Virus record (IMG/VR): IMGVR_UViG_3300042456_000759 | DNA from: a virus | Lineage: Duplodnaviria; Heunggongvirae; Uroviricota; Caudoviricetes | Reading direction: 5' to 3' (one strand) | Length of the DNA: 64,000 nt | Part shown: positions 1 to 64,000 of the stretch, one piece after another | How positions within the stretch are numbered: the stretch's first letter is position 1 | Layout: the number at the start of each line of letters is the position of its first letter | Program-made: the position numbers and the translations under genes | Notes under the pieces: model-generated | The model's input: the letters and a program-made list of their open reading frames with translations, nothing else | Told to the model about the DNA's origin: nothing | Databases searched by the model: none

Positions 1-1
1 A

Positions 2-634
2 CAAAAATCCCTAACGTCTTTAGAAGAGTTAGCTAAATATGATGTTATAAAAGAAGAATTACAACGTCAAATATTACAACAACCTCAATTTCAAGAACCT
101 TCTATTGAAGGTTATAATCCTCGTAGACCGTTTACTAGTAATTATGAATCTACTGATTCTGAACCTATGATGTTAGGAACAAAGATTTATCCTAATATGA
201 AATTAAAAGGTTCACCTAGAAATGTAAAAGCTTATTTAACTCAGAAAGGGTTATCTAGAAATGCTATTGCAGGAATAATGGGGAATATTGAACATGAAAG
301 TTCATTTAATCCTGGAATTGGTGGGGATCAAGGAACTTCTTTTGGATTATTTCAACATCATGCTAAAAGAAAAGATAACTTATTATCTTATCTAAAGAAA
401 AGAAATTTAGATAAAACTAGTATTGAAGGTCAAATTGACTTTGCTTTATCAGAGTATCCTCAGTTAATACAAAAATTAAATAAAGCTGTATCTCCTCAAC
501 AAGCTGCTGATATTTGGGTAAGAGAGTTTGAAAAACCAGCTAATGTAGAAAAACAATCTAAACTAAGACAACGCGCTGCTTTAAAATATATGAAACAAGG
601 CGGAACATTACCTTTTTTAAAACAATATAAATAA
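2..634 (+). CDS. Virion protein with C-terminal phage tail lysozyme (Phage_lysozyme2-like) domain; 5' end lies outside the window
   Basis: The frame of ORF 167..634 is open back to base 2. Motifs AIAGIMGNIEHESSFNP, FGLFQH, QIDFALSE and FEKPA are typical of tail lysozyme domains (catalytic E in ES). Confidence 0.8.
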   Translation, partial: QKSLTSLEELAKYDVIKEELQRQILQQPQFQEPSIEGYNPRRPFTSNYESTDSEPMMLGTKIYPNMKLKGSPRNVKAYLTQKGLSRNAIAGIMGNIEHESSFNPGIGGDQGTSFGLFQHHAKRKDNLLSYLKKRNLDKTSIEGQIDFALSEYPQLIQKLNKAVSPQQAADIWVREFEKPANVEKQSKLRQRAALKYMKQGGTLPFLKQYK

Positions 635-643
635 TAATATAAT

Positions 644-1795
644 ATGAGTATTTTTAATGGTCAAATCTCACCTAGAAGATTAGCAAAATGGCAACATAAA
701 GAAAGAATGGCAATGTATAACAACCCAAACTTTAATCAATTTCCAAACGGAACTAATTATCCTTATTTTCCTCAAAAGGGAATAGGAGATGAACGTTTAG
801 GAACTAATTATCCTTATTTTCCTCAAAAGCTTGATCCAAAAATACTTTCTTATATTGAGAATAATCCATATAAAAAGATAGATATGTCACAAGCAAAAGA
901 AGTAAAAGGTAGTATATTAGATTTACTTCGAGAGTATAATGAAAATAGACAAAACCAAGGAAATGATTTTCCTCCATTATACAATGTAGGGGGTGGGGTA
1001 GGTCCAGTTAATTGGAATAAATTAAATGATGTTATTTTAGATCAATCTATTAGTAGTGTAGCTTCAAGACCTACTTCAATGCCTACTTCCAAAGCTAATC
1101 AATCGTTTAACCAAGCATTTGCAGCTGCACGAGCAGCAGGAGAAGATACTTTTTCTTATAATGGAAAAATGTTTAATACAAGATATAAAGGAGAAAAGGT
1201 ATCTCAAGGGAGAAATAATAATGCTGAGATGGCTGATATAGCTACAGCAAGAATGAACAGTTTTAATCAAGGTCCTCCTATTAAGATTAAAGCTAAAAGA
1301 ATAGATAATAATTTCATTCCAAGTTATAATAGAAATATGGGAAATCAGTTATCTCAAACAAGAGGTGATCAAACTAACTTAAATGATTTTCAAAGATTGG
1401 AGAATGCTTATAATTCTGGAAAGACATTTTTAGATTTAAAAGGGAAAGAAAAACAATTAGCTCCTTTAGCAGCAGCTGACGCTATATTGACTTACGCAGC
1501 TAAAAATATAGGTTTGCCAATAGCCAAAACTATATCAGGAGTAGGTTCTACATCAGATAAAATACAAAGTGGAATCTCTGCAATTCCTTTTGCATCAGGA
1601 GTTGTAGCCAGACAATTAGCAAAACAAATCATGAAAAGAAGTACTGCTTATATGGGTCCAAGAATGTTAAGTCCTATAGCAAAAACTCCAAATGCAACTA
1701 AAGCTCGATTAGCATCATGGTTTAGTCAGGCTAACCCTCAATTAGCTGAAGCAATTAAAAAATATGGAGTAGATCAATTAATAAACGGTTTATAA
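644..1795 (+). CDS. Putative virion cargo/internal protein (383 aa)
   Basis: Long ORF in the cargo operon; low-complexity N/Q-rich and Cys-free. Contains FNQAFAAARAAGEDTFSYNGKMFNT, a small motif I recognise from phage virion proteins. Confidence 0.5.
   Translation: MSIFNGQISPRRLAKWQHKERMAMYNNPNFNQFPNGTNYPYFPQKGIGDERLGTNYPYFPQKLDPKILSYIENNPYKKIDMSQAKEVKGSILDLLREYNENRQNQGNDFPPLYNVGGGVGPVNWNKLNDVILDQSISSVASRPTSMPTSKANQSFNQAFAAARAAGEDTFSYNGKMFNTRYKGEKVSQGRNNNAEMADIATARMNSFNQGPPIKIKAKRIDNNFIPSYNRNMGNQLSQTRGDQTNLNDFQRLENAYNSGKTFLDLKGKEKQLAPLAAADAILTYAAKNIGLPIAKTISGVGSTSDKIQSGISAIPFASGVVARQLAKQIMKRSTAYMGPRMLSPIAKTPNATKARLASWFSQANPQLAEAIKKYGVDQLINGL
749..829 (+). repeat. Perfect 30 bp direct repeat (749-778, 800-829) encoding GTNYPYFPQK twice
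   Basis: ggaactaattatccttattttcctcaaaag occurs twice, 51 bp apart and in frame. Confidence 0.95.
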
Positions 1796-3459
1796 TGATA
1801 AATACAGCACCTAATAGTCCATTTAAAGGATATTATCCTAATGTTAATCCTTTTGGAGTATCTCCTAGATACAATCCAAGTTCTATGGATTTAATGTATA
1901 AACAAATGTCATCAGAGGGAATTAATACAACTATTAAGCCTATTGATAAAGATAAAGCAAATATTGAAGCTGAAAAAGATGAGGTTTTATTAACATTTAA
2001 ACCTACAGGATTAGCTTTACATAACATTAAAGGGAAATTACATAGTAAAGGAGGAACTCCTTTAAATGTACCAGATGGATCATTTATTTTTTCAAACGAT
2101 AAAGATATGTCTTTATCAAAAGAAGAAATTGAAACATTTAAATTAGGGTCGTATCAAAAAGGTGGATTAATTAAAAATACTCCAGCATCTGTTTTAAAAA
2201 GAGCAGTTGATTTAAAACATAATAATAGAATGATAGATACTCTGGAGAATAGTAAAAACTCTGCTGAAAAAACAACAGCTATGAAAATGTTAGAAAAATA
2301 TCAAAAAACAATTGGAAATATAGCTGCTTTACAAGAGATTCGTAAAGATGTAGAAATTCCTCCATTTGCAACATTAATAACTGATAGTCCTGAAGTAAGA
2401 TTACAAAAAGATAATCAACAACAATTTTCTAAAGGTGGATTTTATTTTAAAGATGGAGGATCGTCCTTTAGTAAAAACAATTTATTAAATTGGATGATGC
2501 AAGGTAAATTACAAGGAATAGACCAAACAGCCACGTATAGTCCATATGGTAAAACAAATCAAACTGCTCCGACATGGTTTGCTCCTATGGTTGCTCCTGA
2601 AGAACTAGAAGAATTACAGCAGGCTCAAACTCCAACTCCGACATGGTTTGCCCCTATGAGTGCTCCAAAAGAAGAACCTTTTTCTCCTTTAGGTAAATAT
2701 GACCCTCGTAAAAATGAAGTTACTGACGAAGATATTCCTCAAGATGATTTATCATGGATAAAACCTTATACTTGGACTCCCAGATTAATGTCAATGATGG
2801 GAAATTTAGCTCAATCTCCTAGATCATTATATCCTTCTCTAGCTTTACAGACTCCTTATAGGGTTAGAAATCAAGAGATTGATGCGCAACCAGGTATTAA
2901 TGCTGCGTTAGCTTCTGCGTATAGTTCTAAAAAAGCTCTCCAGCAATATGGTGTACCTAATCAGCAAAATTATCAAATGATTGATACTCAAGCAAATAAA
3001 TCTGCTCAAGATTATGCAAGAAGTATTGCTCAAGCTAATGCCCAGAATGCTACAAATGTCAATAATCAGAATGCTCAAATTAGCAATCAAGCTATTAATA
3101 CTAACAATCAACAGAGAGCTATTTATGGAGATAAGCTAAATGAGTTATATCAGAATGTTACTGATACTCGTAATGCTATTCATTCTACTAATTTAAATGT
3201 CTTAGGGGAAGGTATTATGGAGAATCAGAATTATGATTTTAATATGGATTTATTAAAAAAGTATCAACCTTATAATGTTCAGTCTAAAATGACTCAAAAA
3301 ACATTAGAAGATTTAAAAAATGAGTTTAATAGAGTGACTGCTGGTATAACTGATCAACAATTAAAGTATTATATTGCCAAATCTTTATTTGGACCATATA
3401 TGAAGCAACCTATTGATAATATGAATCAGATAGCTGCTATGCGTCAATTATTTCAATAA
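1795..3459 (+). CDS. crAss-like virion cargo protein (554 aa)
   Basis: IEAEKDEV...GKLHSKGGTPLNVPDGSFIFSN matches the E-x-E-x-x-E / H-x-x-GG / IFS pattern of proteins upstream of crAss-like vRNAP genes. Q/N/A-rich helical C-terminus. Confidence 0.55.
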   Translation: MINTAPNSPFKGYYPNVNPFGVSPRYNPSSMDLMYKQMSSEGINTTIKPIDKDKANIEAEKDEVLLTFKPTGLALHNIKGKLHSKGGTPLNVPDGSFIFSNDKDMSLSKEEIETFKLGSYQKGGLIKNTPASVLKRAVDLKHNNRMIDTLENSKNSAEKTTAMKMLEKYQKTIGNIAALQEIRKDVEIPPFATLITDSPEVRLQKDNQQQFSKGGFYFKDGGSSFSKNNLLNWMMQGKLQGIDQTATYSPYGKTNQTAPTWFAPMVAPEELEELQQAQTPTPTWFAPMSAPKEEPFSPLGKYDPRKNEVTDEDIPQDDLSWIKPYTWTPRLMSMMGNLAQSPRSLYPSLALQTPYRVRNQEIDAQPGINAALASAYSSKKALQQYGVPNQQNYQMIDTQANKSAQDYARSIAQANAQNATNVNNQNAQISNQAINTNNQQRAIYGDKLNELYQNVTDTRNAIHSTNLNVLGEGIMENQNYDFNMDLLKKYQPYNVQSKMTQKTLEDLKNEFNRVTAGITDQQLKYYIAKSLFGPYMKQPIDNMNQIAAMRQLFQ

Positions 3460-3511
3460 CATATAAAATTATTATTTAAATCAATAATTTTAATTTAATT
3501 TTGTAAAAATT

Positions 3512-6289
3512 ATGTCTACATATACAAGACCAGATAAATTTATTCCTATTAATATATCAAGTTCTCCTGAGAACTATTTAAACTATGTTCAAAAAAGACT
3601 AGATTTAAGTGCTCAAGGGCAAGCTATGGTCAATATGCAATATAAGCAAATATTAGACTTAGACTTAACACATGATGCTAATAAAGAGAAGTTAAATGGT
3701 TTTTTAAGATCGGTCTCTGAAAAAATAAATAAATATGCAGGTTCTGATTTATCTAATTTTGATAATGTTAAACAAGCTATATCTGTTTTTGATCCTTTAA
3801 CTAAAGATAAACAATATGAATCTATTCTTTATGATAATAAGTTTACTAAACATTATCGAGATCAATTTAATTTAGTAGAAGAGTATAAACAAAAAGCTGA
3901 TAAAAAAGGTGTAATTGGTGCAGGTTATGGAGTTCATAATTATAATGTATTAATGAACTCTTATAATAAGTTTAGAAATTCTAAGAATCCTTCAGATTAT
4001 TCTAATTGGGGAAGTTTAGATACATATCAACCATATTATGATGATAAAGCTGAAGTTCAGAAATTAACTGAAAGTTTTTTAAAATTACCTGACGATTATG
4101 AAATAGAAACGTTAGGTGAAAACGGAATGACTACAAAAGTTAAATTCAAAGGAAAAACTGCTGCTGATATTCAACAATATTTAAATGTAATGTTATCTGA
4201 TAAAGCTAGAAATCAAATGGCTATTGAAGGTAGATCTTATTCTTATCAAATAGATGATGCTACATTTGAAAAAACAATGAAAGATTCTTTAAATAAGAAT
4301 ATTAAGAATATAGATAAAGATATATATGATTTAAAAGTATCAGGTTCTTATAATGGAAAAAAACTAACAAAAGATGAAATAAGTCAAATTAAAAATGAAC
4401 TTGAGTCTCAAAAAGAATCAGCATCTAATAAACTTAATGATTTTAATGATAATATTAAAAGACAAGAAATATTAGCAGATAAAGAAAACATATATGCTAA
4501 TTATTATACTAATGAGAAAATAGCTAATTTATCATCTGCATTAGATAATAAAAGAATGGATCAAACTCTTGGAACTAATCAAGCGTATGTATCTATGTTA
4601 AATAGACAACAAGGTTGGCAAGAGTTTATGTTAGAATTAGAAGCTAAACGTGAATCTGATGCTAAAAAATTAGAATTTGATTATCGTAAAGAAGGTTTAG
4701 ATCCTAAAACAGGAAAACCTATATTAGGATCTCCTTCAAATGAAACAGCTGTTCCAACACCTATTACAGGAACTGTAGAAGAGGTTGTAAAAAATAATGA
4801 AGCGTTTGAAAAAGAGATAAATGATAATATGTCTAAAGTAGCTATTCAAGTTATTGATAATGCTTACGATGCTTTAGGTTTAGATAAAAATGAATCATTT
4901 TTTAATAGAACTCAAAATAATGTAAAGGCTTTACAATATGTTAAGCAAATTTCTGATGAATTAATTTCTAATTCTGGTAGAATTAAAACTTTAATGAGTA
5001 AACCTGAATCTGAATTAACTGCAAAAGAAAAAGCGGATAAAAACATTGTACTTAAATTAAAAGAAAATGAAGCGGATGTTGCTATAGCTAATAGTTATTA
5101 TGATAAAAAAAATAAATTAGTTGATAAAACTCGAGCTGAAATTAAAAAAACTTTTGCAGATGCTGGAATCAAATCTGTACAGGATTTAGAAGGTAATTTG
5201 GTATTACAGGCATATAGTGATTACCCTACTTTAGATAATTTAATAGATGCTATGATTAAAAATCCTGAATTAGCTCAACAAGTTAATCAGAGTTTAAATC
5301 GCACAGATGTATTTTCAGTAGGATCACAAGGTTTAAAAATAGCAGGTAAATCAACAGGAAATCCTATTATTGATTTTATTTCTGGAAATAGTGCAAAAAT
5401 AATAGATGATGTGCTTAAACAGAATTCAGGCAATGTTTCAGCACCTGTAGAAGAGTTACATAAAAATATAGGTCAATCTTTTGCAACTTCTGGTATGCAT
5501 AAAGTTATGAATAGACCTATAGCTACACAAACAAATATTGATAAAACTTTAAATTCTCAATTTAATAATTTTATTAACAATACGATTGTAGCTAAATATG
5601 GAGACATATTAAAAGAAAAAGGTATAGAGCCGTCAATGATTAATTCTATTGAAACTCATGATGGATATTATTTAATAAAAGGTTCTACATCTCAAATAGA
5701 TGAAGAAACTGGTAAAATAATTAAAAAAGGTGAAACATTTGAAGAAAAACTAACTAGTCCTGATTTAACTGTTACTTCAGCTATAGAAAGAAAATATGCT
5801 CAAGCTTTAGGAATGTCTGAAAATGGGAGTCTTAATATGAATTATACCTCAGATTTAAGTTCATATCCTTATAGAGTTAGAACTACATCTGGGACACCTT
5901 ATCAGATGTACTCATCTCAAACTCAACCTTTAACTTTAGAGTTAGAGATTAATGGTAAAGTTGTTCAACTTCCTGCTACATTTAATACAGTAGGTGCTGC
6001 TAAACAACAAATGGAGGAAACTATAAATGCTTTAGAAACAGAAGTTACAAATGAAGTATTTAAAGAAGAATATCAAAAAGCTTTAAAAGAAAGTGGAGAT
6101 ACACAAGAAGCAAAACAGATAGCTTTAAAGAAATTAAATGAGATGTCTAAATCAGAACTTCCTTTAAAAATTAAAGAAAGAATAGAAAAAATGTATCAAA
6201 CAGGTACTATCTTTGATGTCTTTGGATTACAAAATCCTCAATTAACTCGTACTCAACAACAACTACAAGATTTAATCAATGGTAACTAA
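3512..6289 (+). CDS. Virion cargo protein adjacent to vRNAP (925 aa), probable ejection/transcription-associated subunit
   Basis: Large helical, Cys-free ORF overlapping the vRNAP start by 11 nt. Its position matches crAss-like cargo operons. Confidence 0.55.
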   Translation: MSTYTRPDKFIPINISSSPENYLNYVQKRLDLSAQGQAMVNMQYKQILDLDLTHDANKEKLNGFLRSVSEKINKYAGSDLSNFDNVKQAISVFDPLTKDKQYESILYDNKFTKHYRDQFNLVEEYKQKADKKGVIGAGYGVHNYNVLMNSYNKFRNSKNPSDYSNWGSLDTYQPYYDDKAEVQKLTESFLKLPDDYEIETLGENGMTTKVKFKGKTAADIQQYLNVMLSDKARNQMAIEGRSYSYQIDDATFEKTMKDSLNKNIKNIDKDIYDLKVSGSYNGKKLTKDEISQIKNELESQKESASNKLNDFNDNIKRQEILADKENIYANYYTNEKIANLSSALDNKRMDQTLGTNQAYVSMLNRQQGWQEFMLELEAKRESDAKKLEFDYRKEGLDPKTGKPILGSPSNETAVPTPITGTVEEVVKNNEAFEKEINDNMSKVAIQVIDNAYDALGLDKNESFFNRTQNNVKALQYVKQISDELISNSGRIKTLMSKPESELTAKEKADKNIVLKLKENEADVAIANSYYDKKNKLVDKTRAEIKKTFADAGIKSVQDLEGNLVLQAYSDYPTLDNLIDAMIKNPELAQQVNQSLNRTDVFSVGSQGLKIAGKSTGNPIIDFISGNSAKIIDDVLKQNSGNVSAPVEELHKNIGQSFATSGMHKVMNRPIATQTNIDKTLNSQFNNFINNTIVAKYGDILKEKGIEPSMINSIETHDGYYLIKGSTSQIDEETGKIIKKGETFEEKLTSPDLTVTSAIERKYAQALGMSENGSLNMNYTSDLSSYPYRVRTTSGTPYQMYSSQTQPLTLELEINGKVVQLPATFNTVGAAKQQMEETINALETEVTNEVFKEEYQKALKESGDTQEAKQIALKKLNEMSKSELPLKIKERIEKMYQTGTIFDVFGLQNPQLTRTQQQLQDLINGN

Positions 6290-9200
6290 CGAACAATTAA
6301 AACCTACAACAATACCTGGATCATTCAATCCTCAACAAACATTAACAGATGTTTATGTACCAAGTACATTTGAAGATAGATTTGGTGCATTATTAAATAA
6401 CCCTATGCCAAGTAATTTAGGGTTACGAATTCCTATTGATGATTTCAAAACAGAATATGCTGATGGTTCTAAATTTAGAGGATTGTTTCAAAAATCAGGT
6501 GATAAACTAAAACAAGATCCTAATTTTGATCCTATTACTTCGAGAGTAATAACGACACCATTATCTGAAGTAGAACCTTATTTAAAATATGATTCTAATT
6601 ATGATAATAATCTTAATGCTGCTTTTGGCCAAGCTGGTAAAGGTGCTGTTGTTGGAGGTGGAGTAGGTTCGTTTTTCAGTCCAATTGGAACTGCTATAGG
6701 TGCTGGAGTTGGAGGTACGTTAGGATTTTTTTCAGGATTATTAACAACATCAGGAAGAGGAGTATATATTCCAGGAAGGGATAATAGACAAGAAATATTA
6801 GAAAAACAATCAGGTTTTTGGAATACGTTAGGAGGATTTACAAATAACTTTTTAGATAGAAGTTTTGAAGCAGGAATAGGAGGTACAGCTGCATTATTAA
6901 CTTCTCCTTTTGGAGCTATTGCAGGTAGAGAGTTTTACGATTGGGGATCTAACCCATTAACTAGGAAATTAAGTGAATCTTTAGAACAAAGTGAATATAA
7001 ACGTCATTTATCAGATAATTATTTAAATAAAGGACCTATTGCTAAATTTTTTACAGCAGAAGGGTTTCAAAATGAAATAGCTGATATGGCTGGATTTACT
7101 GTAGGAATGATGTTAGGAGCTAAGATAAACATGGGTTTAAACGCAGGTGCTGGACAAGCAGTATCAAAATTAGCTATTGGATTAAAAAATCCAGGTTTAG
7201 CCACTTCTATATCTAATCGAGGAGGAAATTTAATTGGAGATTTTTTACCTACTGTGGCTAAAAGAGCGTCAGCTTTATTTACTAAAGGAAGTACTAAATT
7301 AACAGCAGCTCAACAAGCTGCTACATTTTCAGAATTAAACTTAGTAACATTAGCTAAAAACGCTTTTAAAAAGGGAACATTTGAAGATTATGGTAAAAAT
7401 CTAATTAATGCTTTTAAAAATCCTGCATTTGGTTTAAAAGCTTTATCTAGTTTTGAAAGAACTGCATTGGCTTCATATGGAGAAGGTAGAGTTGAAGCAG
7501 CTCAAGCTTATAAAGACATTTATGACACAGCTTTAAAAAACGGTTATTCTGCTTCAGAATCTGCTGAAATGGCAACTAAAGGAGCTAATAAAACATTATT
7601 GGGTAATTTAGCAATATTAGGTGTTACAAATCAGTTTGGCTTAAATCAATTAACTAATGTATCTAGTATTAAAAATTTAAGTAGATGGTTTTCTAAGGAT
7701 TTTACATTAGATGTAACTACATCTAAAATATTAAAAGAAACATTAAAAGATATTTCAAAGAACGCTACAAAAGGATTTGTTATCGAAGGATTTGGTGAAG
7801 AATTAGGTCAGTTTGCTATATCTCAAGCTGCTAAAAATCAGCAATTAAATATGGCTGATCCTTTAAATCCTATTCATAAAGCTTTCTTTACAGAATTTAT
7901 TGAAGCTTATAAAGATGGTATTTCTTCTGATGAAGGGATGTCTAATTGGTTTGGAGGTGGTTTATTTGGATCAGTTATGGGTGGTTTTGGTCCAGGTGGA
8001 ATAATGTCAACATTAAATGAAGCAAATAAAGCCAAAACTATAAATATTCCTGATAGTTTAAAAACTAAAATTTCTAATTTCAGTTCAGCTATTGATTTTA
8101 TTTCAAAACATACAGTTCCATTTAACGGTCAATTATTTCAATCTTATAGAGAAGAAAACGGTGAATACATCCCAGATAATAATGGAACAGTTAGACTTAT
8201 TAATGATCCTACTCGGTTAATTAAATTAACACAAGCTTTAAATCATATTAATACATTATCTAAAGATCAAGCTAATCTTATTTTAACAAATGTTAAAAAT
8301 AATATTAAAACAGAAGATCCTGCTATGCAGGAAGGTTTTAAAATAATCAAAGATTATGTAGATTTATTTGGAGAAACAGGAGAAAAATCTTTAGAAGAAT
8401 ATATAAATCAAGATTTATCATCTAAAGAAAAGCAAAATACTTTATATTTATTATCTAAATTAGGGGAAACAGTCATTGAAAATGAATATGCTTTAGAATC
8501 AGATTTAAGTAATATAGCTAAATCAATGGTTTCTTCTTCTTATGTATTTGATCATGTAGTCAATGGCATTGAAGATAAGATCTTTGATGAATTAGATGCG
8601 TTAGAGGAATCATTATTAGATCCTACATCTGAGTCAGGACAAAAAGATTTAATAGAATTCTTTGGTAAAAATTATAAACTTGATCAATTAGATCAAGCCA
8701 AAGAAGATATTAAAACATTTAGAGATCAACTTAAAAAACAAGTTAAAATATTTAAAGGTTTAGCAAATAGATATTCTGAACCATTTACTCATATTAATAT
8801 TAAAAAAGATAATAAAGTTCATAAACTGCCTATTACAGTAGATATGTATAGCGTCTTTAGATCAGCTTTAGTTCAAGATGATTTAAATACTATGGTTTCT
8901 GAAATTGATGAAAAGTTAAATGATATTAAATCTGAATTATTAGCAGATCCACAATATTCACAAGATTATTTAAATCCTAATAATACATCAGAAGATGTAT
9001 TAGATATAGCTAAAAAAGAAAACAATAATCCTTTATATCTTCAATATCAAGTATTAGAAAATCTTAAAAAGCAAGTAAGTGATTCTTTACAAAAAGAAAA
9101 TAAAGCATTTGAAGAATTAACAGACGTTAAAAAATTAATTGAAAAAGCTCAAAAGTCAGAAAAAGCTATAAATTCAGAAATTGAAAATCCTGCTAAGTCA

Positions 9201-12200
9201 GAAGATCTTCCAAAACCTAAACCAGTTACTGTTACTGAAAGTTCTCAAGAACCAGAAGATAATCCTGAAGAGAAAGTAGAACCTGTTGTTTCTACAGATG
9301 CTAAAGCTGATATAGAAAGAATAAGACAAGAGAATGACTCTTTAGGTAAATCTATTTTACAAAAATTAGGATATAAAAATGAAAATAGATTACCTAATGG
9401 TAATGTTAAAGGAGGGCAATCAGGTTGGAAAATAAGATTTAATATTAAATCTCCTACTGGTGGAAATTATTTTAATACTGGAAATAAAACTCTTGAAAAC
9501 GATAAACATTATAATGAGCAAGCACAAAAACTTGTTGATTGGTTAAATAGTTATTTTGGAACAAAGAGTAAAGGGAGTGTATCAGAAGCTATTAAAGGAT
9601 ATACCCTTTTTGGTTTTACTGATGAACATCCATCTAGCATATGGAAGTTTCTTTCAGGTGGTGAGCAGGGGGAATCTGATTTTACTATTTATATAGGAAG
9701 TGCTGATGATGTTTTGAAATTTGTAGAAGATGTTAAAAAGTCACCTATAGCTGATTTATTAGTTGCTGGTAATCAAGGCTCTGACGTTAATATTACACCA
9801 GATGGTATTTTTAAAGCAAGAATTGAAGGTTCAAAGATAGGATTTAGTGGTTATGGAGCACCAATAGATTTAAATGTAGTTACGGGAGAAGAAAATTTTA
9901 CTTTTGTTTTTGATGGGAGAAGAGTAAACATAAATTATGGTAAAACTAAAGGACCTAGTGATATTTCAATTACAGTAGAGGGAGGAAATTCAGAAGGAAT
10001 AAATTGGAATTATAAAGTAGTAGGAGATGATAACTTAAAGAAAGATTTTCCTGAACTTTATAAAAATATTAGAAATATAATAGGTTTTCAATTATATGGA
10101 GATTATTTACAAGGTAGTAATAACGAGTTTTTAAAATTAACAGGTGTAGATAAAATCAATGCTAAATATGATGCAGAACTAAAAGAATTAGAACAAAAAC
10201 CTATATCTACTACTCAATCTGAAATAGCAAGTAAAACACAAGATGAATTTGCTCAATATTTACAAGATAATCATTCAGATAGATTAAGTCAAGAGCAGAT
10301 TTATAAGTTACTTACTGTTAGACCAGAATTAAGAGAGAAAATGCTTAATGATAGTCCTGAAGAGTGGGCTAAAATATTTGAAAAGAATCAAGATTATAGA
10401 CAGCAAGCTAATAATGTTGATAATAATAAAGAAATGAGAGGAAATGCTAATCCTGCTTGGACAGGTATTAGTATTGGTGAAACTGCAAATCAAGAACAAG
10501 ATGGCAGACATAAAGGGTACGTAACATTAGATGTAAATTCAGCAAGGGAAATGGGTAAAAATCTTGAACAAACATTTAAGGATTTATACCAACTACTGAA
10601 AGATGCAGGATATAACGGGCATTTGAAGATGCCCGGAGTGTATAGTGATTTGCTTACAAGATTTGATAATATAGTAATACACGGTGCGACAAAAGGAGAT
10701 GTAAGTTTAGCATTGCCTATTATTGAACAATATTTTAAAGATAAGGGGCTAAATGTAGAAGGCACTAAAACAGGGATTGATGCTAAAGATTCAAATGGGA
10801 AGGAAACAAGTCATACTAATTTATTAGCTGAGAAGGTTAAAAATAAATCATTAGAGAAACCTATATCTACTACTCAATCTGATATAGAAAGTAAAACAAA
10901 AGAAGAATTATTTCCTATAGATTCTTTACATAAAGGAAAAGAGTCTGGTGACATCCTTAAAGTTATTGGTTATATTAAAGATGGTGTTAGATTTGAAATC
11001 CAAACCAAAGGAACTCTTAAACCTAAAAAAAATTTAATTATTTCTGAATTAAAGAGATTAATAATAGAAGGCAAACTAGCTGCTTTAGAACAACCTACAA
11101 ATGGAGATCCTGCATCAGGGGGAAAATCAGCTCAAAGACCACCTATACAAGGTCCTGTTGAATATGGTGATCCTGATAATGATAATAGTTCTTTAGAGGA
11201 AGAAGATTATAGAGCTGATGCTTCTAGGACTCCTTTAAGTCAAACTACTATATTTAAGACATATGGGGCTGATTTTAGAAATGGGAAAATCCAATTAAAT
11301 AATATAGCTAAATCATATTTTTATGATCAAATTCTAGATTTAAAAAAAGATCATTTCTTTTTACCTATTCCAGTTAGTTCTGAATTAGCATTATCAATTG
11401 TAAAAGATAAAGAAGGAGATTTTTATAAGGATTATAAAGCTAATCCTACTGATTTAATTTATTTACTTGTTGGGATAGACAATGACAATAATCCTATTGT
11501 ATATAATCTTCCTACTGGAAAAACTATTCCTGAACAAATACCATTAATAGATATTTTATCTAATAAAACTATTCCTACAGGATTAATTTATGATAAATCA
11601 TCTACTTTCCCTATTGATAGAATTACTGAAAAATTTTCTAGAACTGAAAAATATTCTACACAAGACATTGATAAAATATATAATAATTATATTTTAGGAT
11701 TAAATCAGATGGCTATAGATTCTCTATCTTTAGTAGAAGAATATAATAAAGACGTTATAAATGTAAATAAATTAAGAATTGCTGTTCAGAATAATTTAAA
11801 ACCTATTATTGGTATAACTCCAGGGGTTCAGGATGGTCGTGTATCTAAAGTAAAATATGAAAAATTATCAGAAGATTATAGTATTCATATTCCAACTTTA
11901 GAAACTGCTATTGAGACTAAATATCATGAATTAAAGTTAGGAACTGTTTATGCTTATCAAAATGGGAAATACACTAAGACTTTAAGAAGGAAGTTTAATA
12001 AAAACGAAGCTCAAGTTTTAGCTAATTTAATTAAAAAAAGTTTATCAGGAGAGATTCTTGAAACTTCTGAAGAATTATATTTAAAAAGTGTATTAAATTG
12101 GTTTGATAATTTAACAACACCAACAGCATATAATAAAAATTCTGTTGGAATAGTAAATGGTCAATTTATAGCTGCTCCTTATTTTGGAAATAATAATAAT

Positions 12201-15200
12201 CCTAAGTTAGGATTTACGTGGTCTATAGATGATTCTATGGATCGTTTAGTAGAATTTTTTTCATCTCATTATCCACATATTAATAAAACAAAATTAAATA
12301 CTGCATATCAATATTTTCAAGATAAAGAAACTGATACAATATATGAAAATTATGAAGAATATTTAATAGAGAGAGAAATTATAACAATTCCAACTCCTGT
12401 AAATGATAGATTACCTGTTAAAAGTAATAGACAATTAATATTTGATCCTCAGTTTGGATTTGATAACATTCAAACTAATGATGAGAAAAATATATATAGA
12501 ACAAGTAAAATTAAATTGATTAAAGATAATTTTACAGATCCTATGTCTATACAACATTTCTTTACAAACGATTTAAAGAAAACAACTCCATCAGAAGAAA
12601 AGAATGGGAATAAAATATATTATTTTAATAATATATATCTATCTATAGTAGGTCCTAATGATATATTATTAGCAGGTAATGTAAGTAAATATTTTGATAA
12701 TGATATATGGAATAATACTTCTATAAATGCAGCTCAAGTTACTAAAGATGAATTTGATCAAGATGTAATACCTTATGGTATTAAATTTAATTTAATGGTT
12801 ACTATTGATAGTAATGATGAAGTTACTATTAATATTGAAAAATTAAAGAAAAACGAATCAACTGAAGAATCTGAAGATCCTGGTACTGATGAAGTTAAAA
12901 ATGAAAGAGAATCTCCTGAAGAAACTCCTGAAGCTCAAAAAGAAACTTCTGAAAATGAAGAAGATGAGTCTTATGAAGATAGTGATGAGGGCATAGATGA
13001 GGAACCTCCATTTAGATTATTTACAGATAGTACAGATATAGAAAATATAGAAGAGTTCAAAGTATGGTTATCTGAAATATTACCTCAATTTTCTGTTCAA
13101 GTTAGTTCTGATGCTATTAAAGGTGTAGCTCAAGGAGCTTTGATTGGTAGTTTTATTACTTTATGGAAAAACGCAGGATCTGGTACAGGATATCATGAAG
13201 CTTTTGAAGCTGTGTGGGGTTATTTTATTGATAGTGATACTAAAGAAAAATTAATAAAAGAATTCAAATCTAAAGAAGGTACTTATAAAAATCCTTTTAA
13301 TAAAAAAACAGTTAAATATTCTGAAAGTACTGATAATGATGTCAAAGAGATGTTAGCTGAAGGATTTATTGATTTCATGAAAAATCGTAAATTACAACCA
13401 AAAGCACCTATTCAAAATAACTTCTTTTTAAAATTATTAGATTTATTAAAACGTTTATTTAGTAATATTAGTAAGATTTTTAAAAAATCTGAAAAAGAAG
13501 CTATTGATAATATTAATGATATATATGAAAAAATAGCATCTGGAAATTATTCTCAAGAAGTAATTAGTGATTTTAATTTAGGAATTCAGTTTAGACAACG
13601 TTTTGCAGCAGAAGATATAGATTTAAATCATGTACATTTATTTAATTCTATGCTTTATGATAGAGTTATGTCTTTATTAGGTTTTTCTAATATTTATGAT
13701 ATTATTGATAATAATATTGAAAATGATGTTACGACATCAGAATTAATAGGAAAACATATTATAGAACAAGGAAATGCATTATTAACAGAACTTCAATCTG
13801 AGTTCAAAACTAAAAAAATTAAAGGTTTTTCCTTTTTTGATGATAATTTTGAATTTAAAAATGATTCCTTAAGAAAAGAGTTATTAGAAAACGCTACTCA
13901 AGTCTTTTTACAAAAAAGTAAATTAGATTCTTTTGTAAGTATTGATAGTTTAGATGAAATGGAAGTATCTTCAAAAGAAGGTATAGTTCCTACAAATGAA
14001 ATAAATCCAACTTCTAATGTAAATAATGTTACTCGATTTCTTTTAAATAATTTAAAATATTATACTGCTAATGAAGCAGGTGTTTTACAACCTGCTGTTG
14101 TAAATACTTATTTTGGGAAAACAAGGGATATAACATTAACTATTAATAAAAAACCTGATTTTACTACTATTCAAACATTCTTATTAAATAAGCTAGCTAA
14201 TGTAGTTCCTTATTATAAAGATGGTCAAGAAGTAGCATTATTTGATGCTATGATGGAAAAGCTATCTCTTTATGAAAATAAAGAAACTTGGATTAAAGAT
14301 TTAAAATATAAATTAGGAATAGGATATAGTTCATTAAGTGATAATATTATCAAAATGAGATTAGCTTTTGTAACATCATTTAAAAATGCTGAATATGAAC
14401 CGATTGTGTTACGTAGTTCTGATAATGTTGTATATATGGAAAATCCTGTATATGAAAGTTCTCAAACAGCATTACTTGAAAGTTGGATAAGTAATGTACA
14501 AGATAAAGCTTCTTTAAGTTCTTCAGTTAATATTACTTTAAATAAAGATTTAAATAAAGGACAGGTTATTTTTCCAAAAAAAGGTTTAACAAATAAGTAT
14601 GAACAAAGAGACTATTTTAAAGATATTTTAGGTATTGATATTGGTGATCCAAAAGAAGATGAAATAATACAAGCTCTTGATACTATTTTAAGTATTATAA
14701 AATTTAGACAAGTTGTTATATTTGATGATTTAGTAAAAGATTACGCTCAATCAAGTTTTAGAACATTATCAAAATATATAGCATCAAAAGAATCAAGTTC
14801 TTCTAAATCTTATAAAAATTCAGATGGTAAAGCTGAATTTTCAATCATTAATCCTACTTTTATTTCTGACATTATTAATGTATATAATTCTGTAGATAAT
14901 TATAATGATTTTTTATTGTCTTATCCTCATTTTCATAATAACTTTGAATTAAAGCTAGGATTAAAAAATAATTATTTCCTTAAAAAAGGAGGATTTTTAT
15001 TTGATAAAAATGGACTTAAATATAAAAATTCAAAGATTACTTTAAAATTATTAAGTGGAATCCAAGATAAAACTAATGTTAAAGGGTTTTCTTTTTCTAA
15101 AATGTCTTTAGAAGATAAATTAGTTTTTAAAGCAGTTGCAGCTTTATCAGGTAATTATTCATTATTAATGAATTCTGATAAGAATATGGAAAATTCTTTA

Positions 15201-18200
15201 TCATTTAATGATAAATATTTACTAAAATCTTTAGATTTAAATCCTTCTTTCTTTTCTAAAGACTATAATTCAAGTTCTTCTTTAAATACAGAAGCTGTTA
15301 AAATCATAGAAAATTATTTCTTACCTCAACTTAAAGATGAGATTGACTTACTGTTTTCAAAAGATGCTTTAAACGTTCAATTTTTAAAAGATAAAATAAA
15401 AAATAAAGAACTTGGTTATTATCAAGATATTGTAAACTTTTCAAAAGAAGATTTTGAAAAGATTGCAAATGATTATAATTCAACTCAATCAGGATTATAT
15501 TCTTATTTACAATCTGCTATACCTTCTATCTATGTATATTTAAGAAATCAAATTGAAAATGATTATCAGAATTTATATAAAGCAGGATTCTTTAAGAATA
15601 TTGATGGTAGAGTATTAATATCTCGACAAATATTAAATTCTAAAGAAATTGAATTTATGAACCAGGGTTTAAACGCATATTTAGATTTTAAAGGTATAAA
15701 AGGAAAAGAACGAGAAAAGTATATTCAAAGAATTACTGGTAAAAATCAAAATACTAGTATAGCTAGTGGAAGATTAGCTAGTTTTTTCTTTAAAAAGATT
15801 GATGAAATATATATGATCTATGCTCAAGCTGGATATAAAGATATTACAGCATCTAATTTAGAACATATATTTAGAAAAATAGCTATTCAAGTTACTGTAA
15901 ATTACGAGATATATAATAAAGACATACAAGGATTTTTATATGGACCATTTAGTGCTTATAAAAAAGGAGATTTTGGTAAACGAGCAGGTTTCTTAGCTAG
16001 TTCTAAGCAAAGTCAAGATAATTCAATTACAATTAATAATCATTTAAATTTAACATCTAAAAGATTAGATGGAAAAAACAGAGATGGTTTATTATCTTTT
16101 GTCTCTTATAAAGATCCTATTGTCGTATCAGCAAGAATAACTTCTATTGCTGAAGATTTCTATAAAGTATTAAAAAATGATAAACATAGTCATGATACTA
16201 TTGAAAGACTTGTAGGAGCTAAATTTAAGAAAGATGGAACATTAAAAGAAATCACAGCTGAACCAGGTACATTATTAGCTCCTTATGAAGAATTAAAACT
16301 AGCAGATGCTCAAGCTTATATAATGTTAGATACATTTTATGATTTATTATATAAATCAGGAAAATTAACTAGATCTCAAAAAGTACATATTCAATATGAA
16401 ATGGCTTTAGAAAGAATAGAAAGATCTGAATTACCAAAAACTGATCCTGCTTATAGACCTTTAACAACAAAGCAAAAAGTTAAAGATTTAGAATTTATAA
16501 ACAATCCTCAAATTAAAAAAGAGGCTAATTCTGCTGTATTACAAGTTTTAAAACCTCAAGGATCTGGTTTTAATCAAAATAATTTAGATGTAGCTATTCC
16601 TATATTTTTAAAAAACTCAGTAGTTCCATTATCTTGGTCTCGTGTTAAAAATAATCCTATTTTACGAGATAAGTATATTACTTGGCAAAAAAATCAAATT
16701 GATTTAATTGGTTTTGAATCTGGTCAAAAAATAGGAGCTATTTTAAAAGATGGTAATTCTACTCCATTATATAATATTGATGGATTTAATGCTGAAATTC
16801 CTTTTATTCAAAAAATGAAATTTAATGATTTTGGTATTCAACAAGAAACTCCAAATGAATTTAAGAATTCTGTAAATAGAGGAGTACAAATTACTAAACT
16901 TATTGTAGGTAATTTATCTCATCATTTTAAAAATAAACCACATATTAAAGAATTAGTAGATGAATATTATGCAAACTTAAATGAACTTTATCAAAGAGGT
17001 TATGATAGTTTAATGAAGAAATTAGGTTTAAAATTAGAAGGAAATTATTACGTAACAGATAATTTATCAAATCTAGTAGAAACTTTATCTGAACAAGCAA
17101 AATTATTAAAATTACCAATTAATGTTAAAGACATGTTTGTTGTAGATAGTTCTACTGGGAAATTACCTTATAAATTTGATGCTTCTACAGAACGTCATAG
17201 AATAGAATATATATTGAATTCTATTTTAGATAGAACATTAATTCATCAAAAAGTTAAAGGAACTCAAGCTCCTCAGATATCTTCTGTATTTGAACAGTCT
17301 AATTTAAAACCATTATTTAAACGTAAAGGTATTTGGACTGAATATACTCAAGGAATGAAATTATCCGCAGATGAAGAAAAATCTATAAGATATTCATCTA
17401 CAGATTTAAAAATATTAGAAGATGGAACAATTGAAGTAAAAATACCTTCATATTTAAAAGGTTTAGTAAATCTCAATACTTCTAAAATAGATCCAGAATT
17501 ATTAGAATTAATAGGATATCGTATTCCTACTCAGTCATTCGGACAAGTAGAAAAAATTAAAATTGTAGGATTTTTAGATCAATCTTATGGTGATGCTATT
17601 ATTGTTCCAGCTGAATTAGTCGGTAAATCTGGATCGGATTTTGATATAGATAAATTAAATTTATATTTCCCACATTATTATAAGGATAAGCAAGGAAACT
17701 ATAGATATATTTCGTATTCTACATCTGATGAAGAATTAGGTTTACGATATAATAATTATATTAAATCAAATGAAGAGAAAGTTTATAGAAAATTAAAACA
17801 ATGGATATTTGATGCTATTAAAGACATGGCTTCAGATTTAAATATTAATTTAAATAAAGAAGATTTATCTAAGTTTTTTACTAAAAAAACATTTAGACAA
17901 TTACCTAATATTATCAAAGAAGAGTATTTTGATTTACAAGAAACTCTTCAAAATAGTGAAAGTAAAATATTAGAAAAAACAATAGCTCATATTCAAAAAA
18001 CTTCAGAATTAATTTCTGAATATGAAGAAGCTTTAGCTAATAAAGAAGAAATTGAATATGAAGATAAAGATGGAAATATAGTTATATCACCATTTGATGT
18101 ATTACCTTTATTATATACATTACAAACTGAATATGATACTTTATTAAATGCAGCTGGTTATAATCAAGATCAGATTGAGTTAATTCGTGAAAAATTAAAA

Positions 18201-20786
18201 GAATTTAACGAGTATAAAACAGAGTTATTAACAAAAGATCTTCCAAATATTCCAAATGAGATAGCTATAACATATGGTTATATGTCTATTGATGATTTTT
18301 CTAAACTTCCTATTTTAAAACAAAATAGTCTAGAAGCTTTAGAAAATAGAAATATAGAATTAATGAAACGACTTATTTCATTACCTGAAAATAGACTTCA
18401 GCACTTAGCTCCTAATTCTGCTTCTACTATTGAAGCTATGGATAAAATTATTAATTCTTCAGAAGTTAAAAAGAAATCTTATCATCTTTCAACGTTTTAT
18501 GGTTCTACAGAGTTTAGAAATATCATGGTAAGTGCTAAGAATCTTGTTGGTGCAGGTGCTCTTCATATTACAGGACATCAAATAACTCAAATGTTTAATG
18601 TATCCTTTTCAGATGAAGATACTTTTAAACACATTCCGTTTATTAAATCTAATAGATTAGATAAAGTATATGATAGTAAAGGAAGATTAATCTCTTCAAA
18701 TCTATCAGAATTTTTATCAGCTTTTGTGGATGCTGCTAAAGATCCTTTTGCTGTAAGATTAAATTTAAACAATTCTACTATTAATGTAGCTTTAATGTTA
18801 ATTCGATTAGGTGTATCTATTGAAGAAGTATTATATTTTATTAATCAACCTTCAATTAAGAGATATGTAGCAAGATATAATAATGTTAGTTCCTTATTAA
18901 GGAAATCTTCTAATGAATCCCAGAATAGAGCTATGGCAGAAGCTTATGTATTATGGGAATCTAATAGAGGAATGTATGGAAAAGATAGTTTAAAACATTT
19001 AAGAATACCATTTAATGCAGAAAAAATTAATACTCAAGATGAATTAGATCTTTATTCAGCTGAAGAAAAGAAAACAGAATATATTTCTTTAACAGATAAA
19101 ACTATAGAGACTATATTTAATTATGGTACGTTTGAAGAGATAAATAGAATATCTTACATGATTAAGAAAAGTGTAGCTCTTCCTAATATATCTACTTCTG
19201 AAGGGAGTGAAAATTATCTTAAAAATTTAGAAAAATCACTAACAGGAAATATATCTAATGAAATAAAACATGAAACAGATATTTATTCATTGGGATTATT
19301 TATGAGTTTATTAAAACCTGCCCAAGAATTATCTACTTTAAATACAGCAACTAATATAGAGTCAAAGAAAACCAAAACTCTTATTGAAAATAGAAGTTTA
19401 CTAAATACTGTAAGTAGTTTATTAGGAAGGTTATCTCCTCCATTTACTAATTTAGATGCTATATTTAGTCAAAGTCATTTATCAACTGTATATAACAATA
19501 GAAAAGATTTTGATAAATATTTAGCACCATATTTAATGGTTGCGGATCCAACTTTTTCTAATTTGTTAGATAGTATTGCTACTCAGGGTTATATATCATT
19601 AGCATATGGTCAAGCTAAAAACGATTTAGTTTATAAATTTAATACATTTTTATTATCTTATTTAGTTCAAAATAATCCTAATTTCCGACCTACTCAAGAT
19701 CATGAAACTATGTTTAAACGATTAGCTTCTCGAATAAAAGCTATTCAAACTAGTGAACATTATAAACCTTTTAAATCTCATAATTTATTTAAAAATATAT
19801 CTTATACATTAAGAGGACAGTTTGGAGGAGATTTAAAGACTCAAATTAGATTATTAAAATATCAGGAAGAAGAGACAATTGATAGAGATATTGAAATTCA
19901 AAAACATGAAAATGCCTATGAATTAGCGTTATCAAGAATGAAATCTTCTAGATTACCTGCAAAAAAAGAATTCTATGAAGAATTAGTTAGTATTTATGAA
20001 GATTTAGTAGATTATAGTATATTACAATCTGGATTATCTGCTCAGTTTACATCTTTAGCAGGAATATTACCTGCTGATTTATTTGCTAAAAAAGTATCTA
20101 AATACTTAGATTTAACTAATTTAAATGTAGACTTAAGTAATTTATGGGATATATTTGTTAGGAATAATCATAGAAATCCTTTATTAGTTGACATTAAACC
20201 TGAAGTAATAAGAAATTCTAATATTATTGATTATAATGGAAATACTTATTATAGAGTATATTCAAGAGTTCCATATATTAAAAGAAATATTTCAAATTTA
20301 ATAGAATCTGAAGATATATTTTCATTTGAAGAAACTGAGAAATTAGAATCTAAGTTTTTAAGAGTTCTTCCAAATGAAGAAATTAAAGGAATTGTTGAAG
20401 AGTTAGATTTACCTAAATCAACAAATTGGAAACTATATGAAGAAATAACCGCTTTAGGTGATCAACAATGGTATTTAGAAACTAAAGATATATATGATTC
20501 ATTATCTTCAAGAATTCCAGGATATATTGAAGAAGATTATTCTTTACCAGAAGAAACTATAGAATCTGAAAAAATACAACTTTCTCAGACACAAATAGAT
20601 ACATATGTGTTTTATAAAGAATTATACACGAATGATGCAGATATTAGAGAATTATTCTATATATTTGCTGATAATTACGATATATCATATAATGATATTA
20701 ACAGTTTGTTAAAAACATTGATTTTAGATCACAATGATGTATTACAACCTATTATAGAAAAAACATTAATTGAAAAAGCATGTTAA
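6279..20786 (+). CDS. Giant virion-packaged two-barrel RNA polymerase of crAss-like type (4835 aa), with N-terminal Gly-rich membrane-like region, inserted cassettes and a zincin-like domain
   Basis: GYRIPTQ followed by GSDFDIDKL (DFDID at 17637-17651, aa 3787-3791) is the crAss-like/phi14:2 variant of the DxDGD metal-binding motif. FVDAAKDP lies downstream. HEAFE...EMLAE zincin-like segment at 13194. Confidence 0.9.
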   Translation: MVTNEQLKPTTIPGSFNPQQTLTDVYVPSTFEDRFGALLNNPMPSNLGLRIPIDDFKTEYADGSKFRGLFQKSGDKLKQDPNFDPITSRVITTPLSEVEPYLKYDSNYDNNLNAAFGQAGKGAVVGGGVGSFFSPIGTAIGAGVGGTLGFFSGLLTTSGRGVYIPGRDNRQEILEKQSGFWNTLGGFTNNFLDRSFEAGIGGTAALLTSPFGAIAGREFYDWGSNPLTRKLSESLEQSEYKRHLSDNYLNKGPIAKFFTAEGFQNEIADMAGFTVGMMLGAKINMGLNAGAGQAVSKLAIGLKNPGLATSISNRGGNLIGDFLPTVAKRASALFTKGSTKLTAAQQAATFSELNLVTLAKNAFKKGTFEDYGKNLINAFKNPAFGLKALSSFERTALASYGEGRVEAAQAYKDIYDTALKNGYSASESAEMATKGANKTLLGNLAILGVTNQFGLNQLTNVSSIKNLSRWFSKDFTLDVTTSKILKETLKDISKNATKGFVIEGFGEELGQFAISQAAKNQQLNMADPLNPIHKAFFTEFIEAYKDGISSDEGMSNWFGGGLFGSVMGGFGPGGIMSTLNEANKAKTINIPDSLKTKISNFSSAIDFISKHTVPFNGQLFQSYREENGEYIPDNNGTVRLINDPTRLIKLTQALNHINTLSKDQANLILTNVKNNIKTEDPAMQEGFKIIKDYVDLFGETGEKSLEEYINQDLSSKEKQNTLYLLSKLGETVIENEYALESDLSNIAKSMVSSSYVFDHVVNGIEDKIFDELDALEESLLDPTSESGQKDLIEFFGKNYKLDQLDQAKEDIKTFRDQLKKQVKIFKGLANRYSEPFTHINIKKDNKVHKLPITVDMYSVFRSALVQDDLNTMVSEIDEKLNDIKSELLADPQYSQDYLNPNNTSEDVLDIAKKENNNPLYLQYQVLENLKKQVSDSLQKENKAFEELTDVKKLIEKAQKSEKAINSEIENPAKSEDLPKPKPVTVTESSQEPEDNPEEKVEPVVSTDAKADIERIRQENDSLGKSILQKLGYKNENRLPNGNVKGGQSGWKIRFNIKSPTGGNYFNTGNKTLENDKHYNEQAQKLVDWLNSYFGTKSKGSVSEAIKGYTLFGFTDEHPSSIWKFLSGGEQGESDFTIYIGSADDVLKFVEDVKKSPIADLLVAGNQGSDVNITPDGIFKARIEGSKIGFSGYGAPIDLNVVTGEENFTFVFDGRRVNINYGKTKGPSDISITVEGGNSEGINWNYKVVGDDNLKKDFPELYKNIRNIIGFQLYGDYLQGSNNEFLKLTGVDKINAKYDAELKELEQKPISTTQSEIASKTQDEFAQYLQDNHSDRLSQEQIYKLLTVRPELREKMLNDSPEEWAKIFEKNQDYRQQANNVDNNKEMRGNANPAWTGISIGETANQEQDGRHKGYVTLDVNSAREMGKNLEQTFKDLYQLLKDAGYNGHLKMPGVYSDLLTRFDNIVIHGATKGDVSLALPIIEQYFKDKGLNVEGTKTGIDAKDSNGKETSHTNLLAEKVKNKSLEKPISTTQSDIESKTKEELFPIDSLHKGKESGDILKVIGYIKDGVRFEIQTKGTLKPKKNLIISELKRLIIEGKLAALEQPTNGDPASGGKSAQRPPIQGPVEYGDPDNDNSSLEEEDYRADASRTPLSQTTIFKTYGADFRNGKIQLNNIAKSYFYDQILDLKKDHFFLPIPVSSELALSIVKDKEGDFYKDYKANPTDLIYLLVGIDNDNNPIVYNLPTGKTIPEQIPLIDILSNKTIPTGLIYDKSSTFPIDRITEKFSRTEKYSTQDIDKIYNNYILGLNQMAIDSLSLVEEYNKDVINVNKLRIAVQNNLKPIIGITPGVQDGRVSKVKYEKLSEDYSIHIPTLETAIETKYHELKLGTVYAYQNGKYTKTLRRKFNKNEAQVLANLIKKSLSGEILETSEELYLKSVLNWFDNLTTPTAYNKNSVGIVNGQFIAAPYFGNNNNPKLGFTWSIDDSMDRLVEFFSSHYPHINKTKLNTAYQYFQDKETDTIYENYEEYLIEREIITIPTPVNDRLPVKSNRQLIFDPQFGFDNIQTNDEKNIYRTSKIKLIKDNFTDPMSIQHFFTNDLKKTTPSEEKNGNKIYYFNNIYLSIVGPNDILLAGNVSKYFDNDIWNNTSINAAQVTKDEFDQDVIPYGIKFNLMVTIDSNDEVTINIEKLKKNESTEESEDPGTDEVKNERESPEETPEAQKETSENEEDESYEDSDEGIDEEPPFRLFTDSTDIENIEEFKVWLSEILPQFSVQVSSDAIKGVAQGALIGSFITLWKNAGSGTGYHEAFEAVWGYFIDSDTKEKLIKEFKSKEGTYKNPFNKKTVKYSESTDNDVKEMLAEGFIDFMKNRKLQPKAPIQNNFFLKLLDLLKRLFSNISKIFKKSEKEAIDNINDIYEKIASGNYSQEVISDFNLGIQFRQRFAAEDIDLNHVHLFNSMLYDRVMSLLGFSNIYDIIDNNIENDVTTSELIGKHIIEQGNALLTELQSEFKTKKIKGFSFFDDNFEFKNDSLRKELLENATQVFLQKSKLDSFVSIDSLDEMEVSSKEGIVPTNEINPTSNVNNVTRFLLNNLKYYTANEAGVLQPAVVNTYFGKTRDITLTINKKPDFTTIQTFLLNKLANVVPYYKDGQEVALFDAMMEKLSLYENKETWIKDLKYKLGIGYSSLSDNIIKMRLAFVTSFKNAEYEPIVLRSSDNVVYMENPVYESSQTALLESWISNVQDKASLSSSVNITLNKDLNKGQVIFPKKGLTNKYEQRDYFKDILGIDIGDPKEDEIIQALDTILSIIKFRQVVIFDDLVKDYAQSSFRTLSKYIASKESSSSKSYKNSDGKAEFSIINPTFISDIINVYNSVDNYNDFLLSYPHFHNNFELKLGLKNNYFLKKGGFLFDKNGLKYKNSKITLKLLSGIQDKTNVKGFSFSKMSLEDKLVFKAVAALSGNYSLLMNSDKNMENSLSFNDKYLLKSLDLNPSFFSKDYNSSSSLNTEAVKIIENYFLPQLKDEIDLLFSKDALNVQFLKDKIKNKELGYYQDIVNFSKEDFEKIANDYNSTQSGLYSYLQSAIPSIYVYLRNQIENDYQNLYKAGFFKNIDGRVLISRQILNSKEIEFMNQGLNAYLDFKGIKGKEREKYIQRITGKNQNTSIASGRLASFFFKKIDEIYMIYAQAGYKDITASNLEHIFRKIAIQVTVNYEIYNKDIQGFLYGPFSAYKKGDFGKRAGFLASSKQSQDNSITINNHLNLTSKRLDGKNRDGLLSFVSYKDPIVVSARITSIAEDFYKVLKNDKHSHDTIERLVGAKFKKDGTLKEITAEPGTLLAPYEELKLADAQAYIMLDTFYDLLYKSGKLTRSQKVHIQYEMALERIERSELPKTDPAYRPLTTKQKVKDLEFINNPQIKKEANSAVLQVLKPQGSGFNQNNLDVAIPIFLKNSVVPLSWSRVKNNPILRDKYITWQKNQIDLIGFESGQKIGAILKDGNSTPLYNIDGFNAEIPFIQKMKFNDFGIQQETPNEFKNSVNRGVQITKLIVGNLSHHFKNKPHIKELVDEYYANLNELYQRGYDSLMKKLGLKLEGNYYVTDNLSNLVETLSEQAKLLKLPINVKDMFVVDSSTGKLPYKFDASTERHRIEYILNSILDRTLIHQKVKGTQAPQISSVFEQSNLKPLFKRKGIWTEYTQGMKLSADEEKSIRYSSTDLKILEDGTIEVKIPSYLKGLVNLNTSKIDPELLELIGYRIPTQSFGQVEKIKIVGFLDQSYGDAIIVPAELVGKSGSDFDIDKLNLYFPHYYKDKQGNYRYISYSTSDEELGLRYNNYIKSNEEKVYRKLKQWIFDAIKDMASDLNINLNKEDLSKFFTKKTFRQLPNIIKEEYFDLQETLQNSESKILEKTIAHIQKTSELISEYEEALANKEEIEYEDKDGNIVISPFDVLPLLYTLQTEYDTLLNAAGYNQDQIELIREKLKEFNEYKTELLTKDLPNIPNEIAITYGYMSIDDFSKLPILKQNSLEALENRNIELMKRLISLPENRLQHLAPNSASTIEAMDKIINSSEVKKKSYHLSTFYGSTEFRNIMVSAKNLVGAGALHITGHQITQMFNVSFSDEDTFKHIPFIKSNRLDKVYDSKGRLISSNLSEFLSAFVDAAKDPFAVRLNLNNSTINVALMLIRLGVSIEEVLYFINQPSIKRYVARYNNVSSLLRKSSNESQNRAMAEAYVLWESNRGMYGKDSLKHLRIPFNAEKINTQDELDLYSAEEKKTEYISLTDKTIETIFNYGTFEEINRISYMIKKSVALPNISTSEGSENYLKNLEKSLTGNISNEIKHETDIYSLGLFMSLLKPAQELSTLNTATNIESKKTKTLIENRSLLNTVSSLLGRLSPPFTNLDAIFSQSHLSTVYNNRKDFDKYLAPYLMVADPTFSNLLDSIATQGYISLAYGQAKNDLVYKFNTFLLSYLVQNNPNFRPTQDHETMFKRLASRIKAIQTSEHYKPFKSHNLFKNISYTLRGQFGGDLKTQIRLLKYQEEETIDRDIEIQKHENAYELALSRMKSSRLPAKKEFYEELVSIYEDLVDYSILQSGLSAQFTSLAGILPADLFAKKVSKYLDLTNLNVDLSNLWDIFVRNNHRNPLLVDIKPEVIRNSNIIDYNGNTYYRVYSRVPYIKRNISNLIESEDIFSFEETEKLESKFLRVLPNEEIKGIVEELDLPKSTNWKLYEEITALGDQQWYLETKDIYDSLSSRIPGYIEEDYSLPEETIESEKIQLSQTQIDTYVFYKELYTNDADIRELFYIFADNYDISYNDINSLLKTLILDHNDVLQPIIEKTLIEKAC
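10197..10910 (+). repeat. Imperfect 54 bp direct repeat (10197-10250, 10857-10910) flanking a 660 bp in-frame module
   Basis: aaacctatatctactactcaatctga (26 bp) is identical in both copies; 5 mismatches over 54 bp. Encodes KPISTTQSEIASK and KPISTTQSDIESK. Confidence 0.95.
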
Positions 20787-21268
20787 CAAGTAAAATAATT
20801 GAACAACTAAATTACAGAATTCAACAAGAAGAATTCTCATCAAGATTATATAAACAAATGAGTTTATGGTTAAATGATGAAGGTTTTATAAATCTTAGTA
20901 AAATATATAATAAATATTCTCAAGAAGAATTAGATCATGCTCAATGGGCTGCTGATTTTCTTTTAGCTCATGGTATTAAACCTGATTTAAAAGAATTAAA
21001 TGCTCCTAATGATATTTATGAGATAAGTTCATTAAAAGATATATTAGATTTAACCTTATCTCATGAAAAAGAAATTACAAATCAATGTAATGATTTAGCT
21101 TCTTTAGCATTAAAAGAAAACTCTCATACATTATATTCTTTAGCATCTAAATATTGTCATGAACAAGTAGAAGAATTAGAAAAAGCTATTACTTTTTTAG
21201 ATATATATTCTAAAACTAAAGATGAGTTATTTTATGATCATTATATTGGAGAAAATTATTTAGATTAA
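20780..21268 (+). CDS. ftnA: Ferritin (non-heme, FtnA-like)
   Basis: Ferroxidase-centre pattern is retained: QQEEFSSRLY (E, Y), EELDHA (E-x-x-H), HEKEIT (E), EQVEE (Q, E). 162 aa four-helix-bundle size. Confidence 0.8.
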   Translation: MLTSKIIEQLNYRIQQEEFSSRLYKQMSLWLNDEGFINLSKIYNKYSQEELDHAQWAADFLLAHGIKPDLKELNAPNDIYEISSLKDILDLTLSHEKEITNQCNDLASLALKENSHTLYSLASKYCHEQVEELEKAITFLDIYSKTKDELFYDHYIGENYLD

Positions 21269-21270
21269 TT

Positions 21271-24200
21271 ATGTTGTGTCCCATAGAACAAGATAAACGC
21301 TGGATTAAATTGCTTTCTTTCTTAAAAAATAGACAGAAAGCAATATTTTATTGGAATATGTATAAAGAGAATATTCCAGATTATTTTTATTCAGATCCAA
21401 GTATTATATCTCAAATTCCTGAATCTTCAGAAGAAGTTACTAATCCTTCAGAAGCAGTTCCTATTAAACCAGCAATAGAAGAATTATTTGATTCTACTCC
21501 TGAATTAGCTAATCAAGTATATAAAGCTTTAGGGTTTAATCAATCTACATTTGATACTAAAGAAATAACACTATCAAAAGAAACAAGTATTGGTTGGATG
21601 TTTATTCAGCTTAATAATAAAAAAATAGGCAGAGTTAAGTTTGTAAATAATGGAGAAAAAGGACAATTAGGACTATCTATTGAAATTAATGATGAATATC
21701 AAAGTAAAGGTTATGGACAAATAGTTCATACTTTAATGGCAGATTTAGCTAAGAAAGACTATAAAAGTAATTTGTACTCTGATTATCAAAATAGTAGTCA
21801 AGAAATACAATTATTAAATTCATTAGTTAAAAAAGGATATGCTGAAAAAATAGGAGATATTGGTAAAGCAAGTAAAGAATATCCAGATAGTTTTGTAACG
21901 GAAGAAAGAGCTTTTAGAATTAAAACTTCTGATGAAATTCAACAGATAACCCCACAACAAAAACAACAAGCTATTTCTTTATATTCTCAATACTTAGACA
22001 CTATATTTCCTGATAGTAAAGTAAAAGATATTGTTTATCATGGAAAAAATGAAGGAAACTCTTTAGATTTAACTCTTTATGAAAAAGATCATGATATATA
22101 TTTTGCTCCTTCTAAAGAAGAAGCTGAGTATTGGGGGGGAAGACCTGGTAAAACAGGATACTTGAAAAAGAATACAAACCCTGAAACTTTCAATATCATG
22201 ATAAATGGTAGAGATGCAAATTTAGAAGAAAAAAAAGAGTATCTTAAAAAATTATTTGAAATCAAAATTACACCAGCTATTATAAATAATCCGTACAGCG
22301 GTATAACTCAAACTGATGATGGACGAAATTTAAAAGAATATTCTAGTAAACCAGAACAAATACACATATTAGGAAGTAAACGAGATATAGAAGGATTTAA
22401 AGAGTTTGTAAGTAAAAAAGAAGTAGAGGGAGAAAAAAACAATCTTACTACACATGCTAAAGTTTTAGAAACTACTATTAAAGAACAACTTCCAAAGGAA
22501 ATAGCTGATACAATTACTATACTTGAAACTATTCCAGAAGAAATTTTAGGAAGAGATGATTTGTATTTAGCAATGAAAGATGTGTTAGAAGCAAATGGAA
22601 TTACAGATCCAGCCTTAATAAACTGGTTAGGTATAAATAAAGGTAATAAACATCCTAAAAATTTTACATCAGAAGATCAAGTAAAAAAACTTATTGAAGA
22701 TACTTATAATGAGCTATTAAAACAAGAATATGCAGAGTTTAAAAAAAATCCCATAGCTAAGGAATCTTATGAAAAATGGAAAGCAGCGTTAGAAAAGTAC
22801 CCTACTTGGTTTAAACATCCAATGCTTAAACACGCTATCAAATATCTTAATCCTCAAAGAAGAGATAAGTTTGTTCTCCAACTCAGTGAAACAGCTCTAC
22901 AAAATACTTATGGGTTAGTAATAGGTAAACCTCATGAACTTAATAGAATTGGAAAATTGTACGACAAGGAAGTTTTAGCTGTTGTAGCAGAGGCTGGGAA
23001 ACATGAGAGATCAGCTAGTGGTAGAGGTTATTGGGTACATGTACCGAGAACACAGCAACCTTTAAGCGACGAGGGTCTTGTAAGTTACTCTGAAATACTT
23101 AAAGGGTTAAAAGATCCAAGTCTTATAAAGACGACTTTTCTTTATAAAAATATACGTTACTTTGTAGAAGATAATAAAATAAAAAAACTATTAAGTGATT
23201 TGACATTAAGTTCAGAAGAGGTAAATTTATTAATTAAAGATATAGAAAATGAACTTACAAAAGCAAAGAATTCTCAGTTCAAAGCTAACGTAGAACTTCT
23301 TCGTAAACTATCTCCTGCAACATGGTGTACAGCTACTTACAATGCTTCTTATTATGTAGAAAACTTTGACAACTATATTCTCATAGTAGATGGTGTAACA
23401 GTAGTTGGAATTGAAGCATACCCATCTTTGATAAAAGCTAGATTTACACGAAATGAGAATGATAGCACATATGAAAAGACATTTGAAAATGAAGAGTCTC
23501 TTTATGAATATGCTAAAAAAACCAATGAAGAGTTTGTAATTCAACAAAGCAAAAAAGAAGTAAAAGAAGTTACTTCTGTTAACAACAATGGAATAGCTTC
23601 TATAGACCACTTAGAAGATACAATAGCTTTTTTTGAAAAGCATGGGTTAGATACTAATAATTCTACAATCCAAGCTGCTATTAAAGCTAAGGAAAGTGGT
23701 GGTGAAGATAAAGATTTCACCTATGCAGAAGACAATGGTGATCTTGATGAATACTATAACCTCGCTTACGGACCTTATGCAGAAATAGAAGATAGAGCAG
23801 CTGCTATAAACACGTTAGAAGAAGCTAGAACTTTTTTATTTGAAAGAGTTGGAGGAACACCTAACACTGAATTCTATTATGCTCTTAAACCTGAGTTTCA
23901 AGCTGATTATGAACTAGCCAAATTTACTATAGAGCAGAGTCCACAGATGATAGGAAATATAGAATCAGAATTACCTTTCTACTTAGAATTAGCTAAGTTA
24001 GCTATGCAAAAAGATTTTAGTCTTTTTCAGTACTTAACAGTTGAAGCTAAAGCTGATCCAGATAATATAGCTGCAAATGAAGCTTTTATCGTTGAAAGAA
24101 ATAGACGACAAGCAATATATCTTCAATTACCAGAGCAACAAAAAGAAGAAGTAAATCTTATAGTAAATAATTTAGATGGTACAGAAGAAGAAAAAGCTCG

Positions 24201-26325
24201 TATTTTAGACCAATATACTACAAGGGAAATTTTAGATACTCTTAATAAGTATATTAATATAGACACAATTCAAACTTTAAGACTAAAACTAAATATAGAG
24301 TATTTACCTTTGTCTAAAACAAACGAGAATAGAATACAGGGTTACTACGATGCCACAAATGATAAAGTAGTTATTATAGCTGCTAATGTCAAAAAAGAAG
24401 AAGCAGCTAAAGTAGCTATTCATGAAGTAGCACATAGAGGTATGCTTCGTATGGCTAAAGAATTAGGAGGTGTAAAGCAATTACATGACGCTCTTATAGG
24501 AGCAGAGCAAGAGTTAATAAAGAAGCTACCAGAACTTTTAAAAAGAACTGGACATACTTCTTTAGAAAATTTAATGATTGATTACGGCTTTGATAAAGAC
24601 AGTAGAGAGGGAAAGACAAAACTTCTTATGGAGCTTGCTGCAAGGTGGGCTGAAACTTTAGTTGATAAACCTAAACCTACTTGGTGGGTTAAATTACTGC
24701 AAAAACTTGGAGATTGGCTTAAAATATTTACTGGTAAAACTTTAACGGAAGATGAAGTTAACAGTCTTGTAGGAGGTTTTGTAAAATACGGGAGTAAAAA
24801 GAAAGAAAATAACTCAGAAGAATCAGAATCAGGAATGAAAGCTTTACCTACATTATCAAGCAATAAATCTCCTGTATATTCTGCTGTTTTTGTTGATACT
24901 AATGTTCTTATACAAAAATATGGTCAAGTTTATGAGAATTTATATTCTCATCATTCTACTATTGAATTTAAACCTAAAGATATAAGTAATCTTCCTATTG
25001 GTGATCCAATAGAAATTAAAATTATAGGAAGATTAACTACTGATAAATTAGATGTATTATTAGTTGATAATCCTCTTTCTAAGAATAAATATCCACATAT
25101 TACATTATCTACAATAAATGGTATAAGGCCAGTTGAAAGTAATTCAGAAATTGAAAAAAATCAAAAAAAGATAAAACCGTTAAATGATAGTATTGAAGGA
25201 ATAATAGGTTATTCTGATGGCGTTAAAAAAATTACAACTCCATTACCAAAAAAAGTAACACCTGCTGTTAAACAATCTATTATAAATAGAATTAATTCAT
25301 TTAATACATTAGAAGAATTAAATCAAGCCTGGGAGTCACCTAAATTTACAAATGATCAAAAAGCAGAATATAAAGAATATTTTACTAAACGTAAAGAAGT
25401 TATATTAGCTTATATGAAGAGAGCGGAAGACTTTAAAAACTATGTAAAAAATAACATAGGAATATTTAAAACTATTAAATTAGGTGAAAAATATACTGAA
25501 TTTGAAGCTCAAATCACAGGAAATATAAGCGGAGGCCAAATAGAAGTTAGAACTAATACAGGTAAAATTATTTTAGTTAATAGAAATCAAGTCATAGATA
25601 AAATAGAAACCTCTCCAAGTATTAATGTTGAACTTGAAAATTATGTAAATTCTAATAAGAATATATTTAAAACTGTAATATTAGGAGGGAAATATGAAAT
25701 ATTTGAAGCTCAAGTTACAGGAAAAATAAGTAAAGGAAAAGTAGAACTTAAAACTAATACAGGGAAATTAATACAAGCAAGTTTAGATCAATTAAGGGAT
25801 TTAAATAAATCTACTAATAATAAGGATTTATCAAGACTAAATCATAGATTATCTAAATTTGAGTTTTCTGATGAATTAAGAGTTCTATACGATCAATTAA
25901 TAGAATTATATAATTATGATACAAATAAAGTTCATAAAGATATTATTTCAAGATCAGATGTAATGTTTCAACCATATTTTGTTAATGAGCAGAATGAATT
26001 AGTTGGAGTATATTATTATGAATCAGAAACAAATCCTACCTTTGGCAGATTTGCTAAAAGTCTTTCAGATGCAAGAGCTAGTTTTTTAAGAAATGCTATG
26101 AATAATGGTTTTAAACTTAATATTATTCAAAAGTATTCTCCTTTAGCAAAATACTATCCTGCAAAACTTGTATCGTTTTATTATTCTTTAACTGAAGATC
26201 AATTAAAAAAAATTGATAGTATGTTAAAAAAAGAAGGGTATGAAAAGATAGAAGATTTATTTAATAATAAAATAGCTTTAATATCAGAAGATGATATTAT
26301 TGAAATATTAAAATGTCATATATAA
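21271..26325 (+). CDS. Polyvalent virion cargo protein (1684 aa): GNAT, ART-like, PcfJ-like, zincin, 2H phosphoesterase and tandem SH3-like repeats
   Basis: GNAT motif A-like EYQSKGYG; VYHG...IYFAP (ART-like); WCTA; HEVAH at 24421; HST and HIT motifs at 24952 and 25096; two 67-aa repeats starting at 25438 and 25639. Confidence 0.7.
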   Translation: MLCPIEQDKRWIKLLSFLKNRQKAIFYWNMYKENIPDYFYSDPSIISQIPESSEEVTNPSEAVPIKPAIEELFDSTPELANQVYKALGFNQSTFDTKEITLSKETSIGWMFIQLNNKKIGRVKFVNNGEKGQLGLSIEINDEYQSKGYGQIVHTLMADLAKKDYKSNLYSDYQNSSQEIQLLNSLVKKGYAEKIGDIGKASKEYPDSFVTEERAFRIKTSDEIQQITPQQKQQAISLYSQYLDTIFPDSKVKDIVYHGKNEGNSLDLTLYEKDHDIYFAPSKEEAEYWGGRPGKTGYLKKNTNPETFNIMINGRDANLEEKKEYLKKLFEIKITPAIINNPYSGITQTDDGRNLKEYSSKPEQIHILGSKRDIEGFKEFVSKKEVEGEKNNLTTHAKVLETTIKEQLPKEIADTITILETIPEEILGRDDLYLAMKDVLEANGITDPALINWLGINKGNKHPKNFTSEDQVKKLIEDTYNELLKQEYAEFKKNPIAKESYEKWKAALEKYPTWFKHPMLKHAIKYLNPQRRDKFVLQLSETALQNTYGLVIGKPHELNRIGKLYDKEVLAVVAEAGKHERSASGRGYWVHVPRTQQPLSDEGLVSYSEILKGLKDPSLIKTTFLYKNIRYFVEDNKIKKLLSDLTLSSEEVNLLIKDIENELTKAKNSQFKANVELLRKLSPATWCTATYNASYYVENFDNYILIVDGVTVVGIEAYPSLIKARFTRNENDSTYEKTFENEESLYEYAKKTNEEFVIQQSKKEVKEVTSVNNNGIASIDHLEDTIAFFEKHGLDTNNSTIQAAIKAKESGGEDKDFTYAEDNGDLDEYYNLAYGPYAEIEDRAAAINTLEEARTFLFERVGGTPNTEFYYALKPEFQADYELAKFTIEQSPQMIGNIESELPFYLELAKLAMQKDFSLFQYLTVEAKADPDNIAANEAFIVERNRRQAIYLQLPEQQKEEVNLIVNNLDGTEEEKARILDQYTTREILDTLNKYINIDTIQTLRLKLNIEYLPLSKTNENRIQGYYDATNDKVVIIAANVKKEEAAKVAIHEVAHRGMLRMAKELGGVKQLHDALIGAEQELIKKLPELLKRTGHTSLENLMIDYGFDKDSREGKTKLLMELAARWAETLVDKPKPTWWVKLLQKLGDWLKIFTGKTLTEDEVNSLVGGFVKYGSKKKENNSEESESGMKALPTLSSNKSPVYSAVFVDTNVLIQKYGQVYENLYSHHSTIEFKPKDISNLPIGDPIEIKIIGRLTTDKLDVLLVDNPLSKNKYPHITLSTINGIRPVESNSEIEKNQKKIKPLNDSIEGIIGYSDGVKKITTPLPKKVTPAVKQSIINRINSFNTLEELNQAWESPKFTNDQKAEYKEYFTKRKEVILAYMKRAEDFKNYVKNNIGIFKTIKLGEKYTEFEAQITGNISGGQIEVRTNTGKIILVNRNQVIDKIETSPSINVELENYVNSNKNIFKTVILGGKYEIFEAQVTGKISKGKVELKTNTGKLIQASLDQLRDLNKSTNNKDLSRLNHRLSKFEFSDELRVLYDQLIELYNYDTNKVHKDIISRSDVMFQPYFVNEQNELVGVYYYESETNPTFGRFAKSLSDARASFLRNAMNNGFKLNIIQKYSPLAKYYPAKLVSFYYSLTEDQLKKIDSMLKKEGYEKIEDLFNNKIALISEDDIIEILKCHI

Positions 26326-29300
26326 ATGAAGTGTATAAATAAAAGTCATCCTAATTTTTTAAAATTAGAAAAACGTTTAGGTAAATTAGGTGCAGAATTA
26401 GCGGTAAGACATTATTCTAGAGTTAAATCTAGAACAGGAGATTTTATATATCCTGAAGTTAAAGATTTAAATGCTTTTTATTCTTCATTTAAATCAGTAC
26501 AAGAAAGATTGATTTCTTCATTAGTAAGTTTAGATCCAAATATATCTAAAGGAGTTTTAATGCATGCTTTAACTGGAATTGTAACTGGTCCTCGAGAAAA
26601 GATTAAAGCTGATCATATTGTAATGGGTTTTAATGATAATAATCAATTAAAAAACCAGAATCTTGAAATCTTTCAAAGATTATCTAATTCATTTCCAGAT
26701 ATTTTTCAATTTAAAGAAGGAGGAATTAATTCACAACATGTTTATATAAGAGAAGGTAAATATAATCCTAACATATCTTTAGAAGAAATATCTAGTTATT
26801 TAACATTTGATAATTCTATTTCTGATTTTATAGGATCTTTAAAATCCATAAATAAAGCAAATCCTCGTTTTGAAGCAGCTTTAGAAGTTTTATTATATAA
26901 ATTAGAGTCTAAATTTAATATTTCTTGGAAATTTGATTATAGAACTCCCAAAAAAGGATATATTAAAGATGGGGTAGTTTATATTAATCCTAATTATGCA
27001 ACAGCTGATACAGCTATTCATGAATATTTACATCCATTTATAGAATTAGTAAGACTAAATAATAGTACTTTATACACTTTATTAAGTAATAAAGCTAAAA
27101 CACTTGAATATAACGGATCTAAATTAATAGATCAAATTAAATTATCTTATCCTGAATATTCTGAACAAGCTTTAATTTATGAAACAATTGTAACTGCCGC
27201 AGGTTTAATATCTACAGGAGAATTAACTGAACCAGTAGTTCAATCTTATTCTCTCTTTGATTTAATTGATAGAGTTGTTTCATTTTTTATGAAACTATTT
27301 GGAAAAATAAAAGACTTTGAAGTAAATCTATCTACTCCATTAACTACATTATTAAATGGATTTTTAAATGATGATTTTTCTGTTAATTTGAAAGACTATG
27401 CTTTTGCAGCTGATCAACGTTTATCTCCTACAGAAGTTAATAAAGTATTAGATGATATAAATGATAATATTGAAGTAACCTTTGTAAAAGGTGAATTAGA
27501 TATAGATGAGCCAAAACGTAAATATATTGATAAACGTAGTCAGCAAATATTTAAATCTGTGCATGAAGCTATTATAGATGTCTTTTATAAACAAACTTTT
27601 AAAAAAACATTTTCTCCAACAGAAAAAAGTGAATATTTAAAGAATGTAGGAACTGTTTTTCATAATTATATAGAACAATTATTATCTGATAAATTTACTA
27701 TTGTAGATAAAGATGGTTATTTGAATGAAAATTTAAAGAAATTAAGTTCAGAAGAAAGAAGTGAAGCAATTCAAGACATGTTAATGAGTTTAGTAAATGA
27801 TTTTGCTATTACTTCTCCAGAAGATGAAAATAAAATATTATTAGATTCTGATGCAGCTAATATATTAAAAACAGTTGTTGCTGAGTTTTTACCAGGAATG
27901 ATTGAATTTTACATTCAAAGACATGGAATAGATGTTCAATTTAGAACTGAACAAAAAGTAATTAATCCTGAAACAGGAATAGCTGGTACTATAGATTTAT
28001 TAGTTTTAGGTAATGGAAGTTTTTCTATTGTAGATTGGAAGACTTTATCTGCTAGTAGATATGATAAGTATAATACTACCTTTAGAGAAATTGAAATATT
28101 ATCAGATAAAAAAGAAACAGCTTATGCTTTACAGTTATCAGAGTATGCTAAAATGGTTAAACGATTAACTGGATTAGAATTTATTGATGGTAGAGCTATA
28201 CCTGTAGGTCTTTTTGTAGGTAAAAAGAGTGAATTCAACATATTTACAGGAGAATATGATAAATCTGATGATTATACATTAAATTCTTTTAATCCTGATA
28301 GAGATCCTATTACAATTCAACCTTTTGGATCCACTGAAATTAAACAAGAAGGGGAAGTTCCTCAACGTTACTTACTACCAATTATTGTATCTGATGAGAA
28401 TGAAGATCATATTAATACATTAATTAATAAGCTTGAATCATTATTACAGAACTATATTAAACAACAAGAAGAATCTAGAGAAGATAGAGAATTCTTAAAA
28501 TCTTTAAGATTTAGAGAAATTAGAAAGATTATTCAGGATTTAAAAGTCAGAAAAAGTGCTGATGCTGCTAAAAGACGTATTAACATGTTAATATCGGAAG
28601 CAGAAAAAGAGTTAACTAAAAAAACTGAAGACATTAATCTAAAGAAAATACAAGATTTAATTTATGAATTAAATGTATATAGTAACTTATCTACTTATTT
28701 TCCTTTAGAAGATCAAGATAACACAGAAGATAAAAATGCTTTAGCTTTATTAGAAAGAAAGATATTTTTAAGTGTAAAAAGTTTAAAAAATCTTAGAAAT
28801 CAGATATTATCTGAACAAGCTCAAGGTTTTGGTATATATAATTTAACAAGTAATGAAAAAGCATATACAGGTGCTAAAAGGCATTTTAGAGAGTTTTCTG
28901 CTATATCAGATGTAAAAACAATAGCTTTTTTAAATGCAAAACAAACATTATTATTTAATAAAGCTAATATTGAGAAATTAAAACATTTTAAGAATCTTAA
29001 TGAGTTTTCTAAATTATCCCAATCAGATTTTAATTATTTCTTTCAAAAGAACAGACAAGGAAAAAGAATTCCAAAGTTAATAGCTAAAATTGATAAAGGT
29101 AAAATATTAGCTGAAGCTAATGGATTTGAAACTTTAGATGAGTTATATGCTTTTGAAGATGATAATTTTATTAGAAATGATGAAGCTTATCAAAAAGCTA
29201 AAAACGCATATCGAGATTTTTTAATGTCTACATTAGATTTTATAGATGTAGAATTAGAAGAAGAAACCGAGGAGGAATATTATCATAATCAAGCATTACG

Positions 29301-31686
29301 AGATAAATTAAATCAATTGCTAGATGTTTGGGAGCTTGAAAATAACAAAGCTTTTATTGAAAGAGAAGGTGTAATAACAAATATTAATTGGAGATTTTTT
29401 AATTTAACTGAAGAAGCCGAAAGTAAGTTTCATACTAAAGATTATATTAAATTAAAAGAATCTGAAGACAGAGTCAATTTATATAATACTCTTATAGATA
29501 TAAATACTAAAGCATTTGAAGAAGGTTTAATCCCTAATAAATTTACTTTCTATCCATCAGCTTATGCTACAATAACTGAAAAAGTACAGGATAAGAACTT
29601 TTCAGATATATCTCTTCAGAATTATTATAGAAAACTAAAAGAGAATATTAATGATGAAGATAGTTTGGCTGAGACTATTATAAATCCTATTACAGGTGAA
29701 GAAGAGTTAGTTATTCCTAAATTATTCCAACAAGATATATCTAATATTAAAGAAAAAGATTTATTTTCTAAAATAATTAGCTTAGATGATGAAGATTTTG
29801 CAGTTAGACTGGAAGAATATGGATTAAGAAAAACGTTAGAAACTTTTGATTTTACTATTGATGAGATAAATAAAGTTTTAAATTTAGGATTTGATCCAAA
29901 ATCAAAAGTCATTGATAAATATGATATTATTAATGAATTAAAAGATTATAGCAATCAATCATTTAATTTATTAAAAGTATATTCATTATTTTCTTCTCAT
30001 TTAGAAGAATTTAAAGCCAAACAATCCTTAGAAGAATTATCTAGAATTTTAATTGAAATTGAAAAAGATAAAGAAAATCTTCAAGTTAATAAAGATGGAA
30101 ATATAGTATATAGTACAAATATTTCTGGTGAAAAGATTCCTCAAGTTATTAAAGGACATAATGAAAATACTGAATTATTAAGACGTTTTATTAATTATTC
30201 AGTATATGGTAAATCAGGATTTTCAGAATTAGCAAAGTTTGCAGGTAACACTATCTTAAATACTAATATCTCTACAGTTAAAACTGTTAAAAAGTTAATG
30301 GCTTGGAGAAGTATGACTACATTAGGTTTTAATATTTTGTCAGCTAGTTCAGCTTTATTTGGAGGTATGTCCAATCTTTTATTAGAAGCCAATAGAAATG
30401 GATATTTTACAAAGTCAGATATAGCTTCTTCCAAAGTAAGTTTAGCAAACTCACTATTAAACGATACAGCAAAGGAAAGAATGAGATTATTAGATTCAAT
30501 TGACTCTTTTATTGAAGATTCAGATAGAATTAGAGGTAATAAACTTTCAAAAGTAACGTTTGAGAAACATTTTACTCAGGAAAAGTTATATTTCATGTTA
30601 AGAAATGTAGATAAATACATTCAAAATGTAATAGGTTTATCTACTTTGAATAATTTTATTCTTAGAAATAATGAATTATATAATATTAGAGATTTAGCTA
30701 AAGAAGAATTAAATTATGAGGCTCAGTTTAATAATATGATGAGTCTTAAAGAATTTGAAAATGTTAGTAAATTAGATATAGAACTAGAAAATAAAATAAA
30801 AGAATTACAAAAAGAATCCTTATTTAACAATCCTTCTGTTGAATTATCAGAAGATCATATTATTAAATTAAGACCTTTGATTCAAAAATTAACTACAAAA
30901 GTCATAGGTAATGCTTCACATGAGGATAAAAATGCGTTTGGATTAAGTGCATTAGGTGTAATATCTATGCAATTTAAAAATTGGATGCCTAGATTAGTTA
31001 CAGAAAGATTTGGTGATCCTGAAATAGATAATGTAACTAAACGATTAAATTGGGGAAAATATATGACGTTTAAAGATTTAATAGGAAAGGATTTTTTACA
31101 ATTAACAAAAGCAGCATTTTCTCAAATGAATGAAGTTTCTTATGAAAAAATCCTAACAAAATATAATAACTTAAAAGAACAACATTTATTAAATGGAGGA
31201 TCAGAAAATAACTTTATTTCTTTTTCAGATTTTACTCATGTATATATAAATAATATTAGATCTACTTTTAAAGAATTATTAATTATAACTAGTTTACTGA
31301 TAGCTATGTTATCCATAGGAATGGCCTGGGATGATGATGAACCTAAGTCTGGTTATCAAAGATTAGTATTAAATATGTTAGGTAAATTTAAAAATGAGTT
31401 AACCTTCTATATAAATCCTGTTTCTTTTACAGATTTAGTAAATAAACCTTTCCCAGTAGTTCAGACATTAGTAGATGGAATGAGATTTGGAGAACATATG
31501 ACTCGATATAGCTTTAATCAAGTTCAAAATATTTTCACGAATGATGAACAAGAAGATTTAGAAAAAACCCACCCTTTTAAATATTTTAGTAAATTATTTC
31601 CAATTTCTAAAGAAATGATGAATTGGATGGCTATTATAGATGAAGATTTTAGAAAAAAACATAATATAACTTTAAGATATAATTAA
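26326..31686 (+). CDS. Polyvalent virion cargo protein (1786 aa) with zincin and PD-(D/E)XK (RecB/Cas4-like) nuclease domains
   Basis: HEYLH at 27019-27033; GTVFHNYIE...TEQ...GTIDLL...IVDWKT...QLSEY nuclease motifs at about 27650-28150. Helical C-terminal region with a hydrophobic segment (LLIITSLLIAMLSIGMAW). Confidence 0.7.
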   Translation: MKCINKSHPNFLKLEKRLGKLGAELAVRHYSRVKSRTGDFIYPEVKDLNAFYSSFKSVQERLISSLVSLDPNISKGVLMHALTGIVTGPREKIKADHIVMGFNDNNQLKNQNLEIFQRLSNSFPDIFQFKEGGINSQHVYIREGKYNPNISLEEISSYLTFDNSISDFIGSLKSINKANPRFEAALEVLLYKLESKFNISWKFDYRTPKKGYIKDGVVYINPNYATADTAIHEYLHPFIELVRLNNSTLYTLLSNKAKTLEYNGSKLIDQIKLSYPEYSEQALIYETIVTAAGLISTGELTEPVVQSYSLFDLIDRVVSFFMKLFGKIKDFEVNLSTPLTTLLNGFLNDDFSVNLKDYAFAADQRLSPTEVNKVLDDINDNIEVTFVKGELDIDEPKRKYIDKRSQQIFKSVHEAIIDVFYKQTFKKTFSPTEKSEYLKNVGTVFHNYIEQLLSDKFTIVDKDGYLNENLKKLSSEERSEAIQDMLMSLVNDFAITSPEDENKILLDSDAANILKTVVAEFLPGMIEFYIQRHGIDVQFRTEQKVINPETGIAGTIDLLVLGNGSFSIVDWKTLSASRYDKYNTTFREIEILSDKKETAYALQLSEYAKMVKRLTGLEFIDGRAIPVGLFVGKKSEFNIFTGEYDKSDDYTLNSFNPDRDPITIQPFGSTEIKQEGEVPQRYLLPIIVSDENEDHINTLINKLESLLQNYIKQQEESREDREFLKSLRFREIRKIIQDLKVRKSADAAKRRINMLISEAEKELTKKTEDINLKKIQDLIYELNVYSNLSTYFPLEDQDNTEDKNALALLERKIFLSVKSLKNLRNQILSEQAQGFGIYNLTSNEKAYTGAKRHFREFSAISDVKTIAFLNAKQTLLFNKANIEKLKHFKNLNEFSKLSQSDFNYFFQKNRQGKRIPKLIAKIDKGKILAEANGFETLDELYAFEDDNFIRNDEAYQKAKNAYRDFLMSTLDFIDVELEEETEEEYYHNQALRDKLNQLLDVWELENNKAFIEREGVITNINWRFFNLTEEAESKFHTKDYIKLKESEDRVNLYNTLIDINTKAFEEGLIPNKFTFYPSAYATITEKVQDKNFSDISLQNYYRKLKENINDEDSLAETIINPITGEEELVIPKLFQQDISNIKEKDLFSKIISLDDEDFAVRLEEYGLRKTLETFDFTIDEINKVLNLGFDPKSKVIDKYDIINELKDYSNQSFNLLKVYSLFSSHLEEFKAKQSLEELSRILIEIEKDKENLQVNKDGNIVYSTNISGEKIPQVIKGHNENTELLRRFINYSVYGKSGFSELAKFAGNTILNTNISTVKTVKKLMAWRSMTTLGFNILSASSALFGGMSNLLLEANRNGYFTKSDIASSKVSLANSLLNDTAKERMRLLDSIDSFIEDSDRIRGNKLSKVTFEKHFTQEKLYFMLRNVDKYIQNVIGLSTLNNFILRNNELYNIRDLAKEELNYEAQFNNMMSLKEFENVSKLDIELENKIKELQKESLFNNPSVELSEDHIIKLRPLIQKLTTKVIGNASHEDKNAFGLSALGVISMQFKNWMPRLVTERFGDPEIDNVTKRLNWGKYMTFKDLIGKDFLQLTKAAFSQMNEVSYEKILTKYNNLKEQHLLNGGSENNFISFSDFTHVYINNIRSTFKELLIITSLLIAMLSIGMAWDDDEPKSGYQRLVLNMLGKFKNELTFYINPVSFTDLVNKPFPVVQTLVDGMRFGEHMTRYSFNQVQNIFTNDEQEDLEKTHPFKYFSKLFPISKEMMNWMAIIDEDFRKKHNITLRYN

Positions 31687-31687
31687 T

Positions 31688-31924
31688 ATGTTAATAAATG
31701 TAGAACTCCCTAATGGAATGACTGTTAAAGTAGAATCCGATTGGTTTTATTTATTATCAGATAATGAATTAGAAAAATTTTATGATAATCAAACAGTAAA
31801 TTTTGAATATCATCAAATAATTAAAAACCCATTTGATAACTCAGCTTTAGAAGTTTTTAAACAAGATGCTGAAGATGAATTTGAAGATTTAGATATCTCT
31901 ATAGATTATATAGAAGAAGATTAA
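31688..31924 (+). CDS. Small acidic hypothetical protein (78 aa)
   Basis: ORF directly after the cargo operon; D/E-rich C-terminus. Confidence 0.55.
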   Translation: MLINVELPNGMTVKVESDWFYLLSDNELEKFYDNQTVNFEYHQIIKNPFDNSALEVFKQDAEDEFEDLDISIDYIEED

Positions 31925-31958
31925 TTTTTAAAATTAATATACTTTATAGATTAAAAAT

Positions 31959-31972
31959 CAGTAACTTATATT
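31959..31972 (+). promoter_or_regulatory. Possible promoter box (GTAACTTATATT) upstream of the lysis/fibre operon
   Basis: Intergenic. Differs by one base from GTATCTTATATT upstream of nrdJ on the - strand, and resembles the Bacteroidota TAnnTTTG element. Confidence 0.3.
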
Positions 31973-32040
31973 ATAGTTAGTGTCATATACACTAAGGAAT
32001 TATTATTCCTAAGATTTACTCTTATTTTAAAATAAATACT

Positions 32041-32415
32041 ATGCAAAGTTCATTACATACAGCTACAGCTCAGAAATTACTTTCTGATATACGAGGTATA
32101 TTAGGTCAAGGATTTAAACAATTATGTTGTAAATTAGAACCAACTCCAGATGGGGTTAGTTTAGCCCATTTTGATTCTTTTTTAGGAAATAGTGCTATTA
32201 TGAGTGGTATAATTGGGAATACTTTTTCTATTTTTAAATTAACTAATCAAGTTGTACAGTTAAATACAAGTATAGGAACTGTTATTCTTCCTGCTGGTCC
32301 TACTTTCTATCAAACTCCTGTTTATACAAATCCATTTTATATTGGTTCAGTAACTATATTATCAGGAGGAGGTACTTTAACAGATATTACTATTGTTTCT
32401 AGTTTATTACATTAA
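32041..32415 (+). CDS. Hypothetical, probable structural protein (124 aa)
   Basis: Beta-rich ORF with a CC doublet, at the head of the second + strand operon. Confidence 0.5.
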   Translation: MQSSLHTATAQKLLSDIRGILGQGFKQLCCKLEPTPDGVSLAHFDSFLGNSAIMSGIIGNTFSIFKLTNQVVQLNTSIGTVILPAGPTFYQTPVYTNPFYIGSVTILSGGGTLTDITIVSSLLH

Positions 32416-32423
32416 TTTTATTT

Positions 32424-32810
32424 ATGTTTCAAGGTTTAATAAATATATGGAAATACTTTATAAAACTGAAAGCTGAAAAACAAATAATAGGCGTAATTGG
32501 AGGAGCTTTATTATTTATTGGTTTCTTGTTTTTTAAAGAAAGAAGTTCTAATTTAAATAGTTCTAATGAATATAAAAAACATATTCAAAAAATGAACGAT
32601 ACTTGTCAATTAGAAAAGAAAGAGCTTCAAAGACAGGTTGCTTATTGGAAAGATTCATTAGCTTCTGAGAAGTTATTTAATGCTATTAATGAAATAAATG
32701 AAATGAAAAAAATAGCTAATGACGTTAAAGTTATTGAAAATAGAGTTTCTAAAAAGACTCAAGAAATAAAACAAAAACAATCTAATTTATTAAAAAAAAT
32801 AAATAAATAA
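32424..32810 (+). CDS. Membrane-anchored coiled-coil protein (holin/spanin-like)
   Basis: One hydrophobic segment (IIGVIGGALLFIGFLFF) followed by a coiled coil; two genes upstream of the endolysin. Confidence 0.45.
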   Translation: MFQGLINIWKYFIKLKAEKQIIGVIGGALLFIGFLFFKERSSNLNSSNEYKKHIQKMNDTCQLEKKELQRQVAYWKDSLASEKLFNAINEINEMKKIANDVKVIENRVSKKTQEIKQKQSNLLKKINK

Positions 32811-33122
32811 ATGAAAAATTTATTAGTTTCTGTGTCTAGTTCTTTATTGGCTTTTATTGCTTTAGGTTTATTATCAAATAAACAACCTACTATTAATCAA
32901 GTTGATATACAACCCATTTATGGACCTCAATTAAAAATAAGTTCTAATAAACTTCTTGATTCAATAGAAAATTTTAAAATATCAAAACATAATCAATATG
33001 AATCTCAGATTAAAAAGTCATTTGAGAATGTTAAAAATCAAGAAAAGAAACAAGAAGAACTTAATATGTCAATTGATTCGATATCTTGCATGGTTGATAC
33101 TAGTAGTTCTATAAATAAGTAA
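32811..33122 (+). CDS. Membrane-anchored or secreted protein in lysis cassette
   Basis: N-terminal hydrophobic stretch (LLVSVSSSLLAFIALGLL); adjacent to the endolysin. Confidence 0.4.
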   Translation: MKNLLVSVSSSLLAFIALGLLSNKQPTINQVDIQPIYGPQLKISSNKLLDSIENFKISKHNQYESQIKKSFENVKNQEKKQEELNMSIDSISCMVDTSSSINK

Positions 33123-33124
33123 AA

Positions 33125-33664
33125 ATGACATCAATATTAAATCATTTAAAACAAATACTACCTCCTAAAATTGTTAGAGAAGCGTTAGCTTTATATGGTA
33201 TTATAGAAACGCCAGGATCTAAATCAAATCCAGTTATTGTAAATTGGGCTAAAGAAACTAAAAATAAAGCTGATGATTGGTATAATGCAGATTCTATTCC
33301 GTGGTGTTCTTTATTTATGATCGTTATAGCACAACGAGCTGATAAAGATAGTTCTATGGTAGATTTATCTGCTTTATCTTGGAGGAAGTTTGGTGGAGAA
33401 ATTGCTATTAAAGATGCTGCTTTAGGAGATGTTTTAATCTTTACAAGAAAAGGTGGAGGTCATGTAGGAATATATGTAGGAGAAGATAAAAACTTTTTTT
33501 ATGTATTAGGTGGTAATCAATCTGATCGAGTTAATATAGCTAAAATATCTAAGTCTAGATGTACTGCTGTAAGAAGACCAATATATAATATTCAACCTGA
33601 ATCTGTTAAAAAAATAATTGTAACAGACGGTAAAACAATAAAAGAATCTACAAACGAACAATAA
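33125..33664 (+). CDS. NlpC/P60-CHAP-type cysteine peptidase (TIGR02594-like), probable endolysin
   Basis: IPWCSLF (catalytic Cys), GDVLIF, GGGHVG (His), VLGGNQ. Confidence 0.85.
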   Translation: MTSILNHLKQILPPKIVREALALYGIIETPGSKSNPVIVNWAKETKNKADDWYNADSIPWCSLFMIVIAQRADKDSSMVDLSALSWRKFGGEIAIKDAALGDVLIFTRKGGGHVGIYVGEDKNFFYVLGGNQSDRVNIAKISKSRCTAVRRPIYNIQPESVKKIIVTDGKTIKESTNEQ

Positions 33665-33698
33665 CCTTCTCTATTTTGGTTAAATAGATATTATTACT

Positions 33699-34124
33699 AT
33701 GAGATTAACATTAAAAGTAGGATCATATTATAAAGAAAGATATGACCATAAGAGTAATTTTAATTTATTTAATTTTGTTTTAAAAGAATTAAATAAATAT
33801 AATATAACATATACTCCTATAAATCCAAGTTTATTATGTTGTACACAATCTTTATTTATTTTTAACGGTTATGTAAAAAAATCCACAAAAAAATTAAGTG
33901 GATATATTAACTTAACTAAATGGTTAGCCAAAGAACTTATTTCAAACGGTATTATGGTAGCAGAGACCTATCAAGTAACTTGTTGTCCAGAAAAACCTGA
34001 TGTATATGTACATTCAGATATTTTTCATTTTAAAAAAGTAGGAAAATTAAATAAATGGCTTTATACAAAATTAAATCAGTTAGATATAGATGTTTCTGAT
34101 GCATGTTGTGTACCTAATCCTTAA
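33699..34124 (+). CDS. Hypothetical structural protein with three CC doublets (141 aa)
   Basis: LLCCTQ, VTCCPE, DACCVP; located in the late operon. Confidence 0.5.
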   Translation: MRLTLKVGSYYKERYDHKSNFNLFNFVLKELNKYNITYTPINPSLLCCTQSLFIFNGYVKKSTKKLSGYINLTKWLAKELISNGIMVAETYQVTCCPEKPDVYVHSDIFHFKKVGKLNKWLYTKLNQLDIDVSDACCVPNP

Positions 34125-34126
34125 TA

Positions 34127-34483
34127 ATGAATATTGAAATTTTAAATAAACAAATGATTGTTAATAAACTATCAGCTGTCTTGGGTATTACAAAACAAGA
34201 TGCTGATTTTTTATATAGGCTTCTACCTTCCAGTTGTTGTCCTAAAGATTTTGTATTTAATATGTTTCGAGATGAGTTTATTAATCCTTTAACAGGTACA
34301 ACTGATTTTACTTTAACTTATACTCCTACAACAGGTTATCCTGAAGTAGTAACAAGAGGAGGTAAACAATTACTGTCATCTGAATATACTATAGCTGCTA
34401 ATATTTTAACTTTAATTAATCCTATTTCTGTAACACCTGGAGGAGCAGGTGGAGAAGACATTGCAATAACTTATTCATATTAA
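34127..34483 (+). CDS. Structural protein with C-terminal Ig-like/fibre domain (118 aa)
   Basis: C-terminal half is similar to the C-terminus of 34485..35315 (TLT..TP...V.R.G...YTI...GGAG.E.I.I.Y.Y). Confidence 0.5.
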   Translation: MNIEILNKQMIVNKLSAVLGITKQDADFLYRLLPSSCCPKDFVFNMFRDEFINPLTGTTDFTLTYTPTTGYPEVVTRGGKQLLSSEYTIAANILTLINPISVTPGGAGGEDIAITYSY

Positions 34484-34484
34484 C

Positions 34485-35315
34485 ATGAGCAATAATAGTA
34501 TTATAATTTCAACTCAATTAGAGAAATCTGCTAATCCAGGGTCTATTATTGTTACAGATAGTAATAATAAACAAAAATATATAGGTCCAGGTTCAAATGG
34601 ATATATTTTAACATCTAATGGACCTGGAAATGAACCATCTTGGCAAGCTTCTACATTAAATAGTAGTTTTACCATAACTGATGGTACTACAAGTCAAGTA
34701 GTAAATTCAGGAGATACATTAACAATTACTAGTGGAAACGGTATTACTGCTACTGTAAGTGCTACAGATTTATTAACTATTTTAGTTAAAATATCTACTG
34801 ATGCTAATAATGATATTACAATAGGAACAGATGGTGGTATTTATTTATCTAAGAATAATTTATTAACAAATGTTACTTGGAATGATGCTACTAATAATTT
34901 AGTATTAACATTTGATTCAGGAGCTACTGTTAATGTCCCTATAGTAGATAATATTGCTAACTTTCTTTTTGATTTTACAATTTCTGATGGGGTTAATACA
35001 GATCTATTAAATAATCATGAAACTTTATTATTTCATGGTACAAATGGAATAATACCTACAGTATCTTCTAATCGAATATCTTATGGTCTTAGAATTCAAA
35101 GAGATAGTTTTTTAGGTTTAACTTCTGGATCGACTGTAACATTAACTCAAACTCCTTTAGAAATATTATTTGTTTCGAGAAACGGTCAAATTAAATTACC
35201 AGGTGTAGGTAATGATTATACTATATCTGGAACAACTGTAACTTTTTCTACTTCTTTTGGTCCTTCTGTTGGAGGAGCAGGAAGTGAAAATATTCAAATA
35301 AATTATACATACTAA
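34485..35315 (+). CDS. Fibre/decoration protein (276 aa)
   Basis: T/G/S-rich beta repeats (FTITDG...DTLTITSGNGI; ISTDANNDITIGTDGGIY) typical of phage fibres. Confidence 0.6.
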   Translation: MSNNSIIISTQLEKSANPGSIIVTDSNNKQKYIGPGSNGYILTSNGPGNEPSWQASTLNSSFTITDGTTSQVVNSGDTLTITSGNGITATVSATDLLTILVKISTDANNDITIGTDGGIYLSKNNLLTNVTWNDATNNLVLTFDSGATVNVPIVDNIANFLFDFTISDGVNTDLLNNHETLLFHGTNGIIPTVSSNRISYGLRIQRDSFLGLTSGSTVTLTQTPLEILFVSRNGQIKLPGVGNDYTISGTTVTFSTSFGPSVGGAGSENIQINYTY

Positions 35316-36520
35316 TGGCAAACAATAGACTTATATTAAAAAACGATCTTGAAAAGTCATCTGTTGCTCAATCATTATTAAGTACAAATGTAAGTAATGA
35401 ATGTCAATTTTTAGCTCCTGGGTCTAATGGTACATTTCTTGGAATATCTGGTGGAAATTTAAGTTATTTATCATTAACTGCAAATAATGGATTAAATAAG
35501 TCCACAGATACTAATTGGCAATTAGGAGGTAATTTATTACAAAATACAACCATTACCAATAATGGATTTAATTTATTAATAGCAGGAACTACTACTTCTT
35601 CTTTTTTATCTGATGGTAGATTATTAATTAATAATAATGGTGTTGCTCCTGCAAACTTAAGTCCTTCAGGGGCATTAAGAGTTCAAATAGGAGATAATGG
35701 TAACCATTTAACATCAGGAGTATATATTAATGGAGCAAGTGGTAGCGTAGGTTTAAGAATGAATTTCTTGAATTATATACAATTAGGAGATGGTAATGTA
35801 GCAGGTGTTAATACTGCTAATATTAGAGAGGAATCAGGAGTTCTTGTTGTAAGAACAGGAAATAGTAATCCTTCTTTATCTTTATCTACAAATCCTTCAT
35901 TTTCAGCAGCTACAAGAATATATAATACCACAAACATTATTCCTCAACAATTAGGATATGCTCCTGATCAATTAGGAAATGCTCATTTTAATGTATGGTG
36001 TGCTTTAAATAGTATTGCTCAACAACAAACAGGAATAAGAATTATTAGAGGTGTACCTCCTACAGCAAATTATTTTACTCAATATATCCAATCTTCAAAT
36101 GCTAGTTTAGCATGGAATAGTGGAGTTCAAGGAGCAGGTAATAATGATGTTGGAGATGCAAAACGAATGGAATTAACAAATGATGGTAAATTAGGAATAA
36201 ATACCTCATCTGTACCATTATCAAACTTAGAAGTTAATGGATCTTTTGGATCTAGTATTACTACTCATAATTCACTTGATCCTACAATTACTGATGCTTA
36301 TACTCAATATTTTATTACAGGAGCTTCAGGTACGTTTACGTTAACTCCTGGAGCAGTTATAGGTCGTATATATAATTTAATTAATTATTCTGGGGTTAAT
36401 CTTACACTAACTAGTAATGTTGAAAATGGAAATGGTTCTACTACTACTACTTTAAATAGTAATGCCAGGTTTCAAATTCAATGGACGGGTGCAAAATGGA
36501 TTCTTTTAAATGGAGCATAA
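35315..36520 (+). CDS. Tail fibre-like protein (401 aa)
   Basis: G/N/S-rich. QLGGNLLQNTTI and RMELTNDGKLGINT...NLEVNGS fibre motifs; C-terminal G..YNLIN...W.LL cap. Confidence 0.7.
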   Translation: MANNRLILKNDLEKSSVAQSLLSTNVSNECQFLAPGSNGTFLGISGGNLSYLSLTANNGLNKSTDTNWQLGGNLLQNTTITNNGFNLLIAGTTTSSFLSDGRLLINNNGVAPANLSPSGALRVQIGDNGNHLTSGVYINGASGSVGLRMNFLNYIQLGDGNVAGVNTANIREESGVLVVRTGNSNPSLSLSTNPSFSAATRIYNTTNIIPQQLGYAPDQLGNAHFNVWCALNSIAQQQTGIRIIRGVPPTANYFTQYIQSSNASLAWNSGVQGAGNNDVGDAKRMELTNDGKLGINTSSVPLSNLEVNGSFGSSITTHNSLDPTITDAYTQYFITGASGTFTLTPGAVIGRIYNLINYSGVNLTLTSNVENGNGSTTTTLNSNARFQIQWTGAKWILLNGA

Positions 36521-38086
36521 ATGAAAAAATCATATACTATATTATTATTAACTTTATTATTAATAGTTTCTTGTCAAAAAACAGTTATACCAAATCTATC
36601 TTTTTTTAATAGTTCTTTTAATATAGAATCTATTAATGAACCTTCTGGTCCTATTATAGATATATTTGAATCTATTACTTCTCCAATTTTAATTGTTAGA
36701 AGAAATGCTACAGAATCAACTGCTGATTATGGAGTAGTAATACCTACATCTGTAAAAACTCAAGCTTTATTCTTCCCATTAGGAAAAATAAATGCTAGTG
36801 CTAATTCAGGAGCAGCAGAAATATTTCAATATGGTTTAGTTAATATATTAGGAGGTGTTCACATTAATAATGCCACTCGTTTAGGAGCGTGGGCTGTAAA
36901 TACAGCAGTTACTCAATATGGCTCATCATATAGAACTTCAGCATCAATTAATGGATATGCTCAATTTAAAACTACAGGACCTTGTACAGCAATTGGAGTA
37001 TATGATGTTGCTACAAGTTCTGTAAGTGGATTTTTAAAAGTATTAATAGATAATAATGCTACCTTAGCTAATATGTTACCTACAGCTCAACAATTTGTTA
37101 ACAATGGAACATTATCTTCAAGTTGTTTAACTACTAATGGTGGTTTATTAGCTCCAACAGATAGACTATTATATGGAAAAAGTCCTGGTTCTAATGCTAT
37201 ATTACCTATACATTCTGATTTAAGTTATTTTACTAGTAGTAGACGATTAATAATAGCTAATAATCTACCTTTAGATACTCATATTGTTAGATTTATAATT
37301 ACTCCATATTCTGCAATTAATAATTCTACTAAAACTGTTAGATTAACAGGTATTTGGTTTAATGATAGTTCTATAAATATAACAAAACCTGGAGTAAGTT
37401 TTGAACCTATATCAAATTCTAATTTGATGTCTACTAACTCTGATAATAATTTTGCGTTTTCTTTTATTCCACAAGGTTTAAGTGTAACTCAAGCAGAATG
37501 GTTAGGTCATTCTGGTTCTCAGTTTAAATCTACAACATCTATGTATAAAGACGGTTATTTATTAACTAGTGTCCCACAAGGTAATTATACACATTTATGT
37601 AATGAATTTAAATTTAATATAACAGGATATTGTAAACATTCTTTAATAGGAAAAGTTTCTACATATAGTCAATCTTATACTTTTACAGCTAAAGATGGTG
37701 TAAAAATTAATACTGTATATGTATGGGGTTATCCTGGAACAGCAACAGGATATTTACCACAACTTGCTGTAAATGAACCAGTTAATAAAGCTACTGCATG
37801 GGAAGCCAATCAAAATTATATATTAAATAATGATGATGAATCATATAAATATAATCAAAATGCAACTGCTGGATATATTTGGAATCCTTTAACTAGTTGG
37901 GGTATATTATGTGCTATTGGAGATACAACAAATCTTTTAATTCAAGATAGATCTGGAGGTATTATTAATAAATTATATTTTAGACGATATAATCAAAGTA
38001 TTGTAAATATAAATGATACTATTAAAGTTGAATCAGTTTATAAATTTAAAAAATTCACTAATGCTGATTTAGAATTATCTAAATAA
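36521..38086 (+). CDS. Predicted lipoprotein with beta-rich (carbohydrate-binding-like) body (521 aa)
   Basis: N-terminus MKKSYTILLLTLLLIVS-CQK gives basic n-region, hydrophobic h-region and lipobox Cys. Confidence 0.55.
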   Translation: MKKSYTILLLTLLLIVSCQKTVIPNLSFFNSSFNIESINEPSGPIIDIFESITSPILIVRRNATESTADYGVVIPTSVKTQALFFPLGKINASANSGAAEIFQYGLVNILGGVHINNATRLGAWAVNTAVTQYGSSYRTSASINGYAQFKTTGPCTAIGVYDVATSSVSGFLKVLIDNNATLANMLPTAQQFVNNGTLSSSCLTTNGGLLAPTDRLLYGKSPGSNAILPIHSDLSYFTSSRRLIIANNLPLDTHIVRFIITPYSAINNSTKTVRLTGIWFNDSSINITKPGVSFEPISNSNLMSTNSDNNFAFSFIPQGLSVTQAEWLGHSGSQFKSTTSMYKDGYLLTSVPQGNYTHLCNEFKFNITGYCKHSLIGKVSTYSQSYTFTAKDGVKINTVYVWGYPGTATGYLPQLAVNEPVNKATAWEANQNYILNNDDESYKYNQNATAGYIWNPLTSWGILCAIGDTTNLLIQDRSGGIINKLYFRRYNQSIVNINDTIKVESVYKFKKFTNADLELSK

Positions 38087-38104
38087 ACAATTTAAAATAA
38101 AAAT

Positions 38105-38137
38105 AAAAAAAGGGAAACAGAAATGTCTCCCTTTTTT
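38105..38137. terminator. Bidirectional intrinsic terminator between the convergent + and - halves
   Basis: aaaaaaagggaaac-agaaat-gtctccctttttt: hairpin flanked by A and T tracts. Confidence 0.85.
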
Positions 38138-38152
38138 ATTTAAAAATAAAAA

Positions 38153-39175
38153 TTATTGCACATCAGGTTCTTCAACTATTTCTTCACTATTATTTAGTTT
38201 ATTTTCTACTAATGGTTGTAAAACAGTAGATACATAATCTGGATTATTTTTTAAATATTCTACTACTTTTTTCTTTCCTGTTATACTTTCTTCAATATTA
38301 GGTAATGTATATTTCTTTCCAGAAATATTTATAATACCAAATTCTAATGCTAAATCACCACATTCACTAGCAGAATCAAATCCTTCTTTCCAATCATATA
38401 ATGTAACTCCAATTTTAAATGGAACACTCATTTTATTTTTAACAAAGTTGAATTTAATTTTATTTTTTCCTAACTCTCTATCAATTTCACTTCTTGTAAC
38501 CCATACTCGTACATGAGAATAAAAAGGAATAGCTGTACCACCACTAACTGTAATCGGATTACCAAATCCACCAATACTTTGTCTACTTTGTCGTAATAAC
38601 AATAAACATGTATTAGATTTAGGCATAAGATTATTAATTAATCTCATTTTATCAGAGTTTACACGAGCTTCTACACCCATTACAGCTGAATCTTCAAATT
38701 TAGATTGTGGAGCAAAAGATGTGACTGAATCTACTACTATAACACCAAATTTATTAGATTCAATAGCTTTTCTTAAAACATCATACATATCTTCTAATGA
38801 TTCAATTTTAGAAGACTTATTATTCATAACAATAAGTTTTTCATTATCTATTCCCATTGCTGCTCCATAATTAGGAGAGTAAGAATCTTCTTTATCAATT
38901 AATAAAGCCCATTCTCCAAATTTCTTCTGACAATTACCAATTAAATCATATCCTAATGTACTTTTACCAGCAGAAGGATCTGCATAAATATCATATATTT
39001 TTTTCTTTGCTACTCCTCCAATACCACTAGCATAATTAAAAGAAAAAGAAGATGAAGGAATGATATCTCCATAAGGTTCTTTATCTATACCTAATAAGAC
39101 AGTTCCTTTTCCAAAAAGTTTCTCTAATTCTTCAATCATGCTTTCTGCTTGTGCTGAATATTTCTCTTTACTCAT
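38153..39175 (-). CDS. recA: RecA-family recombinase
   Basis: P-loop ADPSAGKST, Walker B VIVVDSVT, GGTAIPFYSHVRV and VKNKMSVPF RecA motifs. Confidence 0.9.
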   Translation of the reverse strand: MSKEKYSAQAESMIEELEKLFGKGTVLLGIDKEPYGDIIPSSSFSFNYASGIGGVAKKKIYDIYADPSAGKSTLGYDLIGNCQKKFGEWALLIDKEDSYSPNYGAAMGIDNEKLIVMNNKSSKIESLEDMYDVLRKAIESNKFGVIVVDSVTSFAPQSKFEDSAVMGVEARVNSDKMRLINNLMPKSNTCLLLLRQSRQSIGGFGNPITVSGGTAIPFYSHVRVWVTRSEIDRELGKNKIKFNFVKNKMSVPFKIGVTLYDWKEGFDSASECGDLALEFGIINISGKKYTLPNIEESITGKKKVVEYLKNNPDYVSTVLQPLVENKLNNSEEIVEEPDVQ

Positions 39176-39189
39176 ATTATTATTTTAAT

Positions 39190-39197
39190 CAAAAATA
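39190..39197 (-). promoter_or_regulatory. Bacteroidota-type -7 promoter element (TATTTTTG) upstream of recA
   Basis: Matches TAnnTTTG on the - strand, 15 nt before the ATG and just downstream of a terminator. Confidence 0.45.
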
Positions 39198-39210
39198 CTA
39201 TTAAAAAATG

Positions 39211-39238
39211 AAAAATCCCCATATTTCAGGGGATTTTT
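39211..39238. terminator. Intrinsic terminator after the MazG-like gene
   Basis: aaaaatcccc-atatttca-ggggattttt, a perfect 10 bp inverted repeat. Confidence 0.8.
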
Positions 39239-39243
39239 TGTTA

Positions 39244-39786
39244 TCATTTTTCTAATTCTTTTCTTTCTTCTTCTATATTTCTATTCAATGCAGAATGTTC
39301 TGAAAACTTATCAGGAAATCTAACTTTAAGTTTATCTATATTATTCTGCAAAGCAGAATAAACATCTCCGCCTACTTCCTCAATATCACCACAAATTATA
39401 TCTATAATCATTCTTAATGAATTAATCTCATTATTAGGATCAAGAGGTTTTTTATAAGCTATAAACTTTTTAACATAATCTGCAAGTTTAGATGCATGAA
39501 TTTCATATGGAGTCACTTCTGTTTCCCAGGCTTCTATAACAACATCGTTTCTGTTATTATAAATATCTTCTAAATCAAAATTACGAAACGTACAATAATT
39601 AGCTATATACCATAAAACATCAGCTGATTCTTCAATTATATTTATTTTATCATGATTTACTATAGCTTTTAAGAATTCTTCTTGTTCAGAAATAATTCCT
39701 AAAATCATATGAGATAAATTCATCTCTAATGAACCTAAATCAGCACAGGTTCTTTTAGCATTGGATTGATACTCTTTAAATGTCAT
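39244..39786 (-). CDS. MazG-like NTP pyrophosphohydrolase
   Basis: EYQSNAKRT, LGIISEQEEF, EESADVLWY and NIDKLKVRFP pattern of the all-alpha NTP-PPase family. Confidence 0.8.
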   Translation of the reverse strand: MTFKEYQSNAKRTCADLGSLEMNLSHMILGIISEQEEFLKAIVNHDKINIIEESADVLWYIANYCTFRNFDLEDIYNNRNDVVIEAWETEVTPYEIHASKLADYVKKFIAYKKPLDPNNEINSLRMIIDIICGDIEEVGGDVYSALQNNIDKLKVRFPDKFSEHSALNRNIEEERKELEK

Positions 39787-40141
39787 TTTCTATTATATTT
39801 ATTAATTTTTCTATTTTTTGTATTACTTCTAATGTATCATCTCCTTTAAAATAATCTGAAGATACTATAATACATTCTCTTTCTTTTAACCAACCTTTGT
39901 TAATGGTCCATTCTCCGTATAATCCTCCATATAATTTTTCCTGAAGAAATATATTTGCAGATAAGAATTCGATTGAATTACTAGTAATATTATTTGCTTT
40001 TAATAAACTATAAAATTCATTCATTTCTTTTCCATCTTTAAATTCAATCCAATATTTAGAGTAGTTATTATCATTTAAATGATTTTTCTCAATATTTGGA
40101 TATAAATCCATATATGCTTTTATTTTATTAAAATTAAACAT
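39776..40141 (-). CDS. Hypothetical protein (121 aa)
   Basis: ORF coupled to both neighbours. Confidence 0.55.
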   Translation of the reverse strand: MFNFNKIKAYMDLYPNIEKNHLNDNNYSKYWIEFKDGKEMNEFYSLLKANNITSNSIEFLSANIFLQEKLYGGLYGEWTINKGWLKERECIIVSSDYFKGDDTLEVIQKIEKLINIIENDI

Positions 40142-40142
40142 T

Positions 40143-42068
40143 TTATTTTATTGGACAAGATCCATTATCACAATCTTGTAATTCAAATGAGTTATCATCT
40201 AAATTAACATTTGTAATAGGAGTTATCAACTTAATTTCTTTTTCATATGTTTCTTTAGAAATTGTTTCATAAGGAGCTTGAAGAAAACCATGACCTTGTT
40301 GTAATAAGAATGATACTGTTTTTATTTCTGAGTTAAAATATTTGTATAAATATTCTTTTAATTCAGGAAGTTCTTCTTTATTATAATAAACTGTACAACT
40401 TACAGAATTATCACTCCATTCTGCTTGAAGTCTTCTAACCATATCTAATTGTTCTTTAAATGAGAAATTAGATGCTACAGGTGTAGTTTCTGGTACTTTA
40501 CAAGGAAATGTAACAACCATTGTAGTTTTACTTTGACTATTATCAAACTCTATAGCAGGTTCAACATGATATCCGTGTTTTCTACATAAATCAATTAAAG
40601 GAGATCCTGTAGCCATTCTTACTCTTCTATAATAATAAGGTCCAGCAGGATTAGGATGTACTCCAGGAGTTACTCCAGCTAATAAAGACAATGTTCCAGA
40701 AGGTTTAACAGTTGTTAATTTAATAGATTCAGGGAATCCATTTAATTCAGAATATTGTTTATCATATTCTCTTAAAAATACATATGCTTCTTTTAACCAA
40801 CTTCTTTGTTCTTCAGTAGCTTGTAAGATTCCTGTCATACCAATTCCCATTCTCATATTTTTATGAACAACATCTTCTGTTTCTTTTAAAGAACATGTTA
40901 AACTTAAAGAATGTTTATTTACTCGATATGTATAAGTTAAAACATCAAATAATTCTTCTTTAGATGTTATATTAGGTAAATAAACTTCACTTAAACAACA
41001 AGTCTCAAAATTATTTAATCCTTGTTCACCACATGGATTAAATCCTTCTACATTTGGATCTGGATATTTTGTTTCTCCAGTTCTACCACAAGAACGTGCT
41101 AAATCCAAATTTATCAATCCATAAGGTTCTCCTTGCTCATATGTATCCCAAAACTCTTGAGGTAATAATTTTAAGTTTGAAGGAGTATAAATAGAATTAT
41201 TACTCATACTTCTCCAATTAGGTATTGGTCCTAAATCCCAACGTTTAGCTGTTAAAAATTCTATATCATCAAAATCACCAATAGCAATTTCTGCACTTCT
41301 TCTAACATTACCACTTACAACAATATATCCTATGATATTCATAATATCAAGACAATCTATAGGTCTTAATTTTTTATTACTACGATTATTTAATATTTTA
41401 TGAATTTCATTTATTCCCCAACATAAATCTTCTGGTCCAGAAGAAGTACCACCAAAACCTTTTATAGGAGCACCTTTACCCCTCACACATATAGTAGAAT
41501 AAGAAAAACTCTCACCTGAGTAAAAATGAGCTTTTAATACTTTTCCTAAAAGTTTAACCCATCCTTCTCGTGTATCAGGAACAATAAAATCAGCATCTTT
41601 AGTATCTTTTCTTTCAATTTTAATTTTATTCTTTAATTTAGGTAATTGATATACATTTTCTTTTTGAATGTTAAAACCAACCCCTGAACCTAACATTAAC
41701 ATTTCAAATGCCCAAGTAAATGGTCTAATAGGTTGATTTACAGTTACATAAGAACAATTTTGTAAGCTAGGTAAACCTAATTTATCAACAGTTTTGGTTC
41801 CTAATTGCCACATAAATCTACCTGCTGTACTAAATTTAAGTCCTAATCTATATCTTGCGTATTGTTCTTCTTCTTGAGGCGTAAATTTAATTTTTAATTG
41901 TTTTTTACAAGCATCAAGTTCTCTTTCAATGACTTGAAAGAATTCTTCAGTCTTTGAATTAGGATCATCTTCTTTTAATTTTCTAGCATATGTTCTTTTA
42001 AAAACAACGTAACCTATCTCTCCAAAAGGAGTTATAACCTCCTTTGATAATTTTTCTATATCTACCAT
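40143..42068 (-). CDS. nrdJ: Class II (adenosylcobalamin-dependent) ribonucleotide reductase, monomeric RTPR-like
   Basis: NCSYV, GNVRRSAEI, NPCGEQ (thiyl Cys), CCLSE, TTVKPSGT, and C-terminal CxxxxC (DCDNGSCPIK). No class I beta subunit nearby. Confidence 0.9.
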   Translation of the reverse strand: MVDIEKLSKEVITPFGEIGYVVFKRTYARKLKEDDPNSKTEEFFQVIERELDACKKQLKIKFTPQEEEQYARYRLGLKFSTAGRFMWQLGTKTVDKLGLPSLQNCSYVTVNQPIRPFTWAFEMLMLGSGVGFNIQKENVYQLPKLKNKIKIERKDTKDADFIVPDTREGWVKLLGKVLKAHFYSGESFSYSTICVRGKGAPIKGFGGTSSGPEDLCWGINEIHKILNNRSNKKLRPIDCLDIMNIIGYIVVSGNVRRSAEIAIGDFDDIEFLTAKRWDLGPIPNWRSMSNNSIYTPSNLKLLPQEFWDTYEQGEPYGLINLDLARSCGRTGETKYPDPNVEGFNPCGEQGLNNFETCCLSEVYLPNITSKEELFDVLTYTYRVNKHSLSLTCSLKETEDVVHKNMRMGIGMTGILQATEEQRSWLKEAYVFLREYDKQYSELNGFPESIKLTTVKPSGTLSLLAGVTPGVHPNPAGPYYYRRVRMATGSPLIDLCRKHGYHVEPAIEFDNSQSKTTMVVTFPCKVPETTPVASNFSFKEQLDMVRRLQAEWSDNSVSCTVYYNKEELPELKEYLYKYFNSEIKTVSFLLQQGHGFLQAPYETISKETYEKEIKLITPITNVNLDDNSFELQDCDNGSCPIK

Positions 42069-42128
42069 TTTTCTATTTTTTGTAAAATTAAATAATTAGA
42101 ATATAAGATACAACTTATTTCTAATATT

Positions 42129-42470
42129 TTATACAATTTCTTCTAATTTATTTAAGATTAAATCTAGATTCTTAAAAAACGTAAGATTAAGACTAGGAAT
42201 AAGGAGAAGTTTAATATTATCTTTCTTCAAGTAGTCTATCATTGATACTTTACTAGTATCTCTTCTAAACCAATATAATGTTTTTCTTTTAGCTGAAATA
42301 GCATAAACAGTATGATTTCCAGCTAATATATCTTCTTTTATATCCAAATATTCTTTTAAGCCTGGTCCTACTTTTGTTCGATAACCTTTATTAATTCGTT
42401 TAACATTCAAACCTTTTAAAGAGGCTACTTGATCTAATTCTTTTAAATTTTCAACTAAATAACATTCCAT
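42129..42470 (-). CDS. Hypothetical protein (113 aa)
   Basis: ORF track; fits the operon. Confidence 0.5.
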   Translation of the reverse strand: MECYLVENLKELDQVASLKGLNVKRINKGYRTKVGPGLKEYLDIKEDILAGNHTVYAISAKRKTLYWFRRDTSKVSMIDYLKKDNIKLLLIPSLNLTFFKNLDLILNKLEEIV

Positions 42471-42482
42471 AATTATAAAATA

Positions 42483-42517
42483 AAAGAAAAAAGTAAGAAT
42501 TAACTTACTTTTTCTTT
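42483..42517. terminator. Intrinsic terminator-like hairpin overlapping the stop of 42500..42871
   Basis: aaaaagtaag-aattaa-cttacttttt. Confidence 0.55.
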
Positions 42518-42871
42518 ATTAATTTGAGGACTATATAATATTTCTATTCTAGAAGGTTTTTTTCCTGTTTTATGTGTGTATTTTACTATTTCAGTATTTT
42601 CATCTGTGATTATATATATTTTTTTATAATATCTAGATTTACACCATCTAAAAAAGTCACTTGCATCAGTTCCTTTAAAGTTAAAGGCTTCATAATGAAC
42701 AGTTTCTCCTTCTTTTATCTTATTATATAATTCTTTAGCTTTTTTTTTATTAAATTGATCTTTTTTTGAACATGGAATTATAGTAATTGCCATGTTATCA
42801 TTGATCACTTCACCAAAAATAGCTAATCTTTGATTACTTTTATTAAAATATTTATATGTTACGTATGTCAT
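42500..42871 (-). CDS. Hypothetical protein (123 aa)
   Basis: ORF with ATGA overlap to the upstream gene. Confidence 0.55.
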   Translation of the reverse strand: MTYVTYKYFNKSNQRLAIFGEVINDNMAITIIPCSKKDQFNKKKAKELYNKIKEGETVHYEAFNFKGTDASDFFRWCKSRYYKKIYIITDENTEIVKYTHKTGKKPSRIEILYSPQINKEKVS

Positions 42872-43923
42872 AATTTTATATTTAAATATCCATTATTTTC
42901 ATGTAAAGAAATGTGATCATAAAATCCATTTTTCTTACAATATTCTATTTCTTTAATTAATTGTTTTACTCCTTTATAATCAGTATAACTATCTGAAAAA
43001 CCATTTAAACCTTTATCTATTATATCTTTACTACATATATAAAAATGTGGTAAATAAGTCAATGAACTATCACAAATTAAGAACATAAATCTATCATCAA
43101 CTGTATAATCAGTTAAATTATTATCAATAATATATTGAGATAATAAACTATGATATAAACTAGCTTGTAAATAATATCCCATTTTCTTAAAATTAAAAGA
43201 GAAATTAGTCATTTGCCAGGTTGTTTTTAAATCAATACCTAACACAGTTTTAGATGTATGATCAATTTTAATAATATCAATTAAACCTTTAACTTCTACT
43301 CCATCTATAATAGATACGATTGCAGTTTGATATTTTAATTCTATAGTTCTAGAAGGTATAAATAAATTATTAGTATATTTTCCATGAATTATATTATTAA
43401 CAATTTTTTCTGCTTTATCATATGTTCTTTGATCTATTGTAACTTTACCATATTCTTTAATAAGGTTGATATAATATAATTGTGGAGAGTTTCCATTTTT
43501 ATCTTCTATTTTAAAGTTTTCTACAAGATAATTAAAATCTTTTCCTTTGAATTTATTTGGATTTTTTTGTTTAAATACATCCCAGGTAAATTCTAATCTT
43601 TCTTTCATAGAAATTGTAATAGTTCCATCTTGATCAATATATCTTTGAGTTATTGCCCATAATTCATCAATGAATTCACCTAATTGTCCTATTGGTTTTT
43701 CACAAACAGTTATACTAAACTTTTCATTAAATCTTTCTTTTTCTAACAAAAGACAATCTACAAGCATTCCGATTTTAACAGAATCACTTAAAGTTTCATC
43801 TTCTTTTTGTTTTAGAATGTATTTATTATAATAACTATAAGGGTTTTCTGCAAAAAGTTTCAACCCTGAATAATTATATGCTTCATATTTTCTATAATCT
43901 ACTTCACAACACTCAATGATCAT
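42868..43923 (-). CDS. PD-(D/E)XK exonuclease (RecE/ExoVIII-like)
   Basis: YNYSGLK, GMLVDCLLLE, KGLIDII, IDLKTT and YYLQASLY motifs. Confidence 0.8.
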   Translation of the reverse strand: MIIECCEVDYRKYEAYNYSGLKLFAENPYSYYNKYILKQKEDETLSDSVKIGMLVDCLLLEKERFNEKFSITVCEKPIGQLGEFIDELWAITQRYIDQDGTITISMKERLEFTWDVFKQKNPNKFKGKDFNYLVENFKIEDKNGNSPQLYYINLIKEYGKVTIDQRTYDKAEKIVNNIIHGKYTNNLFIPSRTIELKYQTAIVSIIDGVEVKGLIDIIKIDHTSKTVLGIDLKTTWQMTNFSFNFKKMGYYLQASLYHSLLSQYIIDNNLTDYTVDDRFMFLICDSSLTYLPHFYICSKDIIDKGLNGFSDSYTDYKGVKQLIKEIEYCKKNGFYDHISLHENNGYLNIKL

Positions 43924-44038
43924 ATGCTAATTTTATATATTTTTCAATAATTGGAATTACAACTTCTACTTCTACTAAATTTAATACTTGATGGGAGTCT
44001 TTATCAACTAATATATATTGATTCATTTCCTCTCTCAT
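43913..44038 (-). CDS. Small hypothetical ORF (41 aa), below the ORF-track cutoff
   Basis: Read manually (MREEMNQY...); fills the gap and overlaps the exonuclease start. Confidence 0.3.
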   Translation of the reverse strand: MREEMNQYILVDKDSHQVLNLVEVEVVIPIIEKYIKLAYDH

Positions 44039-44043
44039 TTGTT

Positions 44044-44196
44044 TTAACAATTCTTCCATAATTCTTTAATTCTTTTAATTAATGCAGTTTTACTTAAATT
44101 TAATCCTTCTTCTTTTAAATATTTTTTAATATTCCAAAAATTTAAAGTTCCAATTCTTAATAATCTGTCTATTTTTTCATTTAAATAATCTTTCAT
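44044..44196 (-). CDS. Small basic hypothetical ORF (50 aa), below the ORF-track cutoff
   Basis: Read manually (MKDYLNEKIDRLL...); ATGA overlap with the upstream stop. Confidence 0.45.
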   Translation of the reverse strand: MKDYLNEKIDRLLRIGTLNFWNIKKYLKEEGLNLSKTALIKRIKELWKNC

Positions 44197-44585
44197 TTAA
44201 ACACATTTATAATATTTTGAGTCCCAACAGGATTCATACTATGAACAAACATTGTTGGTAATACTAAATTATTCTCTTTATATATTTCTTTTGTAAATAA
44301 AGCACAATCTAACCCTGTTTTTTCTTTAAAGTCTTCATATCCTATAATATCATTTCCATTACCTTGATGTTTATGATAATCTAACATATGTTCATCTGCT
44401 AAATCATGATCAAAAGAAATGACTTCTATTTCCTGAAAATGGTTTTTTAAAACATCACAAAATTCATCATAATTTCTAACAATAACCCAATCATCTTCAT
44501 AAAACTTTGCTAAATGTCCTATTCTTCTATGCATATAATCTATGCAATCTTTAGGATACCTAATATCATCTAAAAATAATTTCAT
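44193..44585 (-). CDS. Cyclic-phosphate-processing receiver-like (cREC) domain protein
   Basis: MKLFLDDIR, ISFDHDL, KTGLDCA and VHSMNPVG pattern. Start moved to the ATG in a TAATG overlap at 44585. Confidence 0.75.
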   Translation of the reverse strand: MKLFLDDIRYPKDCIDYMHRRIGHLAKFYEDDWVIVRNYDEFCDVLKNHFQEIEVISFDHDLADEHMLDYHKHQGNGNDIIGYEDFKEKTGLDCALFTKEIYKENNLVLPTMFVHSMNPVGTQNIINVFK

Positions 44586-44995
44586 TATGTTAATTCTTTT
44601 TGATTTGTACTTATTTTCTGACCAAAAAACCAAGGACTAATATATACTTCAGTTGTAATCTCTCCATCTGAGTTTAAATAATCATCTACATATGTAGCAG
44701 GTTGTTGTTCAAAACCTTCTCCTATACCATCAGACCATTGCCCTTGTGTATATTCTTCTAATGTTAGCAATTCTTCTTCTGTTAATTTACAATTACAATC
44801 ATAGACTGTTAATGTATATAATTTTCCATTTTCATAACTAAAACTCATATAACCTGAGTCTATTTTATCTTTAAATGTAAATTCATCATCAAAATATTCT
44901 GTGAAATCTTGTTCACATGATATTCCATGTAATTCTACTAAATGAGGGTAATCACATTTAGCTTCTCCTTTTATTATTACGGTTGTATTTTTCAT
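44585..44995 (-). CDS. Hypothetical acidic protein (136 aa)
   Basis: ORF containing GQWSDGIGEGFEQ; coupled to the neighbour. Confidence 0.6.
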   Translation of the reverse strand: MKNTTVIIKGEAKCDYPHLVELHGISCEQDFTEYFDDEFTFKDKIDSGYMSFSYENGKLYTLTVYDCNCKLTEEELLTLEEYTQGQWSDGIGEGFEQQPATYVDDYLNSDGEITTEVYISPWFFGQKISTNQKELT

Positions 44996-45119
44996 ATTAT
45001 TTTATTTAATCTATATCAAATCTATCTATGTTAATTACTACTAGAAATCATATACATAAATAGGTTGTTTTTCTCTACCGCTATAACCTCTACCTGGGTT
45101 TTTTATAATTCTAGCCATA

Positions 45120-45713
45120 TTAATGTCTATTTATTAATTTTTTATTTTTTAATTTTTCTTTTACTTCTTTATAAGAATAAGGTTTCCATTCTTTATATTC
45201 TTCATAATAGCAATCTATTCCTACTTCCATTGATTTATATTTATGGATTTCTTTCAATACAGCACATTCATAACCATGATTATGTCCATGTAACATAAAA
45301 CTACCATCTTTTTGATAATTCCAATGCATCATTGGATAATGAGAGCAAATTATATCTTGTTTATCAACTTGTATTTCAAGATAATATCCGTGATATAATA
45401 AATTTGAAGCTGTAACTTCTTTAAATTTATTAATATTACAATGATTTCCATATAATATTATTAAATTACAATTAATATTAGAACAAAAATCATTATAATC
45501 TTTATTACCCATTAATGTATCTCCTAATAATATTAATAAATCTGTAGGTTGACATACTTTATTAATATTATCAATAATAGTTCTATTCATATGAGATACA
45601 TTTTTGAAATCTCTACCAAATTTAATAATATTTTCATGATTTAAATGTAAATCAGAAGAAAAATAAACATTATTAAAATCTCCTATTGCTTTATTAAATA
45701 ATCTTATTTTCAT
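45120..45713 (-). CDS. Calcineurin-like metallophosphoesterase
   Basis: SDLHLNH, LGD, GNH, SHYP and HGHNH motifs. Likely start MKIRLF at 45713; the track start at 45794 overlaps the upstream gene. Confidence 0.85.
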   Translation of the reverse strand: MKIRLFNKAIGDFNNVYFSSDLHLNHENIIKFGRDFKNVSHMNRTIIDNINKVCQPTDLLILLGDTLMGNKDYNDFCSNINCNLIILYGNHCNINKFKEVTASNLLYHGYYLEIQVDKQDIICSHYPMMHWNYQKDGSFMLHGHNHGYECAVLKEIHKYKSMEVGIDCYYEEYKEWKPYSYKEVKEKLKNKKLINRH

Positions 45714-45741
45714 ATTTTTATACCTTCTAATATTTTTAAAT

Positions 45742-45969
45742 TCATTCCCATAATTTTTTATAAATTTCTTCTTCATTATATAATTCTGCTTCATTAGGAT
45801 TCTCTTCTACTATAAATTCATCAATAGAAAAACTATCATCTAAATAATTATCATCAGATATAGATAAAAATTCTTTTAATGCTAAAGTACATGCTTCATT
45901 TATATTAGAAGCTTGAACTGTTATTCTACAGTAAGATTCCCATCTGATTGGGACTGAGTATTCTTTCAT
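45742..45969 (-). CDS. Hypothetical protein (75 aa)
   Basis: ORF with ATGA overlap to the helicase stop. Confidence 0.55.
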   Translation of the reverse strand: MKEYSVPIRWESYCRITVQASNINEACTLALKEFLSISDDNYLDDSFSIDEFIVEENPNEAELYNEEEIYKKLWE

Positions 45970-46868
45970 TTTGTTAAAAATTTATCAAAATAGAATATAT
46001 CTTGATCATTCATATCAGTATATCTATTTGTTAATCTATTAAATTTAAATTTCATTTCTTGTGGTATTCCTACCAATTTTTGTTTTTTAATCTTTTGAGA
46101 ACCAAATAATACAGTATCATCCATTTTATCTTTAGCATATAGAGGTCTTTGTACAAAAACAAGATTATCTGCTCCATCATTCCACGATCCACCTCCTTTA
46201 ACATTATACATATTAGGTTTTGGATAACATCCTGTACTTTCTATAATTTTAGGAGTATTTTGATGCATGACCATATGCATAGATACATTGTGTCTTCTAG
46301 CAAAGTCTACTAAAAGAGTACCAATGTATCCTGCATAACGATCATCTCTATCAGGAGCTTTATCTGAAGGAGTAAATTTTAAAATAGGATCTATTATACA
46401 AGCATATATTTCTTCTTTTTTAATTAATTCTTCCATTTGTAAAATAACATTTTCAATAGTATTAAATGGAGGTTTAATATATAAAAAGTAAAATTTATCT
46501 TTAATTAAATCAAAACATTTATCATAAAGTTCCTTAGATATATAGTTTTTTCTATCCTTATCTGTAGATCCGCCTGAAATGGTATGTATCATATCATCAA
46601 AAAATTCTTCAGGAGGGTAATCTTCGGGTGAAGAAAAAATAAATTTCTTACCCTCCTCAAGTGCTTTTATTAGACATAATTGTTTTAACATTAAGCTTTT
46701 TCCTTCATTTGCATATCCAGTCCATATATTAAACTCTTGTAATCTCCAAGTCCATGCTTCATCAATATTTTTATTATAGGTTGTAGTACCTTTGACTTTT
46801 CCTTTTTGATATTGATGAATCATTTTATCATAACAATGTCCAGGTTGATATATTTCTATTTTACTCAT
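45966..46868 (-). CDS. SF4 (DnaB/Twinkle-like) replicative helicase
   Basis: Walker A WTGYANEGKS, Walker B CIIDP, H-Q motif (VMHQ), GGGSW..GADN, KIKKQ. Confidence 0.8.
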   Translation of the reverse strand: MSKIEIYQPGHCYDKMIHQYQKGKVKGTTTYNKNIDEAWTWRLQEFNIWTGYANEGKSLMLKQLCLIKALEEGKKFIFSSPEDYPPEEFFDDMIHTISGGSTDKDRKNYISKELYDKCFDLIKDKFYFLYIKPPFNTIENVILQMEELIKKEEIYACIIDPILKFTPSDKAPDRDDRYAGYIGTLLVDFARRHNVSMHMVMHQNTPKIIESTGCYPKPNMYNVKGGGSWNDGADNLVFVQRPLYAKDKMDDTVLFGSQKIKKQKLVGIPQEMKFKFNRLTNRYTDMNDQDIFYFDKFLTK

Positions 46869-47911
46869 CCAAATAAATCTTTATTTTTTATAACTTCTTT
46901 AATTCTCTCATTCATATTATCTTCTTCAAAAGATTGATAATCTGTAGCTAATTGACTTCCTCTTTCTTTATGTAATATATAATAATGTAATAATGGAGGT
47001 TGTAATTTATCTAAATGATTTTTTAGACATTTTTCAACTTTATTCATATCTGTTAAATTATATTGTTTACATGCTTTTTTTAATTTAGCTGCAAAATCCT
47101 TTTCATTAGGTAATATAGAAAATTTAGTTCCTAAAATATCAATTCTATATTGTTTTTTACCTGTTTTTTCTTCTAAATATGATTCTAATCTTTGATGTAA
47201 AGATTTAAAATCATAATCTTCTTTATAATGTAAAGCTTGTAAGCCTGTTATTGCTGGAGCTGTAATTTCAAAACTATGCTTTAATACTTTTTCATATACA
47301 ATTTTATCATATTTAGAAGCTTTATTTAATTGTTCTAAAATCCATTCTTCATTGTATCCAAGTATTTTCATGTTTGATATTTTATCCAAATCTAAGACTT
47401 CTTCTTCTTTTAAATACGCTTTCCAATATATATTTCTTTTTCTAACATCTTCTCCTATATAAAGTTCTAATAAATTAGCTAATTTATCAGATTTAGTAAT
47501 GATAGAATTATGGATATTAGCACCTTGATTCCATCTAGATTCATTAAATAAAGAATCTTTAAAATCATAATAATTACTTTGTTGTAATGATTGCCATTCA
47601 TCTCCACTCATATAACTCCATTTATTCATTACTACTACTATATAATAACCAACATGTATAGTATCTTCATGTTCATCCAAACTCTCAAAATGTTTTTCTA
47701 TTAATTTTTCACATTCTGGAGAGTATTTAAATACATGAAATACATAATCATCAGTTAAATTACCAGATTTTTCTACATAAGCTGTACATTGACTATAAGA
47801 ATTCTTATAATATTTCTCAAAATCATAATATAACAATCTATGTTTTAATATCATAGTAAATAAAGATGTTACATTGTAACTCATTAATTTATGTAATTCA
47901 TCTAATGTCAT
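46865..47911 (-). CDS. Hypothetical protein (348 aa), possibly replication-associated
   Basis: Long ORF coupled directly upstream of the helicase; no motif recognised. Confidence 0.55.
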   Translation of the reverse strand: MTLDELHKLMSYNVTSLFTMILKHRLLYYDFEKYYKNSYSQCTAYVEKSGNLTDDYVFHVFKYSPECEKLIEKHFESLDEHEDTIHVGYYIVVVMNKWSYMSGDEWQSLQQSNYYDFKDSLFNESRWNQGANIHNSIITKSDKLANLLELYIGEDVRKRNIYWKAYLKEEEVLDLDKISNMKILGYNEEWILEQLNKASKYDKIVYEKVLKHSFEITAPAITGLQALHYKEDYDFKSLHQRLESYLEEKTGKKQYRIDILGTKFSILPNEKDFAAKLKKACKQYNLTDMNKVEKCLKNHLDKLQPPLLHYYILHKERGSQLATDYQSFEEDNMNERIKEVIKNKDLFG

Positions 47912-48330
47912 TCTATAAAATCTTTTTTAAATATCCTACCTAATATATTCCCATTATATGATAATTTATCAGGAAATCCACTTTTAAATATATAATAAAG
48001 TTCCCAAGCAGTAGCTTGTTTTTTACCTTTAACATACTTAAGAATCTCTCTTTTAAACTTATCTTTTCCCCGCTTTAAAATATCATTTTTTAATTCTATT
48101 GAACTTCCATAATAATCTTTCCAATCACTTTCTTTAACAATATGTTCATATATTTTTCTAGTATTTAATTCAAGTCTTCTTTTTTTACTTAATTTAACTC
48201 GTTTTTTATTGAAAAATATCTTTTTACCAACATACCATTGTCCTGTATCTATATTAGTAATAATATAAATAAAATGATCGTAATCTTTTGGAATATTCTT
48301 AACTTCTTTATTTTTATAACGCCAATTCAT
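47908..48330 (-). CDS. Free-standing GIY-YIG-like endonuclease
   Basis: FIYIITN...WYVGKK, WKDYYGSS, FKREIL and YNGNI (Seg-like pattern). Confidence 0.75.
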   Translation of the reverse strand: MNWRYKNKEVKNIPKDYDHFIYIITNIDTGQWYVGKKIFFNKKRVKLSKKRRLELNTRKIYEHIVKESDWKDYYGSSIELKNDILKRGKDKFKREILKYVKGKKQATAWELYYIFKSGFPDKLSYNGNILGRIFKKDFIE

Positions 48331-48721
48331 CTAAAATAGATCTTATTTCTTTTTCTGTATCAGACATTTCTTCTTTTTTTTCATACATAGTAATCATATC
48401 TAACATCTGATCTATAGCAGATATATTAGAATATCTTATTTTTTCAGATTGTAAATAGTTTGTATTTTGTCCATTATAACAAGCTCCACGATCTCTAATT
48501 GATACAAATCTAAATCTTTTCTTTTTTAAATTATTTTCTAAAACCTCTCTCCAATACTTTATCTGTGTTTCTGAATAAGGAGTTCCAAATAATTTATCAT
48601 ATCTATTTCTATCTTCTTCTATATATGCAATAAACTTATCTAATTCTGACATATTGCTAAATTTAATAGCATTATTATAATTATCTTTAAAATGTTTATC
48701 TTTTATTTCTGTTATTAACAT
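48314..48721 (-). CDS. Hypothetical protein (135 aa)
   Basis: ORF track; fits the operon. Confidence 0.5.
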   Translation of the reverse strand: MLITEIKDKHFKDNYNNAIKFSNMSELDKFIAYIEEDRNRYDKLFGTPYSETQIKYWREVLENNLKKKRFRFVSIRDRGACYNGQNTNYLQSEKIRYSNISAIDQMLDMITMYEKKEEMSDTEKEIRSILDELAL

Positions 48722-48726
48722 ATTAA

Positions 48727-48927
48727 TTATTTTACGTTTTCTAAAAATGTAAATACTTGTATTTCTACTTTTAATTTCTGTATTTCATCATCTTTTTCTT
48801 CTATTTTGTTTTCTAACTCTCTAATTGCTTGAGTTAACTCATCAATTATGTCATTCTTAGTTTCTATTTCTGCAACTAAGTCATTAACATTTCCTATAAT
48901 TACATCTCTTATTTTATCTGGATTCAT
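48727..48927 (-). CDS. Small coiled-coil protein (66 aa)
   Basis: Heptad-like I/L/E/K pattern. Confidence 0.55.
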   Translation of the reverse strand: MNPDKIRDVIIGNVNDLVAEIETKNDIIDELTQAIRELENKIEEKDDEIQKLKVEIQVFTFLENVK

Positions 48928-49165
48928 AATTTTCTATTATTTTTAACATATTATCAATTAACTCTGGGTCTTTTATTACATTTTCTATTTGATAATAATT
49001 CATATATCCAGTATCCCATTCAATTCCAACCCAATCTTGAGTTTCCTTATATGGCTCTTCTACTATAGTTCCTATTGAGTAACAATCATTTTTAACATCA
49101 TATGATTGTTCATAATACTGACAATTAGGTTTTAATGTAACTCTATCTCCTATTTTTAATTTCAT
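48914..49165 (-). CDS. Small SH3/KOW-like protein (83 aa)
   Basis: LKIGDRVTL...GTIV...VGIEWDTG. Confidence 0.5.
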   Translation of the reverse strand: MKLKIGDRVTLKPNCQYYEQSYDVKNDCYSIGTIVEEPYKETQDWVGIEWDTGYMNYYQIENVIKDPELIDNMLKIIENYESR

Positions 49166-50139
49166 AATTTCTTTCTTTTAAACATGCTTTCTAATTGTTT
49201 ATAATTAAATCCGTTATTTAAATAATCAGCAAAATCTTCAATATTATAAAGATCATATAAATCATTAGGAATATTAAACCAACCCCAATTAGTTTGATTT
49301 GTTATGTTTATACTTTTTCTTTTTCCATCAGGATCTGTTCCATAACACATTATAGGTTTTTTAAATATTTTCTCTATATTTTGAACATTATTATGTAATA
49401 AAATAACATCTGATTCATTATTTGTAGCTATAGCAGGTCTACCTGTTTTTTGAACAATAAGAGCATCTTTAACACTTTTTACTACAAATCCTACATCTTT
49501 AGGATATAAGTTAACATAATCATTATAATACCATAAATAAGAATTAGGAGCGTTATTTCTCCATTTATCTTTGCTATCTATTTCAGGCCCTAATCTTAAT
49601 ATTTTACATTTATCAATATCAGCAGCATAATAAGCAAATACATATTCATCTTGAGTAAATTGTATTATTTTTTTATTATGACCATAACCCATTGCCCATG
49701 ATTTAACAGCAAATACATTTTTCTTTTCTAAGAAAGACTTATCCATTTCTAATTTAGCATAATATTCTATATGTTTATCTGTAAAAGGTCCATCTACAAA
49801 ATCTATTTCTAAAGGCTTTATAATTTTAGGTTTTTTAATATTAATTTTTTGAGATTCTAAACCTTTATCTTTTTTTAAAACATTTAAAGCTTCTATAAAA
49901 TTAATATTCTCCTTTTTCATTACAAAGTCTATAACTCCTGATCCTTTTATTTGACAAGCATAACATTGAAATGTATTGTTTTTAACAGAAAATGAAGGAT
50001 TACTTTCATTATGAAATGGACATGATCCTATATAATAATGACCTTGCTTTTTTAAAGATGTATATCTAGATATATATTCAATAATATCAAATTTATTTTC
50101 TATATCTTTCCAATCTAATTCTCGGTTTAATCTACTCAT
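49162..50139 (-). CDS. dnaG: DNA primase (CHC2 zinc finger + TOPRIM-like)
   Basis: CPFH...FQCYAC zinc finger; VVKSVKDAL and GTDPDG TOPRIM-like motifs. Confidence 0.8.
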   Translation of the reverse strand: MSRLNRELDWKDIENKFDIIEYISRYTSLKKQGHYYIGSCPFHNESNPSFSVKNNTFQCYACQIKGSGVIDFVMKKENINFIEALNVLKKDKGLESQKINIKKPKIIKPLEIDFVDGPFTDKHIEYYAKLEMDKSFLEKKNVFAVKSWAMGYGHNKKIIQFTQDEYVFAYYAADIDKCKILRLGPEIDSKDKWRNNAPNSYLWYYNDYVNLYPKDVGFVVKSVKDALIVQKTGRPAIATNNESDVILLHNNVQNIEKIFKKPIMCYGTDPDGKRKSINITNQTNWGWFNIPNDLYDLYNIEDFADYLNNGFNYKQLESMFKRKKL

Positions 50140-50157
50140 ATTATTTTATATAAATAT

Positions 50158-50186
50158 AAAAAAAAGACCTGAATTTATCAGGTCTT
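50158..50186 (-). terminator. Intrinsic terminator after the SSB-like gene
   Basis: On the - strand: aagacctga-taaat-tcaggtctt followed by a U-tract. Confidence 0.8.
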
Positions 50187-50210
50187 AAAACAAATACAAA
50201 TCAAAACAAA

Positions 50211-50969
50211 TTAAAACGGCAATTCTTCATTGTAAGAAGCTTCTTTTGTTTCTACTTTTTCAGGATTAGAGGTAATTTCTTTACTAATTACTCTATTTAA
50301 GAAATAGTCATCAACTTTAATAGCTAAAGCATTAAATTCTTCATTTTGTTCTTGGTCCATAGCTTCATAATCAAATTCAGGTACAGTAAAATTAACTGCT
50401 CCATTTTTCTTAGATTTAGATCCATTAACAATTATAAAATTATCATAAATAGCTTGTCTACCTTTTGCTTTAGACAAATTATTCATAAAATTAATCCATC
50501 CATCTGTTTCTTGACCAGGAAACGTCACACCTGTTTTTTTATCTTTTAAAATCCCACCAGTTAATGCAGATTTATTTAACATAATTCTACATATTTCCCA
50601 TCCAGAACCAAAATTTGCAGCAGCATATAATATTTGAGTATAATTAGCTGATTTAAATGCAGGACTATCTTTTACATTTTTCCATTCTGATTTTTTAAAT
50701 TCACCTAATATTGATTCTCCTGATTTAACAATTACCATTTCATTAGCATCTTTCACTTCATTTGACCAAATAGCTGTATTTGATTCTTCATCAAATCCAT
50801 TAAATGATACATACTTTTCTTCCAAAATAGCAAATTTAAAAGGTAAATCTACTGTTACATTCTGTTCTAAAGTTTTATCCCAATATTGGAATGAACCTTC
50901 AGATGATTTCCATTTTAAAAGTTTCTTTGCAGGATTTTCTGCAATTTCAATTCTTGTTGTTCTTGACAT
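50211..50969 (-). CDS. Putative single-stranded DNA-binding protein
   Basis: Beta-rich body with acidic tail ending EELPF, typical of SSB C-termini; next to the primase. Confidence 0.55.
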   Translation of the reverse strand: MSRTTRIEIAENPAKKLLKWKSSEGSFQYWDKTLEQNVTVDLPFKFAILEEKYVSFNGFDEESNTAIWSNEVKDANEMVIVKSGESILGEFKKSEWKNVKDSPAFKSANYTQILYAAANFGSGWEICRIMLNKSALTGGILKDKKTGVTFPGQETDGWINFMNNLSKAKGRQAIYDNFIIVNGSKSKKNGAVNFTVPEFDYEAMDQEQNEEFNALAIKVDDYFLNRVISKEITSNPEKVETKEASYNEELPF

Positions 50970-50989
50970 TATTATTTATTTTTAGATTA

Positions 50990-51000
50990 CAAATATACAA
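50990..51000 (-). promoter_or_regulatory. Bacteroidota-type promoter element TTGTATATTTG
   Basis: Contains TAnnTTTG; identical 11-mer at 52093-52103; about 20 nt upstream of the SSB-like ATG. Confidence 0.65.
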
Positions 51001-51002
51001 CA

Positions 51003-52088
51003 TTATTTAGATTCAATATAATTTACTTTACTCAAATTCATCATTTTAAGAGCATTTTGCAATTTCTTAACTTCAGCAGGTTCTGTTAAACATATAATAT
51101 GTATATCAGCTACTTTATTTTTAAAATCCATGATTTGTGCTCTTGCAATAACTTGTGATAACTCACTTTCATTATGCGTAAATCCATTTAATATAATAGA
51201 ATCTAAATAATTAAATGTAACTCCAGATTTAGCCATATTTACTAAAGCTAAATGATTAATAACTTTATGTTGAAATTTCTTAAATCCAGAGTCACTCACT
51301 TTACTGTGATACGAATCAATCCCTAAACTATCAGCAACTTTAGCTAATCCATTAAAAACCAAGACTCTTTTATCTTTCATCTGTTTTAATAAATCTTTAA
51401 CATAATTAATTTTAGAAATTGAATTTTGAGATATTCTATTTCTTTGTAAAGATAAAAACATAAAGTCTTTTTTTTGTCTTTTTAAATTTTCTATTACTGC
51501 TGAATAAGCATCATAATGATTTTTCTCACTTCTCATGACACCATTTTTAGCTTTAGTTTTAAATTTCGTATCTAATTTAACATAATGTACAGTTATTTGA
51601 TAATCAGCTATAATTTCATCATTAATTGCTGATTCTACACTATACTCATATGTTATAACCATACCTAGATATATTGATAATCTTTCATATGTTTTTTGTG
51701 ATATTGTACCTGATGGCATTAATATTTTAGAACATTTATCTTTTAATAAAACAACTTGTTCTAATTCAAAATCACTCAAAAATTGACATTCATCAATTAC
51801 CAATATATCATAACTCTCATTAACATATTTTTTTAAACTAGAAAAATTACAAAATGTAATATTTTCATTTTTATAATCCCATTTATCCATTTCAAATTCC
51901 CAACTTTCTTTAATTTTATTATCAGGATAAGAAATCAATATTTTAGGTTTATTTTTTAACGTTTTAAAATAATTTATTAATGCTTTTGTTTTACCAAGTC
52001 TCATTGAGACATGAATACCTAAAACTTTATTACTATCCTCTTGAATAGCTTTTACTATATTATTTTGTATTACTTCACGTTTTGTCAT
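51003..52088 (-). CDS. SF2 helicase-like protein
   Basis: SMRLGKT (degenerate Walker A), LVIDECQ (DExx), SGT, GVTF and QVIARA. Start placed at MTKREV because the track's ATG lies inside the promoter box. Confidence 0.7.
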   Translation of the reverse strand: MTKREVIQNNIVKAIQEDSNKVLGIHVSMRLGKTKALINYFKTLKNKPKILISYPDNKIKESWEFEMDKWDYKNENITFCNFSSLKKYVNESYDILVIDECQFLSDFELEQVVLLKDKCSKILMPSGTISQKTYERLSIYLGMVITYEYSVESAINDEIIADYQITVHYVKLDTKFKTKAKNGVMRSEKNHYDAYSAVIENLKRQKKDFMFLSLQRNRISQNSISKINYVKDLLKQMKDKRVLVFNGLAKVADSLGIDSYHSKVSDSGFKKFQHKVINHLALVNMAKSGVTFNYLDSIILNGFTHNESELSQVIARAQIMDFKNKVADIHIICLTEPAEVKKLQNALKMMNLSKVNYIESK

Positions 52089-52092
52089 AAAG

Positions 52093-52103
52093 CAAATATA
52101 CAA
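52093..52103 (-). promoter_or_regulatory. Bacteroidota-type promoter element TTGTATATTTG
   Basis: TTTTGTATATTTGC on the - strand immediately before the helicase-like gene; same 11-mer as 50990-51000. Confidence 0.65.
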
Positions 52104-52105
52104 AA

Positions 52106-52468
52106 TTATTCGTAAACTGTAATAGTTTTTTGTTTAGGAGATACTTCTCTTAAACAATCTTCATAAGGATCAAAATCAGTTCCACTATAACTTTGATAAT
52201 ATCCACTTATTTTAAAATACTGATTAGTTTTCTCCATATGTTTAATAGAAAACCAATTAGAACCGCCTTCTTCTCCACCAATTTGTTCAATTTCTCTTAT
52301 AGGACCAAATCCTAACTTATTCTGATCATAATTTTCATAAGCAAAATTTCCTGGTGTTATCTTAAGTTCTCTTAATTTAGCTATCAATTGTTCTCGTGTA
52401 ATTTGAACAGTCTTAATATCTTGGATGTCTTGAATTAAATCTTTTAATTCATTTAAATCTTTATTCAT
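52106..52468 (-). CDS. Hypothetical phage protein, paralog 1 of a tandem trio
   Basis: GGEEGGSNWF...YYQSYSG...EVSPKQKTITVYE. Confidence 0.65.
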   Translation of the reverse strand: MNKDLNELKDLIQDIQDIKTVQITREQLIAKLRELKITPGNFAYENYDQNKLGFGPIREIEQIGGEEGGSNWFSIKHMEKTNQYFKISGYYQSYSGTDFDPYEDCLREVSPKQKTITVYE

Positions 52469-52808
52469 ATACTGTTTTTTCTATTGTTTTAGGATTTACA
52501 ATTTTTATATCTTTTTCTTTTAATACTTCTAAATCATCATAATTTTTAGATATTTTGATATAATTATTATTTAATTTATGTCTTAATATAATTATATCTT
52601 GATTATTTGTAAGATTTGAAGCTCTATATTTTTGTATTAATTCAAAATTTTCAAATATATCCATTCCATAAATAAAATTATTAAAATATAGATCGTTCTT
52701 ACTTATAGCAGATTTAAATTCTTTTAAAATCTCTTTAGGAGTTAAAGGATAAGCTATAGGTTTTAAGCTATCATTTAACAATTGTATAATTTCTTCTTCT
52801 TTATTCAT
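52461..52808 (-). CDS. Hypothetical phage protein, paralog 2 of a tandem trio
   Basis: Ends KIVNPKTIEKTVYE. Confidence 0.6.
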   Translation of the reverse strand: MNKEEEIIQLLNDSLKPIAYPLTPKEILKEFKSAISKNDLYFNNFIYGMDIFENFELIQKYRASNLTNNQDIIILRHKLNNNYIKISKNYDDLEVLKEKDIKIVNPKTIEKTVYE

Positions 52809-53091
52809 AAATAGTTACAGTTTTAGATATTGGTGTTACATATTTAATACTTTTAATATGTTCATTTTCTCCATAAGAATCGGTTTCTTTAGTAACTTGA
52901 AGATATAAATTTTCTTCATTATTATAATATACAGATGTAAGTATACCATAATCTCCTTGACTCTTTTCATCATAATATCCTGTTGATGTTTCTTCTTCAA
53001 CTAATCCAAACTTAAAAAGTGCTAATCTATTTGTTATAGCACTAGGATTAAGATCTTCTAATATCTTTTCTAAAATCTCTAATTTATTCAT
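52801..53091 (-). CDS. Hypothetical phage protein, paralog 3 of a tandem trio
   Basis: ETDSYGE...YVTPISKTVTIYE. Confidence 0.6.
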   Translation of the reverse strand: MNKLEILEKILEDLNPSAITNRLALFKFGLVEEETSTGYYDEKSQGDYGILTSVYYNNEENLYLQVTKETDSYGENEHIKSIKYVTPISKTVTIYE

Positions 53092-53833
53092 TGTTTAAAA
53101 ATTGTTTATAATTAAAAAAAGGTTTTATTAATTTTGGATAATTAAATATAATAAATATAGCTTCCCATAAAGGAGCATGATTTAAAATAAATTTCTTTAA
53201 CATTATATTATAATTAATCCTATAATCTGGATGGAAACTTCTTTCCATTGCCATAACCATTACTTCTTCCTGAACTAAATTCAGTTTTTCTTCAAAAGAT
53301 AACATATTAAATTTATCTTCACTTACATCTACTTCACTATCATCTTTTAATATTTTACAATATGTTGGAGTTAATTGTCCTTTAAAATGAGAATGTTTTA
53401 TTAACATTTCATGTAAATCATCATGTTTTATTGGATATTTAATAGCATTTGTAAAAAAATCATTAGCAGACATATCTAAATTACTTCGTTTATTCTTTTC
53501 ATGTATTGTATTCCAAAATAAATACAATTCATTAAATAATTCCATATCAAAAAGATAATCATATTTTGACGTAATAATTTTATGAATATCCCACATGTGC
53601 TTATCCCAACCAATATCCCAACCAACTACATGACTAACTTTTAAAGTTAATAAATCATTTAAAGAACATATTTCATCATTTCTTCTTGTAATAATTGGAT
53701 TATATAGATATTCAGTAATACCAATTTTACCTGAATGCTGTTTATCATCAACAGCATAATCTACATCTTTTATAGATCTATTACTTAGACTATAATATTG
53801 AAGGGCTTTACTCCCTATTAATACTTTCTTCAT
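53084..53833 (-). CDS. Pol-beta-like nucleotidyltransferase-fold protein
   Basis: LIGSKAL...KDVDY (GS...DxD), followed by LLTLKVSH...W.KHMWDI. Confidence 0.6.
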   Translation of the reverse strand: MKKVLIGSKALQYYSLSNRSIKDVDYAVDDKQHSGKIGITEYLYNPIITRRNDEICSLNDLLTLKVSHVVGWDIGWDKHMWDIHKIITSKYDYLFDMELFNELYLFWNTIHEKNKRSNLDMSANDFFTNAIKYPIKHDDLHEMLIKHSHFKGQLTPTYCKILKDDSEVDVSEDKFNMLSFEEKLNLVQEEVMVMAMERSFHPDYRINYNIMLKKFILNHAPLWEAIFIIFNYPKLIKPFFNYKQFLNNE

Positions 53834-54173
53834 AATTTTTTATTGTTTCCTCAAAATAGTTAATAATGATATTACTTCTAACAGTTAAATATTCTCTATA
53901 TATCTTTTGATAATTATTCTCAGAACGATATAGAGTATTATCATCTTTATGAAGAATTATATATCCATATTTATTTATTACATCATTTATCTCTGTATAT
54001 TTATCTCCTGATAATTGTTTTAATTCATTTAATACATGTTGCCATATTGAATAATTTGATAATCTTATACTAGTTAAATGGTTTATTAATTGTTCTAATT
54101 CACTTATAAAAGTATTTATATCTCCCTGAAATATATAATAATGATGAATATGACTACGAGTATAAGTTTTCAT
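53808..54173 (-). CDS. Hypothetical protein (121 aa), paralog of 54488..54862
   Basis: Shared YGY...LY...NN...YREY...I pattern. Confidence 0.55.
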   Translation of the reverse strand: MKTYTRSHIHHYYIFQGDINTFISELEQLINHLTSIRLSNYSIWQHVLNELKQLSGDKYTEINDVINKYGYIILHKDDNTLYRSENNYQKIYREYLTVRSNIIINYFEETIKNYEESINRE

Positions 54174-54507
54174 TGTTATTTATTTTTTCAGCTTTTTCAA
54201 ATAATTTATCTAATTTTATAGATATATTTTTATTATTATCATTCATTATATCAGAGACAGTAATAAAATCTGTTATATTACTATTAATTTCTATATAACT
54301 TTCTTTATCTTGTGAAAATATTTTTATATATACTGTCTTATTTTTCAAATTATGATAAATTATATCCTTCCATCCAGATTTAATTTCTCCTATATCATTA
54401 AACCATCCATCATATTCTTTTTGATCTATGAATTCTTTATTAAGAGCGTCTTTTAATATGACTATAATATCTGAAATAAAATTAACTTTATAATAAATTT
54501 GTTTCAT
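54154..54507 (-). CDS. Hypothetical protein (117 aa)
   Basis: ORF track; overlaps neighbours. Confidence 0.5.
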   Translation of the reverse strand: MKQIYYKVNFISDIIVILKDALNKEFIDQKEYDGWFNDIGEIKSGWKDIIYHNLKNKTVYIKIFSQDKESYIEINSNITDFITVSDIMNDNNKNISIKLDKLFEKAEKINNNENLYS

Positions 54508-54862
54508 AAGTTCTTATTATATCTTCTATTTTATTAATAGTTATCTCAGTTCTTTTAAATTTAGATTCTTGATATTCTCTATAAACGTTAGAGAAATTAT
54601 TAGAACTATTATGATAAAGATTATATTTACCATCGTCACGTTGTTCTAATTCAAAAACTAAATAACCATATTCTTTATAACGTGCTTTAAGTGATATATA
54701 TGATATAAGCGGAGAAATTTTATTTTCTTTATCTACCCATGATCCATAATTTATTAAGTTATATAGTTTATGTAAGTTATTAATAAAATTAATTAAATTG
54801 TCTTCATCTATATCTTTTTCAAAAATATAGTATATTTTACCTTTATAAGTATATATTTCCAT
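54488..54862 (-). CDS. Hypothetical protein (124 aa), paralog of 53808..54173
   Basis: YGYLVF...LYHNSSNNFSNVYREY. Confidence 0.55.
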   Translation of the reverse strand: MEIYTYKGKIYYIFEKDIDEDNLINFINNLHKLYNLINYGSWVDKENKISPLISYISLKARYKEYGYLVFELEQRDDGKYNLYHNSSNNFSNVYREYQESKFKRTEITINKIEDIIRTYETNLL

Positions 54863-54880
54863 TATTTAATATTTAAAATA

Positions 54881-54908
54881 AAAAGGTTAGATGTTACTCT
54901 AACCTTTT
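54881..54908. terminator. Intrinsic terminator after VWA exon 2
   Basis: aaaaggttaga-tgttac-tctaacctttt, a perfect 11 bp inverted repeat. Confidence 0.85.
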
Positions 54909-54915
54909 TAAGAAT

Positions 54916-55164
54916 CTAATCATAATTAAATGAGATATAAGAACCTCCTGTATCTTCACATAATGCTTTTAATTGATCATTTGCTTGTGATATAGTTATA
55001 GCATTAGTTTTCCAGTTAACACTAGTTTTTACAGAATCATTCCCATCATTAACTATTAATATTTCAGGACGTTCATGAGAAAGATCTATATTTAAATTAT
55101 ATAGTTTTTTATTATTTACTATTTCCTTTTCAATAGAATTAATAACGTGTCCGACCTGAGTGTC
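54916..55164 (-). CDS. Exon 2 of the intron-split VWA-domain gene (82 aa, DTQVGHV...ILIVNDGND...LCEDTGGSY)
   Basis: Open frame with no start codon of its own. Supplies the MIDAS Thr and the NDG Asp missing from exon 1, and joins in frame after splicing. Confidence 0.85.
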   Translation of the reverse strand, partial: DTQVGHVINSIEKEIVNNKKLYNLNIDLSHERPEILIVNDGNDSVKTSVNWKTNAITISQANDQLKALCEDTGGSYISFNYD

Positions 55165-56305
55165 CGTTAAATTAAAATTTAGTTTTTTTTCTTTCTAAGT
55201 AAATCGTTGCATTTGAATAAATAAAATCTTTAAAGTTTTGTACATCTTTTTTAGATGAAAATCTTAAAGTTCTTGTTGTATTATTCCTATTAGGAAATCG
55301 ACAACTTAATTTTGTTTTATTTAATCCAATTTTATTAATTAATAAATCTTGTAAACAAGTTAAAAACATTTCTGTTCCAACAATTTCTACACATGGATTT
55401 TTTCCATTTTTATACCAAATACAACCATCCCCATCAAAATAACCTCTAATAAAATGATGAATTAAATTATCAGGGACTTGTGTAGGAAATTCAAGAATAA
55501 ATGATTTATTATTTAAACAACCTTTATCAATTAAATGCTTATAAAAATATTTATTAACAATCATTAACGTTTTTAAAACCTTTCTATGAAGAAATTTTTT
55601 AGGAGGTTTGATTGTATAAATAGGTTTATTTGTATTAATAACGTCTTTAAATTTTTCAATTATAGGTAAATCCTCTTCTTGTAAAGTTAAAGTAACAGAA
55701 TTTCTTTTAATAGATACATATCCATCTGCATATAAATAACCTAAATAATAAGCTTTATCTTCCGTATCAATATCTTTAAAATATTGCTCATTTAATGAAT
55801 ATTTTTTCACAAACTGTGTATTATTTACAATTTTTACACCGTTTTCTTTTAATATTCTTGTAATAGGTATATTTGATAATTGAAATTTATCTGCTATTTT
55901 TTTAATACTAAACTTTTTAATTGTATAAAGTTCTATAACTTCTTTGATTTGTTCTTTTGACAGATTTACTTTTTTCATATTATATTATTTGTATAATACA
56001 ATATACGGAAATATAATAATTTAACCAAATTTTAATTTATAATATTCAATATAATTCGTTAAATTATATTCGGAATTAAATCCAGCTTATAGTTTCCTAT
56101 AAGATTAGACTATATCTTCATCCTATACTCTATAGGATGTCTACCTTTTCCATTCACTTGAATGTACTCCCTTGCGGGATAGTCGTTACACCTTCTTATT
56201 TCTAAGCTTGGCTCGGTATTGTCTTCAGCATTATCTGTTAAGAGTTCCACCGAATTAGATAGATTTATTTTTGTATAAATTACTTTATACCGAGGCAACA
56301 CTTTT
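55165..56305 (-). mobile_element. Group I intron (IA2-like), 1141 nt, carrying a homing endonuclease
   Basis: P1: exon GAGGU pairs with IGS GCCUC, with U.G at the splice site. P10: AGUGUU with exon-2 GACACU. P3: UCUAUCU/AGGUAGA. P7: GACUA/UAGUC. P7.1: UCCC-GCAA-GGGA. P7.2: CAUUC/GAAUG. P8: CAUCCUAUA/UAUAGGAUG. P9: CUUAUAG-GAAA-CUAUAAG. Terminal G at 55165. Confidence 0.92.
55172..55978 (-). CDS. Intron-encoded LAGLIDADG homing endonuclease (two-motif type) with N-terminal HTH
   Basis: YYLGYLYADGYV and HFIRGYFDGDGCI; N-terminal SIKKIADKFQLS HTH-like segment. Confidence 0.9.
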   Translation of the reverse strand: MKKVNLSKEQIKEVIELYTIKKFSIKKIADKFQLSNIPITRILKENGVKIVNNTQFVKKYSLNEQYFKDIDTEDKAYYLGYLYADGYVSIKRNSVTLTLQEEDLPIIEKFKDVINTNKPIYTIKPPKKFLHRKVLKTLMIVNKYFYKHLIDKGCLNNKSFILEFPTQVPDNLIHHFIRGYFDGDGCIWYKNGKNPCVEIVGTEMFLTCLQDLLINKIGLNKTKLSCRFPNRNNTTRTLRFSSKKDVQNFKDFIYSNATIYLERKKTKF

Positions 56306-57298
56306 ACCTCCACCAGGATTAAAATTAAATGTTTTCCAAAATTCTAATGCAGATTGTTCATCATAAATATGTGTAAATTTATAGGATTTTATAGTTCCTT
56401 CAGTTAAAAACATACTTATAAATACTTCACACTCTTTAATCATAGCATATTGTAATCTATTAGCTACAATAGCATAAACCCATTCTTTTTTAAAATTCTC
56501 ATTCATTGATCCACTGTCGTCAATAAGGATAATAATCTTTTGTTTTTTAGTTTCAGGTTTAACAGGAACATTAGTAATTAACGTTTTCTGAGCTAATCTA
56601 ATATCATAATCAGGTAACATTCTTTGATATAATGGACTTCTCATAATATCTTCAAAATGGGTTAATCGTTTCTGTTTAGTTTTAGGAGCATTTTGTACTC
56701 TTTTATCTGTAACTTTCTTTTTAACTTCAAAAGATTTACCAAAACTTTCTACTTTAGCTATACGTCTAAGAAAATCTACATTTTTTTTAAAAGTATTAAT
56801 ATCTTTTCTATTTTCTTTTAATTTTTGTAAATTAGGGTTTTCCCATTCTCCTTTTCCTGGTAGATTATCTCTCATTTCTTGCATGAAATCATCTTGAGTA
56901 GAAGGTTCTGCTCCTTCCATAAAACTTTCTGGATCTTGTTGACCAGCTATTTCTTTCATATATTGCAATAAAAAGAGAGCTTTATCTATGAATGTATAAC
57001 CTGGAATATATTCATTATATAAACCTTCATAAAAATTTGTTTTTTTAGCTAATTTTTCTTGTTGTTGCTCATTAAATTTACTCATGTCTTTAAAACTATC
57101 ATCAATATAGTCTTTATTCCACATCATTTGATGAGAAAAAAATCTAGTTAGTTCCTGAAAAAATTCAGGTCTAACATAATTCATCTTATTATTTTGTAAG
57201 ATAGAAGTACTATACCCCAAAGTAGGAGTATAGTACCATTCATTATCTTTAATAAATAAGGGTTTTTCTGCTTTTTCCTTAAAATTAAACCAATTCAT
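56306..57298 (-). CDS. Exon 1 of the VWA-domain protein (331 codons; spliced product 413 aa)
   Basis: IIILIDDSGSM (MIDAS DxSxS); ends FNPGGG at the 5' splice site; directly downstream of a MoxR-like AAA gene. Confidence 0.85.
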
Positions 57299-58476
57299 TA
57301 TTTTTTATTTAATTGATCGAGTCCTGTTAATTTTTGCAACTCATTCATATTTTTCTCTAAAATTTGATTCCATTTCTCATCTAACATTGTTACTTTCTTC
57401 ATTAATTCATCATCAGTTTTAGTTTTAGATAACTCTTCTTTAGATCTTTTAATTGTTTGTAACGCTTCTTTAAATACTGGTAAATTAATAGTTTGGAATC
57501 CACCAGAAAAATCAATAGTATTAATTTGTTTAATAGCCTCATCAACTTTATCTGTTAATTCATCAATTCGAGCTACAGATTTATATTTTTTAATACTTTC
57601 TTGAACTACAGATTTTGCTCTTTCAGAAGTAAATTCTGCAACATAAGACATATAATCTGTTCCTGCTTCTTCCATTCCTAATAATACTTTTACAGCAGTT
57701 CTTGGTGAAACAATAAGTTTATCTTTAGCCAATTCTCCTAAAATATATGCTAAAGTTTTATTACTTTTTCCAAAACATTCTTTAAACATATGAGAATAGT
57801 TTTCTGCATTATAAGCAGGCCATTCTACTTTAACTTCCATTACAAAACGTTCCATTAAAGCTTTTAAAGATGCATTATCTGTAGCAAAATCTGCACGAGA
57901 TTTATTAGTACAAATAACAATCATTTTAGTTTTTAAAGGATGACGTTGTGTACCATTTCTAAATTCTTTAGAAGTCAATATATCTTTTAATGCTTCTAAA
58001 ACAAAATCTGGAGCATCTAAAGCTTCTTCAAATACTACATATTCCTCATTCATAAATGAATTTTCAATTAAATATTCGATTGCTCCTGGCTTTTTTATAT
58101 AAATAGGTTGCACATCATTAATATCTAATCCTGCTTCTAACGCAGCTTTCTTAGCTTCTGCTGTAGCTTTATGATCAATAATACCATGACTAAATAAACC
58201 TAAATCTACACCACCTAATAGAGCATCAATAGTAGTACCACTACCTAAAGATTTTACATAAGGGTTAATGCCTAAATCTTTGAAATATTTATTAACTATT
58301 TCAGATTTACCAAATCCACCCATTCCCCATAAAATAATATTTTCTCCTGATTTACGAGCTAATTCAAGTCCTTTAAATACATGATCTGCATATACAAATT
58401 TAGAAGGGACGTGTTTTGTTTTAATTTCTTGTTGAATACCTTGTTCCATACTTGGGATTTCATTAATTGTTGCCAT
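57298..58476 (-). CDS. MoxR/RavA-like AAA+ ATPase
   Basis: ILWGMGGFGKS (Walker A), VVFEE (Walker B), ICTN (sensor I), ALMERF (Arg finger), SPRT (sensor II). Confidence 0.8.
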   Translation of the reverse strand: MATINEIPSMEQGIQQEIKTKHVPSKFVYADHVFKGLELARKSGENIILWGMGGFGKSEIVNKYFKDLGINPYVKSLGSGTTIDALLGGVDLGLFSHGIIDHKATAEAKKAALEAGLDINDVQPIYIKKPGAIEYLIENSFMNEEYVVFEEALDAPDFVLEALKDILTSKEFRNGTQRHPLKTKMIVICTNKSRADFATDNASLKALMERFVMEVKVEWPAYNAENYSHMFKECFGKSNKTLAYILGELAKDKLIVSPRTAVKVLLGMEEAGTDYMSYVAEFTSERAKSVVQESIKKYKSVARIDELTDKVDEAIKQINTIDFSGGFQTINLPVFKEALQTIKRSKEELSKTKTDDELMKKVTMLDEKWNQILEKNMNELQKLTGLDQLNKK

Positions 58477-58502
58477 TGTTTATAAGATTTTTTATTTGTT
58501 TG

Positions 58503-59045
58503 TTAAAAAGAGAGTAAATTAAAATTACTTTTTTGTTTATATAATATTTCTGTTCCATTGAATTTTCTAAATTCTATTATTTTTTTTATTTCTTCTAATG
58601 TTATATTAGTAGATACAGGATCATTAAAAAAGTCAATTCCTATTAATAATGCTTTATCAAAAATCATATCTTTAGGATGTTGACCTTTCCATAAAAATCC
58701 ATTTATATCTATATCGTGTTTTCTAAGCTTTTTAGAATTAATTATTTCTTGTTCAGCTTGTTGTTCTTCTTCACTTAATTTTTTTAATTTATCTTCTGTA
58801 TATTTTTCAATTTGAGAAGCAATATTTATTAAATTGTTTTTTTTAATATATAATATATGATTTAAACCATCTTTTTCTTGCTCAATATCACTATCCCATT
58901 CATCTCTATCAAAAAATGAATACATATAATCAAAACAACTTCCTGCTTCAGAAACAGGAATATCTACTTCTTTAATGTCAAAAATATTAGGATCTATTTC
59001 AAAACCTTTAATTATCTTCATAAATATTTTCACTTCTTTGAGCAA
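58503..59045 (-). CDS. Hypothetical protein (up to 180 aa)
   Basis: ORF track; the true start may be MKIIKG. Confidence 0.5.
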   Translation of the reverse strand: MLKEVKIFMKIIKGFEIDPNIFDIKEVDIPVSEAGSCFDYMYSFFDRDEWDSDIEQEKDGLNHILYIKKNNLINIASQIEKYTEDKLKKLSEEEQQAEQEIINSKKLRKHDIDINGFLWKGQHPKDMIFDKALLIGIDFFNDPVSTNITLEEIKKIIEFRKFNGTEILYKQKSNFNLLSF

Positions 59046-59544
59046 AATTTTCTTTTACTAGCTCTCCTGAAGTTAAATCAAATGAAAGAGCTGCTGTTGT
59101 ATCTTTTGTACGAATAATTGCAGTTAAACCTTTATTCATAGTAAACGTTTCATCACTCATTATTTCTTGTAATTCTTCTGCATCAAGTTTTTTCAATTCT
59201 TTTATAACATCTTTATCATCTTCCATGTATCCAATAGCTAAAAAATAATAACCTAATATATCCCAATTTTGAGTTTCTTTAACTTTTGTTAAAGAATAAT
59301 TGAAAAATAAACCTAAATTTAATTCTTCTTCTTTTAGTTTATTATCCTTCGTAGTAGCTTCTAATTTCCAAATCATTTGTAATAACATAAATTTTTGGTG
59401 ATCTATGTTCATTATTTTAATTTCATTAGTTTCTTGATCTTTAGCAATAATAACATATAAAGGATATTTAAAAGATTCATTATTTTTTAAGATATCACAT
59501 GTTTTTTGTACATTTTTCTTAATGACATTATATAATTCCTGCAT
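59008..59544 (-). CDS. Hypothetical protein (178 aa)
   Basis: ORF track; overlaps neighbours. Confidence 0.55.
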   Translation of the reverse strand: MQELYNVIKKNVQKTCDILKNNESFKYPLYVIIAKDQETNEIKIMNIDHQKFMLLQMIWKLEATTKDNKLKEEELNLGLFFNYSLTKVKETQNWDILGYYFLAIGYMEDDKDVIKELKKLDAEELQEIMSDETFTMNKGLTAIIRTKDTTAALSFDLTSGELVKENFAQRSENIYEDN

Positions 59545-60001
59545 CTCTTAATAATTCTAATTCATTTTTTAATTCTTCTAATTCTTTTTCAAATCTTTGC
59601 ATTGATTCTTCAATTACATTCATATCTTCTCCAACAGGACTATACTTTCTATGTAATAATTTATTGACTTTCTTTACTATAACATCTAAATTTCTTCCTA
59701 AAAAGAAACATGTAGATGCTATTTCAGGCCATGTATAGTTTTCTTCTTTATCTAATTCTAATAAAAGATTATTAAGTAAAGCTATAGTATTTCCTTTTAC
59801 TGTAATACTATCTTCTTCTTGTTCAACGTTTAGAACACTTCCTATTCTTTCTAAGAAACTATCATCATTTAATAAATTATCTAATCTTTTCTTAGCAGGA
59901 TCAAATTTTCCAAAAATATCCCATGCTTCAAATTCATCTCCACTTCCTAATTGTGAGTCTTGAAAAGATAATAAATCTTCAAATTTATAAATTGTACTCA
60001 T
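59528..60001 (-). CDS. Hypothetical acidic protein (157 aa)
   Basis: ORF track; TAATG coupling. Confidence 0.55.
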   Translation of the reverse strand: MSTIYKFEDLLSFQDSQLGSGDEFEAWDIFGKFDPAKKRLDNLLNDDSFLERIGSVLNVEQEEDSITVKGNTIALLNNLLLELDKEENYTWPEIASTCFFLGRNLDVIVKKVNKLLHRKYSPVGEDMNVIEESMQRFEKELEELKNELELLRDAGII

Positions 60002-60264
60002 TATTTTACTTTATATGTTATACCACTAATTTTTAATTCACTAATAGTTTGTAAATTAACATTACGTAAACCAGATGTACCATCTTTAATATTAGTATCT
60101 CGTAATAATACATATCCTAATGGATTTGTTTCACGTTTACTGTATTGTGCATTCATAATTCTTTTTGAACCGTCTTTTTCTGTAAAAGTCACTCCAAAAA
60201 AATGACCTTTAGTTTGCTGAATTAAATTGAATGCTGCTGTTTTGTTAATGAATTGCTTTGCCAT
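60001..60264 (-). CDS. Small Sm-like/WYL_2-type SH3-fold protein (87 aa)
   Basis: FFGVTFTEKDGSKRIMNA...RNVNLQTI resembles DUF2693-type phage proteins. Confidence 0.5.
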   Translation of the reverse strand: MAKQFINKTAAFNLIQQTKGHFFGVTFTEKDGSKRIMNAQYSKRETNPLGYVLLRDTNIKDGTSGLRNVNLQTISELKISGITYKVK

Positions 60265-60270
60265 AATTTA

Positions 60271-60840
60271 TTATTTAATGTTATTTAATATGTTTTCTAT
60301 GTTATTAATTATTTTATCAGTAGATAAACGTTGTTTTTTATCTAAATGACTTTCTTCTATAAGATATATTCTATGATGTTTATCATAAACTAAATATACT
60401 CGTTCTCTTCTACCATTTATATCTGTGATTATATATTCATTATTTTTAACATATAATAAAGTTTCTTGAGTTAAACTTATTGGATCAGAAATTTTTTTAC
60501 CCTTAATTCTATAAAAAGAACGTATTTTAGTGATATCTATTGCTACAAAAGAATATATAAAAATAAAAGAAGCTTTTATATATACTATAGATCCTTTTTC
60601 ATATTTTGGTGGAATATATTCGAAATTTGGTACTAATTCAAAACTTGATTCACAAACAAATTTATCAAAATGCCCTGTTTTTGGGTTTCCTTCATATTTT
60701 TCTTTAATTCTATATCCAGGAGATTTACTATAATATCCTGTTTCAGTAATTGTGGCTATTTTTCCTATTTCTGAAGGAGGAAAACCTAAACCACAATTAG
60801 TAATTTTTACTTTATCTCCTACTTTAAATTTATAGGTCAT
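60271..60840 (-). CDS. KOW/SH3-like protein (189 aa), paralog of 60837..61088
   Basis: YKFKVGDKVKI...GFPPSEIGKIATIT. Confidence 0.6.
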   Translation of the reverse strand: MTYKFKVGDKVKITNCGLGFPPSEIGKIATITETGYYSKSPGYRIKEKYEGNPKTGHFDKFVCESSFELVPNFEYIPPKYEKGSIVYIKASFIFIYSFVAIDITKIRSFYRIKGKKISDPISLTQETLLYVKNNEYIITDINGRRERVYLVYDKHHRIYLIEESHLDKKQRLSTDKIINNIENILNNIK

Positions 60841-61088
60841 ATTAATAATAATATAGAATTATTTTTTGGTGCTTTTTTATATAGTTTAAAACTTGCTTTT
60901 CCTACAAATCCATCAAGCTTACCTGATGTTGGATTTCCATAATATTTTTCTTCAATTAAATATCCTGGTCCAGAAAAGTATTGTCCTTTAGCAGTAATTG
61001 TAGCTATTTTTCCTACTTCTGAAGGCCAAAAACCTGAACCAGAATCATTAATTTGTACTTTATCTCCTATGTTAAATTTGTATTTCAT
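60837..61088 (-). CDS. KOW/SH3-like protein (83 aa), paralog of 60271..60840
   Basis: YKFNIGDKVQI...GFWPSEVGKIATIT. Confidence 0.6.
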   Translation of the reverse strand: MKYKFNIGDKVQINDSGSGFWPSEVGKIATITAKGQYFSGPGYLIEEKYYGNPTSGKLDGFVGKASFKLYKKAPKNNSILLLI

Positions 61089-61185
61089 TAATCATTTGTA
61101 TTTTATTAATTAAATATTAATATAAGTCCTTGTTCATTTAATATTGAAATTATTTCTTTTACTCCTTTAATTTGTGTTGTCATTT

Positions 61186-61923
61186 TTATTTATAAATTAG
61201 ATTTGTAATAAACATGTTAATTATAGCTTGTTCTCCAGCTGATAATGTTGAAACTAATCCATCCGTCCCATCTGATAATAAATAACATATTTTATTAGAA
61301 TGTTCATTATAATATACCTTATTAATATCTTTAAAGTTTTCAAATTTAGAAAAACTACTAGGAGGTATATCAATACCTATTTTTAATTTATTATATACAG
61401 CTTCTGCATATAATATATCATATAACTTATAAATTTTACAAAGTTGTAAAATGTCATTATCATTTATAAGTCCTTTAGGTAATAATGAATTTTTAAGATG
61501 AATATATTTTTCTAATTCTGTTAATAATCTCATGTTAGAAGACATATAAACAATATTAGTTCCAACATCACAAACTACTTTATTTACATCTAAATTTACA
61601 ATTGTACCATAATCAAATTTAACAATTATTTCAAATTCAGAAGTAAAAGTTACAGAAATATCTCCATTTATATTTTGATTATCAAAACAATTATCAAAAA
61701 AGAATTGAGCTTGTTTTTTTGTAATATCTAGATCTTTAGTCATAATATACATATTAGAAATAGAAACTAAACAATAAGATAATTTATTAAAAAAACTTTT
61801 TCCACTACCATTTGCACCTGTCAATAATGTCAGTTTATTATATTCGATCTCAGAATCAAATTCAAACGGTTTATCAATTTGAATTTTCAATTTATCTATT
61901 TGTCCTAAGTTATTTGTACTCAT
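61186..61923 (-). CDS. ABC/SMC-type ATPase-like protein, apparently lacking Walker B
   Basis: LLTGANGSGKS (Walker A) and LSAGEQ (signature); the ORF ends 13 residues later. Confidence 0.6.
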   Translation of the reverse strand: MSTNNLGQIDKLKIQIDKPFEFDSEIEYNKLTLLTGANGSGKSFFNKLSYCLVSISNMYIMTKDLDITKKQAQFFFDNCFDNQNINGDISVTFTSEFEIIVKFDYGTIVNLDVNKVVCDVGTNIVYMSSNMRLLTELEKYIHLKNSLLPKGLINDNDILQLCKIYKLYDILYAEAVYNKLKIGIDIPPSSFSKFENFKDINKVYYNEHSNKICYLLSDGTDGLVSTLSAGEQAIINMFITNLIYK

Positions 61924-61932
61924 TTAGTAATA

Positions 61933-62433
61933 TTATTTAAGTCTTTTTAGAATAAATTGAAATTCTCCATAGTTTTCATTAGAATCATATGTATCAACTG
62001 TTTCTATTAACTCTTCACTTTCTTCTTTTTTCATAATAGTAATTGATCGATCACTAAATTCACATGCTAAAACTAAACATGATTTTTTATCTGGATCTTC
62101 AGATACTTTAATATCATGTACTTCTTTAACTTCTTTTATATCTTTTTGTACATACCAAGCATTTAATATTGATATTAATAATATAGGTTTAATCTCCTCT
62201 TTTGATTGCTTCAATGTCATTTCTAAAGCTATTTTAGACGCTTTTTTAGACGTTTCATCTTCTGTATCAAGAGCAAACTTTGTATATTCTATTTCTTGAG
62301 TATCTAATCTTTCATATGCTAATATAAATACACTCGGTATTTCACTACCATTCTTAATTGCCACATTATTAGCAATATTAACTTCTAATAAAAGTTTTTT
62401 TAATCTGTTTGTCAATGTTTCTATATAAGTCAT
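61933..62433 (-). CDS. Hypothetical protein (166 aa)
   Basis: ORF track. Confidence 0.55.
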   Translation of the reverse strand: MTYIETLTNRLKKLLLEVNIANNVAIKNGSEIPSVFILAYERLDTQEIEYTKFALDTEDETSKKASKIALEMTLKQSKEEIKPILLISILNAWYVQKDIKEVKEVHDIKVSEDPDKKSCLVLACEFSDRSITIMKKEESEELIETVDTYDSNENYGEFQFILKRLK

Positions 62434-62671
62434 TATATATTGTTTTTATTTCATTTACATATAATATATATTTATAATATATGATGTTAATTTTTTTATT
62501 TTTTTGTTTAGCTTCTGCGTATTTAATAAGAAATTCTAAATTCATGGAATATATAATATTGTAAGGTTGTTTTTATGAATATCAATTTCAGGATATTTAT
62601 CTTTAAATGTTTTTGAATCAAATTTTTCAGTAATTAAATGATGACTTAATTCTTTCTGTATAAAATCATAA

Positions 62672-63070
62672 CTACTCTTTTGCTTCATATTTAGCTTTTA
62701 ATTTATTATATAATTCTAATTCTTCTTGTGCTTGTTTTAACTTTCTTTCTTTTGCAGCTTTTTTTATAGCATTAGATCTTTTTTTCTGTAGTTCTTCTCT
62801 TTCACGACACTCTTCATCTGTTTCTAATCTATATACTTCTATTTCTAAATCTAAATCGTTATAATCTCTTTTAATATATATTTCTTCATATAGTTCAAAA
62901 GGAGTAAACTTTTCAGCAGGAACATTCTTTTGTCGTTCTAAATATGCTAAATGTAAATTTTGTCTAATATTTAAAATATTAGCACTAACTTCAGTTATAT
63001 CTCCTTCAATAATATCTATATCTAAATAAATATAAGGAACGTCTTTAATTCTTATTTTTTGTTTTTCCAT
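62672..63070 (-). CDS. Hypothetical protein with C-terminal coiled coil (132 aa)
   Basis: YRLETDEEC.ERE...ELELYNKLKAKYE, a common small phage protein pattern. Confidence 0.6.
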   Translation of the reverse strand: MEKQKIRIKDVPYIYLDIDIIEGDITEVSANILNIRQNLHLAYLERQKNVPAEKFTPFELYEEIYIKRDYNDLDLEIEVYRLETDEECREREELQKKRSNAIKKAAKERKLKQAQEELELYNKLKAKYEAKE

Positions 63071-63261
63071 TAAAATAACTTTTTATAAGATTCTAACCAA
63101 ATTTTAATATCTGTTACGACTTCTTCTTTATTAGTTGTAATTAATATATTACTTGTCCCTTCTTTTTTTATTTGTTCTATTACACTCATAATTAACTCCC
63201 AATTAGTTTCAGGAGTTAATATTTTCTCAATAATATTAATTAAACTTTCATTTTTTCTCAT
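63070..63261 (-). CDS. Hypothetical protein (63 aa)
   Basis: ORF coupled on both sides. Confidence 0.5.
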   Translation of the reverse strand: MRKNESLINIIEKILTPETNWELIMSVIEQIKKEGTSNILITTNKEEVVTDIKIWLESYKKLF

Positions 63262-63470
63262 TGTTTTACTAATATTTCATGTAAAAAGACTTCAGCTTCA
63301 GAGTTTCCTTTATTATATTCTATTAATATAGGTGTATGTTTATCAAAATCTTCTATATTAATATCTTTTATATATGATATTGTATAATCGTTTCCTGGTA
63401 TAGGATCGGGATCATTCCAAATTAATGGAATATTATTATCAATACAATCTAATAATTGTTCTAAATTCAT
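63258..63470 (-). CDS. Hypothetical protein (70 aa)
   Basis: ORF coupled on both sides. Confidence 0.55.
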   Translation of the reverse strand: MNLEQLLDCIDNNIPLIWNDPDPIPGNDYTISYIKDINIEDFDKHTPILIEYNKGNSEAEVFLHEILVKQ

Positions 63471-63772
63471 TTCTCTTTTTCTATAGTTGTTTTTCCTTCA
63501 TGATGATGAATACTAACAGAAGATGTTTCTTTTAAAGGAATTATATATGTAATCCATCCAAATAAGAAATTAATTACATTTACAACTTTTGTAAAAGTTA
63601 TAAAGTTTTTATAATCATTTTCAGTTAATAAATTAGAATTACAGTTTGGACAAGGTTTATTGATATATTCTTTTATATTATTATCAATACTTGGGACTGT
63701 ATAATTACAGTTTGGATTATCACATATAATTAAAGTTTCCTGTGACATTTCTATTATTTTTCCTTTTTTCAT
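63467..63772 (-). CDS. Putative Zn-ribbon protein (101 aa)
   Basis: CDNPNC and CPNC pairs. Confidence 0.6.
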   Translation of the reverse strand: MKKGKIIEMSQETLIICDNPNCNYTVPSIDNNIKEYINKPCPNCNSNLLTENDYKNFITFTKVVNVINFLFGWITYIIPLKETSSVSIHHHEGKTTIEKEK

Positions 63773-63783
63773 AATTGTATTAA

Positions 63784-63820
63784 AATAAAAAAGAGACCTA
63801 TTGTAGATCTCTTTTTTATT
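63784..63820. terminator. Intrinsic terminator
   Basis: aataaaaaagagaccta-ttg-tagatctcttttttatt, with one mismatch. Confidence 0.75.
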
Positions 63821-63826
63821 ATTTGT

Positions 63827-64000
63827 TTAAACGTTAATTAATGTTAAATTTTTTATAGCGTTACTTTTACCTGGTAAATGCTCTAATTGACCTTTATATT
63901 TGTTATATAAGCTATCCATAGTACATATATATGCTAATTTACCTGAATAAAACACCCAAACAGAATTAGAGAAGATATGTTCTATTATAATTGTAAATTG
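63827..64000 (-). CDS. 3' end of a gene that starts beyond the window
   Basis: The frame is open from 64000 to a TAA at 63827, just before the terminator. Confidence 0.5.
   Translation of the reverse strand, partial: QFTIIIEHIFSNSVWVFYSGKLAYICTMDSLYNKYKGQLEHLPGKSNAIKNLTLINV

Follow-up and report, generated by a model that had tools for sequence, protein, structure and literature searches.

Positions 9288-11099 of the window, that is, of the whole 64,000-nucleotide stretch of viral DNA analyzed here, very probably form a hypervariable in-frame cassette array, in which domains are exchanged by recombination in shared junction DNA. The array is hosted by a giant gene (P0001, 4835 aa) that encodes a virion RNA polymerase polyprotein of the crAss type, and its source is a distant crAss-like lake phage. 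Each cassette is a self-contained protein domain between an opening and a closing helix. The junction between neighboring cassettes, ~100 nt in length, is nearly identical in DNA and stays in a single codon phase in many phages from the same habitats, and recombination would take place between two junction copies, either within one genome or between co-infecting genomes. Because the junction is near-identical and in one codon phase, whole domains could be inserted, deleted, duplicated or replaced without breaking the frame. Homologous recombination would be the exchange mechanism, possibly through the UvsX-like and RecE-like enzymes of the phage itself.

Carrier gene and layout of the array

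Residues 3200-4400 of P0001 match the RNA polymerase gp66 of phi14:2 (PDB 6VR4) with an E value of 3.7e-21. P0001 has both features of a crAss-like virion RNA polymerase, the DFDxD motif and similarity to 6VR4 aligned over the motif region. The preprint bioRxiv 10.1101/2020.03.07.982082 describes the crAss-like polymerase of phi14:2 as virion-packaged. The likeness to this large packaged protein consists of the DFDID motif and the match in core sequence, whereas its solved chain has 2194 residues, compared to the 4835 aa of P0001, which bears the cassette array. The array is located ~6.5 kb (~2200 residues) upstream of the DFDID motif, away from the catalytic core as an earlier note on this DNA had claimed, and the P/E-rich spacers that the note placed around it are real (Table 1).

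No Pfam family was found at threshold in P0001, and hence no effector domain recognized by Pfam; PHROGs has no family for the 925-, 4835- or 1684-aa proteins of the window. The phage genome also encodes RNR, a UvsX-like recombinase, which is a candidate enzyme for short-homology exchange, and an exonuclease VIII (RecE)-like protein, which is a candidate recombination partner. The gene next to P0001 is ferritin-like. TRF detected no tandem array at window positions 600-1000. The sequencing runs that hold the window are from lake water.

The three segments described in the earlier note are present with their peptide strings (A, 9288/9291-10196; B, 10197-10856; C, 10857-11099), and their borders coincide with the points at which similarity to other proteins stops (A q1009-1306/1315, B q1306/1315-1526/1533, C q1524-1602). 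Re-measurement of the repeat reported for the linkers of B and C gave exactly the values claimed: 49 of 54 nt are the same between 10197-10250 and 10857-10910, with a 26-nt exact run and a start-to-start distance of 660 nt (220 codons), and both copies are in codon phase 0. The 26-nt run is the sole exact direct repeat of ≥20 nt within the 14.5-kb gene. The claim that each segment is closed by a related helix held for A and C, and did not for B, whose closer KNKSLE is a weak version only; the opener of B is degenerate and gets no score from the opener HMM. AF2 predicts helices for the opener and the closers, and the junction spacer, with pLDDT <50 in the B model, is likely flexible. The linker HMMs detected no additional copies elsewhere in the window, including the neighboring 1684-aa multi-domain protein.

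Table 1. Features of the array, its carrier gene and the recombination genes in the window
Feature	Position	Strand	Basis or remark
Giant gene P0001, 4835 aa, crAss-type virion RNA polymerase polyprotein, array host	6279..20786	+	ORF list, translation, 6VR4 match
Upstream P/E-rich spacer	9201..9287	+	Backbone homology stops at 9271 vs L001, at 9296 vs L154
Opener of cassette A, VSTDAKADIERIRQENDS, predicted helical	9288..9341	+	Linker HMM i-E 2e-06; AF2 helix, model residues 7-31
Cassette A core, predicted well-folded alpha/beta domain	9342..10145	+	AF2 pLDDT 86
Closer of cassette A, VDKINAKYDAELKELEQ	10146..10196	+	Linker HMM i-E 5.6e-10
Junction spacer and degenerate B opener, KPISTTQSEIASK, left repeat copy	10197..10235	+	Repeat; left breakpoint where B' replaces B
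Cassette B core, predicted HopA1/LxmY/OspF-like phospho-Ser/Thr-lyase fold	10236..10838	+	AF2 pLDDT 90
Weak closer of B (KNKSLE)	10839..10856	+	
Junction spacer and C opener, KPISTTQSDIESKTK, right repeat copy	10857..10901	+	Repeat; right breakpoint where B' replaces B
Cassette C core, ~57 aa	10902..11072	+	10 further proteins carry it alone, at 67-87% identity
Closer of C (KLAALEQPT)	11073..11099	+	Backbone identity to L154 restarts at 11074
Downstream P/G/acidic spacer	11100..11213	+	
DFDID catalytic motif, virion RNA polymerase	17637-17651	+	Residues 3787-3791
UvsX-like recombinase gene	38153..39175	-	PHROG 97, E 2.9e-51
Exonuclease VIII (RecE)-like gene	42868..43923	-	PHROG 412, E 4.5e-22

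Cassettes and junctions as modules in other proteins

Among the 121 proteins with cassette homology, 75 contain only B, 35 only A and 10 only C, and a single one, the near-identical P0026, contains both A and C. Each cassette is thus found alone in other proteins, many of which are giant (2.7-6 k aa), at identities of up to 77% (A), 89% (B) and 87% (C); the 35 homologues of A are found in other giant proteins, which lack both B and C. The remainder of the cassette-sharing proteins aligns to P0001 at the polymerase core only (24-29%) or nowhere. These results show that the array is modular, and that A, B, and C are independent modules.

For cassette B, Foldseek comparison of the AF2 model gave probabilities of 0.97-1.0 to 4rsw, 9dk1/3, 3i0u and 8cav, and VIA-align yielded Z values of 10.3 (rmsd 3.9, 185 residues aligned) to 4rsw_A and 9.8 (181 residues aligned) to 9dk3_B, with unrelated rows at ≤7.6. 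On the basis of the model, cassette B is predicted to share the fold of HopA1, LxmY, OspF, SpvC and the class III lanthipeptide lyase. A 40-sequence alignment of the B family contains columns of K, Y, K, D and H that do not vary. For cassette A, the matches were weak and HopA1-like; the highest Z, 5.7, was obtained with 4rsx over 88 residues, and no Foldseek E was better than 0.09. The segments, which had been described as unrelated, are so at the sequence level, since hhalign profile comparison of A and B gave a probability of only 0.2, and are not clearly so in structure, in view of these weak matches of A to the fold of B. For cassette C, neither Pfam nor the Atlas provided a lead, with every Atlas feature score <0.9, and Pfam has no family for A, B, C, X, B', Z, Y' or Y.

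Cassette B looks imported. Its GC3 (0.177) is the maximum within the gene (mean 0.092, sd 0.022) and equals that of the genes holding B relatives (0.16-0.205), so that the comparison of composition proposed by the earlier note marks B as foreign. At the nucleotide level, B is 83.5% and 81.9% identical to cassettes in L002 and L003, respectively, genes that are otherwise without similarity.

The junction is made up of a closer (INAKYDAELKALE), a spacer (QQPTSTTQS) and an opener (EIEAKKADIERRR). Each cassette is accordingly bracketed by an opening helix with the consensus EIEAKKADIERRRQEEL and a closing helix with the consensus of the closer, and the spacer, composed of Ser, Thr, Gln and Pro, joins neighboring cassettes. 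A search with linker HMMs, as the earlier note had suggested, detected 202 instances in 70 of the 172 collected proteins. It defined 76 opener-to-closer brackets of 54-331 aa in 54 giant proteins, and the 73 usable interiors fell into 51 sequence families. One bracket contains Pfam ART-PolyVal (50 bits vs a cut-off of 31), P0126 carries a 103-aa cassette in two identical tandem copies, and mini-cassettes of 54-57 aa have almost no residues between the opener and closer helices. A complex prediction of the two halves of a 57-aa mini-cassette, addressing the pairing of opener and closer helices, scored 0.16, below the mark. The earlier note had named as a ground for abandoning its proposal a linker that never flanks different domains elsewhere; the 76 cassettes in 51 families, ART-PolyVal included, are the opposite of this.

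Alternative arrays and conservation of the junction DNA

Five array states were found at one locus, A-B-C in the window, X-A-B'-C in P0026, Z-Y' in P0173 (L154), Y-B'' in P0166 (L153), and an empty site in P0174 (L152).

For P0026, which is 99-100% identical to P0001 over ~4600 aa, an additional 101-aa cassette X is inserted at the opener of A, flanked by an exact 13-aa linker duplication (VVSTDAKADIERI), and an unrelated cassette B' of ~190 aa takes the place of B between two KPISTTQS linkers. The switch between B and B' is located between KPISTTQS and PISTTQSDIESK. These junctions were read at the protein level and on contigs of runs X9 and X20.

For P0173 (L154), the DNA flanks are 99.7-99.8% identical to the window (5 mismatches over 3218 nt on the upstream side, 32 over 9913 nt on the downstream side), and the entire array is swapped for two other cassettes. 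The sequence departs from the window after VVST and realigns at LAALEQPT.

For P0166 and P0174, both 75% relatives, the site is filled in the former and empty in the latter, and the downstream backbones of the two are 99.92% identical. The filled site (L153) holds a 1461-nt array (487 codons, in frame) between direct repeats encoding EQQPTTSNQSE, of which ~33 nt are perfect and 46 nt alignable on both sides, whereas the empty site (L152) has a single repeat copy, the left flank of which fits the left copy of L153 and the right flank the right copy.

In addition, independent metagenome contigs of four runs end or branch at 9280-9345, 10145-10219 and 10858, and the branching contigs include B' junctions in runs X9 and X20. 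These results show that alternative arrays occupy the site on backbones that are 99.7-100% identical, and that the breakpoints lie in the linkers, as the earlier note had expected for close relatives. The same three segments in fixed order, which it had set against its own proposal, are not what relatives carry, since P0026, P0173, P0166, and P0174 all differ. A precise 660-bp deletion of B, for which it had also proposed to look, was not seen among the assembled contigs of the four runs, which says little because contigs drop rare variants. Neither the array nor the junction had a match in the GenBank phage collection, whether as DNA or as protein, and in IMG/VR, protein-guided scans for A-B-C and for the P0026 array found nothing and the exact 35-mer of the A opener was absent; the nearest record, G001, is a fragment of 22 kb that does not cover the array region.

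When the 14.5-kb gene was compared with the gene of L004, four linker matches were the sole nucleotide similarity (90 nt at 91%, at the A closer and junction; 39 nt at 95%; 39 nt at 92%; and 29 nt at 93%). At identical amino acids, 22 of 22 linker codons were identical (expected 12.2, nominal P 7.6e-07), and in a second linker comparison, 13 of 13 (expected 7.0, nominal P 1.6e-04), where the expectation was modelled from whole-gene usage only, as strong bias in AT-rich genomes raises chance identity, and the P values are nominal because contigs were treated as independent though some are related. The corresponding codon match in the interior of cassette B was 57-61%. Over 117 IMG/VR contigs in which INAKYDAEL is encoded, whatever the codons, Ile was ATC in 65% (background 8%), the second Ala was GCA in 80% (background 34%), and Leu was CTA in 57% (background 11%). 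A conserved 27-mer, in which the rare codons ATC and CTA are used, lies in the closer of A, and the closer 27-mer pattern, with three two-fold C/T sites, was found in 81 viral contigs. These results show that the junction is conserved as DNA, and the agreement of linkers at synonymous sites, between genes that are otherwise unrelated, backs the view of the earlier note that linkers serve as DNA homology arms. Alternatively, the synonymous sites could be conserved through selection that acts on translation or RNA instead of recombination.

It seems unlikely that the linkers are conserved for the needs of the protein only, as folding insulators or as protease or packaging signals, with illegitimate recombination occurring anywhere, survivors at domain boundaries and the DNA identity a by-product. 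The synonymous sites of the junction agree beyond both the codon-usage expectation and the adjacent cassette, the rare codons ATC and CTA are kept over the 117 contigs, and the filled and empty alleles differ by precisely one repeat-flanked unit; set against these are the strong conservation of the amino-acid motif across 70 proteins, the predicted flexibility of the spacer with predicted helical flanks, and the proteolytic processing of polyvalent proteins proposed by Iyer et al. 2017 (PMC5512222). Protein-level constraint could also be a second function of the linkers, alongside recombination in the junction DNA.

The linkers are 91-100% alike over 26-90 nt among co-occurring phages and can confuse de Bruijn assemblers, but the possibility that assemblers jumped between phages at these repeats to yield chimeric contigs is very slight, as two coordinated jumps would be needed per haplotype and all haplotypes are in frame. 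Exact repeats of 26-46 nt are, moreover, shorter than the usual final assembly k-mers. P0001 was found on 6 contigs from four sources, P0173 on 2 contigs and P0174 on 2 contigs from JGI and Logan, and the B' junctions recurred in separate runs. It is hardly credible that opener and closer are merely the terminal helices of the A domain family, with no general linker role: seven A-family cassettes do carry both helices, but this reading is contradicted by the presence of the same helices around 50 further sequence families, among them ART-PolyVal, C and the mini-cassettes.

Relation to known systems and significance

P0001 resembles the polyvalent proteins (Iyer, Burroughs, Anand, de Souza, Aravind 2017, PMC5512222) in being a giant phage polypeptide that joins a virion RNA polymerase to disparate domains, here the polymerase core, B with its predicted lyase fold, and the unrelated A and C. 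Of the polyvalent signature domains, which comprise ART-PolyVal, PBECR, MPTase and others, PBECR5 and ART-PolyVal occur in proteins that share cassette B or the junction, and none was found at the Pfam threshold in P0001. Polyvalent proteins are predicted to pass into the host along with the DNA (PMC5512222). The same paper draws an analogy with polymorphic toxins to suggest that recombination may generate variability, and lists Zhang et al. 2012 on polymorphic toxin systems as its ref. 10. Its cassettes are separate small ORFs near the main locus, whereas those described here are internal and in frame. The word 'linker' has 0 occurrences in PMC5512222 and HopA1, OspF and lyases are unmentioned; the literature search found nothing relevant on the linker peptides or on shuffling of polyvalent proteins by way of linkers. 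Neither PMC5512222 nor the other literature found describes the conserved junction, the conservation of its DNA, or natural alleles of the filled, empty and swapped kinds. The locus can be read as a further form of polyvalent protein, with an in-frame cassette array that is probably exchanged at shared junction DNA.

In polymorphic toxins (Rhs, CDI), a short conserved motif (VENN, PxxxxDPxGL) borders the variable domain and gives homology for cassette replacement. The likeness lies in a border motif with DNA homology, the junction here being common to unrelated genes with the breakpoints within it, and shows the working mode, not membership. Polymorphic toxins are secreted bacterial toxins with a variable C-terminal domain, whereas here several units follow one another inside the protein, each with a bracket at either end, the carrier is a phage polymerase protein, and each exchange must keep the frame. 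Instead of a cognate immunity gene and orphan cassettes, there is a single 4835-codon frame with no ORF between the units. T-even tail-fibre adhesins are said to recombine at conserved motifs, the 'His boxes' (attributed to Tetart, Desplats and Krisch, 1998), and the modular theory of Botstein reportedly regards homologous linker sequences as phage crossover points. These, too, are short conserved sequences at which functional segments are swapped, but the segments are those for host recognition or whole genes, whereas the junction serves unrelated domains, at least 51 cassette families, in a polymerase protein that is probably injected.

Since the cassettes share a polypeptide with a polymerase whose homologue is virion-packaged, they most likely act early, as payload domains that reach the cell along with the DNA; by this analogy, they would be delivered by the virion, and may have an effector role. 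A more tentative proposal, which we consider possible but rather doubtful, is that the junction represents a community-wide exchange format selected at the DNA level, integron-like but inside an ORF and without a dedicated integrase, by which unrelated uncultured phages would trade injected effector domains, any wrapped domain fitting any carrier.

A junction search provides a way to pull uncharacterized candidate effector domains from metagenomes, and the junction suggests a natural in-frame docking format for adding domains to the virion proteins of laboratory phages. Polyvalent proteins are thought of as the first strike of the phage on host defences, and how their domain sets change fast has so far been unexplained. 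The locus gives a testable answer, in which one junction, conserved at its silent sites, encloses no fewer than 51 kinds of domain and marks the point of gain, loss and replacement between near-identical strains, with an empty site and a repeat-flanked filled site caught in nature. The conservation of silent sites for recombination, the rate of payload turnover in natural populations, and the matching of payloads to defences are now testable.

Alternative cassette arrays on one polymerase backbone

Cassettes A, B and C lie in P0001, the protein encoded by a single giant gene. Residues 3200-4400 of P0001 are similar (E 3.7e-21) to gp66, the virion RNA polymerase from the crAss-like Cellulophaga phage phi14:2 and an enzyme of solved structure (PDB 6VR4). 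The window elsewhere has phage-like gene content (ribonucleotide reductase, UvsX-like recombinase, exonuclease VIII-like protein, helicase), the metagenome runs containing the stretch are from lake water, and no similar sequence was found among GenBank phages. Because the phi14:2 homologue is described in a preprint as packaged in the virion (bioRxiv 10.1101/2020.03.07.982082), we infer that the cassettes would be delivered along with the polymerase. A glycine-rich hydrophobic stretch near its N-terminus, with a weak C19orf12-like Pfam match (E 0.04, below cut-off), may be a glycine-zipper segment through which the ejected protein inserts into a membrane.

Features of the array, its gene and its surroundings in the window
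Feature	Position (nt)	Strand	Remark
Giant gene, one open frame of 14.5 kb	6279-20786	+	4835 aa
DFDID catalytic motif	17637-17651	+	P0001 residues 3787-3791
Glycine-rich hydrophobic stretch	about 6620-6780		residues about 115-165
Cassette A	9288/9291-10196
Cassette B	10197-10856
Cassette C	10857-11099
Linker repeat, two copies	10197-10250, 10857-10910
Closer with rare codons	10155-10181
Ferritin-like gene	20780-21268	+	162 aa
Gene with nuclease-like region	26326-31686	+	1786 aa
Second exact direct repeat	749-770, 800-821		within 383-aa ORF 644-1795

The ferritin-like gene (Pfam Ferritin, E 2.2e-22) overlaps the polymerase stop and precedes the next giant gene (1684 aa), a position that is the same in the related loci L152, L153 and L154. 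In the 1786-aa downstream protein, residues from about 440 to 620 are nuclease-like (PHROG 298 exonuclease, E 9.7e-09). The second repeat consists of 20-mers shared 51 nt apart, and TRF detected no tandem array there (749-821).

The comparison of relatives for presence, absence or replacement of cassettes, which the earlier note had proposed, revealed five array states at one locus. P0026, in the same 90% cluster as P0001 and 99-100% identical to it across about 4600 residues, differs solely in the array: the A opener has an insertion of a 101-aa cassette, X, with VVSTDAKADIERI exactly duplicated at its flanks, and an unrelated cassette of about 190 aa (B') takes the place of B between KPISTTQS and PISTTQSDIESK. 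The gene of P0173 (L154) is 99.85% identical to the window over 3218 nt upstream of the array and 99.68% identical over 9913 nt downstream, and 9297-11073 gives way to a 1213-nt stretch that encodes cassettes Z and Y' instead; the divergence begins after VVST, and identity resumes at LAALEQPT. P0166 (L153), a 75% relative, carries the array Y + B'', and its sister P0174 (L152), 99.92% identical to it downstream, carries no cassette. In the filled allele, the 1461-nt array (487 codons) has on each side a copy of an EQQPTTSNQSE-encoding repeat (about 33 nt perfect, 46 nt alignable on both sides); the empty allele has a single copy, flanked on its left like the left copy and on its right like the right copy. 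Such a pattern is what gain or loss through direct-repeat recombination classically leaves behind.

All relatives of P0001 are metagenome assemblies, and chimeric assembly at the shared repeats might produce such alternative arrays; this is unlikely, given that the same haplotypes were recovered from separate contigs and separate sources. In the contigs of four lake runs, loose ends and branches are mostly at 9280-9345, 10145-10219 and 10858, zones that make up about 5% of the stretch compared and hold 14 of the 21 loose ends shown; the B' junctions recur in contigs of two runs.

The JGI contig Ga0558126_00743 (158,573 bp; L001 and L153) has the same gene region at its start and end. One end holds the intact Y-B'' array of P0166; the copy at the other has diverged and shows several frameshifts and an N-terminal ORF of 884 aa. 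This probably reflects either a circular genome whose assembly retained overlapping ends, each from a different strain, or else indel errors.

Cassettes as independent modules

P0001 residues 995-1615, searched with HMMER against the full set of 1.84 billion representatives, gave 107 matches, nearly all to A alone, B alone or C alone. Among the 121 collected homologues, B is the only module present in 75, A in 35 and C in 10, and the near-identical P0026 is the sole one with two modules. Within the modules, the homologues are up to 77% (A), 89% (B) and 87% (C) identical; outside the shared module, they align to P0001 at 24-29% (polymerase core) or not at all, and homology stops at the boundaries originally drawn for A, B and C. 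These alignments indicate that A, B and C are independent modules. Cassettes X and Y are likewise found in unrelated proteins (92% and 90% identity).

Cassette B (model pLDDT 90) is predicted to resemble HopA1, the lexapeptide lyase LxmY, class III lanthipeptide lyase domains and OspF/SpvC (Foldseek probability 0.97-1.0; Z 10.3 against 4rsw_A, 185 residues aligned). It looks recently imported, because its GC3 (0.177) is the highest among 660-nt windows of the gene (mean 0.092, sd 0.022) and equals that of the genes containing its closest relatives. The cassette A model (pLDDT 86) matches the HopA1/OspF-type fold of B weakly (Z 5.7), with no profile similarity found between A and B, and Pfam and feature searches gave no functional lead for C. 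Cassettes Y and Y' contain a conserved glycine-rich core (e.g. VIINVNG...PFY...G...GKW.P.FG) seen in several giant proteins (P0173 residues about 1250-1320, P0166 about 219-330, P0016, P0138, P0148 and P0011), an uncharacterised family with no Pfam match.

The junction as a bracket and as conserved DNA

The linker repeat reported earlier is as described, with 49 of 54 nt identical, a 26-nt perfect run, a spacing of 660 nt and the same codon phase; it is the sole exact direct repeat of at least 20 nt in the giant gene. The quoted peptides and P/E-rich spacers are also present in P0001. The assignment of the peptides is revised in part: on the general junction consensus, INAKYDAELKALE followed by QQPTSTTQS and EIEAKKADIERRRQEEL (closer, spacer, opener), KPISTTQS is read as the spacer and (E/D)I(A/E)SK as a shortened opener, and KSLE of B is a weak closer. 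In AlphaFold models, opener and closers are helical and the spacer has pLDDT below 50.

Opener and closer HMMs run over 172 collected proteins found 202 instances in 70 of them, forming 76 opener-to-closer brackets (54-331 aa) that are spread over 54 proteins. The 73 interiors that could be used represent 51 sequence families, so that the linker does flank different domains elsewhere, as had been anticipated. One bracket encloses a Pfam ART-PolyVal domain, and junction-bearing proteins hold other polyvalent-protein families; the 1684-aa and 1786-aa neighbour proteins lack the junction. P0126 has identical 103-aa cassettes in tandem (residues 992-1094 and 1101-1203), each with its own opener and closer, which looks like unequal crossover between junctions.

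Nucleotide similarity between the giant gene and the 12.7-kb gene of P0049, whose polymerase core is 25% identical to that of P0001, is confined to the linkers, with four matches of 90 nt (91%), 39 nt (95%), 39 nt (92%) and 29 nt (93%). At same-amino-acid positions, codons in the junction are identical at 22/22 (12.2 expected from codon usage, P 7.6e-07) and at 13/13 between the two window linkers (7.0 expected, P 1.6e-04), whereas within cassette B (87-89% amino-acid identity) they agree at 57-61%, about background. In 117 IMG/VR contigs picked solely because they encode INAKYDAEL, ATC is the Ile codon in 65% (against 8% in the surrounding frames), GCA that of the second Ala in 80% (34%) and CTA that of Leu in 57% (11%). 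The 27-mer pattern of the closer, in which three sites are two-fold (C or T), is present in 81 viral contigs. Because contigs are not independent, the P values are nominal, and more weight rests on the contrast with cassette B. The junction is conserved at the DNA level. The rare closer codons (ATC Ile, CTA Leu) are kept in most copies, in the window and at 144 IMG/VR loci (L008-L151); apart from recombination, they could mark a pause in translation where domains meet or a signal at the RNA level.

A probable route to in-frame domain exchange

The junction copies supply about 30-100 nt of near-identical, phase-locked DNA flanking every cassette, and recombination between them in co-infecting or resident phage genomes most likely causes in-frame domain insertion, deletion, duplication or swap. 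Judging from gene content, the UvsX-like recombinase and a RecE-like exonuclease of the phage are possible enzymes. The linker could also be a protease or packaging signal, possibly alongside a role in recombination. The helix-spacer-helix arrangement probably prevents interference between adjacent domains; in a predicted complex of 57-aa mini-cassette halves, opener-closer helix pairing scored 0.16, below the mark.

P0001 conforms to the concept of polyvalent proteins put forward by Iyer et al. (2017; PMC5512222), a paper that nowhere mentions linkers or lyase-fold domains and raises recombinational variability for separate small ORFs only. No account of the linker peptides, or of shuffling in polyvalent proteins, came up in literature searches. 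The conserved borders of polymorphic toxins and the conserved-motif recombination of T-even tail-fibre adhesins follow a comparable logic. Unlike these, the units of P0001 are internal, multiple and bracketed on both sides, and they would reside in an injected polymerase.

Follow-up and report, generated by a model that had tools for sequence, protein, structure and literature searches.

Cargo genes and cysteine content of the window

We read the window, the whole 64,000-nt stretch of IMG/VR record IMGVR_UViG_3300042456_000759, as carrying the injected-cargo block of a distant crAss-like phage. Six of its genes concern us here:

1795..3459, + strand: 554 aa protein without cysteine, in the crassvirus small cargo position upstream of the chain; a putative role assigned by position
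3512..6289, + strand: 925 aa protein without cysteine, also in a small cargo position; a putative role assigned by its placement relative to crAss001 gp45/gp46
6279..20786, + strand: 4835 aa first chain member, a gp47-like part fused to a virion RNA polymerase; the last residue is its sole cysteine
20780..21268, + strand: 162 aa ferritin-like ORF (Pfam Ferritin, PF00210, E = 2e-22), at the junction of two chain partners
21271..26325, + strand: 1684 aa multi-domain cargo protein, the middle member of the chain, with Cys3, Cys686 and Cys1682
26326..31686, + strand: 1786 aa last chain member; Cys3 (codon 26332-26334) is its sole cysteine

Of the three giants, the first fuses a gp47-like part to the RNA polymerase, and the other two are multi-domain effector proteins. 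The catalytic motif DFDID of the 4835 aa protein is at aa 3787; its GSDFDIDK motif is common to phi14:2 gp66 and crAss001 gp50, and its aa 3431-4196 match crAss001 gp50 (phmmer, whole-protein E = 6e-24). Residues 436-615 of the 1786 aa protein form a PD-(D/E)XK nuclease domain (PF12705, E = 1e-5; bit score 26, cut-off 22), and a three-helix module of ~82 aa is confidently predicted at the protein's N-terminus (pLDDT ~81-94 over aa 1-80). The 1684 aa protein does not reach the Pfam threshold, and the 554 aa protein has no Pfam or PHROG match.

Cysteine is strongly depleted in the giants, with 5 residues in 8,305 aa (0.06%) compared to 89 in 7,227 aa (1.2%) across the remaining listed ORFs, and four of the five lie within the terminal 10+10 residues of each protein, where simple arithmetic gives an expectation of ~0.04. 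The codons are at 20781-20783 in the 4835 aa protein and at 21277-21279 (Cys3), 23326-23328 (Cys686) and 26314-26316 (Cys1682, the third residue from the end) in the 1684 aa protein; Cys686 is not conserved. Upstream of the chain, the 554, 925, 383 and 155 aa ORFs contain no cysteine at all. An earlier note on this DNA had counted by eye no cysteine in the 554 and 925 aa proteins, one in the polymerase as its last residue, three in the 1684 aa protein and one, at residue 3, in the 1786 aa protein; our computed counts match every figure, and the observation of terminal cysteines in the window is confirmed. The same note had treated the giants as strictly adjacent, which is incorrect: it missed the ferritin-like ORF that separates the polymerase from the 1684 aa protein. 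That ORF has Cys103 and Cys126, has no terminal cysteine and is not a chain member.

Terminal cysteines in metagenomic relatives and cultured crassviruses

Among 120 homologues that share ~30-40% identity with the 1684 aa protein, nearly all have a cysteine at residue 2-8 and one or two cysteines in total, and about a third also have one in their last 1-6 residues. The relatives P0002, P0006 and P0010 retain both terminal cysteines, and P0002 and P0010 have no others. M1 and C3 are the sole invariant columns in N-terminal alignment A2, and the sequences that follow the N-terminal cysteine fall into several unrelated classes. The domain at aa 60-400 of the 1684 aa protein is found at variable positions in more than 100 relatives, and the cysteine remains terminal. 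Over 88 full-length relatives (at least 800 aa), 99 of 141 cysteines are located within the terminal 10+10 residues, compared to 1.6 expected, and they concentrate at positions 3-5 and between -1 and -3.

We consider each junction between consecutive chain members. Across 97 non-redundant junctions from metagenomic relatives, with the N-terminal cysteine scored at residue 2-8, 66 have both an upstream C-terminal and a downstream N-terminal cysteine, 25 have neither, six have the N-terminal cysteine alone and none has the C-terminal cysteine alone. Every C-terminal cysteine therefore precedes a protein with an N-terminal one (66/66), and a Fisher test of this co-occurrence gives p = 7e-18, a value that is overstated because the junction counts are phylogenetically non-independent. 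Chains have two to four members, and they are polar: the C-terminal cysteine alone is present in the first protein, the N-terminal one alone in the last, and both in the proteins between. Conservation and co-occurrence in homologues, which the earlier note had named as one test of its proposal, are decisively borne out.

Cultured or reference phages follow the same arrangement. In phi14:2, the cysteines lie at -1 in gp078, at 3 and -2 in gp077 (the polymerase) and at 3 in gp076; these virion proteins, detected by mass spectrometry according to their GenBank annotation, total four cysteines in 5,398 aa. In crAss001, they lie at -3 in gp47, at 5 and -9 in gp50 and at 5 in gp49, with gp47 encoded on the strand opposite to that of gp50 and gp49. 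The rule also holds in crAss002, p-crAssphage, Flavobacterium phage Fpv2 and three gut MAGs (cr126_1, cr55_1 and cr109_1), and some relatives contain several internal cysteines (five in cr126_1 gp003, seven in p-crAssphage gp44). At the level of sequence, the terminal-cysteine rule extends over the crAss phage order. The earlier note's reading of these termini is partly supported: the polarity it predicts holds, cultured crassviruses included. Its wording that the pairing goes by gene order is too restrictive, as crAss001 partners lie on opposite strands and the ferritin-like gene intervenes in the window.

Gene junctions and competing explanations

The polymerase's final codon, TGT, sits within a gcATGTTAA overlap between its stop codon and the ferritin-like start codon, which would suit the idea that terminal cysteine codons are nucleotide-level by-products of start/stop overlap, translational coupling or initiation context, with no role in the protein. 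We give this idea virtually no chance. The overlap does not account for the C-terminal cysteine, because overlap-free relatives retain it (in L002, at -4); partners split by inserted genes or by gaps of 0.5-3 kb still have their cysteines; the opposite strands of crAss001 contradict it; and a cysteine within the first 10 residues occurs in only two window ORFs outside the chain, among those listed of at least 150 aa.

Where neighboring members are fused, the cysteines at the internal junction are missing, and this includes the window's polymerase. Its aa 1007-1288 match the separate first protein of L017, which ends in a C-terminal cysteine, and its aa 2206-4651 match stand-alone polymerase proteins with both N- and C-terminal cysteines. 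Fusion of the three cargo proteins has been noted in some phages in the literature. These fused versions, and the geometry of a C-terminal-end cysteine opposite an N-terminal-end one, are all that fits a catalysed, non-disulfide ligation, thioester-mediated and similar to native chemical ligation, that would use the cysteines as handles to create a true polyprotein. Such ligation is very improbable: no sign of an intein, a sortase, a butelase-like enzyme or another ligase was seen in the termini, the N-terminal cysteine is at residue 3-5 rather than residue 1, split-intein halves are ruled out by how close the cysteines are to the ends, and in GenBank the proteins of phi14:2 and crAss001 are annotated as individual products.

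The loss of cysteine at fused junctions also bears on an explanation in which the N- and C-terminal cysteines are independent of each other, serving as anchors to the portal, the capsid interior, small cargo proteins or DNA, or as packaging or processing marks, and in which their pairing reflects shared module ancestry. The six junctions with an N-terminal cysteine and no upstream C-terminal one agree with it. So does a small upstream cargo protein in each of p-crAssphage (gp47) and crAss002 (gp30), which has one lone near-C-terminal cysteine and no obvious partner, showing that terminal cysteines can occur outside the giant-protein chain. Independence is unlikely, however, as it leaves unexplained the polarity, the 66/66 correspondence and the missing cysteines at fused junctions, and the rule persists across two to four chain members and wholesale domain shuffling.

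Another alternative retains the pairing of facing termini and dispenses with the disulfide, the cysteines being non-covalent docking contacts or shared metal ligands (possibly iron or zinc), in the style of the docking domains of polyketide synthases or the zinc hook of Rad50. Co-occurrence and polarity fit it equally, and it requires no thiol oxidation in anaerobic hosts. Short sequence preferences also speak for it, with acidic residues followed by Lys ahead of the C-terminal cysteine and C-[PI]-N-x-N-x-P-E-[WF]-K-x-L from the N-terminal one, as does the recurrence of a ferritin-like, iron-binding gene at chain junctions (homologues in L002, L017/L082, L034, L047 and L079). Yet a single cysteine per side is insufficient for a metal site, neither cysteine has a conserved second ligand (His, Cys or Asp) beside it, and a shared docking surface predicts something other than several unrelated post-cysteine classes in which the cysteine alone is invariant. 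We consider docking or metal binding quite unlikely.

A proposed end-to-end link between separately encoded cargo proteins

Among the closest known systems are the Crassvirales virion RNA-polymerase cargo sets, crAss001 gp47/gp50/gp49 (Bayfield et al. 2023, PMC10172136) and phi14:2 g067/g066/g065, the GenBank gp078/gp077/gp076 (Drobysheva et al., bioRxiv 10.1101/2020.03.07.982082), and neither paper mentions cysteines in the cargo giants. The window shares with them virion-packed giants downstream of tail and cargo genes, the DFDxD polymerase motif, homology to gp50 and the terminal-cysteine rule. It differs in the fusion of its first two members into a single 4835 aa protein and in its two downstream members, which are shuffled multi-domain effector proteins and have no match to the tested crAss001, crAss002 and phi14:2 cargo and polymerase-set proteins (phmmer, E 0.01). 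In N4-like phages (Schitoviridae gp50/gp71 virion RNA polymerase and partners), cysteine is suppressed in the ejection proteins (PMC11445570), and an injected giant polymerase and its partners are likewise nearly cysteine-free. There, cysteine is essentially zero and the polymerase is in one chain, whereas crassvirus cargo is divided into two to four chains and precisely the facing terminal cysteines are kept.

Two further comparisons concern modularity and ordering. Many of the 1684 aa protein's homologues contain PF18760 or PF12705, a likeness to polyvalent proteins. These proteins of phages and conjugative elements, the subject of work by Iyer, Burroughs, Anand, de Souza and Aravind in 2017, reportedly consist of enzymatic modules in shuffled combinations, ART-PolyVal and PD-(D/E)XK nuclease among them, and are said to be very large and thought to be delivered along with DNA. 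As far as our literature searches reached, a terminal-cysteine coupling rule is not part of that concept. Modular polyketide synthase docking domains and NRPS COM domains are non-covalent helical docking pairs that act inside the cell. By analogy, short matched elements at a C-terminus and an N-terminus would order separately encoded giant subunits in both cases; in crassviruses, the conserved element is instead one cysteine per side, and it is in the virion.

We lean towards an explanation in which head-to-tail disulfides join the separately encoded cargo proteins into one packaging and ejection thread that is reduced in the host cytoplasm. We found no description in the literature of an end-to-end terminal-cysteine link between crAss cargo proteins. 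Conservation, polarity, co-occurrence and the missing cysteines at fused junctions count in favour of the disulfide thread. Disulfides do connect proteins of the tail hub with those of the ring in crAss001 particles (Bayfield 2023, PMC10172136). Virion assembly in a reducing cytoplasm, and the many hosts that are gut anaerobes, leave the timing and route of thiol oxidation unexplained, which counts against a disulfide thread. So do the six junctions with an unmatched N-terminal cysteine, the lone cysteines of p-crAssphage gp47 and crAss002 gp30, and the internal cysteines of cr126_1 gp003 and p-crAssphage gp44. In three-member chains, the parity of cysteines fits a linear chain and other pairings alike, for example a first-to-last bond with a circularised middle protein.

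In the proposed thread, the giants would be linked head to tail inside the virion by intermolecular disulfides, with the C-terminal cysteine of the 4835 aa protein paired to Cys3 of the 1684 aa protein, and Cys1682 of the latter paired to Cys3 of the 1786 aa protein. As the links would be a few residues from the chain ends and nearly all other cysteines have been purged, the thread would be almost unbranched. It could be packed at a fixed 1:1:1 stoichiometry and pass through the tail partly unfolded, its members always in the same sequence. Once in the host, it would be severed into individual proteins by the reducing cytoplasm, with no need for a protease.

Cysteine content of the cargo block

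We counted cysteines by script across the large-gene block, which lies on the + strand from about 640 to 31,700 of the window and contains the following features.

First in the block, upstream of the 4835 aa protein, + strand: proteins of 383, 554 and 925 aa, no cysteine in any of them
6279-20786, + strand: 4835 aa protein, one cysteine, its last residue
20780-21268, + strand: ferritin-like ORF of 162 aa (PF00210, E 2e-22)
21271-26325, + strand: 1684 aa protein, cysteines at 3, 686 and 1682
26326-31686, + strand: 1786 aa protein with a PD-(D/E)XK nuclease domain, Cys3 its sole cysteine

The script reproduces exactly all the counts that an earlier note had made by eye for the window proteins. 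That note had also described the chain proteins as consecutive, which is true of the 1684 and 1786 aa proteins, but it missed the ferritin-like ORF that separates the first partner from the second. The three giant proteins have 5 cysteines in 8,305 residues (0.06%) and the upstream proteins in cargo position have none (0%), versus 1.2% in the other window ORFs, a suppression of the kind seen in ejection proteins. Near-total cysteine suppression is documented for the ejection proteins of N4-like phages (PMC11445570). General depletion is common to both groups, whereas the conserved terminal cysteine is a crassvirus feature: ejection proteins of the Schitoviridae (N4-like) type have essentially no cysteine at all, and here the terminal cysteines are conserved across the order. 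Neither PHROGs nor Pfam had a match for the proteins of 383, 554 and 1684 aa; for the protein of 925 aa the one match was a Pfam hit below threshold.

By phmmer in a small local database, residues 3431-4196 of the 4835 aa protein match crAss001 gp50, a putative RNA polymerase, with E 6e-24 for the whole protein and 9.5e-18 and 1.1e-9 for the domains. It has a single DFDxD motif, GSDFDIDK at residue 3787, which is GSDFDIDK in phi14:2 gp66 and GSDFDVDK in crAss001 gp50. There was no match at E 1e-3 to PDB chains by phmmer and no PHROG match, which, together with the homology to gp50, indicates a distant and very divergent member of the Crassvirales virion RNA polymerases. The gp50 homology and the catalytic motif likewise support assigning the window to a distant crAss-like phage. 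Mass spectrometry found the crAss001 polymerase in virions (Bayfield et al. 2023, PMC10172136), and from synteny we infer that the 4835 aa polymerase is present in virions of the uncultured window phage.

Facing cysteines at cargo junctions

Relatives of the 1684 aa protein were found only by a large protein search and a profile-based scan; tblastn against GenBank phages and a single-sequence scan of viral contigs yielded no match. The 120 relatives listed are 1,000-2,900 aa long and are mostly 30-40% identical over one fifth of the query. Nearly all of those listed have a cysteine at residue 2-8 and just one or two cysteines in total, and about one third also have one within the last 1-6 residues.

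If the ends pair, a C-terminal cysteine is expected only in a protein that precedes one with an N-terminal cysteine, and the first and last proteins of a chain are expected to have no outer cysteine. Three contigs from an exact protein look-up agree with this prediction, and the profile scan of viral contigs supplied 80 further loci. We scored junctions between consecutive low-cysteine ORFs of 400 aa or more and merged identical ones (n = 97). Both cysteines are present at 66 junctions, neither at 25, the N-terminal cysteine alone at 6 and the C-terminal cysteine alone at none (Fisher p 7e-18, which overstates independence because the junctions are related by descent). Independent roles for the two kinds of cysteine seem unlikely. 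The earlier note, which had proposed that terminal cysteines may link consecutive cargo proteins head to tail, named co-conservation across relatives as a check; it holds, in that no C-terminal cysteine lacks a following N-terminal one (0 of 97 junctions).

Chains have two to four members (e.g. loci L017, L042 and L078). Of the 141 cysteines in 88 full-length proteins (800 aa or longer), 99 lie in the terminal 10+10 residues versus 1.6 expected; residues 3-5 and -1 to -3 (negative positions being counted from the protein end) are the commonest positions.

Individual loci depart from the pattern. The upstream giant protein has 7 cysteines, none of them C-terminal, in L028 (2-11257), and 11 cysteines in L080 (3-8780). 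In L055 (8132-10783) and L082 (1805-9406), the middle protein is without the C-terminal cysteine kept in close relatives (L017), which may result from frameshifts or assembly errors.

A ferritin-like ORF of about 165 aa lies exactly between chain partners, and the junction it occupies varies from genome to genome.

L002, 9502-10008: ferritin-like junction ORF
L079, 8938-9447: ferritin-like junction ORF
L047, 9279-9779: ferritin-like junction ORF
L017, 11180-11680: ferritin-like junction ORF
L082, 11984-12484: ferritin-like junction ORF
L034, 1687-2190: ferritin-like junction ORF

This position may only mark a spot that tolerates insertions. The gene could also have a redox or iron role connected to the terminal thiols, and might supply an oxidant in anaerobic hosts.

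Reference phages, gene fusion and shuffled effectors

We examined reference phages that were picked independently of the domain shared by the 1684 aa protein and its relatives.

Cysteines in cargo proteins of reference phages
crAss001: gp47, one, at -3; gp50, at 5, one internal and at -9; gp49, one, at 5
phi14:2: gp078, one, the last residue; gp077, at 3 and -2 only; gp076, at 3 only
crAss002 (L089, MN917146): gp32, one, at -2; gp33, N-terminal cysteine motif internal to the annotated protein
p-crAssphage (L090, BK010471): gp45, at -2; gp44, at residue 3
Flavobacterium phage Fpv2: 4401 aa protein, a single one at -2; next protein, at 3
cr126_1, cr55_1 and cr109_1: facing cysteines alike

The cargo of crAss001 consists of gp45, gp46, gp47, gp49 and gp50 (Bayfield et al. 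2023, PMC10172136). In phi14:2, where gp077 is the crystallised polymerase gp66, gp078, gp077 and gp076 together have 4 cysteines in 5,398 aa; in GenBank, each is annotated as a structural protein detected by mass spectrometry. The final TGT codon of the 4835 aa polymerase falls within the gcATGTTAA overlap with the start of the ferritin-like ORF, so its terminal cysteine was first considered a possible by-product of the overlap. This was rejected because the rule holds in crAss001, where gp47 is encoded on the strand opposite to gp50 and gp49. Partners on opposite strands rule out an artefact of the gene junction, and an origin of the terminal cysteines at the nucleotide level is contradicted by the same phage and is barely credible.

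The same rule can be used to correct start-codon calls: within crAss002 gp33 (15242-27979), an internal Met33-Ser-Cys-Thr-Pro-Ser-Asn-Pro-Lys-Leu fits the usual N-terminal cysteine motif, and judging from this match the annotated start is probably about 32 codons too early. The cargo genes of cr109_1 (NC_055892, 8284-28931) have dozens of in-frame stops under table 11, indicating that stop codons are recoded, and the rule is still obeyed (gp53 at -3, gp52 at residue 4). Two proteins, p-crAssphage gp47 (5588-8161; -2) and crAss002 gp30 (4547-6220; -8), have a lone cysteine near the C-terminus with no N-terminal partner in view. The lone cysteine of these small upstream cargo proteins of Intestiviridae is either an unpaired exception or a different link.

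The 4835 aa protein bears on the rule in another way. Its residues 1007-1288 resemble a separate first-chain protein of L017, itself with a C-terminal cysteine, and residues 2206-4651 match separate polymerases in L025, L032, L034 and L053, all of which have both an N-terminal and a C-terminal cysteine. These matches indicate that the protein is a fusion of a first-chain protein and a polymerase. It is internally free of cysteine; consequently, the cysteine pair is present where the proteins are split and absent where they are joined by a peptide bond. A jackhmmer search with its last 120 residues against the local set found no relatives, so its C-terminal helix could not be traced there.

The domain shared by the 1684 aa protein (residues 60-400) and its relatives (P0002-P0120) is about 330 aa long, carries the motifs P-G-V-x-E-L-F-x-S-N-P-x-L-A and F-P-D-S-K-V-K-D-x-V-Y-H-G, and sits at the N-terminus, in the middle or at the C-terminus depending on the relative, sometimes in two copies. 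Its mobile position is strong sequence evidence for module shuffling. Because the domain moves while the cysteine stays terminal, the cysteine belongs to the chain end rather than to the domain. Residues 60-400 are homologous to proteins of which many have precomputed ART-PolyVal (PF18760) hits, the 1684 aa protein having no Pfam match of its own; the 1786 aa protein matches PF12705 (26 bits versus a cut-off of 22). These domains bear on a possible kinship with the polyvalent proteins, giant chains that unite several unrelated enzymatic modules, ART-PolyVal among them. BLASTP found no significant similarity between these two proteins, so their common Cys3 does not derive from whole-protein paralogy. 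We read both as shuffled multi-domain effector proteins. Neither had a phmmer match to crAss001 gp49 or phi14:2 gp076, and the rule therefore covers cargo of changing content, as fits a general coupler.

AlphaFold2 predicts a three-helix module for the first ~82 residues of the 1786 aa protein (26326-26571; block pLDDT ~81-94), with Cys3 in a short segment ahead of helix 1. Foldseek against the PDB found no match for this module. About 20 relatives share its pattern C-I-N-x-x-x-P-x-F ... W ... N ... F/Y-P-T, and only Met1 and Cys3 are invariant columns in a 19-sequence N-terminal alignment. Pairing of the facing termini through a metal or a docking interface is improbable.

Candidate linkages between cargo ends

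Several known uses of a terminal cysteine were considered and rejected. A split intein would need two halves: an N-intein of at least 25 residues that begins with Cys and closes the first protein, and a C-intein of at least ~35 residues that opens the second protein and ends in Asn, with a Cys next to it. Here 0-7 residues separate the C-terminal cysteine from the chain end and the N-terminal one is at residue 2-8, so there is no room for either half; a Pfam search of the 1684 and 1786 aa proteins showed no intein domain. Ligation of the ends by any chemistry other than a disulfide is highly improbable. A lipobox cysteine comes after a hydrophobic signal peptide some 15-25 residues long; the cysteine here stands at residue 3-5, straight after Met and 1-3 mostly small or polar residues. 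Acylation of the eukaryote-type CaaX or Met-Gly-Cys kind was rejected since the cysteine positions vary; we know of no bacterial machinery for it.

It is somewhat probable, judging from these comparisons, that head-to-tail intermolecular disulfides join the separately encoded cargo proteins into one nearly unbranched thread. Cysteines close to the ends would leave only a short side branch for threading, purging the others would avoid wrong links and loops, and the host cytoplasm would reduce the disulfides to free the separate parts. Such a thread would explain the terminal position of the cysteines, their internal purge, the cysteine-free outer ends and the cysteine-free fused junctions. The bonds it predicts would join gp078 C1797 to gp077 C3 and gp077 C2179 to gp076 C3 in phi14:2, and gp47 C2339 to gp50 C5 and gp50 C2404 to gp49 C5 in crAss001. 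The disulfide reading needs thiol oxidation, a weak point notably in phages of gut anaerobes; further weak points are the six junctions without an upstream cysteine and the lone cysteine that p-crAssphage and crAss002 have near the C-terminus of their small first cargo protein. In chains of three members, parity is compatible with more than one order of pairing. The interpretation in the earlier note is partly supported: its comparative predictions hold, and its chemistry stays a proposal.

A thioredoxin and a truncated thioredoxin are annotated near the cargo block of p-crAssphage (30978-32245). A disulfide reductase carried by the phage might help to release a chain held by disulfides, or might do no more than support ribonucleotide reduction.

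Disulfides were shown between tail hub and ring proteins of crAss001, and for its cargo partial unfolding on ejection was proposed and an exit order suggested from packing and mutual interactions (Bayfield et al. 2023, PMC10172136); the word 'cysteine' is absent from the text of that paper. The phi14:2 polymerase preprint (bioRxiv 10.1101/2020.03.07.982082) mentions neither cysteines nor disulfides, and the literature searched, the coverage of which was incomplete, nowhere mentions cysteines at the termini of crassvirus cargo. General cysteine depletion is already known; the retained, matched terminal cysteines appear undescribed in the searchable literature.

The ordered, dosed passage of megadalton protein loads through a narrow podovirus-like tail is an open problem (crAss001 atlas; 2026 N4 study), and the relation of the three crassvirus proteins to the single N4 chain was posed as an open question (2026 N4 paper). 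A conserved, sequence-readable rule by which the giant proteins are tied end to end would supply a concrete mechanism for cargo order and amount, and would connect the one polymerase chain of N4 with the set into which crassviruses split theirs. The rule also has a practical use in the many uncultured crAss-like genomes, where it marks members of the cargo chain, true start codons and places at which genes have split or fused.

More tentatively, the N-terminal Met followed by one to three residues and Cys may possibly be a universal redox-cleavable coupler. Any protein bearing it would be tied by a disulfide to the C-terminal Cys of the cargo protein before it, packaged in a constant ratio, drawn through the phage tail within a single thread and freed by reduction in the host. 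If so, crassvirus cargo would be a plug-in train. Such a coupler would explain how shuffled effector modules are freely gained and lost, and why gene splitting creates a cysteine pair that gene fusion deletes.

Follow-up and report, generated by a model that had tools for sequence, protein, structure and literature searches.

How might an uncultured lake-water phage obtain a complete VWA protein from a gene whose reading frame closes before two of the metal ligands have been encoded? In the window (the whole stretch of 64,000 nucleotides that was analysed), the unspliced ORF ends ...GGGKSVASV, without the MIDAS Thr and Asp; the ORF listing agrees here with an earlier note on this DNA, which had the frame ending after KSVASV with the loss of two ligands and which attributed the interruption to a group IA2 intron. 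We conclude, with a probability of about 90%, that a mobile, self-splicing intron of group I (IA, phage type) occupies the VWA/MIDAS gene that partners a MoxR-type ATPase, with splicing and endonuclease activity being predicted and a long-range helix being a candidate. It is a known kind of selfish element in a host gene without an earlier report, and no new kind of element. The locus is laid out as follows.

57298..58476, minus strand: gene for a MoxR-type AAA+ ATPase of 392 aa, immediately upstream of the VWA gene (Pfam)
56306..57298, minus strand: VWA gene exon 1, 331 codons, with the DDSGS MIDAS motif, ending ...NPGGG (ORF listing and sequence)
55165..56305, minus strand: group I intron, subgroup IA type, 1141 nt (RF00028, our own model R1, and the intron-less allele for the boundaries)
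56285..56287, minus strand: UAA codon (intron nt 19-21) that is in frame and closes the unspliced ORF 56285..57298 of 337 aa
55172..55978, minus strand: homing endonuclease ORF, 268 aa, double-motif LAGLIDADG, 3' of the ribozyme (Pfam, PHROG)
54916..55164, minus strand: VWA gene exon 2, 82 codons and stop, beginning DTQVG, with the MIDAS Thr and NDGND (translation)

Scanned alone with cmscan, the region matches RF00028 at 95.9 bits (E 4.2e-25), over the complete model (1-253) and at window positions 56315..56086 on the minus strand, and a covariance model of our own, R1, scores the intron at 149.8 bits. This is the Infernal group I search that the earlier note had proposed as a check, and on the region it clears the gathering score of 50 bits. 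Whole-window Rfam scans, with gathering as well as with E-value thresholds, miss the intron that the scan of the 1.5-kb region finds, an artefact of the Infernal speed filters. As standard whole-contig scans can miss a 96-bit intron, counts of such introns in AT-rich phage genomes are probably too low. An unfiltered R1 search of the window found no second intron of this lineage, all other matches being at or below 13.5 bits with E above 0.2. The elements of the RNA are the following.

56292..56301, minus strand: internal guide sequence (sequence and guide search)
56290-56273, minus strand: P2 hairpin (cmscan alignment to RF00028; covaries in the consensus fold)
56263-56257, minus strand: P3, 5' strand (cmscan alignment to RF00028)
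56253-56190, minus strand: P4-P5-P6 domain (cmscan alignment to RF00028)
56184-56180 with 56112-56108, minus strand: P7 (cmscan; 100% paired with compensatory changes)
56179-56168, minus strand: P7.1, UCCC/GGGA (cmscan; 100% paired with compensatory changes)
56164-56151, minus strand: P7.2, CAUUC/GAAUG (cmscan; 100% paired with compensatory changes)
56146-56140, minus strand: P3, 3' strand (cmscan)
56139-56119, minus strand: P8 (cmscan; 94% paired)
56103-56086, minus strand: P9 with a GAAA loop (covariation counts)
56083-56072, minus strand: P9.1 (covariation counts)
56070-56048, minus strand: P9.2 with a conserved UAACG loop (covariation counts)
56039-56023 (nt 267-283) with 55184-55168 (nt 1122-1138), minus strand: candidate 17-bp long-range helix (RNAduplex)

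Across seven intron copies, the 37 pairs of the named helices from P7 to P9.2 are 95% paired, as compared with 32-42% in slid controls, and 25 of these 37 core pairs show compensatory changes on both sides, a count reached by none of 500 shuffles; it covers P7, P7.1, P7.2, P8, P9, P9.1 and P9.2, with P3 to P6 coming from the cmscan alignment only. In a consensus fold 22 of 40 pairs are compensatory, P2 being among the covarying helices, and P9, P9.1 and P9.2 are kept in all 11 of 11 intron copies. The pairing of the core helices is far beyond chance, and the complete ribozyme core that had been read from the letters alone, with every listed element in its place, is borne out by the RF00028 match and the covariation together.

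The cmscan alignment has a 31-nt insertion between P7 and the 3' strand of P3, which is the place of P7.1 and P7.2, and these two helices mark the intron as subgroup IA. To that extent the earlier class assignment stands; its finer part, IA2 as opposed to IA1 or IA3, is tentative and agrees with the annotated introns closest to the ribozyme core in sequence, those of Staphylococcus Twort/K-like phages (74-77% identity over ~200 nt for Twort/K-like) and of T4-like phages, which the literature places in IA2. IA2 is the traditional phage subgroup and is heterogeneous (PMC11878797).

Exon 1 ends with U56306 (...CCU GGU GGA GGU) and exon 2 begins at 55164 (GAC ACU CAG); the intron between them starts with A56305 and finishes ...UUUAACG, with the terminal omega-G at 55165. 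In P1, intron nt 10-14 (GCCUC) pair with GAGGU of exon 1 (56310-56306), with a U.G wobble at the splice site, and in P10, intron nt 5-9 (GUGUU) pair with GACAC of exon 2 (55164-55160). The guide search showed GCCUC to be the sole 5-bp guide of its kind near the intron 5' end. Among three introns at this insertion point (GGG/DT, called site B) both helices covary, P10 having a compensatory change in the relative L001 (GAUAC/GUAUU) and P1 in L015 (GUGGU/GCCAC). The intron-less allele P0001/L002 (412 aa, 89% identical) reads ...FNFNPGGGDTKVGYV..., that is NPGGG/DTKVG, at the predicted join, and its DNA there is CCTGGTGGAGGT GACACA (PGGG/DT), with the frame uninterrupted. Comparison with such an allele had also been suggested as a check, and the allele matches the predicted ligated exons exactly; P1, P10 and the protein and DNA of P0001/L002 agree on 56306/55164, the junction that the earlier note had drawn from P1 and P10.

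We suggest that the whole VWA gene would be transcribed into a single pre-mRNA, in which the first ~259 intron bases would fold into the ribozyme, P1 to P9.2. Free guanosine would attack after U56306, held in P1 as the U.G wobble, and the freed end of exon 1 would then attack after G55165, aligned by P10 and probably also by the long-range helix. Joining of the exons at ...GGU/GAC... would yield a protein whose metal site is complete (DxSxS, T, D), and its length, 331 + 82 aa from the two exons, is the 413 aa predicted earlier. The candidate long-range helix has an energy of -14.9 kcal/mol in RNAduplex, which is reached by 1.8% of shuffles, and the L001 intron has an analogous pairing reached by 3.8%; with statistical support that is marginal, such a helix would confine the endonuclease ORF to a loop and set the 3' splice site just after P9.2.

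The intron ORF encodes a LAGLIDADG endonuclease with the motifs ..LGYLYADGY.. and ..IRGYFDGDGC.. and a helix-turn-helix-like region at its N-terminus. It matches the Pfam model LAGLIDADG_3 (PF14528) in two stretches at 43.5 bits, against a cut-off of 22.5, and the endonuclease family PHROG 4645 at E 7e-60. The enzyme would be expected to cut the intron-less sequence GGAGGT/GACAC during co-infection, with repair copying the intron in (homing). An alternative is that the intron can splice and is nevertheless immobile, with an inactive endonuclease or a lost target and vertical inheritance only. This would suit the contigs of four lake runs aligned to the gene, among which there was no intron-less joint, and an endonuclease without a close characterised relative, a sequence search of the PDB having returned no match. 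We nonetheless regard it as unlikely: the 268-aa ORF is intact, with acidic residues in both motifs, it has 52-58% identity with the endonucleases from the other site-B introns, and near-identical strains differ in the presence or absence of an intron. Such a pair is provided by L011, with an intron at DDSG/SM (site A), and L002, with none, which are 99.4% identical in coding DNA. Occupancy differences of this kind point to recent gain or loss.

The interrupted allele itself recurs unchanged in many lake samples; independent lake-metagenome contigs span both junctions with zero differences, and a 22-kb IMG/VR fragment carries the same intron. Among the sequencing runs listed for the region or for the intron, none was an RNA run. 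Two other signals from the contigs were considered and set aside. A single joint from 56023 to 56813 (side 20, 85% likeness) most likely stems from a repeat or a different organism, and short contigs with G+C-rich flanks that match 56086-56247 represent conserved parts of the core in group I introns unrelated to this one. GenBank phage records gave no match to the region by megablast, nor to exon 1 or the ATPase by tblastn. Giant ORFs, a PDDEXK nuclease, a DnaG primase and an RNR in the window would fit a crAss-like phage.

That the intron might be a decayed relic that no longer splices, with the VWA gene a pseudogene in this phage, is very improbable. The position of the 3' splice site, ~880 nt past the ribozyme core, could be taken in its favour. 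Against it, the core helices are all intact in a full-length model match, P1 and P10 are perfect 5-bp helices, the allele persists unchanged from sample to sample, and both exons are open and keep all MIDAS residues, exon 1 being 89% identical to residues 1-330 of the uninterrupted P0001 and exon 2 84% identical to its C-terminus. Still less credence goes to a gene in pieces, in which the halves would be translated separately and assembled as protein without RNA splicing, as has phage precedent from homing endonuclease insertion in the account of Aeh1 nrdA (PMC3045599), since exon 2 has no in-frame ATG, GTG or TTG and no ORF of at least 40 aa listed in its frame, and the ribozyme is complete, with guide sequences that pair with the exons. 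We reject both the gene-in-pieces and the pseudogene readings on the absence of a start in exon 2, the intact ribozyme and the open, conserved exons; without a start codon, exon 2 needs splicing in order to be translated. Annotation that does not recognise the intron would leave a truncated 337-aa ORF and an orphan fragment.

Self-splicing would restore a protein that is a divergent member of the VWA family. The AlphaFold2 model of P0001 has a pLDDT of 94.8 and a pTM of 0.89, and the best 50 PDB matches in Foldseek are all VWA-domain structures or complexes with VWA subunits, at probability 1.00, including TFIIH p44, the MDN1 MIDAS, ArnB, BatB, CLCA1 and vWF A domains. The family profile matches the CLCA1 VWA domain in the PDB at E 2e-5. 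The Pfam VWA models (VWA_2, VWA_3, VWA_CoxE, vWA-TerF-like) align over their full profile length in four members at 12-21 bits, below their cut-offs of 26-29, and the assignment to a divergent VWA subfamily is made by predicted fold, profile and motifs. Among 113 uninterrupted relatives D259, S261, S263 and D370 never vary, and conservation of T332 is 90% or higher. The VWA/MIDAS identity claimed earlier is upheld by these results, and the predicted spliced protein has all of the MIDAS elements, DDSGS from exon 1 and T and NDG from exon 2. The 392-aa ORF directly upstream, whose stop overlaps the VWA start codon, scores 49.8 bits with bpMoxR (PF20030), for which the cut-off is 27, and 27.9 bits with AAA_5, which bears out a MoxR-type neighbour; the adjacent pair is also found in L001, L011, L013, L014 and L015.

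The window's intron is one of several in this gene family. Breaks in the VWA gene fall at three hot spots, each a MIDAS motif (DDSG/SM, GGG/DT and NDG..D), Infernal confirms introns at all three, and about one quarter of the best family representatives are broken there. Four relatives (L001, L010, L014 and L015) have several introns in the one gene. For the site-C introns (L001, L010 and L014) the guide search gave no convincing P1 of more than 3 bp, and their exact junctions were placed from the alignment of the proteins and from the terminal G. The relatives show repeated invasion of the VWA gene at all three metal-site motifs, which is new here.

Ribozymes and endonucleases may have separate histories at these sites. 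The window's site-B ribozyme and the site-A ribozyme of L011 are ~91% identical, about as alike as their host genes (89%); their endonucleases share 36% identity, one being encoded before and the other after its ribozyme, and each groups with others from the same site. Overall the endonucleases group by insertion site, with 51-58% identity within site B, 42-52% within site A and 33-40% across sites, an indirect sign that they may be site-specific. We consider it an even bet that there are at least five intron points family-wide (after D259, G262, G330, G371 and D373), between which one ribozyme lineage moves independently of the endonuclease. If this were true, near-isogenic strains together with L002 could be used to test reverse splicing into ...GGU sites against recombination with site-specific endonuclease cassettes. 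More generally, a set of natural strains in which the gene is empty or occupied at site A or site B, with shuffled modules, could be used to study how introns form and change site.

The earlier note judged the VWA gene an unusual host and took retention of the intron to imply that the gene matters to the phage. Phage introns are mostly found in nucleotide-metabolism, polymerase and terminase genes (PMC11878797), which backs the background given there, and our literature search turned up no report of a VWA gene with an intron; against the first judgement, the gene is a less unusual host than was thought, given the share of broken representatives in its family. The second is weak in logic, since selfish introns owe their persistence to their position in constrained sites (PMC2814812), and conservation of the MIDAS residues in the 113 relatives would be the better evidence that the gene matters. 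With the MoxR-partner VWA gene, the range of genes that host group I introns in phages gains a non-replication, non-structural family. With all three MIDAS motifs targeted, it also offers an unusually clear case of homing elements at the most constrained codons.

Several known systems bear comparison. The phage T4 nrdD (sunY) intron is reportedly of subgroup IA2, with a compact 5' core, a long ORF and a remote 3' splice site, and a long-range pairing with the 3'-terminal segment is said to have been proposed to activate correct splicing. The window's intron has the same order of 5' core, ORF and remote 3' site, its 17-bp helix being only predicted, but differs in its LAGLIDADG endonuclease family and its VWA host gene. 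The introns of Twort-like phages and Kayvirus share with it an IA-type core with P7.1 and P7.2, and show that a single phage gene can hold several group I introns, as in the VWA relatives: the Twort tail tube gene orf142 has three (Landthaler and Shub 1999, as relayed in PMC11878797). Unlike theirs, the host here is a MoxR-partner VWA gene, where theirs are structural, lysin, polymerase or RNR genes, the phage comes from a lake and is uncultured, and the endonuclease ORF follows the ribozyme. CrAss-like gut phages, also uncultured, have conserved genes with many group I introns that bear endonucleases, among them the gene for the AAA ATPase 'ATP_43b' in the replication block (Yutin et al. 2021, PMC7886860); the VWA gene and the MIDAS-motif sites are absent from that paper, and the habitat is gut as opposed to lake water.

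On the side of the host gene, the closest parallel is NorQ/NorD, a MoxR AAA+/VWA partner pair (PMC9976466), which resembles the phage genes in the adjacency of MoxR-type ATPase and VWA genes and in the full MIDAS site, the interaction being putative here; the present pair differs in being phage-encoded and in a VWA protein with an N-terminal, largely helical region of ~230 residues. On the side of the element, group I introns and inteins are known to occupy sites that are conserved and critical for function (Swithers et al. 2009, PMC2814812), and nrdE of the B. cereus group has three intron sites (PMC2248736). That all insertion points in the VWA family are at conserved MIDAS motifs is what this rule leads one to expect of homing elements, and the present case goes beyond it in bringing in a new protein family and in placing one ribozyme lineage at different sites in close strains.

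The VWA gene on the minus strand of the window is interrupted by a mobile group I intron of canonical type, which carries a LAGLIDADG endonuclease gene and lies at 56305..55165 (1141 nt) between exon 1 (57298..56306) and exon 2 (55164..54916). The finding is real, and the earlier note read it correctly. Three open frames make up the region:

57298..56285, minus strand: truncated VWA ORF, 337 aa, C-terminus ...NPGGGKSVASV
55978..55172, minus strand: intron ORF, 268 aa, downstream of the 337-aa ORF
ending at 54916, minus strand: open frame of exon 2, without a start codon

In an Infernal search of 54900-56450 alone, RF00028, the Rfam group I intron family, covers 56315..56086 over the full model with 95.9 bits (gathering score 50; E 4.2e-25), bearing out the claim of a group I intron. 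An Rfam scan of the whole 64-kb window gave no match, neither at gathering thresholds nor by E-value, and in view of the match in the short segment these blanks are filter losses: Infernal's speed filters lose the intron in AT-rich 64-kb DNA, and a 1.5-kb search recovers it. A blank whole-window Rfam or Infernal scan, by either measure, is thus not proof that an intron is absent. R1, a covariance model built here from the intron alignment, found exactly one copy in an unfiltered search of the window (149.8 bits; runner-up 13.5 bits) and also detects four copies in relatives outside its training set. The cmscan alignment shows a 31-nt insertion between P7 and the 3′ strand of P3 that gives two hairpins, UCCC/GGGA and CAUUC/GAAUG; read from the sequence, these are the predicted P7.1 and P7.2 already named in the earlier note. 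The presence of P7.1 and P7.2 is a hallmark of subgroup IA.

The junction that had been proposed (a slash marks it here and below), ...CCU GGU GGA GGU/GAC, agrees both with guide pairings in the sequence and with relatives. U56306 is the last base of exon 1 and G55165 the terminal intron base. In P1, exon GAGGU pairs with intron nt 10-14 (GCCUC), where a U.G wobble marks the splice site, and a guide-sequence search found GCCUC at nt 10 to be the sole 5-bp candidate near the intron 5′ end; in P10, the partner of intron nt 5-9 (GUGUU) is GACAC, with which exon 2 opens at 55164. The spliced product has 331 + 82 = 413 aa, the predicted length. Exon 1 as a query led to P0001, a 412-aa VWA protein (89% identical; residue numbers below refer to it) that runs uninterrupted through ...FNFNPGGG/DTKVGYVIN... 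and has an end nearly identical to exon 2. Its DNA, L002, reads CCTGGTGGAGGT GACACA at the junction, and this intron-less allele, the kind of comparison that the earlier note had suggested, is contiguous across the join and matches the predicted ligated exons. P0003, a more distant relative (45% identical) on the 148-kb contig L001, ends ...CGGKRIASV at a homologous intron in the same position (RF00028 100.3 bits, 268-aa LAGLIDADG ORF), where P10 carries a compensatory change (exon GAUAC, guide GUAUU). A third intron at this site, in locus L015 (RF00028 80.7 bits, without an ORF), has a P10 identical to that of the window and a compensatory change in P1 (exon GUGGU, guide GCCAC). Both guide pairings are therefore backed by covariation.

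The aligned sequences also argue that the ribozyme is under selection. Seven intron copies were aligned over the half from P7 to P9.2, and in an explicit structure of 37 pairs 95% of cells were paired, versus 32-42% with partners slid by 1-3 columns; 25 of the 37 pairs are maintained via changes on both sides, and the observed pairing values were reached in 0 of 500 shuffles. For longer segments, RNAalifold predicted 40 pairs, of which 22 show compensatory changes, P2 among them. The intron DNA is present in no fewer than 17 metagenome runs from lake water (half or more of sampled words), and contigs of independent runs span both junctions without a single difference. Lake contigs whose flanks are unrelated and rich in G+C also match short stretches of the ribozyme core (window 56086-56247; e.g., 56148-56195 and 56205-56247) at 85-90% identity; presumably they stem from group I introns that other organisms in these lakes carry.

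The intron ORF matches LAGLIDADG_3 (43.5 bits versus 22.5; two motifs) and PHROG 4645 'endonuclease' (E 7e-60). It is located 3′ of P9.2, and the 3′ splice site lies ~880 nt from P9.2, versus 10-15 nt in ORF-less relatives. In a candidate 17-bp helix (RNAduplex, -14.9 kcal/mol, equalled by 1.8% of shuffles), nt 267-283 would pair with nt 1122-1138, so that the ORF would be looped out, with ACG/ directly following the helix; L001 has an analogous long-range pairing (equalled by 3.8% of shuffles). We infer that such a helix brings the remote 3′ splice site close, in a manner resembling the T4 nrdD (sunY) intron, and that the window intron splices and homes.

Pfam VWA models fall below their cut-offs for the host protein, so its identity rests on profile, conserved residues and fold. 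An exhaustive search gave 310 family representatives at E up to 0.001; among 113 uninterrupted members, D259, S261, S263, M264, D370 and D373 are invariant and G262, G330, T332 and G371 nearly so. The family profile matches the CLCA1 VWA domain (E 2e-5), and the top PDB matches of a very confident AlphaFold2 model (pLDDT 94.8, pTM 0.89) are all VWA/MIDAS domains. With a MoxR-type ATPase upstream (bpMoxR, 49.8 bits), in a gene pair conserved in relatives, the description of the host as a VWA gene and putative MoxR partner holds. The junction falls one residue ahead of the MIDAS threonine, and the unspliced 337-aa product ending at KSVASV is missing the Thr as well as the Asp ligand, the two losses foreseen; as exon 2 has no start codon, a separate exon 2 product is not possible. 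The N-terminal ~230 residues match no Pfam family; residues 1-230 of P0001 (window 56609-57298) have a confident, largely helical fold with a few short strands (pLDDT >90). Downstream of the VWA gene, window 53084-54862 holds four small ORFs without a family (124, 117, 121 and 249 aa); the L001 and L011 homologues of the 249-aa ORF have Pfam DUF7275, and the gene order recurs in both loci.

Across the 153 best family members, 116 of them unbroken over the region, there are three positions where ORFs repeatedly end or start: site A (262-266; nine ends, and eight starts at M264), site B (330/331) and site C (371/372; 11 ends). Introns at all three were confirmed in DNA.

Occupancy of sites A (DDSG/SM), B (GGG/DT) and C (NDG..D) in the window and in loci of relatives
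Window, L004: A empty; B intron + endonuclease; C empty
L002: A, B and C empty
L011: A intron + endonuclease (70.8 bits); B empty; C empty
L001: A empty; B intron + endonuclease (100.3 bits); C intron, no ORF (41.3 bits)
L010: A intron (46.5 bits); B empty; C intron (66.9 bits)
L009: A intron (partial core); B 5′ splice site, then at once endonuclease ORF, no core before contig end; C not covered
L013: A intron, no ORF; B empty; C empty
L014: A intron + endonuclease; B empty; C gap at site, weak model match (28.3 bits)
L015: A intron, no ORF (52.8 bits); B intron, no ORF (80.7 bits); C empty

Each of the insertion points, after D259 (L015), G262, G330, G371 (L010) and D373 (L001, L014), falls within a DxSxS, GGG-T or DG-D motif, and most come after a GGU glycine codon. 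The ORF-less site-C introns L001:8351-8704 and L014:5276-5580 follow the GAU codon of Asp373, and the site-C intron of L010 follows GGU (Gly371), 6 nt earlier; no P1 guide of more than 3 bp was found for any of these three. The exon-1 protein is identical in L013 and L014, and the site-A endonuclease ORF is absent in the former and present in the latter. A 280-aa LAGLIDADG ORF at L013:4715-5557, just 3′ of the VWA gene and abutting a helicase (5550-6650), shares 51% identity with the partial site-B endonuclease of L009. This ORF is either a free-standing gene or part of another intron. The window's empty DDSG/SM site (56516-56533) reads ...GACAGTGGA TCA..., with GGA for the glycine that is GGT in both L011 (intron) and L002 (intron-less). 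A site-A intron requires U before the splice site, so that this synonymous difference might render the window allele refractory to it.

Coding DNA of L002 and L011 is 99.4% identical, and each shares 89% identity with the window. The window ribozyme is 91-92% identical to the site-A ribozyme of L011 but only 79% identical to the site-B ribozyme of L001; the other site-A ribozymes reach no more than 59-69% identity with that of L011. The endonucleases are most alike at the same site (identities of 51-58% at B and 42-52% at A, against 33-40% between sites), and that of L011 lies in the P1 loop, versus after P9.2 in the window. The L011 guide fits its own site through a contiguous 9-bp P1 (GGU/UGUUAA with UUAGUAGCC). 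As ribozyme and endonuclease identities run opposite ways, the two modules appear to have separate histories, with one ribozyme lineage having switched site within the gene.

Among annotated ribozymes, those of Staphylococcus Twort/K-like phages come closest, with T4-like and Bacillus phages next. The window also encodes giant ORFs, a PDDEXK nuclease, DnaG primase, RNR and RecA, a gene content that would fit a distant crAss-like phage. Dense group I introns are known from crAss-like phages, an AAA ATPase gene included, in a report that does not mention a VWA gene (Yutin et al., PMC7886860). The general statement of the earlier note on intron hosts is backed by PMC11878797, which places most phage introns in genes for polymerase, terminase, thymidylate synthase and RNR and counts three introns in Twort orf142. 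Our literature search found no report of an intron in a VWA gene, and as far as it went we could not find this host among those reported. Homing elements are known to favour constrained sites (PMC2814812), and the VWA insertion points are a case in point. The case stands a little above the routine for its hot spots at three motifs and for the ribozyme/endonuclease shuffling among near-identical strains. The VWA introns are a clean natural example of an established view, in which an intron and its endonuclease evolve as separate modules.
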